DNA of 33,110 bases from Selaginella moellendorffii (Eukaryota > Plantae > Lycopodiophyta), in contig NW_003314265.1 of NCBI RefSeq assembly GCF_000143415.4, positions 3,195,651-3,228,760 on the forward strand. The letters run 5' to 3'. The notes under the pieces are model-generated. The model did not search any database. It was not told where the DNA came from and saw only the letters and a program-made list of their open reading frames with translations. Position numbers and translations under genes: made by a program. Shown here one piece after another: positions 1-33,110 of this stretch. Every line of letters starts with the position of its first letter. The first letter of the stretch is position 1.

Positions 1-61
1 TTCAACCACTACTATAGGGCACTTTTTCACTCCCACTCTCAACTATCTAAGTCAGAGCTTT

Positions 62-495
62 TGCAGTGGGAGTGAAACTCCAAATAAAGTTATTAAGGAA
101 TGAGCACGAAGCAGTCCGAGATGGAGTCCAAGATAGAGTCTAAGATGTAGTCCGAGTTGGACCCAAGATGGGGTCTGCGGTGGAGTCCGAGATGGACCTG
201 AGATGGAGTTCAATATGGAGTCCGAGATGGACTCGAGATGGAGTCCGAGGTGGAGGCCAAGATGGACCCGAGATGGAGTATGAGATGGACCCGAGATGGA
301 ACCCTAGATGGAGTCCAAGATAAAGACTAAAACTGAGACTAAGACCTACACCTAGACCGAGTCCAAGTCTGACACCGAGTCCAAATCTGATATTGAGTCC
401 GAATATTAATACAGATTGTGGGGTGAAAGCTCAAAGCAATCGTCCCCTGGGGGGTAGGGCAGCTGCAGGGGGTTCCAAAAGTATAGTAAGGAGAG
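62..495 (+). mobile_element. LTR-derived fragment related to the chromovirus LTRs at 8928-9432 and 13917-14333, in opposite orientation
   Basis: Reverse complement of 400-495 (CTTACTATACTTTTGGAACCCC...GCTTTCACCCCACAA.CTGTATTA.TATTCGGACT) matches 9120-9210 and 13925-14020. It carries the same 12-bp repeat tract. Exact ends are unresolved. Confidence 0.7.
111..401 (+). repeat. Degenerate 12-bp tandem repeat (GAGTCCGAGATG/GACCCGAGATG)
   Basis: More than 20 imperfect units are visible. They are the complement of the CTCGGACTCGAT tracts at ~9210-9350 and ~14010-14250. Confidence 0.9.
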
Positions 496-1458
496 TGTGA
501 GGGTTGGACTCCAATGGAACCAATTTGGCCAGGAAAGGCTAATATGGCCCAAAAAGGTTATACCCACGTGTTAGGTGATGATATAACCACTGGGGAGTCC
601 AAAACTAGAGTGAATATGGACAAACAAATGGGGTACCTTGGTAAGGTGTTTAAGAGCTGGCTCTAGCTTCCTTGGGAGATCCAATGGTCGATGCTCCCAA
701 TCCAAGTGTGGGTGGCACTACCTAGTTGGATACTTGGTGTGGCTCATCAGAACTCTCTAGCCCCATGGCTAGGGCACCCAAAGGTGGAAGGTGGGGAGAA
801 TACCCACGAGGCTCATGTAGGGCTATGGTATTTCGAAATGTCATCCCAAAGTCCCAGACTATAGAAAGGAAAAGGAGCAATCCTCTTGTGTAGTGACCAA
901 GAACATGGTCACAAGGTAAGAAAGTCTTAAAGGTCAATAGGACTTAATGGTTGGGCTATTAGGCCTTGACCTAGTGACAATGTTGGAGAGCATGGCTATA
1001 GATGTAGAGGGACTTGGTGGGGATTGAGGAAGGGACATTGGGAAAGGGTGTTCCCCATGTCCTTAGACATCCTAAGGATGTTAAGGTGTAATTCTGGGAT
1101 AACCACTTCTAAATAGATGGCCTAGTCTTTAGGAGACGGGGTTGTGATATAAATAGTCTTGGACTACTAATGTGATAGAGGTGAATGGACATGGCCTTAG
1201 TGTGACAGGCTGATAGGTTATTAGTACCTTTGGGGTGTTTGTCATGGGATCGGACACATGGAGAATTTGGACCAAATGTAAAGGCTGAATGGCATAGATG
1301 CTATTCACGGGGCTAGCATATCCTCAAGTCAGGAATAAGACTTATAAAGGTTGTGAGTGAGACTCCTCCAAATCATCAAAGGTGTGGTAAAGTGACTAAA
1401 GTAGAATGAAAAATTTAATTGCTTACAACTTAGTATCAAAATTGTTCCTTGATTCAAC

Positions 1459-4044
1459 CATAGTTACGAACACGAACACGGAACACGAACACGAGCCTCA
1501 GATTTCAGGAACCCGAACACGGAACACGATCACGGCCCACGACGGCTCACGAATATTCTACTGAATATTCTAAGAATATGTTATTAAAAAATTATATTCT
1601 ATTTCTTATTATATTATTATAGGAATATGCTATATTTTATTATATTATTCTTAATATTTTTATTTGCACATAAACTACTTCACACTTTTAAACTACTCAA
1701 ATATCCTGCATCTCATCGTCATCTTCAACCTCATGATCTTCGACATCATTTCCATCTTCCTCTTCCTGTCCTGACTCAAGCTCGTCTTCAGGATGAGGAA
1801 CTGTCTCCAGGACTTTGTAGCTTACAAACTTGTCGTAATCACGATCATTTTTGCAGGTTAACAACCTGGTGTTGCAAGCCACAAAAACCAGATCCGCTGT
1901 CCTGTCCATGGTAAGTCTGTTCCTTTTTTTTGAAGAAACATGCTCTAAAGTACTGAACAATCTCTCCACCGAGGACGATGAGCATGCCTGACTTAGAACT
2001 CGAATGGCCAACTTCTGAAGAGCTGGAGTTTCATAACCATAGTCCTCCCACCAACGTACAGCTCCCCTCTTAGTGCGATCAACCTTAGCATCATATGAGT
2101 TGAAAATGCCTCCTATCCTCCGGTAAGTTAAAAGCTCATCACGTATCACATCCCTCTCACTGGATGTAAACATGGCCAGCAGATAAGCATTCCAATCCTT
2201 CATGACCTCTCTGTTAGCATGCTTTTCATACTCCTGAAACTCGGGGTCCAACATGTACGCCACCGAGTGCATGAGCGAGTGATACTCATGCCACCTATTA
2301 GACATGATCTGATGAAGTTCCCTATACCTGCCATAATCCGACTGTCCTTCCTCTAAACTTGCATCCAACCTATTCATGCACTCATATATCTTTCCAATCG
2401 CAGGTATATCACCGTCCACAACACGAAGAAGCAGCATAACATCCTTGGACACCTCTAGCATGTCCTTAACCTGTTGCCAGAAACTGCCATCAAAAACCGT
2501 TGCATAACTGTCCCTTCCTGCTCTCGACTTCGACTCAGGCCTTGCTCTGTATGCAGGGCATACGAACATCTGTTGTAAAGCTTCTCGGAGCTCCACCAGC
2601 CTCTCCATCATAATGAAGTTGTAGCCGAACCTGGTATCACAATAACGCAGCAATCGCTTGTGAGTAAACTCCGCCAGTAGTGCCACTATATGAGAGTGGT
2701 TTCTAACGAAGATCACCAAAGACTTTCCACGCTCCAGAAGTGTTGCCATCCATGGAAGTACACCGAAGTCTTTCAAGGCATTGTTCAAGCAATGGGCAAA
2801 ACATGCTGCCCATTGAATTTTCGGGTACCTCTGTTGCAAAAGTGCTGCTGCTGCTCTGTTTGCATTTTCCCCATCGGTCACAACCATGACAACGTTCTCT
2901 GCACCTACAATGTTAATGCCTTCTTCCCAGCAGCGCAGAGTATTTTCAGCTGTTTTTCTTGTTAAGGAAATGTCGATAGCCTTCAAAAAAGCTCCTCATC
3001 CTTGACTATATGCCACAAGCCCCATGATATGCCGATTCCTCCTATCTGCCCACCCGTCTGCGCATATGGTTGCACCCCTCTGCTCCCATTGCTTCCTCAA
3101 GGACGCCATCTCAATGTCAATGAATCGTTTCTCTTTCACCAAAAGCTTATCCCAGAGATCATCATATTTTGGTGGTGCATAAGGCACACCATGCCTGGCA
3201 ACTTCCTGTATCATGTTGAGGAAGTAAGGTGACCGAGCCTTGACAAATGGAATGTGTTCATTCCAGAAAAATCTTCCGATAGCCACATCAACTCGGTTCT
3301 TCCGCTCAGGATCCATCGAATCAACAATATGGACTTGACTCTGTTTGCTAAAAAACAGGGAACTGCAGCCACTTCCACTTGATTGGGATGATACCACCGG
3401 TGGAAATCCTTGGACATTGCCATCCATTCTCATAGAAGCACCACCAGATTCATTCGGCCGTTTCTTCCCCCTTGCCCCTTTCTCGGAATCAATAACCTTT
3501 TGCATATTGAGCAGATCCGCTTTCTTGTTACCTGGGATGAGAGGACAACTCACAATATCCTTGTTGCCTGGGCCTTCTCCTAACAGATGAGCTCGCACAC
3601 GATCAACACCACTCAGTTTGTTCACCATTGGGCAGTATTTGCATGACCATAATTTGTGGCCATGCCCCCTGCTCTCAAGAACACTTACCTCATCCCACCA
3701 TCGCGAAGAAGGATGCTTTCGCAGTATGCTGGATTGCTGCGCCATGCTTGTTTGCCTTGGATTGCTGCTGCTGTGCCCTGAAATGGTGCGCCCTGGCTGG
3801 ATTGTCGTGTGATGCCGTGCGCCCTAAAACCAGAATNNNNNNNNNNNNNNNNNNNNNNNNNNNNNNNNNNNNNNNNNNNNNNNNNNNNNNNNNNNNNNNN
3901 NNNNNNNNNNNNNNNNNNNNNNNNNNNNNNNNNNNNTAGTAACACGGACCACTGTTCCAAACACGGACGTGGGAACACGACCCATAGCCATGTTCGTGAA
4001 ACACGGTGAACACGGCCGGGATCCCGGCCGTGTTCGTAACACAG
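1459..4044 (-). mobile_element. hAT-superfamily DNA transposon, full length
   Basis: TIRs CATAGTTACGAACACG (1459) and CGTGTTCGTAACACAG (ends 4044). Perfect 8-bp TSD GATTCAAC at 1451-1458 and 4045-4052. Subterminal GAACACG/CACGG repeats at both ends and an internal transposase. Confidence 0.96.
1697..3745 (-). pseudogene. hAT transposase (BED zinc finger, DUF659-type catalytic region, C-terminal dimerisation domain) with one in-frame stop
   Basis: ORFs 2996-3745 and 1697-2986 share a frame and are separated by TGA at 2996-2998. Motifs: WSCKYC..H..C (BED), ADGW, VVTDG.N, CFAHCLN, DTRF, WWEDYG..P.LQKLAIRVLSQACSSSSVERLFS. Confidence 0.93.
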
Positions 4045-4241
4045 GATTCAACTCTTATTGGTGGTCAAGTATATCACCACTTTTATTGGCATCGAAAGGC
4101 CCCAGGAGTGGGCCTATCCTCAAGAAGTAGCATGTCAATATAGCATGAGTCTCCACTTTAGTTCATACTTGAATATGTAGGCAATATGGTGGATAGAAAT
4201 GGTTTAATAAGGGAATGACTTTGGGATCTTGGGAACAGTAT

Positions 4242-5363
4242 TGTAGTGTACGTGGTTTTTACCCTTTATCCTATGGTTATTTACTATAAGATAACCACAA
4301 AGCAAAACCTAAACCCTTCATATGCCACATATCACATGCCACATGCCACGTGTCCAAGGTTAGCAAAGCGGAATCCGAGTCTCATGGTCTTGGGCCACTA
4401 AATGAAGGAACGAAGCCAAACTCCTAAGCATAAAGCCAAGGACTAATGGAACTGGAGCACAGAGCGACTCTAAAGTGTACAGCCCAAGGAGCGAAGGGAC
4501 AAGAGCATGGAGCAAGTTGAAACAGTCTTAGAGCATTTAGCATCCTAATGCTAGGACCAGCATGCAAAATGGAGCTAAACGAAGCCTAGTGCTATTTCAG
4601 CATACCGGTGCCTAACACAAAGATATAAGTACTCCACCAATTAGCATGGTATGGAACTTGGGCTTAGGTCCAAGCTAGACGTAAAACAAGGACAAGCATG
4701 TAAGTGGGAGTTAAACTATGCCTCAAGTTGGTTGACTGTGCCTGACCTACCCATTATCCCTACTATATATATTTGAAACCCCCCATAGCCCTCCTTGAGG
4801 AACACACACTTTGGGCTTTCACCCTTAGCCACCCTTAGTACCAGGAGTTAGTCTCTAGGACAAGCTTGAAACATACTAAAGATGGAATGTCTTTAAATTT
4901 CGAATTTGGACACGGGATGAACACCATTGTGTTCAAGACAATTTCCATATTTCATAGATATACTAACTGAGCAAATCTATACACTTTCCATAAATAGTAT
5001 TTGGGACCAAAATGAGACTAACACAAATGGCATTATAGCGAGGGTGTTTGGCAAACACAATAAACTATTATTCAGCGATATTGATGGACTAGTCTCAATA
5101 CGCAAGGGTCTCGTCACTAGCCAGTGCAAGACATAACAAGACAGGACCTTGCCAGACTAAGTAGCTAATAGCATGTAGGAATTTCGTCCTTATGCTCATC
5201 CGGTTTAAGTACACTCAAAATGCGAAGTTAACTTCATTAGTACAAGAGGGACTGATAAAGGGTCTAACAATATTGACCTCCTAACGTCATGGTAGTAAAG
5301 AAAGAATATCCAAAATGATTAGCCGACAAGTAACTTTCGATACCCAAAATCACATTCACGACA
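4242..5363 (-). repeat. 3' LTR of the outer retroelement (~1.12 kb)
   Basis: TGTAG...ACA termini, adjacent PPT, and colinear with 15648-17366 once the Cassandra insert is removed. Confidence 0.9.
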
Positions 5364-8300
5364 CTTTCCTCCTCTTAGGGAAGATTGATGTCCTTGTTAA
5401 TGTATACTCCAATCTAGACCATTACCAAGGAAACAACTTTAGAAAAAGTTCATGGTGATGACATTATATGAGAAATGCACCAACTCAAATGAGTTAGGGT
5501 AACCTCCTTATCTAACACATATGCACTACCAACTTAGACACCTTCCAACTGTCGCCAACAAAGAAATAACCAATAGAGTTAGCCACCTTTGCTGCTTTGG
5601 GTGCCACCCAGCTTACAAAAGTGTGATATGCCCTTGCCCGTAGGTGGTATAGAGAAGGAAACCAAAGGCCCCAACCCTCATGAGCAAAAAAACCAAACCC
5701 GTTGATAAGGTTTAAATACACTACTGTAAATAGGTAGTTAGAGCTGTTTACATGGTCACACCCTTTTAAAATGAAAAGAAGGAACAAAGACAAAGAGGCG
5801 GGTGATGTGACCAATTGATAGTAATTACCCCATGACTAAAAATTTCACTATGCACACGAAGTGTCGAAGTCATTTTGTTTATACTAGCCTAAACTCAAAG
5901 AGGTTTTCCAAGTATTCTATGTAAATTATCATCCGATAAACTAGAATTATAGTTTAGGAATACCAAGATCTTTAAAGGTTAAGGTCATAAGATTAACCAT
6001 TTAACAAAATTCAATAGTAAGTAAATCATCAAGAAAATTTATTAATAAAACTTAACTATCAAAGATTGTAGATAGCATGTTAAATAACTTATGTAAGATA
6101 ACTCAAAGAACACAAAGTATCATTAATTAGCAAGCAAAGTGCTCATGAATGTATCACCAAAAGGAAATAACATCCAATTTATCAAAACTAACTATAATAT
6201 CAATCAATAGAATAGAATGAGTGTTGCAAATGGCAACAAACATAACGTTTATTCTAACTATCACACTAGTCAATCGAAATAGATCCTAGTCAACAAAATA
6301 AAAAAACTTAAGTTGCTTAAGCAAGCATTAGCAACATTCTACCGATGTCTCAAACCCAAGAGACAAATCTAAAGCAAACCATAAAGAACATGCAGTAATG
6401 TGAAAAGCCATAAGCTATCAAAAAGAATAACTAACTATCATGAAAGATCATCAATCATCCTATCAATAAAAAGATGCACAATCATTGTTAAAAAAAGAAT
6501 CCACCATCTCAAAAAATGGCAAATCATTCTATATCAATAATAATTTTGTAAAACTTTTGACAAGGATAATCAACTATTCTAGATTACTATCAATCATCAT
6601 TAATGATTCCCAGATGCAAATACTAACTTCAACATTGAAGCTAATGAGCCAAAATGCCTTCCCCAACAACTCCTAACAAATGAAATAATGAACATAAAAA
6701 GAACTCAATGAACCAAAAGCTCAAACAAGTTTATAGTTGAGTTTAGCTTAATAATGATCACAAGTCTCATATAAACTAACTTTAATGCTAAAGAAGAAAT
6801 TATGGTACAATCTATAATATCCTTCTCAACACATTTATAAGCCAAACTTCATAATGTCAAAGTTAATGAAAAGCATGTTTGCATCAATTCAAAAGTTACA
6901 CATAATAAAATTATGCTCAACAAGTGATCACCTATCAATCCTCCATGAATCCATCTATAGCAAGACATAACTCACTTTATAACAAGCACAAAAGTTATTA
7001 TCAATGATCAATATATTTCAACTCAAATCCAACAAGGATTCAAACATCTTCAATATTAATCACTAACTCTTCCTCTCGTAAAGCTAGTATAATCCATGAT
7101 TAAATCACTTTTTAAGGAAAAGCCAAAGCTCAACCCCTACTAAACAATTTCGTCTAGAACACAACTAACTCAATTTACTACTCAGCTCATTTGAACATCA
7201 ACATCATTGCTAATTAGCAAATGTATAAATGCCAATAACATAAAGTTATAGCCAAATCATCAACATTATCTTTATCAAGACTAATGAAACTCAATATTAA
7301 TCATAAGGAGAGACATCTTATTTCACTTGAATCTCAATATCAACAATATCAATAACAAAATATCCTTTTAATGTTAAACACCAGAATAAATCTAAAAGAA
7401 AGCAAGAGTGAATCACCATTCAAAGCTCTTTAGCAACCAAGCTAACTAAGGTTAAAGATATTATACTTAATATCTGAGACCAATCCTCTAGCAAAACAAC
7501 TCAATTACAGATAACACATCATCAAGGAGTGATTCACCACGTCCAAGACTCAATATAATCCAACACTACAGATTAAACACAACCAAATGATATTGATAAA
7601 AGTAAAGTTGATGTGCCAACATGGAAAAACCATGCAAGCCATGATATGATCCTCCATAACACCATCTAGTAAAGCTGCTAAATCATCATCGAGCGAATCA
7701 AATATCAATGGTCCTTGATGAATTCTATCAACAATCACTAGTTGCAAAGCAACTAATAATCACTTTTCAACTTGACTTCACAAGACCCCAACACTAAACT
7801 CATGCCATCGAGTCATATACTTATCCAATATGAATGTAATACCCTAAGTATGAGATATAGAAACATGAACAAGCACAGACTAAATGACCATTTGAATCCA
7901 ACTCAATCAAAATAAGCTCACTACTATGTCTAGTCAATAGTCTAAGCATGCCTTGAAGAGGCTACAACACCCAGGCAAAACTGAAGTGAAGACCATGAGA
8001 TGAACTTATAGTGGTACACAACCTTCTCATAGACAAAGCTAGAGTATAGGTACTAACACCTTAACCTTATACAACTAAGTTCGACATCACCTTCCTTAGC
8101 CAAGGCACAAGGCTACCAAGACCAAGTTAGGATCAATGAGAGCTCACTACTCTTATAGAATTTAATGAAATGCAAAGTGCAACCTGCCACCTAATATAAC
8201 GCTACAAAAGAAAAGCACAAGGGTCACCTTTCTAGAAAAGTACAACAGCCACTTTTCTACATTAACTCTAGACTTTATCCAACTCAATTGTCTTAGCCCT

Positions 8301-8927
8301 AACAGTTAGCGTCTCTTTCGGGTATATCATACAAACTACATACTAAAGTCTAAGCTAACCGAAGTTAACTTCAACCCTTTCACTAATTTGTAATGGCTTT
8401 TGACAATGGAATGGTTTTCAAGAAAAATGATCAACAGATTAACCATTGGAAAAGTCTAAAAAAATTTGTGTAAAAATTTTCCATCCCAGAGAAAGAATGA
8501 CTCTCAGTCTAAAAATATAAATTCTCATGACTTAACCAACTTCCTCTTACTAATAACTTCACAATGGTTTATATTAACACAAATTTTCATGATCCAATAG
8601 TATGCGTAAGCATCGAACATCATGCCCATATATCCAAATCCAACAGCAAAATCTACAAAATGCAAAATGAACATCCAAGGCTTGATCACAAAGATCATAT
8701 TTTCAGATATCCACATTGCACTAACACTCTTCTTCAACTACCTTCAAGATCTAATGTAAAGCCAAAACACTAACAAGAAAAATGACATAAAAAATCAAGG
8801 TTTAAGGAAAATTCCTCATCACTCGAAATAATAATGTTACTTCCACTAACACAAGTGCTAGCGATGTCAATGCCTCAATTACACACCTTCTCCATTCAAC
8901 AATCTATTCTAAATACTAACGAATAAC

Positions 8928-9432
8928 TATAAGCTACAAATTTTTCCTTTCCAATTTGCTAACTTACTTCATCTATTTAACCACCATGGCCTTAGCCTGA
9001 GTTAAGTTCCCTTACCAAGGTTTTCGCCTATTGTACTAGCTTGTACTTGGTCCTACTTGGTTTCAACAACTTACTACACGAACAATAGAGCATTATCTAT
9101 CCATTCACACTATCACTATCCCTACTATACTTTTGGAACCCTCTACAACCCCCCCCCCCAAGAAACACATGCTTTAGGCTTTCACCCCACAACTTATATT
9201 AGTATTCGGATTTGGTCTCGAACTTGATTTTGGACTCAATCTCGGACTTGACCTTGGACTCGGTCTCAGACTCGATCTCGGACTCAATCTTGGACTCGGT
9301 CTCGAACTCGGTCTTAGAGTCGGTCTCAGACTCAATTTCGGACTCGGTCTCATCTGATGAACTCTTTATCATTTCGGTCGTGCTTTAAAGGAATCTTTAG
9401 CCTATGACACCTTGGGGAGTTGGTTCTTTACA
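8928..9432 (-). repeat. Chromovirus 3' LTR (505 bp) with internal 12-bp tandem repeat
   Basis: Matches 13917-14333 and is bounded by the PPT and the TSD. Confidence 0.85.
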
Positions 9433-9849
9433 ACTCTACCACTCATAGAAGAAGTTTAATGCCCACATCAAATATCTCTTTTTAATTATATGACTTGTTG
9501 ACCATGTCTTTAGGGGCATCCCCCACTTAGCGGTGTGCCTAAGTTAGCCTCCCTAGCCAAGAGCCCATAACAACTAAATATAGATGTCCCTATACCCCTC
9601 ACCTTACCATACCCTAGTATGGGGTTGGGACTTGAACCCAGCTTTGCTTTACTAAAGGGTTAGGACTCAAACTCAACCTCTGTAGAATATGTTTATGGAT
9701 TTGACATTAGGTGTAATTCTCTACACCTAGTTGACCTAGCTAACCCATATTAATTAGCTTACCTTTGGTGCACCTTCAAGTCCCAACATATGATATTGCT
9801 TAATTTCTCAAATAGATTCTTTAATTGAATTTTGCATAAGTACATAGAG

Positions 9850-12800
9850 TTCTATCTTGCAAAAATTCATCTACTAAATCTTGCGCGTTTGCTAGGTTCT
9901 TCTCCGGTTCCCATGTTGCTTCGCAATGTGGAAATCCTTTTCACTTCACATGAAACTCCTTCACCTTATGTCTTTGTCACTTACTCTTGCGCATATTGAG
10001 GATGGCCTCAACTTCATATTCCTCTTCCCTTTGTATCACCTCAGGTAAAGGTCTTATTTAGTCCTTGTGAAACAGATCCTCAAAGTATGACTTGAGTAAG
10101 TTCACATGGAATATAAGATGCATATTTCCCATCTCTTGAGGAAGTCAAAGGTAATAAACCACTTTACCAATTTGAGCTTCAGTCTCATAAGGCCCCACGA
10201 ACTTGCTTAAAGAACTAAAGATCAGTTTATTTCTAGGAATACATGCATTTTACTTTTGGGTCAATTTCTAATTGATCCCACTTGGTAACATTAGGTTTTT
10301 GGTGTTCAGCCACACTTTATCCCCAGATTGTAACTCTACGTCCCAGTGCTTCTAGTTTGCATATTTAATTTACCTTTGTTGAGCCCGTTTCAAAGAATCC
10401 CTCACTAGATTCCAAATGTTAAGTCTTTCCGCTGTGAATGCCTCCACTGCAGGTAACTCTCCATGATACTTGGCCACGCTGAGTTCCACAAGACCTTCAA
10501 TAACTCACCCATTAATGACTTCCCATAGACTCACCCCGATACTCGAATGTGGTGAGTTGTTATAAGACTTACCCAATCAATCTGGTCTCCGGAGACATAG
10601 CATTGCAAATAGTCCTCCAACTACCTATTCACCCTTTCTATTTATCGATCTGTCAAGAAGTGTTATTGCCATCAAATTTGACTTAATACTCAATACCTGT
10701 TTGTGGGTGATAGGTTGTGTTGAATTTCAACTTGGTGGGATATTGTTCCAGAAGAGTTCTTTAGAACCTATTAGTGAAGATCTTATCTCAATCTGAGATA
10801 ATTTCTTCTAGCCTTTCCCACACTCGAACCACTTGTTCGAAGAATAGCTTTGCCATACCTTCCGCATCCACTTCCGTTGTGGTGGGTATGAAATGTGCCA
10901 TCTTAAAAAACCGGTCCACCACCACAAATATCACATCAAACCCCTCACTTGGGGGGAGTCTTATGATGAAGTCCATCGTAAGATATTTCTATAGACGATT
11001 TTGAATTTGGAGGCTTTGTAACAAGCCCCTACTAACCTTAGTCATGGCTTTGACCTCCCAACATGTTGAATATGTCTTTACATAATTTTGGACGTCCTTA
11101 GCCATGTCTGGCCAGTGATATTTTCTCTTGAGTAAACCCATTGTCTTGGGCACTTCACAGTGTCTCACAAGAGGTCCATCATGACACTTTTCTAAGGCTC
11201 TCCCCTTGTGGAACATACACCCTTGTTTGTTTACAGTAGATGAATTCATTGCGTTTTGCATAACCTATCTTCTCTTCCATGGGCATGTTGCCTTTCTGAT
11301 GAGCATCTCATGCTTCTTGGTTCCTTAGCAACACTTCTTGTGCTAAACCATCGTTCTCATACACTCTCCACACATCATCCCAAATGGTTGCTGTCACACT
11401 AAATATCTCCAACTTCAAGCTTGCTTTTCAACTTAAAGCATCTGCCATGATGTTGCTCTTCCTAGGTTTATATAGAATCTCGCAATTGATCTCGGCCAAA
11501 GCATTGGCCCATTGACCCTGTTTCCCTTTCAGGTCAGGCTATGACAAAAAGTGTTTCATTGCCACATTATTTGTGTAAACTTTGAAGTGTCTCCCAAGGT
11601 AGTGTTGCCACTCCTTTAGTGCCTTAACCACCGCAAACAATTTCTTTTCGTGGGCAAGCCACTTTCGCTGAGCCTTGTTTAACTTCTTCGAAAAGAACGC
11701 TATTAGATAGTTGTCTTGCTTCAAAATTGCACCCAATACAAAGTTTGAAGTGTCCGTTTTTACCTCGAAGTCCTTACCAAAGTCTAATAATGCCAACATG
11801 AGAGCCTTCCTCAACTTCCCTTTGAGATGGACAAATGCCATTTCACATTCTGCTACCATCTTCCTTTTTCCTGTTTAGTCCATTAAGGGTAAGGCTACTC
11901 TCGAATAGTGTTTGATAAACTTTCGGTAGTAGTTGTATAGCCCCAAGAATGCCCTTAATTTGTGTACATTCGATAGTCATTCCCATTCCTGAATCGCTTG
12001 GACCTTCTCAGGGTCCACCATGAGCCTATCCTTGCCCACCACATGCTCGAGAAACTTTACTTCTTGTTGAGTAAAGTCATATTTGCTCTCTTTAGCATAC
12101 AATTTATCTTCTCTTAGTTTCTCAAATACCTTTATCAAGTGTTAGACATGCTCCTCTAACATCTTGCTATAGATCAAAATGTCGTCAATGTAGATGACCA
12201 CAAAATAATCTAAATAGGGTACAAAAATGTGGTTCATCAGTGCCGAGAACATTGCTAGTGCATTGCATAGCCTAAAGGGCATTACTAAAACCTCAAAGCT
12301 TCCATACCTTGTTTGACAGGTTGTTTTCTTGACATTTTCCTCTACTACTTTGATCTAGTAGTATCCTAACCTTAAGTCAATCTTCAAGAAGTATTTTGCC
12401 TTTTTTAACCTATCAAATAGGTCCTTAGTCCTTGGTAAAGGGTATTTGTTCTTCTTTGTATACTTATTAAGCAATCGATAGTTTATGCACACGCGTATAA
12501 AGCCATTTTTCTTTTTCACAAATAACACTAGTGCCCCATACAATGACTTGTTAAACCTAATATACCCTTTTTCCACCAATTCCTCAAGTTACCATTTGAT
12601 CTTCTCAAGAGGGATGAACCACCACCTTAGCACCCTTGACCAGCTAAATTTTATGTTCAATCGGTTGTGTGGGGGGTAACCCCACTAGTAACTCCTTCAG
12701 CATGGTATCTCGAAATTGGTCTAACACCCACTAGATCACTAAGGGTATTTCTTCTATTCCCATCTTTTTGTTACTCCTCACTGAGAGTAAGCATAAAAAT

Positions 12801-13650
12801 GCTGCCTTGATTCCTCTAGTGAGTTGTTTTCTCGTGGACACCAGATTCAAGCAAGAGTCTTTGGCCTTACTTTGCTGTACCTTTAGATCCTGGGCGTCCA
12901 CCCTAGATCGTTCTCCTCGGGCATTCGCTGGTACTACAAGGTTCTTACCTTGTCTATATAGGGCTACCACAAACCAATTGAATTAATCCATCCTGAAGAT
13001 TACGTTAAATCCCACCATGTCTAATATGGTGAAATCCATATTTACTTTCCAAGTCCCTACTTCGACTTTTGCTTGTCAAAGTACTTTATTGGTGTTTTGG
13101 CTACCATGAACAAACTCTATAATCCTTGGTTCATCTGGCCGCTACATCGTTAGTCCGACTTGCTAGACTATATCTCTAGTCACAAAATTATCTGAAGCAC
13201 TCGTATCAATAAGGATCTTAACAAAGCTACCTCTAAGCTTCCCTCGAAAGGTTAATAGATGTTGTGAATGACTCTCTACCAAAGTTGCTCGTGTAATGAG
13301 TAACTTTGAGTTAGGGACTGGATCATGTACCTCAATTTAGATTTCATCTTACTTAATGGCCATATCGACTCTGGCCTTCTTCAGGTAAGGACATTCCCTT
13401 GGACAAGTGTCTTGCTTCACCGTAGTTAAAGTATATGTTGTTTCTCATACTACTAGCAGACTTGACCTTTTTATCAGTGGGTTTGTCCCTTTTTCACTTG
13501 ACTCCCCTATGTACTTGCTCGCTAGCCACTAGATTTGTTTTTCCGGAACCCTAAGGACTCATTCTTAGAGAAACTCTTTTTGAATTTCCCTTTGCCTAAG
13601 AAGGGTGAGGACCAATGAGCCACAAGGTAGAGCACCAGGAAGAGAGCCGA
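9850..13650 (-). pseudogene. Disrupted gag-pol: Zn knuckle, protease, reverse transcriptase, RNase H, integrase, chromodomain
   Basis: Degenerate CCHC knuckle ~13385-13440. LIDTSASDNF ~13185-13215. KNKYPLPR and IDLRLGYY (12355-12579). VVIYIDDILIYS ~12167-12202. RNase H VKTDTSNF..GAIL (11539-11859). Integrase H..C..C and MDFI..LP...VVVDRF.KMAHF (10788-11261). Chromodomain EYEVEAIL..KGFPHCEATWEPEKNL ~9865-10022. Many stops and frameshifts. Confidence 0.93.
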
Positions 13651-13916
13651 GAAGCAAAGTATTACAATGCTAATGGTCTCAAGTCAAAAACTGAGCCAGT
13701 CGTTGGCAACACCATTGTCACCACTCCACATGAGCTGGGAGCACCGTAGTTAATTTCCTTTCCGGGAGTGGGAGTTGCTCTTGAGCACTTCCTTGGGTGG
13801 CCCCTCTGGCACAACTTGAGTCCATGCTCGCTCCCAAGGCCCCTAAACCTGAGTCTCAACCTCAAGTTAGTTTAAAAGCACCACTAAAGAGTTCTTTCAA
13901 AATTGATTCCTAAACC

Positions 13917-14333
13917 TCACTATCTTTACTATACTTTTGGAACCTCCTCCCCCCCCCGCCCCATGAGATATATGCTTTAAGCTTTCACCCCACAACTTGT
14001 ATTAGTATTTGGATTTTGGACTCAGTCTTGGACTTGATCTTAGACTCGACCTTAGTGTCAACTTTGGACTCGATCTCGAACCCGAACTTGGACTTTGTTT
14101 TAGACTCGATCTCAGACTTTGTCTCAAACCCAATCTCAGATCTTGGATTTGGTCTCGAACGCGGTCTCAGAGTTGGTTTCGGACTCGATCTCGGACTCGA
14201 TATCGAACTCGGTCTCAGAGTTGGTTTCGGACTTGATCTCAGACTTGGTTTCATTTAATGAACTATTTATCATTTCGATTGTTCTTTCAAGGATCCTTTA
14301 GCCTACAACACCTCGGGGAGTTGGTTCCTTACA
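13917..14333 (-). repeat. Chromovirus 5' LTR, truncated at its 3' end, with expanded 12-bp repeat tract
   Basis: Homology to the 3' LTR stops at ~13917. No PBS is seen next to it. Confidence 0.82.
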
Positions 14334-16352
14334 ATAACCAACAAGCTATAGTAAGTGAATGTTATAACCCTTTCCAACACTTTATAGGTAAACCCTTAAG
14401 GAACTAAAGTACCAACTTGAGCTTAGTATAATGGATCACTATCGAGAATCAAGTCAAAGCTACTGCAATGTTACTACTTGCAAATAGACTACCTTCACCA
14501 TCAACTACTTTGGGGTTGATCATCATTTGACCAAACAACTTCGTAAACACATTATTCATGATCACATAGATATGATATAAAATCACAATAACTTGATCAT
14601 CAATCGAGTAACACCATGAGCAACACCTATATCACTACAACCAAGGTTTATGTGAGTATCAAATGCTAACTCTATTTGATAAAATGCAATATAAATGTTA
14701 TACCCCACCGATAAAAATTTACAACATTAAATATCACCAACTTTATTCACAATATAGACAAGCTCATGCAATTCTCTTTTCTGACCAAACTCAAAACTTA
14801 TCTAACACCAAGGTACTCAAGGAGCAATAGTAAGGTTCCCTAGAAAAAAATTGAGCATTATAACCCAAGTCTTCAATAGTAAGCCTAGACAAAATAGTTT
14901 AGCATTTCATCACTATCCATCCCATAACTCACTATTTGTAAGACTATCATTTCCAACATGCATCAAGGTAGGAATTCTTGATTGCATAATGTGAACACAA
15001 GTAATGAATCACACTTTATTGTTAAATCATCTCTCCAAGAAGAGAAAATGATTTATGTGTTTGATCCTTCGTCCTTGACAACTCTCTTTTCAGGCTCTAC
15101 TTTGACTAAACCTCAAGCTTGCATTCACACTGCGTTCAATTTAATCCAAGAAAAGTTTATAAGAGAGCATGATAATGACTACCTGAACCAAAAGACTAAT
15201 CTCTATAGTCTTTAAGTGATCCACTTATAATCATGCTTAGGAAGGATCCACTAGTGCCATGCTAAGCAACTATAGACTAGCCTATTTGCTAACCTAGAGG
15301 AGGTTTACTTTTTCCCACGGTACATGGAGCAATTCATGGAACCATTGATAAGCTAACATTAATCCTGCCAACTCAAAGTGTAATCTTGAGTTGCTAATGT
15401 GCCTCACTCACGAGCCCAAGTGCAAACTTGTGCAAACAGAACATCTTAATCCATCTTATGAGCCAAGCAAAAACTTATATAATATGGTACAAAAAGGTAG
15501 CCAAAATCCATACCTAATGAACAAATACGAAGTCTTAGCACCCAATTATGTACCTAGGATTATCGTTTTCATCTTTATGTATGCAATGAGACTAGTTACC
15601 CAATCTCATTGGATAGTGCTTCTTGAGACATATTCTCTGATACCAAATATAGCGCATATGGTTTTTACCCTTTATCTTATGGTGATTTACCATAGGATAA
15701 CCATAAAGTGGAACCTAAACCCTCTATATGCCATGTGTCACATGCCACGTGCCATATGCCATGTGTCCAAGGACAGTGGAGCGGAACCCAAGTTTCAAGG
15801 CCTTGGGCCACTAAATGAAGGAACAGTGCCAAACTCACAAGCATGGAGCCAAGGAGTAACAAAACCGAAGCACGAAGTGACTCCCAAGTGTAAAGTTGAA
15901 AGAGCGAAGGGACAGAAGCATAGAGCAACTTGGAATAGTCCTAGAGCATCTAGCATCCCAGTGCCAGGACTAGCACGCAAAATGAAGCCAAGTGGAGTTA
16001 GCATACTAGTGGTCTAACACAAGGATAAAGGTACTCCACTAACTAGCATGGTATAGCTTGGGCTTAGGCTCAAGCCGGATACAAAACAAAGACAAGCATA
16101 CAAGCAGGAGCTAGACTATGCTTTAGGTTGGTAAACCATACCCAACCTACCTACTCTCCCTACTATACATTTAGAACCCCCATATCCCCCCCATGAGGAA
16201 CACGCACTTTGGGCTTTCACCCTTAGCCACCTGTAAGCAACCAAAGGGAACGACTTGAGAGACGATCCATGGGGTTTAAATATAGAGGGAAAGGGCCCAT
16301 GAAAAAGAGTGCACCCCCTTTTCCAATCGGTTAAGGGTCTTGGGATATTTGG

Positions 16353-16408
16353 GGTTAAGCGTCTTTGGGCTTGAATAGTACTGGGTTGGGTGACCTCCCG
16401 GGAAGTCC
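16353..16408 (+). promoter_or_regulatory. 5S rRNA-derived Pol III internal promoter (A box, IE, C box) in the Cassandra 5' LTR
   Basis: GGTTAAGCGTCTTTGGGCTTGAATAGTACTGGGTTGGGTGACCTCCCGGGAAGTCC resembles plant 5S rRNA AGTTAAGCGTGCTTGGGCGAGAGTAGTACTAGGATGGGTGACCTCCTGGGAAGTCC. Confidence 0.92.
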
Positions 16409-16751
16409 AAACTCAGGAGCTTACATTTGGTATCAGAGGGGTCTCGGGTCCGACTCTGTTGGTTGGCTAGGGAAATCACACCACATGTTGATTGACATCT
16501 GGCTGGTCCAGTTTGCTCCCACTGGGCTCGACCCGAGGGGTAGGGTGTCAAGAGAGCGGGGCTCTCGGGAGAGCTGCGGCTCTTAGCTTCCGTTCACGAG
16601 GGCGTGAACTTGCAGGGAAGCGTGGTGGATTGTAAGCAACCAAAGGGAACGACTTGAGAGACGATCCATGGGGTTTAAATATAGAGGGAAAGGGCCCATG
16701 AAAAAGAGTGCACCCCCTTTTCCAATCGGTTAAGGGTCTTGGGATATTTGG

Positions 16752-16807
16752 GGTTAAGCGTCTTTGGGCTTGAATAGTACTGGGTTGGGTGACCTCCCGG
16801 GAAGTCC
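16752..16807 (+). promoter_or_regulatory. 5S rRNA-derived Pol III promoter in the Cassandra 3' LTR
   Basis: Identical to 16353-16408. Confidence 0.92.
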
Positions 16808-19425
16808 AAACTCAAGAGCTTACACCACCCTTAGTACTAGGAGTTAGTTTCTAGGACAAGCTCGAATAAGCTCGAAACTTATTAAATATGGAATGTCCTT
16901 AGATTGCAAATTTGGATATAGGACAAACACTATTGTGTTCAGGACAATCTTCACATTCCATAAATATGCTAAATACACTTTATATAAATAGTATTTGGGA
17001 CCAAAATAAGACTAACACAAAGGGCATGATAACTAGGGTGTTTGGCAGGCATGGTAAGCTATCATCTAATGATATTGATGGACTAGTCTCAATATACAAG
17101 GGTCTTGTCATTAGCCAGTGCAAGACATAAAGAAATAGGAACTCCTTACTAAGCTAAGTATGTTTAGCTACTAACACGTAAGAATTCCGTCCTTATGCTT
17201 GTCCGGTTTAAATACACTTGAAATGCCCAATTAACTCCACTACCACAAGAGGGATTGATAAAGGGTTTAGCAATACTAACCTCCTGCCGTCATGGCAATA
17301 AGGAAAGAATATCTAAAAAGATTAGCTGATAGGTGATTTTAGATACCCAAAGTCACATTCGCAACAAGTATAAGGTTTTTTCTTAGAGAGTTGAGGATGT
17401 GATTCAACTAAGCATTTGACTTAGCAAACTGGCTAATGTGGTTATGGTAAACAACTATAGTTGGGATCACAGGAAGGATGAAGACTCCAAGACAATAAAG
17501 GAGTTATAGAATTATCCTTATATAGTTGAGGATGGTGCTTATGAATTTCATACTAAAATTAATGACCATGAGAGGTCAAATACGGATGCGGACACAAGTC
17601 CTTGAAATGGTAACTGGGGCTAGCTTTAATAAATGCTGGAACAATCTAAGGAGTTGGGTACTTAAAGGATGAGTTGGTATTCTTATCATATAGACAAATA
17701 ATTTTAAAGGGCAAAGATAGCCCACATGGAATAAAGAATAATCAAATGTCAAAATAACACTTGCAAAGATGGTCCTTGTAAGTAGGACATGAATGCAAGA
17801 AGTTGTATTTTAGCGAGTTGGCACCTCAAAAGTAGCCATGAGGCTAAAACTTTATTAGGGGAAAGAAGGAATGCCTCCCCCAAGGCTAGCTCAAACACGA
17901 GAAATGTTTCAATGTTTTTCAAAAATGCCCCCCCCCCCGCCCCCCCCCCCCGTTTTGCCCTTGTGGGGCAAGGGATGAGGAATATTCTAGGAATTGAAAT
18001 ATTCCCTCTCTCACTCTCACACTCTCTAAGTGGCCACTCTAACATATGACCATGGTGGATCGCATTGACTCCAGACATGCGAGAACCCTCCGAAGTACCT
18101 TTGTTGCTAATGCCAAGTGCTGGTAACTACGTGAAATAGTAAAAACTCTGGAAAAAGAAAGAAAAGAGATAGGTGTGAAATTTGAAGACAGAGAGAAAAC
18201 CCAGTGGGAAACCTTGTAGTCAAACTAGACCCTGATATAAAAGAAAAAGTGTGAAAAGAGAAGAAAAATAGAGGAAAAAGATTGAGTATCCAAAGAACTT
18301 AACCCGTACCTGCCTTACTTGTGGCCTTGTCTGTGACCTTGCATAAAGATCCACTTAGGGGGATGGTCCAAAGTTGAGTTGAGCTCAATTCAACATAAGT
18401 CAACTCAAGTCAACAAAGTCAATAAGAAATATTACAAAGGAGATCTAAATTGAACAAATGAAGGTTCTAGCAAACTTTAAAATATTAAAATACGTAAATA
18501 TCTAAGTTAAAAGTTTCTATAAGATTGAATTGTTTAAAAAAGACAAAGTTCATAAGAACCTATCTTTTATAAAACTATATTATTTTATTATGACAACTAT
18601 TACAGCTGTCATATTGGATTTGACTACTTAATATTTTGAATACTTTTACAGCTGTAGATACTATTCCTTCATTCAAAAGATTTTTTAGGGTTCTTGAGAA
18701 GATGGGAAGCAAGGAAAATACAAGATCTGTGAGTAAGAGTTGTAGTGCAAAGGAATGTGAGAATGTTAATTTTGTTTCACTACCACAATCTCTATATTAC
18801 ACTCCTGGTCCTTATTACCCATCTAGGAATGTAGAGACCACTATCACAATTGATAAAAATGCTCCTGTTACTTCTGAAACAACAGTCCAGAGCAAGAGAA
18901 ATGAAGAAATGAACAACATAGCGGAAAACACCAAGAAATCTACTCCATAAAACTTTCCATGACATTTGTAATTTACATATTAATTCATATTAAAAACTCT
19001 ATTGCTTGCCTATATTGCAATCCTCTCATATGATAAGACCAAGGTATATTTTGTAGTGAATCCTCATTAAAAGTTTTTGGGAATTGTTTGTAAATAATGA
19101 TAAAAGAAATCAAAATCTTTCGAAAGACTCAAAAGTAATATCACATCAAAGAATCAACTTTATCTACATTTCCAAGACTGAAAGGCAATCTCATATGAGA
19201 GAATGGTAGCGTGCCAACGTGCTCTACCACTATAATGTGGTCTATATTTCCTTGCAATTTATTTCCCTAGACATTTGGCATGTGTAGAAAAGAATATATG
19301 TGTAGCAAAGTAGGATTCATCATAATGATAGAGCATGTGTATACACGATAATCTAAAATTCTAGAAGCTCTTATGTTTACAAAAAAGCTATGATTATGAA
19401 GCCCCATTTCCAAGACTGACATTTA

Positions 19426-19561
19426 AAGAATTTGAGTATTGTCAGTGTCATAATAAATAAACCTCATTCCCAAGAATTTGAGTATTGTCAGTGTCATAAT
19501 AAATAAACCTCATTCCCAAGAATTTGTATTGTCAGTGTCATAATAAATAAACCTCATTCCC
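19426..19561 (+). repeat. 46-bp tandem repeat, 3 copies
   Basis: AAGAATTTGAGTATTGTCAGTGTCATAATAAATAAACCTCATTCCC twice, plus a third copy lacking 2 bp. Confidence 0.95.
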
Positions 19562-19846
19562 AAGACTAAAACTTAGTATATAAACTATCTAGAAAAGTTA
19601 TAGTCATTGTAAGTTTTTTGTTCTCCTTGAGCTCCTTAGAAGTTTATATTGAAATGGCTCAAAGGAGACTTATTGCTAATCGTATTTGGCCCCCCAGCAT
19701 TTCATATTAATCTCCACCTCCATCCCCAAGTTCTACCAACATTCCANNNNNNNNNNNNNNNNNNNNNNNNNNNNNNNNNNNNNNNNNNNNNNNNNNNNNN
19801 NNNNNNNNNNNNNNNNNNNNNNNNNNNNNNNNNNNNNNNNNNNNNN

Positions 19847-20464
19847 GGGCTCTAGTGAAGCTGAATTAGAGCTCCCTATATGTGAAATTCCAGATCTTGC
19901 TACTAGAGAGGGATTGCCTCCAGTGCTTCAAGAGCAATGCCACATGTTTTTGCAAAATCTTGCTCCTGACATGGCAGGACTACTTGAAAGCATAGAATGT
20001 TAGTACATTCGGTGTCCAATATGCTACTTTTTCTTGGACAAGACAAATGGCTTTATGGGTTTACAAACTTTTCTTGAGCACTGTAAAAATTGCCCAACGG
20101 CAAGTCTGGAAAATGTGCACGTGTGGATGTACAATAGATTCAAGAATGAGTTACAGACACATACCCACTATCACTTCATGGTGAGGAACAACATCCCTTT
20201 GGGAAACACTGCATTGGCTAGTGCAAAATATGGGGTTTTTAGGCCACCCTATAGTGGAATGTAAGATCTAGAATTACTTTACTATATTATAGTATTGTCA
20301 CTATTAAAAGAAAAAATATAATAAAATGATATTAGTTGTAGGTAACATACCTTGTTCTAGGTGCTATCATATCACATACAATTGTTTACAAAATGTTAAA
20401 GGAGGAGATGGCAACACACAAGTGCTACAAAGTGATGGTGACAGGTGAGAATGATAATCTATAA
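19847..20464 (+). pseudogene. Fragment of an unknown gene with a Cys/His (zinc-finger-like) motif
   Basis: ORFs 19686-20003 and 20034-20264 share a frame across a TAG and read RCPICYFF...LEHCKNCP. GTAAG donor at 20261 and a possible last exon at ~20361-20464. The 5' part is lost in the N gap. Confidence 0.45.
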
Positions 20465-20551
20465 TTATGGTATCTGACACTGACACTGACATCTGACACT
20501 TTCACTGACATCTAACATATAACAAGCTTTCCATTTTATGTAAGGATGCGA

Positions 20552-22497
20552 TTAATTTTCTTCTGCATCATCATCAACATAATGATTTCTTTTATACTTC
20601 CTCCTATATTGGTATTGTGGGGAAGATTCACCTTGCATATGTTGAGCCATGGCTTCTGCATAGTCAGGGAGACTTCCAAAGCCTCCAATTCTAGAAACTC
20701 CAAGTGACTGTGATCTATAAAATAGAATGAAATATATATTGAAATTTTAATAAACATAATTTACCTCCTTGAGGTTGAAGGCAACTCACGAAATCCTCTA
20801 AGCCAGCATTTGAAGAAGTGATGTTCTTCAATAGCAAACACTGACCTACCAGAGTTACGTGCTGCCTCCACCATAGAACCGCTACCTGCTATGCAATCAA
20901 TCACAACACCATCTGGTGGGCAATAGAGCTCAAGCAAGACTTGCATTGCCGATGGAGTTTGGAATCAGTACTCTGGAAACGTATTGCGGATCTGCTCATC
21001 CACAAGGTTGGGTATGATGTTAGTGGAACTGTCATACCCAGGCAAAACACGTGCTGCACATTCACTATCGCGAAACCCATCATGTGTGTTTCTGCAAAAG
21101 GCATGATAGGTCCACATCATAACCTAGAAAATAAAAATGTTCAGAAATTAGATAAAAATATAAAATACATACTCACCTTTTCAGGCTTCCCTTGGACGCC
21201 CCTCATATCAACGCCAATAGGATCTATGATGCACCCGGAAGAGAATGACTTGAAATGAACTTCTACTACACACATCATAAGCTCATACATCCAGTTGGGG
21301 TCGTTCGGTAGGATGAAGACGACATGGCCAGCTTCGAGCATAAGTGCTTCGAACAATAGGAATGCATCGCGCAAGTGGTCAGGTGTGAGAAAGTTCCAAT
21401 CCTCAATTTTCCCATCGATATCTGAAAGACCATTTGGAAAGTCGAAGAGAATGAAGTCCGCAACTGGGAGCACGGGCCTTTGTATCTTTCGGCACCAACG
21501 GTTAAACTGGCGGTGTATATCCATGTTGATGTCGTCTTCCGTGAAAGATGTCAATAATCTACTGTAAGAGCCAATAAAGATACCCACAATGCCTCGTTGG
21601 GTTATTGGGGACACAGGACGGACCTATAAAAGAGCTAAGTGAATGAAAAAAATAATAAATAGTATGATACTGTTATATGGCGTGTTGTCGATGAGAGTTC
21701 CTCCAACTCCTCTTCACGAGCATCTCGTCGAGCTGGAATGAAATTACTACCAACAGTCATTGCTGCAAAAAACATGTATTACCACCTTTAGTTTGTAAAA
21801 TTCACTTTTGCTTACCTCGAGGTTGACGTGATATTCTATGAACCACTTGATCATCATTATTTACTGGTAGAACCTGATTCGGATTTTGGTTATTTGATGG
21901 TTGAATTGGAGCCTGTTCCTGACTGTCTGGTGGTGGAACACAAACTTAATCTTGAGCTTCCTCATCCTCGTCTCCATTGTGATTTGCATTGCCATCATTG
22001 CTAGCATTGATAATTTCCTCACGATCTAGTGTAGAAGTCTCCTTCCCTAGGAGCTCCAACTCCCAAGGGCATTCTATCTTCCGTGCCTTCAGAACTCTCG
22101 CAAACATTGTTGGGTACATTCTTCCATCCCTTACACCCTTTGCAACAAGTCGAGTGCAAATTGGTGCCTCAAATGGCATGCCTCTATATCGAAGATACCT
22201 GTAAACAATATATATTAAAAAACAGTCAAGCTCTATTTCGTTAAAGTGGGAATTGTCATTATCCCACTTGTAAAATAAGGTTTCCAAACCTTTATATAGT
22301 ATATAAATATAACAAAATTCAACTGCATTGAGGCATATGCCATTTTATTTTAAACAAGGAAATGTCTACTCAATCACTTCTCCTCCCCCTGCCACTGCTT
22401 CACCTCTCTCTTCTCCTTGTCATCGTCGTCCAATTTCTTTCCATCCTTTTAATATTGGCTCAGTTGCTCCGAGTCTAGGTGGAGCCCAAGTCCCCAT
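20552..22497 (-). pseudogene. Spliced beta-class N4-cytosine/N6-adenine DNA methyltransferase-like gene
   Basis: Phase-consistent GT-AG exons: 22370-22497, 21816-22198, 21671-21762, 21177-21623, 20765-21123, 20552-20714. Motif IV-like ADFILFDFPNG (cf. DLIxTDPPY) lies upstream of FQTP..MQVLLELYCPPDGVVIDCIAGSGSMVEAARNSGRSVFAIE (cf. QKP..VLDPFxGSGT..AA..GR..IGIE). In-frame stops at 22420-22422, 21946-21948 and 20965-20967. Confidence 0.8.
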
Positions 22498-22669
22498 TCA
22501 ATCTTTACTTTCCCCTTATTAATAAAACAACTTCGCAGACTTCCAATAACATGCTGTAACACTTCTAGTATAATGCAAATCCTCTCAAAGAATTGTCTTT
22601 TAATATTAATACAATGGCATGGAACCCCATGCCATAATAAGTTACATTTTTAAATAAATACATGCCATC

Positions 22670-23532
22670 TCAGACTATTATTTTTTGCCTCCAACGCCTA
22701 TACAATAATCTTGGAATTTCATCACTCTCCACACTATCAGGATTTAAACCCAATAGTAATGCCATCTCTTCTCTAATACGTCCATGCTCATGTTCAGTGG
22801 TCGAAGAACCCATCCGGTTGAGCAGATTATGGAGATGCGGATAGTGCTTGACTAGACAATATACATGCCATAAATGATAACTGGTGTCTATCCGATCAAA
22901 TGGCTTCTGATATACCGTTCCATCTGCCATTTGGTTGATTTCTGCAGCCACCTCCTGGACTGGCCAGTTCTCTATCACCATCGCTCCAAGCCGTTTTGCA
23001 AGGTCCCCCAGAACATACGGTTTCTTCTCCCTAGTTTCCATATTGCAAGAGATGGGGTGCACTGCATATGTGTGCGTGTTTGCTGCAGTTTTAATCGGCG
23101 AGTCATCAATGATGAGGATTTCACTTGACCTAGCAGTCCGGTTCATCACTACAGCCTCTGGCTTGACGAAGATGGGCTTGCTACCCCTCACATGGACCAT
23201 AGTCAAGCAATCCTCCTGCGTTAGGAGAAAGTCAAATGGTAATATTACTTGCGTCTGATCGTGCATCATCTGTAGCAACGTTAATGCATTGTGGCGCATC
23301 ATGGATGTCCAAACTCCTAATTACAAATTGAACCCGGCCCTCTGTTTTAAGTGTCGCATGGTCATTATTAGATCCCGCAGTTTCTCCCGTGTGATTAACG
23401 TGAATCTGTCTCTTTTGACCAACTTGTGACCGCAGGCTTTGGAGGGTGCAGTGACATTCGAGGACGAGCCATGCTCATGGGAGAAAAGGACACCGTTCAG
23501 ATCAAAAACGATACAGTACTTTCGCCGTGACT
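22670..23532 (-). CDS. Exon encoding a HAD-superfamily FCP1/NIF-like phosphatase domain (one internal stop)
   Basis: Motifs DLNGVL, WTS and IDDSPxK..N....HP. ORFs 23321-23554 and 22670-23302 are in frame. Confidence 0.8.
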
Positions 23533-26500
23533 CTGAAATGAAATGCGTCAGCATAAAAAATGGTACAAGTCAATTTTACCATCTACAATATTAGCGAATG
23601 GTGCTCCCGATGGTCGTTTAGAGGGTTTTGGTCGAGGAAATGTGAAGGGCGGAAATACTCTCCTCTGCAATGTGGGGTCAATCGCATCCGATGGCGTGTG
23701 GGCACATGCCATTTCAGCTGTAGACTCTGGTACAACTGGCTCAACAGTGGCATGGGGTGGTTCCGATGGCGTGTGATCACACGCCATTTCAGCTGGTGCC
23801 TCCGTTGGCAAAGTGGACATGACCGAACAGGCAGCAGGGGCGGTGTAGGGAGGTTCCAACAGTGCGTAGTCAGACGATTGGGCACACGTTGAGTCCGTTG
23901 GAAATGAGGATACGACCGGCTCGGCGGCTAGGGCGGCCTCATGCGGGTCCAATGGCGCCTGGTCACCGTCAGTTGGATACGTGGACAAGATTGACTCAGT
24001 GGTATGGGTAGCATCAAGTGGAGCGTGGTCAGCTTGCTTGGCGTTGATATGGATAGTAGCCTCCACCAGCTCTGATGACTCTTGCAGGCAAGTAGAGTCC
24101 ACTGGCGGATCCATATGCATGTCCAAATATCTCCCTTCGATTGAGATGGTATCCTCCCTACTGGCTACTAAAAACAAACTCATTAGCACATTGAATCGAC
24201 TATACTGTATTTACCATCAACTGCTATTGTGATTCTGAAGGATTGGACATACATTTCGACCTTTGCTTGGCACTATCCTTCCTCGACACTAAAGGCTAGA
24301 GTTTGTATCTTAATTCAACTGAATAATCTCTACTTACCATTTGCTTTGCAACCTACATGGACAATGTTAGAAATGGTAAAAGGTTAGGAATGGATGTACT
24401 ATTATTTACCTGATGGTTTGTCTTGTATGACCTTCCTCCGCTGCTCTTTGGCCACCTCAGGCTGGCCATCGTCGTCATCATCGTCATCGTCGTTATTGTA
24501 ATCGTCACCATTGTGAGGACCATCCAAGTCCTCTTCGTCCTCCTCTTCTTCGTCCTCCTCTTCTTTGTCCTCCTCTTCGTTCTTCTGCTCTTCCTGCTCA
24601 TTATCTTTCTCTGGCTCCTCATCCCCCTCCTGCATTTCTTCCATAGGCTGCTCAGGCTGGATGGCTTGTTCTTCCAGGACCATCTTGGGAAAATCATCTG
24701 GCCGAGTCTCCATCTCAAAATACAAGACATCCATAGCCTGTTTTAGTGCGTGACCTAGGACTGTATCCTCACCCGATTGTCTTAACATGGTTTCTGCATG
24801 TTCTTGCACCCTTCGAAGACGACGAGATGAGAAAAACGTGGCCCTGACTTGAAAAGCATCCCTCATCCATTGTACCTCTCCATTGAGATTGGGGAAGGGG
24901 AGTCCGCCATAGGAATCTGAGTCAGGAGGTGGTGACCGCGAGGCATTACCTATCATCTTTTCGTTGCCCTTCTTCCTTTTCGAATCAAACGCCTCTGATC
25001 CCGACGACTGTCCAACGTGATTTCGCTTTTTATGACCACTGTCAGTTTGAGCTTGGCTGGTGCTTGCCTGTTTTGCCTTTGAAGAAGTGTCTCTTGCAAG
25101 GAATGGCATGAGACCACACGCCATTGCAAATATAATTTGTACCTCCTTTTTTCCTATTGCTTGTCTGTTTGTCCTTCTTTGATGTGCCACCAGTGCGCTT
25201 TTCAGTCCTCGTGTCTGAATATTCACAACGATCTATAATCAAAATGGCATGAGGCCTCACGTGACCTTACCTTGTGCAGGTTGTGAGCTCGGCCCAACAG
25301 TAGCTGTTAACGCCGTTTCAGCATCTGGGGGTGGCCACGCTCCTGCATACAGAGCTTGTGAGATAACATTTAAACTTAAAGTGCGTACTCACCAGGTTCG
25401 CAGAGAAGATACTGTTTTTCTTTGGCAACTGTAATTATATGCTTCATTGAAGTCACCTCTTCAATGGAGTTTGTCACCGCAACACACGGGACACCCTTGA
25501 GTAGTGCGGCTCGAAAGAATAGTCCGCCGCAGTTGTACTCGACAACGCATTTGCCCTTGGAGTCGGAAGCAGGTGCTATTGCATTGAAGACCCAGCTGAG
25601 CATTTCCCATGCTGCACCTGGAGCTTTCTCTGGATTCGAAAGCTCCATAGCCGTCTTCAGTTCCTCAGGCACGGGTAAATTGACCTCCCTCAGATCAATT
25701 CGATCGACCTTGTCGAACGAAGCTGGGAAGTCACTCCAGTCCCACTCTGCTGCAGGACCAATAACAAGGGCGAGTGTGAAGATGCGGACATTCGTCGGTA
25801 TCTTCTTCTTAGCCATTATCCCATGGATCTCCTGCATCTCCTTGCCTTTCAACCGAGCTTTCACCTCGTTCAAGGCCTTCCAGAACTTGTGATAGGATTC
25901 GGAGTCGTAGATCATATAGTGGACTGAAGATTCCACCTCCGCAAGTCCCACCATTAAGTCAATGATGGAGCTGACTTCGTCTGCATGAGTGATCTCCTCG
26001 TTTGTGAAGTCCATCACACAAAAGATGTTCTTGACCTGCTCATCTCCGCGGGAAACGATGCTCCTCCACCTTTGATCCTCATCCGAATTCACGTATACCC
26101 GGTAAGGTTCCCGATAGGCCTCTGCTGCGGGGTCGAGCTGTTTCTGAAGTCGGCGGTCGACATCCCTCTTAATGGAATTTGGATACTGATCCAACTTCTC
26201 AGCTTTACTTTTCGTGGCATCCCGCAGCAGATCGATGAACTTGGGGGCCCCCTTCACGTAGTCGTCGATGTCTTCATTTGACAACTTCAGCTCTTCCATC
26301 ATCTCTTGCGTGGTGTCGATGCTCACCCTCTCCACGGCCACTTGCTCGAAGATCCAATCCTTCAATAGCGCACGAGCTCTCAGATTCGTGCACAAGTCCT
26401 CGTATGTCACAATATGGCCGGGAGTCATTTTGGTCTTGTTGAAGACTACTTCACCACGTAGAAGAGCATTAGCCACTGTCAGAAGGTCGTCGTCGTCTAG

Positions 26501-28182
26501 AGACCGTGAGAAACGCAAGGCGTTGAGCTTCAAATCATTGGGCTTCCGACCGTCCTCCACACCCATTGAGTTTAGCAACTCCCCGTCATGGTACCTCCTC
26601 AGCACATCTACCCATTTGTCAAAAACAACTTTTGTCGCAAGTAGAATGTTATGGATGCTGAGTGTGTCATTGACCCCCAGTGTTTTCGAGAGAAGACTCG
26701 AGAATTCCTGCAATGGAAATGGCGTGAGGCCACATGCNNNNNNNNNNNNNNNNNNNNNNNNNNNNNNNNNNNNNNNNNNNNNNNNNNNNNNNNNNNNNNN
26801 NNNNNNNNNNNNNNNNNNNNNNNNNNNNNNNNNNNNNNNNNNNNNNNNNNNNNNNNNNNNNNNNNNNNNNNNNNNNNNNNNNNNNNNNNNNNNNNNNNNN
26901 NNNNNNNNNNNNNNNNNNNNNNNNNNNNNNNNNNNNNNNNNNNNNNNNNNNNNNNNNNNNNNNNNNNAGACTTTCTTCACCTCCTCGCCCACCATAATAT
27001 CCACAACTATCTCTTGCATCGCCAAGCTAGAATGCTGCCCGGAGACGGCATAGAACCGGATGTTCTGATCGTCCAACACCTTCCTATTGATCAAGTCTGG
27101 AAACCTCGTCTCGCCCTTCATTGTTCGGTAGTAGGGGATCACGTCTGCGATGTCGGGTGTTACTGGACTTGCCAGCATCTTCTGCTTCAGTTTCTCCACC
27201 CACTCATCAGATACTAGCCTATGGTTGTATTTGCTTTGGATGTCGATACGGCTCACGTCGATTGTATATACTTTGTTGGAATAGTAACAAGTACTATTAT
27301 CTGCGACGATTTTTGCTGCCTCTTCTTGCTCTTTCTGCTCTTTGCGGCTCTTCTTTTTAGTGGGTGTAGTGTTTGAACCCGAGGCAATGGCATCACCGAG
27401 TAGCTTCTTTTTTGGAGCAAGAGAGTTGGACGTCGGCTTCACTTTGACCACCCTTTTCTGCTTCGGGGTAGTTTCCAGATCGACCCCCTTCCCCTTCGCT
27501 TCGTGAACTGGAGGCACTCTCAACGGCTCAATGTTGGAATATAGTTTTTGAACATCGCCGTAGGTGAGGTCCATGGATTCCATGTGATCTTCATAGACCC
27601 GCAGTGTCTTTGAAATTGTGAGCCTCCTGGACAACCTCTCCCTAGCTCCCTCTAGGAATTCCTCATAGCCGCTGCCCCCCTCTAGGAAGCCGCTAGGATG
27701 TGCAAGGTGGATCTTGAAGGCGAACGCTGTCTCTACCACAAGTGCCAGTCCATATTCTTGCATGGAACTGCATGGAGTGTCTGTCACTTGGATGAGGATC
27801 CCCATGCATTCTTTTCTCCCACCATCTGTGTTGTACAGCCTCAGATCCTCGCCTTCCATCCCGAAAGTCCAACTGGTGAGCTCCTCCCCCTTCTCTGCAT
27901 CCACATTGACAGTGGCTGGAAGAAGAACGTAATTCCTCGCCTGTTCAGAAATGCACAACAATTAGAGCTGACAGATGAAAAGCTAGCAGCTGGAAATAAC
28001 GTGAGGCCACACGCCATTCACCACTGCATCAGATGTCTTGAGGCTGCATCATAAGATGGCGTGAAGCTACACGCCATCTGTAACCGGACTGCACTTGAGA
28101 GCCCAATCGGTGCATACCAATGTTGCTACTGAATGGCATGTGGCCTCATGCCATTTTCTACTTGGCCTAAAAGACTTACCAT
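22670..28182 (-). pseudogene. Large spliced gene: ParB/Srx-like domain + degenerate methyltransferase-like domain + acidic/low-complexity linker + HAD (FCP1/NIF-like) phosphatase
   Basis: Approximate exons: ATG 28180-28182, 26968-27940, (gap), 25393-26707, 25271-25342, 25143-25214, 24410-25090, two micro-exons at ~24253-24352, 23580-24167, 22670-23532. Phases fit outside the gap. ParB-like YTIDVSRIDI...NHRLVSDEWVEKLKQKM...FYAVSGQHS. PEKAP..CVVEYNCGG..RAALLKGVPCVAV. HAD CIVFDLNGVL, GVWTS, ILIIDDSPIK. One in-frame TAA at 23321-23323. Confidence 0.68.
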
Positions 28183-28860
28183 TTGAAGCCGAATGGAGGC
28201 CGTGACAATCGAGGCCGGACTCGCTGGCGAATGTGCACTGTGTGTGCAGCGGATCGTAGCAGCAAGGCTACTCTGCCACTTACAGTTGGAGAGTGGCGCT
28301 GAAATCTCCCGAGACGCCAAGTGGGCTGCGTGTGGGTGGCGGAGTGGGCGGCGGAGTTGGCGGCGAAATTACAAACTGGGTGTGTCTTGAAGTGGACGCC
28401 GATGCACACGAGCGCGATGCGAGTGCGAGTGTGATGCAAGCGCGAGTGGACGCCGATGCACACGAGAAACCTGTAGAGAAGTGAGCGTGATCGCGATGCG
28501 AGCAGGAGCGCGAGTACGAAGCAAAATGCAAAACCTAACCTCACATGCGCGAAATGTCACAACGGTTGGTAATCCCGCCACATCATCATTCCTCGGACTT
28601 GGGCACCACCATTAATTTCTGGATTGCCGCGCGCATGCAAGCATGCAAAATCCAAAAGAAATCCGCAACGTCATCATTCCTCGGACTGCATGCACGCGAA
28701 ATCCAAAAGAAAGATCATGATTGGGATATCATTTAATACCCTCGCTATATTTATACCATGCATGATTGGATATTCCAAAGCATCTTGTATTTCCAAAAAT
28801 GGCAGATGTTCAGCTAAATAAAGAAATTCTATCTGTTTCTATTTTTCTCTCAAATAAATA

Positions 28861-30180
28861 TTATAGCGTGTGGGCTCATGCAATTTTGAACCAAAGAAAC
28901 CCAAAAAACGTTGGACCCAAAATATTTTGAAAAAACCCAAAAAACCCTAAACATTTTAAACCCAAAAATCCAGGCGTCCTGTGGCGTTATTCCTTGAATG
29001 GCGTGTGGGCGCATGCCATTTTCAGGGCCAAATGCTGAATGGAGAAAAATTCCCTTTCAGTGCAAATGCTGCAAGAGGCAGATGCCGAGCACAAAGGACT
29101 GTAACTACCTCACATGACACAGATAAACTTTTCTCTATTTGGCAAAGATAAACTTTATAGCGTGTGGGCTCATGCAATTTTGAACCCAAAAAATGCACCA
29201 AAAAATTCTCGGCGTCATCTGGCGTTATCTCTTGAATGGCGTGGGGCCGCATGCCATTTTCAGGGGCATATAGGAGTATATTCCTAGGATATTCTAACAC
29301 GCGCGAGATTTTTTTGAGTTTTCTGGAGATCCAACCATTAGATCGCAACTAGATTTTACAGAATGGTATACAATGTCTTTCTTGATGACCCTGCAAAGAA
29401 ACATCTCGATCGGACACCACATGAGACCACACGAGCCTTACAATGTTTCAGGGGCATTTGCCATAGAACCGACCGTTATTTTGGTCCAAGATTTTACAGT
29501 TTGGTGTGCATTGACCTTTCCATCGACACTGCAAAGGGACATCACAATCAGATGCGGGATCACAAGAAACTAACTTCACTAACTCTGGTTTCACCAAGAT
29601 CTACGTAAGGAGTTATGAAATGAAAGGACCCTCTCTATTGAAATGTGTTTATGGTCCTAGGGGCATTGTGACATATCAAAGGATTTTGCATCAAGTTCTG
29701 TATTTGCATGTTTATCAAGCTACTGAATTGCTAAACCCTAAACTCTAAACCCTAAACATGTGGCAAATGCTGCGTGAAGAAAGATGCCCTTTCTGGGCAA
29801 ATGCTGTAAGAGGCAGATGCCGAGCAGATGTATCTCAGGCTAGCGAAGGGGACAAACGAAAGCTAGCTATAAACATGACGGGATGCAAATAGATTACTAG
29901 GCTGGTCCTGCGAAAATCAAAAACCATAATTGAAAACATTGAAAATGCAAAAAGAAAGGTTTATAATATTTTTGAATTTTAAGCAACCAAAGGAATGTAA
30001 GTAGGGCATGTGTTTGTAAGTCCTCAACCACTTAAATTCCCAAGTAAATAAAGCTGTTTCTATTTTTGGTACAGGTAAACTTTATAGCGTGTGGGCTCAT
30101 GCAATTTTGAACCCAAAAATGCACCAAAAAATGCTCGACTAGCATTATTCTTTGAATGGCGTGTGGCCTTATATTGCCAT
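28861..30180 (+). repeat. Three copies of a ~100-165 bp block, each with two palindromes, in the divergent intergenic region
   Basis: TTATAGCGTGTGGGCTCATGCAATTTTGAACC...TTGAATGGCGTG at ~28861-29027, ~29155-29265 and ~30082-30180. Confidence 0.85.
29731..29757 (+). repeat. Short plant telomere-type (CCCTAAA) / telo-box repeats
   Basis: CTAAACCCTAAACTCTAAACCCTAAAC. Confidence 0.7.
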
Positions 30181-30543
30181 AAATGGACGTACACATAGAG
30201 CATAATTATTCCTTTACACGGCGAATAATCTTGGCGCGGATCGCTGACATGGCATGGCAAAGTTTGAATCACTGACATGGCACAGCTGGATCGAGGCAAG
30301 GACATGATGTGACAAAGTTCAACCTCCAACAGCAAAATCTAGAAGCTACTCAGTTTGAAATTTGTCAGAGTCATAAAATCTGGTTTGTCAGAGGATTTGA
30401 TGTGACGTTCAAGCGTGTGTTATTTTTGAATTCTCGAACTCATTCCTAGGTCTATCATTTTTGTGCGCCGTGTTCTTGGTTCCGCTGAGCGCAGTGAGCG
30501 CTGCTTGTGTAAGCGGCGTTGTGCGCTGTGGTTTATGCATTTA

Positions 30544-30676
30544 CGAGCGGTTGCGGCATTGCGAGCGCCATTGCGAGCGGCAGTTTATGCGAGTGGCAGT
30601 TTGTGCGAGCGGCGCTACGAGCAGTTGCAGTGTTGCGAGCGGCACTACGAGTAGTTGCGGTGTTGCGAGCGGCACT
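30544..30676 (+). repeat. GC-rich TGCGAGCG-based tandem repeats upstream of the transposase
   Basis: TGCGAGCGGC recurs at ~30-bp spacing (30604, 30634, 30664), with shorter units upstream. Confidence 0.75.
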
Positions 30677-31039
30677 GTCTTTGGTGTGGCTACCGCTTCC
30701 TCTTGATATTTAGCACTTGTGCTTCCTGGTATGTTCACCATGGAATGGCTTAGGACCACATTTAGAAATGGCATGAGGCCACATGCCATCTTGGGCCCTT
30801 GCAATTTCATGGCTAGCATATTGTCATGTATGTTTTTACTTGCCTGCAGCTGTGTGTATATCAAGATGGCATGAGGCCTCATGCCAATTTTGTGAATGCG
30901 AAATTTCACGTGGGTGTCAATAGCATGTTTGAATAATGGCATGTGGCCTCATGCTATTGAGGTTGTTTGGTATGTTATGATTTAGGCCATTCTCCAATCA
31001 TTTTTTGTATGGTCTTAACTTCTTTTCTGCACTTTCAGA

Positions 31040-33085
31040 ATGGCCTTCAGGGTTGGGGAAAAGGTTTACATTTTGAATGGTGGGAAGAGAGTTGCAAAAG
31101 GGACCCTTGTGTCTATGGATCGGAACTTTGTTATACACTGTCAAAGGCTTGGGGAAGGCAATGCTGCTGTATCAGTAGCGACTGTCTTCGATGGGAATGT
31201 GGTTGCTATTGAACGAGGAGAGATGGTCGTCGGGGTAAATGTTGTTGTTGCCTTGAAAAATCTTCAGAAGAAAGCAGATGTTGGGGACAGCACAAGTGCG
31301 ACGCATGTTCCCTCCGCAGATCTTAAGAACTGTGTTACATGGATTCAGGCGAAGGTGTTTCTAAACAACCCCGAGGGGGAGGTGGTAGCTGAGGGCTTAG
31401 CCACAGTTGTCGATCCAAGAGATGCGGTTGCTAATCAAGAATTGGGCTGGGATGATATTGGAGTTGCAATTTTAGAGGTTGTTGACACAGAAGAAAACAG
31501 TCTGACTATTGGAAGCATTGTGCGGTGGAAATTGAGGCATTTAGTGTTTGAGAATGTGAAGGATTCACAATCAAACACCACTACAACTGATGACAGAACA
31601 TNNNNNNNNNNNNNNNNNNNNNNNNNNNNNNNNNNNNNNNNNNNNNNNNNNNNNNNNNNNNNNNNNNNNNNNNNNNNNNNNNNNNNNNNNNNNNNNNNNN
31701 NNNNNNNNNNNNNNNNNNNNNNNNNNNNNNNNNNNNNNNNNNNNNNNNNNNNNNNNNNNNNNNNNNNNNNNNNNNNNNNNNNNNNNNNGTCCTGGAAGGC
31801 AGCTCGCAATTTTGTGTATGAGGCATTACGGTCATCTGTTGATGCTAAGAACATCAGGTGGGGGGCATGGTCTTCCAGAGGGGTTTGGTCTGCATGAAGG
31901 CATGGAGAATCATTTATGGAGTCCCTCGAACCACATTCTACAGAATCAAAACTGAGTTTGAGGAACAAAGGGTTCAACAGGCAGTCCATGGGAACAACGG
32001 TACGCACAAAACCAGGGGTCATGTTGTATATGGAGAGGCAATCTTCAAGAGGTTTGTCGAGACATGTAGCGAGCAGCAACCACATAAAACCCGCCTCTTG
32101 GAAGATGGAACACGAGACACCCAACGAGTTCTCCCTTCCATGTATACCAAGGGGGCCATATTGGAAGATGTGAATCGGGAACTCCAGAGTAATGGCTACA
32201 GGAAGCTGAGCCAATCTAGATTTAGTAGATTGTGGAGCAATAGGTTCAAGGATGTGAGTATAGGAAAGTACTCCAGCTTTTCAAAGTGTGACGAGTGCAC
32301 TGCTATCAAAATGGCTTTGTCGAAGAATTCTTGCAGCGCTCAAGAGCAAGAGACGTTGGTTAGAAGGCGGCTCGACCACAACATCAAGCAAAGAAGCTGC
32401 AGGATTGCATATTATCATAACAGGATTCTCTCCATGGAGAGACCTGACTCTTACCTCTGCATCATCCACGACAAAATGGACCAGAAAAAGATGTGCTTAC
32501 CTCGACTCAATCCTTGCCCCAAGGCAATCTCTTCATCCATGCAGCTGCTTGTGTCTCTATTTGGCATAATCGCTCATGGGCATGGTGCCCAGAACTATGG
32601 GAACTTCTTTGTACCTCTATGGGGTGGCGTGGGTGCAAACATGATGATTGTGTCCCTAGCAAAACACTTAAGGTCTCTGCAAAGTGCGCAGACTGAGTTG
32701 CATAAGGCCCTTGTCGATTGAACCCCATACAGGGTTCAGCTGGAGGAGGAGCAAAGGCTTGCAGTATCGCATGGGGCCTCATGCCATCCCAGTGAATATG
32801 TTGGCCGTCAGATTGTAGGGTTATCACGTGAGGCCTCATGCCATTCTGACGAGGCTGGTCGCCCGGTGAATGCACAGCCTCATCCAAACGAAGCAGAATC
32901 TCAAGGAAGTTCTTGCGGCCGATGTGGCCTTCCACCCCATCTTCTGCTCCAAACAGACAATGTTGGCAGTGAGAACAAAAACATGTACGTCTTCGCGTAC
33001 TTGGCGATGCTTGTTGCCAAAGGCATATTTGAAACGGGTTATACTTGGCTTTCTCATGGTTGGGCACACTCATAAAGACGTCGAC
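31040..33085 (+). pseudogene. Sola-like DDD transposase with two N-terminal SH3-like (Tnp1/En-Spm-associated type) repeats; disrupted
   Basis: VCMKAWRIIYG, FSKCDEC, IIHDKMDQKK (D1), LLLQTDNVGSENKN (D2), GFLMVGHTHKDVD (D3). Frameshift in a G-run at ~31858-31865, in-frame TGA at 32719-32721, +1 frameshift at ~33036-33038. The N-terminus has VAKG..IH..LG...VSV and VAEG..DP..LG..VAI..IVRW repeats. Confidence 0.75.
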
Positions 33086-33110
33086 GGACCAGATCACAAT
33101 GTTGATTAAT

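Follow-up and report, generated by a model that had tools for sequence, protein, structure and literature searches.

A 33,110-nt stretch of Selaginella moellendorffii DNA (the window) carries many copies of a 22-base palindrome in and around two divergent genes, one of which an earlier note on the sequence described as ParB-like. Which protein reads these sites, and to what end? The earlier note proposed a parS-like loading array, and named methylase targets and transposase-binding sites as alternatives. The explanation that we favour, tentatively and at a little under an even chance, is that the palindromes are bound by a dimeric ParB-like protein, encoded by the transposon in which they lie, and that they serve self-recognition and likely expression despite silencing.

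A dispersed palindrome with constrained arms

A scan of the window for ATGGCRTG-N6-CAYGCCAT gave 9 exact matches, 12 with at most one mismatch, 17 with at most two and 19 with at most three. Every match lies within positions 22614-32844, and none was found at up to three mismatches in positions 1-22613. Dinucleotide shuffles (n=100) yielded a mean of 0.03 and a maximum of 1 match at up to two mismatches, compared with the 17 real ones. Alternative spacers in the range 0-14 gave at most one match each at that threshold; a spacer of 11 gave 11 matches at up to three mismatches, which are probably offset re-matches of known sites. A matrix scan was bimodal, with 18 complete sites scoring 26.5-36.3, followed by a half site at 30156 (12.8) and then by 9.4. 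Our total of 20 consists of these 18, the half site and a site at 26719 that is truncated by Ns. The earlier description of about 20 dispersed palindromes with a fixed 6-bp spacer is thus borne out if degenerate copies are included, as are the usual GGCC centre (11 of the 20 sites) and the perfect palindrome at 23766. The exact motif was absent from the viral contigs searched.

The ‘spacer’ is itself partly conserved, and the consensus reads ATGGCRTG WGGCCW CAYGCCAT. Across 39 arms, T7 is invariant, T2, C5 and G8 are each present in 38 and G10 in 36, so that inner positions are better conserved than the outer G3 (27 of 39). Arm positions 5-6 are CG in 17 cases, CA in 21, TA in one and TG in none, which is unlike CpG decay, where TG should be as frequent as CA. 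The arm bases showed 0 differences in 192 where 2.2 were expected, a deficit that is not significant (P=0.10). The two variable arm positions do not co-vary (G/T 8, A/T 6, G/C 3, A/C 2; n=19), and this absence fits a protein site in duplex DNA rather than a hairpin.

We consider it very improbable that the palindromes function as RNA hairpins or as cruciforms, or that local duplication left them behind as neutral by-products. Three of five folded sites did form better hairpins than their shuffles (z -2.7 to -2.9), and several sites lie inside duplicated blocks, among them some of those at 28863..30177. However, the other two folded sites were no better than shuffles (z 0.3 and -0.6), changes in the arms are uncompensated while the exact letters are kept, and the flanks of the intronic copies are unrelated to one another. 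The constrained arms, the lack of hairpin-like co-variation and the family-private words described below are instead consistent with the earlier suggestion that the dyad marks a candidate site for a dimeric protein.

The host element

The sites lie in a high-copy transposon whose copies are ~1-2% diverged (Table 1). Its transposase matches DUF7869 (PF25273), which we take to be the Sola1 transposase family; a relative, P0002, matches the same profile at E=5e-50. This copy of the transposase is broken by a stop at 32719-32721 and, relative to other copies, by indels near 31845, 32697 and 33036. No transposase relatives were found among the viral contigs searched. The element border was placed at 22228, where contig depth rises ~10-14-fold in two DNA runs and where two X4 contigs break (22227/22228). 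The terminal 11-mer recurs at the right end of six related loci (L001, L006, L008, L013, L014 and L016) and is preceded by AA-N5 in five of them, although it also has chance matches; the single end inside the window thus matches the opposite-end motif of the relatives. Sola1 elements produce a 4-bp target duplication with a preference for AWWT (PMC3845634), whereas the flank outside the window's one element end finishes in AGTC.

Table 1. Coordinates of the element, its genes and the palindromic sites in the window.
Feature	Positions	Strand	Remarks
High-copy giant DNA transposon, DUF7869/Sola1-type	22228..33110	.	right end outside window
Terminus, AA-N5-ATTTCGTTAAA	22228..22246	+	11-mer common to right ends of relatives
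Palindrome	22614..22635	.	3′ of accessory gene, 387 bases from terminus
Accessory gene, inferred splice model	22670..28182	-	from sequence and homology
NIF/FCP1-like domain, DLNG motif	23532-22670	-	stop at 23321-23323 in this copy
Two palindromes (23691, 23766)	23691..23787	.	coding Pro/Ala/Thr-rich linker of accessory gene
Palindrome	25103..25124	.	inside 52-nt intron 25142-25091
Degenerate palindrome	25244..25265	.	inside 56-nt intron 25270-25215
Degenerate methylase-like domain	~26100-25400	-	accessory gene
Helical domain	~26700-26150	-	accessory gene
Palindrome truncated by N gap	26719..26737	.	directly ahead of acceptor at 26708
ParB/DUF3723-like region	~27300-26970, continuing into gap	-	accessory gene
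Three palindromes (27996, 28056, 28133)	27996..28154	.	accessory gene intron 1 (28179-27941)
Palindromes 28863, 28998, 29157, 29236, 30084 and half site 30156	28863..30177	.	between divergent genes
Three palindromes (30768, 30866, 30936)	30768..30957	.	predicted 5′ intron/leader of transposase gene
DUF7869 transposase gene	31040..33110	+	PF25273 E=3.3e-10; cut by window end
Two palindromes (32766, 32823)	32766..32844	.	variable insertion in transposase catalytic region

Within the window, the motif occurs only in this element, and the 22.2 kb of flanking DNA has no copy. The element has an observed/expected CpG ratio of 0.70, which reaches 0.87 in its promoter, compared with ratios of 0.37-0.56 for three other repeats in the window; the high CpG content of the element may reflect youth. 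CpG decay in this copy is no lower near the sites (6 of 100 inside sites or up to 100 bases away, 9 of 188 farther out; P=0.78).

Most sites (16 of 20) are non-coding, as previously noted. The introns holding three copies and one copy each all have GT-AG borders (the first is 239 nt long), the acceptor behind the truncated copy checks out, and the count of nine sites at 28.8-31.0 kb and of four in open frames agrees with ours. Coding sequence makes up ~62% of the element but holds only 4 of the 20 sites, which are thus depleted there (binomial P=1.7e-4), although some of them are duplicates and hence not independent. One location needed correction: the copy at 22614 had been placed between two genes, but it lies behind the accessory gene and inside the element end, and the gene beyond 22227 is in another repeat. 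The first 386 bases of the element are free of palindromes, which are thus not gathered at this end.

Related families carry their own words

We compared 80 related loci (746,928 bases), which form 16 clusters. In eight clusters a palindrome of their own is present in at least three copies (for example 8 in L001, 10 in L015, 11 in L023, 12 in L033 and 6 in L027), these counts being inflated because many of the relatives' sites lie in tandem repeats. A cross-scan with 12 motifs was nearly diagonal, and the window motif had only two matches across the relatives' loci. The best dyad counts upstream of transposases were 5-12 in 7 of 28 scored loci, whereas the controls, which were shuffles, 7 stretches from elsewhere in the window and 12 distal flanks, gave no more than 3. 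The other eight clusters have fewer than three copies of a private word, and in all eight no more than ~1.2 kb of sequence precedes the transposase match: L002/L005, L007/L009 and L019 have one or two, and L006/L013, L021, L022, L026 and L056 have none in that length. Some sites in L010, L015 and L027 are downstream of the transposase, and L001, L008, L014 and L016 lack palindromes close to their right terminus.

The words resemble one another within the transposase clades L015/L029, L023/L024/L033 and L002-L005. The transposases of L023 and L033 are 83% identical, and their words, TTACGGAC..GTCCGTAA and WTACGAAC..GTTCGTAW, differ by a mirror-image change in both arms. A two-fold symmetric protein would therefore read both 11-base halves in double-stranded DNA and, because the word changes between families, this reader would be encoded by the element itself, which we regard as very likely.

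A host factor, for example of the YY1, TCP or bHLH type, would be the alternative. The motif of YY1-type proteins includes GCCAT, which is found in the arms here, often with T next, and GCCAT/ATGGC also occurs in the words of two loci with some of the closest transposases (43%), L001 and L007. Recruitment of such a factor is nevertheless highly improbable in our view, given that conservation is stronger at the inner positions of the arms than at the outer G3, that the words are unrelated in most families, and that the flanking DNA lacks the site.

Accessory-gene remnants were visible in 1 of the 16 clusters, and no ParB-domain match was found in the 80 loci, most contigs being too short in either case. 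The remnants belong to a moss-like cluster, where they are upstream of the transposase on the opposite strand and comprise the helical domain (L062/L065, E=0.0055) and NIF (L066/L067 and L074, Pfam E=0.002-0.003, below the cut-off); the heavily decayed upstream consensus of this cluster gave no match. L012 has 9 degenerate palindromes, and no accessory gene was visible in a further 8 kb upstream.

These observations bear on whether the element's own transposase, through its Cys-rich N-terminal region, could be the reader, for auto-regulation or transpososome assembly, with the ParB-like gene a bystander. The words follow transposase clades, palindromes are found in eight clusters while accessory remnants are found in one, and L012 has sites without a visible accessory gene. 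In addition, the transposase of AtMu1 by itself binds cognate copies and activates them (bioRxiv 10.64898/2026.08.24.746577). However, AtMu1 binding peaks at terminal repeats (same preprint), whereas the termini here carry a different, cross-family motif and the internal word is private and not at the ends. Moreover, Plavaka elements, with an unrelated transposase, also pair ParB-like cargo with inverted repeats (bioRxiv 10.1101/2025.02.11.637652). This alternative from the earlier note therefore fits the distribution of sites less well than binding by the accessory protein, and we rate it as unlikely; that the accessory protein is the binder seems moderately probable.

The accessory gene

Two possibly-RNA contig sets showed no splice joints, so that our gene models are based on sequence and homology; the 5′ intron/leader of the transposase gene is modelled from GT-AG signals. 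The accessory protein also has acidic and Pro-rich linkers. A separate gene for the NIF region was rejected on account of an in-frame GT-AG intron (23579-23533) and of a fused fern protein, P0020, which has the same domain order and a NIF match at E=7e-17. A full HMMER search with the accessory protein returned 5 proteins, and a word-index search with the exons returned no match.

That this gene is ParB-like, as the earlier note assumed, is plausible on indirect grounds. In the Atlas, the fern homolog matches DUF3723 clusters (scores of 0.95-0.96) and a ParB_N cluster (0.91), and it aligns with the window piece at 23% identity across R..V..L and SGxHS..A. On the other hand, the window piece matches a ParB-like PHROG weakly (E=0.11), and no Pfam ParB family matched the window protein. 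The canonical ParB CTP-binding motif is GxxRxxA; the equivalent positions read SGQHSSLA in the window and SGLHSIHA in its fern counterpart, neither of which fits exactly, and His-type variants occur in the wider superfamily. Two AlphaFold models are poor over the ParB-like (pLDDT<50) and methylase-like parts, and a conserved, confidently modelled helical domain follows the ParB-like part. Fold searches with these models gave nothing above background, PDB sequence searches gave no meaningful match, and no DNA-binding helix-turn-helix was identified in the protein.

The fused methylase-like domain raises the question of whether the element modifies these sites with an N4C/N6A methylase of its own. 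The methylase-like domain, an Atlas lead at 0.86, is joined to the ParB-like region, and modification of self-DNA has been proposed for algal relatives (PMC12477816; bioRxiv 10.1101/2025.02.11.637652). The sequence of the domain speaks against this. Active beta-class N4C/N6A methylases have a catalytic (D/N/S)PP(Y/F/W) motif. At the motif-IV position the accessory protein has DFTN and its homologs have DLRR, DSAN, DAAH or DATT, so that the catalytic PP(Y/F) is missing in all aligned homologs reaching that column, and the fern homolog lacks the SAM-binding half. The domain is thus probably inactive. A better-preserved methylase gene at 20.8-22.2 kb was considered as part of the element and rejected on the depth step and contig break at 22227/22228; it belongs to another repeat, which has no copy of the site. 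The methylase alternative of the earlier note is weakened accordingly, and we judge it extremely unlikely.

Comparison with known systems and proposed mechanism

Among the closest published parallels is the giant (21.5 kb) Sola1-1_Ec32 of Ectocarpus, in which a ParB-like and methylase gene lies opposite the transposase and the termini also start with AA (PMC12477816). The present element differs in its internal palindromes, of which the consulted text on Sola1-1_Ec32 makes no mention, and in its plant-type host, the NIF fusion and a methylase-like domain that is seemingly inactive. In the red alga Bostrychia, Plavaka (EnSpm) elements have inverted-repeat arrays beside the ParB-like accessory gene PAG3, and binding to the own transposon is a proposal, as it is here. 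Plavaka differs from the present element in its transposase, in a 2OG-oxygenase fusion and in its repeats, which form tandem arrays next to the gene where here single sites are spread across introns and coding linkers, and the consulted text reports no family-specific words (bioRxiv 10.1101/2025.02.11.637652). ParB-like cargo is therefore already published for algal Sola1 and Plavaka elements. Dispersed palindromes in plant Sola elements were not found in the open-access literature searched, and the consulted text of PMC4738411 does not describe this element.

In Arabidopsis, the VANDAL21 protein VANC21 binds motifs that are specific to the family and lie in introns and between genes; these motifs multiply via tandem duplication and vary between families (PMC5735166). 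VANDAL is named as the only known case of a transposon that both binds its own sequence and modifies it (bioRxiv 10.1101/2025.02.11.637652). What the present element shares with VANDAL21 is a motif private to the family and situated in non-coding DNA, as are 16 of 20 sites here; private words occur in 8 of 16 related clusters. VANC motifs, however, are asymmetric, 8-9 bases long and found in a Mutator-like element, and anti-silencing has been demonstrated for VANDAL21/VANC21 but is proposed by analogy here (PMC5735166). In Shigella, VirB, a ParB-derived anti-silencer, acts at defined virS sites, which demonstrates that a ParB-type clamp can counter silencing (bioRxiv 10.1101/2023.06.01.543266).

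The element also resembles ParB/parS systems in its repeated palindromic sites near the gene. Unlike bacterial ParB, it has SGQHS (SGLHS in the fern) for the canonical motif, no ParA in its sequenced part and a setting of eukaryotic chromatin. A purely mechanical role, in which a parS-like loader would place clamps that join the far ends of the >11-kb element or carry the excised element, is distinctly unlikely. Sites of parS are similar in size and symmetry to the 16-22-base dyads, no local CpG protection was seen, and elements with such cargo are giant, as in Ectocarpus (21.5 kb; PMC12477816). Against this role, the sites concentrate at the promoter and 5′ introns, as VANC targets do, no ParA-like match was found among the scanned ORFs of the incomplete element, and the methylase-like and NIF domains suggest chromatin or transcription.

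We therefore return to the element's own ParB-like protein as a regulator. The reader would be the accessory protein rather than the transposase; loaded at promoter and intron sites, it would spread or clamp like ParB and VirB, and act like VANC. Its methylase-like and NIF domains would be contact modules for DNA or chromatin rather than enzymes. If the accessory protein does bind, its role is probably mainly regulatory or anti-silencing.

A broader reading, which is possible but doubtful, is that several superfamilies of giant eukaryotic DNA transposons use a ParB/parS module of bacterial type as a private identity code, with a nucleotide-gated sliding clamp, for which each element would have its own gene, as an anti-silencing shield. 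The clamp would load at the private palindromes of introns and promoter and then cover the whole element, and protein and word would drift together between families. If true, the families would together form a natural library of orthogonal pairs for plant chromatin, each a DNA address of 16-30 bases with its reader.

The locus offers a defined 22-base candidate site and a high-copy family whose low divergence could yield an intact protein, and sister families with mirror-image word changes make binding and specificity directly testable. If our explanation is true, a ParB-type clamp would operate on eukaryotic chromatin, and this would help to explain how cut-and-paste elements of >10 kb are active in methylated plant genomes.

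Copy number and extent of the palindrome

The window holds 9 exact matches to the palindrome ATGGCRTG-N6-CAYGCCAT, and 17 at ≤2 mismatches, a threshold at which 100 shuffles gave a mean of 0.03 and a maximum of 1. In a matrix scan, 18 complete sites scored 26.5-36.3 and everything else at most 12.8; a half site and a site that an N gap truncates bring the count to 20, in agreement with an earlier note that had described about 20 dispersed copies. Since the middle six bases are conserved in part, the unit is the 22-base dyad ATGGCRTG WGGCCW CAYGCCAT. The same note's observation that most copies are non-coding also holds: 16 of the 20 sites are non-coding, in a region with a coding share of ~62% (P=1.7e-4), and two of the four coding sites belong to a low-complexity linker, the other two to an insertion of variable sequence in the transposase.

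The surrounding DNA is of plant type, with introns of 47-57 nt, hAT remnants and others that we take, from reading their ORFs, to be Gypsy-like. At 22228, depth in public contigs steps up ~10-14-fold (from 5.9 to 60 in contig set X4, and from 47,000 to 675,000 in X1), two X4 contigs break at 22227/22228, and the terminus, AA-N5-ATTTCGTTAAA, agrees with the right end of related elements. All sites are therefore part of one high-copy transposon of >10.9 kb. Measured against the family majority, the window copy shows 36 differences in 3,151 bases, mostly transitions of the methylation-decay type, and both its plus-strand DUF7869 transposase gene and its accessory gene are broken. The transposase N-terminus is composed of repeated modules. 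A neighbouring methylase gene (20.8-22.2 kb; PF01555, E=5e-6) was rejected as part of the element on the depth step and the contig break; it sits in a different, lower-copy, motif-free repeat.

Features in the window and in metagenome loci with a related transposase
Feature	Location	Strand	Observation
Palindromes	22614-32844		span of all sites in window
Second palindrome type	22243-22268		AGTGGGA-N10-TCCCACT, immediately inside terminus; possible transposase site
Accessory gene	28182 (ATG) to 22670	minus	model from GT-AG splice signals
Variable segment	31046-31291		some copies skip 244 bases (seen as a joint in a DNA run), so that their transposase N-terminus is shorter, like that of related protein P0001
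Lower-copy repeat	18540-22227		own short direct repeats, CTGACA/TGTCAG; no dyad family found
46-bp tandem	19426-19561		within lower-copy repeat
Beta-class methylase gene	~22220-20760	minus	spliced; GSGS SAM motif intact, DFPN replaces usual catalytic motif; one stop; 5′ part removed by palindrome-bearing element
Cys/His-containing frame	19850-20262	plus	convergent with methylase gene; 20004-20261 without match in PHROG and NCBIfam
hAT element	1697-3823		DUF659, Dimer_Tnp_hAT; one stop
hAT subterminal repeats	1455-1550, 3940-4040		CACGAA/CACGG
Duplication, 399-base period	16232-16824		inside LTR-like repeat; 194 bases 99% identical; looks like small LTR element or tandem solo LTRs
Contig edge	L023:1-330		opposite-strand exon, then palindrome-bearing intron, similar to first intron of window accessory gene
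NIF-like frame, moss-like family	L066:7966-8613	opposite	directly adjoins palindrome array
NIF-like frame, moss-like family	L074:1186-1529	opposite
Own palindrome	L001		8 copies
Own palindrome	L003/L004		2-3 copies
Own palindrome	L008 family		L012 9, L018 12 copies (≤4 mismatches)
Own palindrome	L015/L029		10 copies
Own palindrome	L023/L025		11 copies
Own palindrome	L033		12 copies
Own palindrome	L027		6 copies
Own palindrome	moss-like cluster		4-6 copies in some members

Sequence variation within the site

Across 39 arms, the inner letters are almost invariant. The sole CpG position reads CG 17 times, CA 21 times and never TG; the C is thus retained, and the G may vary. Paired variable positions show no compensation (Watson-Crick in 9 of 19). 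Such a pattern is expected of a site that a protein reads in double-stranded DNA. RNA folding gave good hairpins in three of the five sites folded; a good RNA hairpin is possible for any palindrome. Between copies, the arms showed no differences in 192 bases where 2.2 were expected, which is not significant as conservation (P=0.10).

Private palindromes in related families

Related transposases occur at 289 metagenome loci, and the 80 of these that were listed form 16 clusters. Among these 80, a private palindrome of 16-30 bases with at least three copies was found in 8 of the 16 clusters, mostly in introns and upstream of the transposase; the other eight have little DNA upstream of it. When the motifs were scanned across families, the off-diagonal was nearly empty, and this is the informative part, as the motifs were derived from the loci scanned and the diagonal is partly built in. 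A motif-free scan detected 5-12 dyads in 7 of 28 upstream regions, versus at most three in controls (shuffles, other window stretches, distal flanks). The transposases of L023 and L033 are 83% identical, and their words differ by the identical change in both arms. Because the word is family-private and drifts symmetrically, these comparisons point to an element-encoded dimer as its putative reader; with the near-invariant, uncompensated arms, they favour the dyad site for a dimeric protein that had been proposed. Another palindrome, GGTGTTTAT(A/T)AACACC, directly follows the transposase stop in L001, L003, L006, L007 and L013; common to otherwise distant families, it is possibly a conserved 3′ signal.

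Candidate binding proteins

The accessory gene encodes a single long protein, for which a full HMMER search found five relatives, including Selaginella and Adiantum proteins. In the Adiantum homolog (1,125 residues), the parts follow one another in the same sequence and the NIF domain is clear (E=7e-17); its N-terminal part, alignable with the SGQHS region of the window protein, scores 0.95-0.96 to DUF3723 clusters and 0.91 to a ParB_N cluster. The window protein itself matches a ParB-like PHROG weakly (E=0.11), and fold models and fold searches neither clearly supported nor contradicted ParB. The NIF motif is DLNG in the window and fern proteins, which differs from the usual DxDxT. The assignment of the methylase-like part is tentative (score 0.86); catalytic prolines are absent from this part in all homologs reaching that column.

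It could be supposed that the transposase, and not the accessory protein, binds the internal palindromes. A transposase alone is able to bind and activate its own family (available text of bioRxiv 10.64898/2026.08.24.746577), a ParB-domain search of the 80 listed loci returned no match, and L012 has sites with no visible trace of an accessory gene. However, the terminal motif is common across families, whereas the internal word is specific to its family and does not occur at the ends (window copy, L001, L008, L014 and L016). This distribution speaks against the usual binding of element ends by a transposase. Furthermore, accessory-gene remnants lie upstream of the transposase, on the opposite strand, in the moss-like cluster, and in red algae a ParB-like gene is reported to accompany inverted repeats in elements whose transposase is unrelated (bioRxiv 10.1101/2025.02.11.637652). 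We consider binding by the transposase less likely than binding by the accessory protein. The NIF-like frames of the moss-like family lie upstream of the transposase match at a distance of just 1.6-1.9 kb; this family may therefore have a truncated or differently ordered accessory gene.

Possible role in anti-silencing

The sites of the window element are clustered at the divergent promoter and in 5′ introns. In this clustering, in their family specificity and in their tandem multiplication in relatives of the element, they resemble the targets of VANC21, from Arabidopsis VANDAL21 (PMC5735166), and Shigella VirB is an example of a ParB clamp serving as an anti-silencer (bioRxiv 10.1101/2023.06.01.543266, available text). 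The CpG observed/expected ratio is 0.70 in the element and 0.87 in its promoter, versus 0.37-0.56 in neighbouring repeats. Since age can explain this higher level, and CpG decay in the window copy is not lower near sites than beyond them (P=0.78), anti-silencing is what we infer, as the preferred reading, for the sites. With the accessory protein as reader, an element-encoded ParB-like clamp at promoter and intron sites would work in a VANC- or VirB-like manner, parS identity being a candidate only.

A giant algal Sola1 element with ParB-methylase cargo (PMC12477816) and algal ParB cargo with inverted repeats (bioRxiv 10.1101/2025.02.11.637652) have been published, and in the available text of both, binding of the element by its cargo is a proposal. 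To these, the window case adds an element of land-plant type in which single sites are scattered over introns and coding linkers, an accessory protein predicted to fuse a probably inactive methylase-like part with NIF, and a set of sister families that have words of their own.
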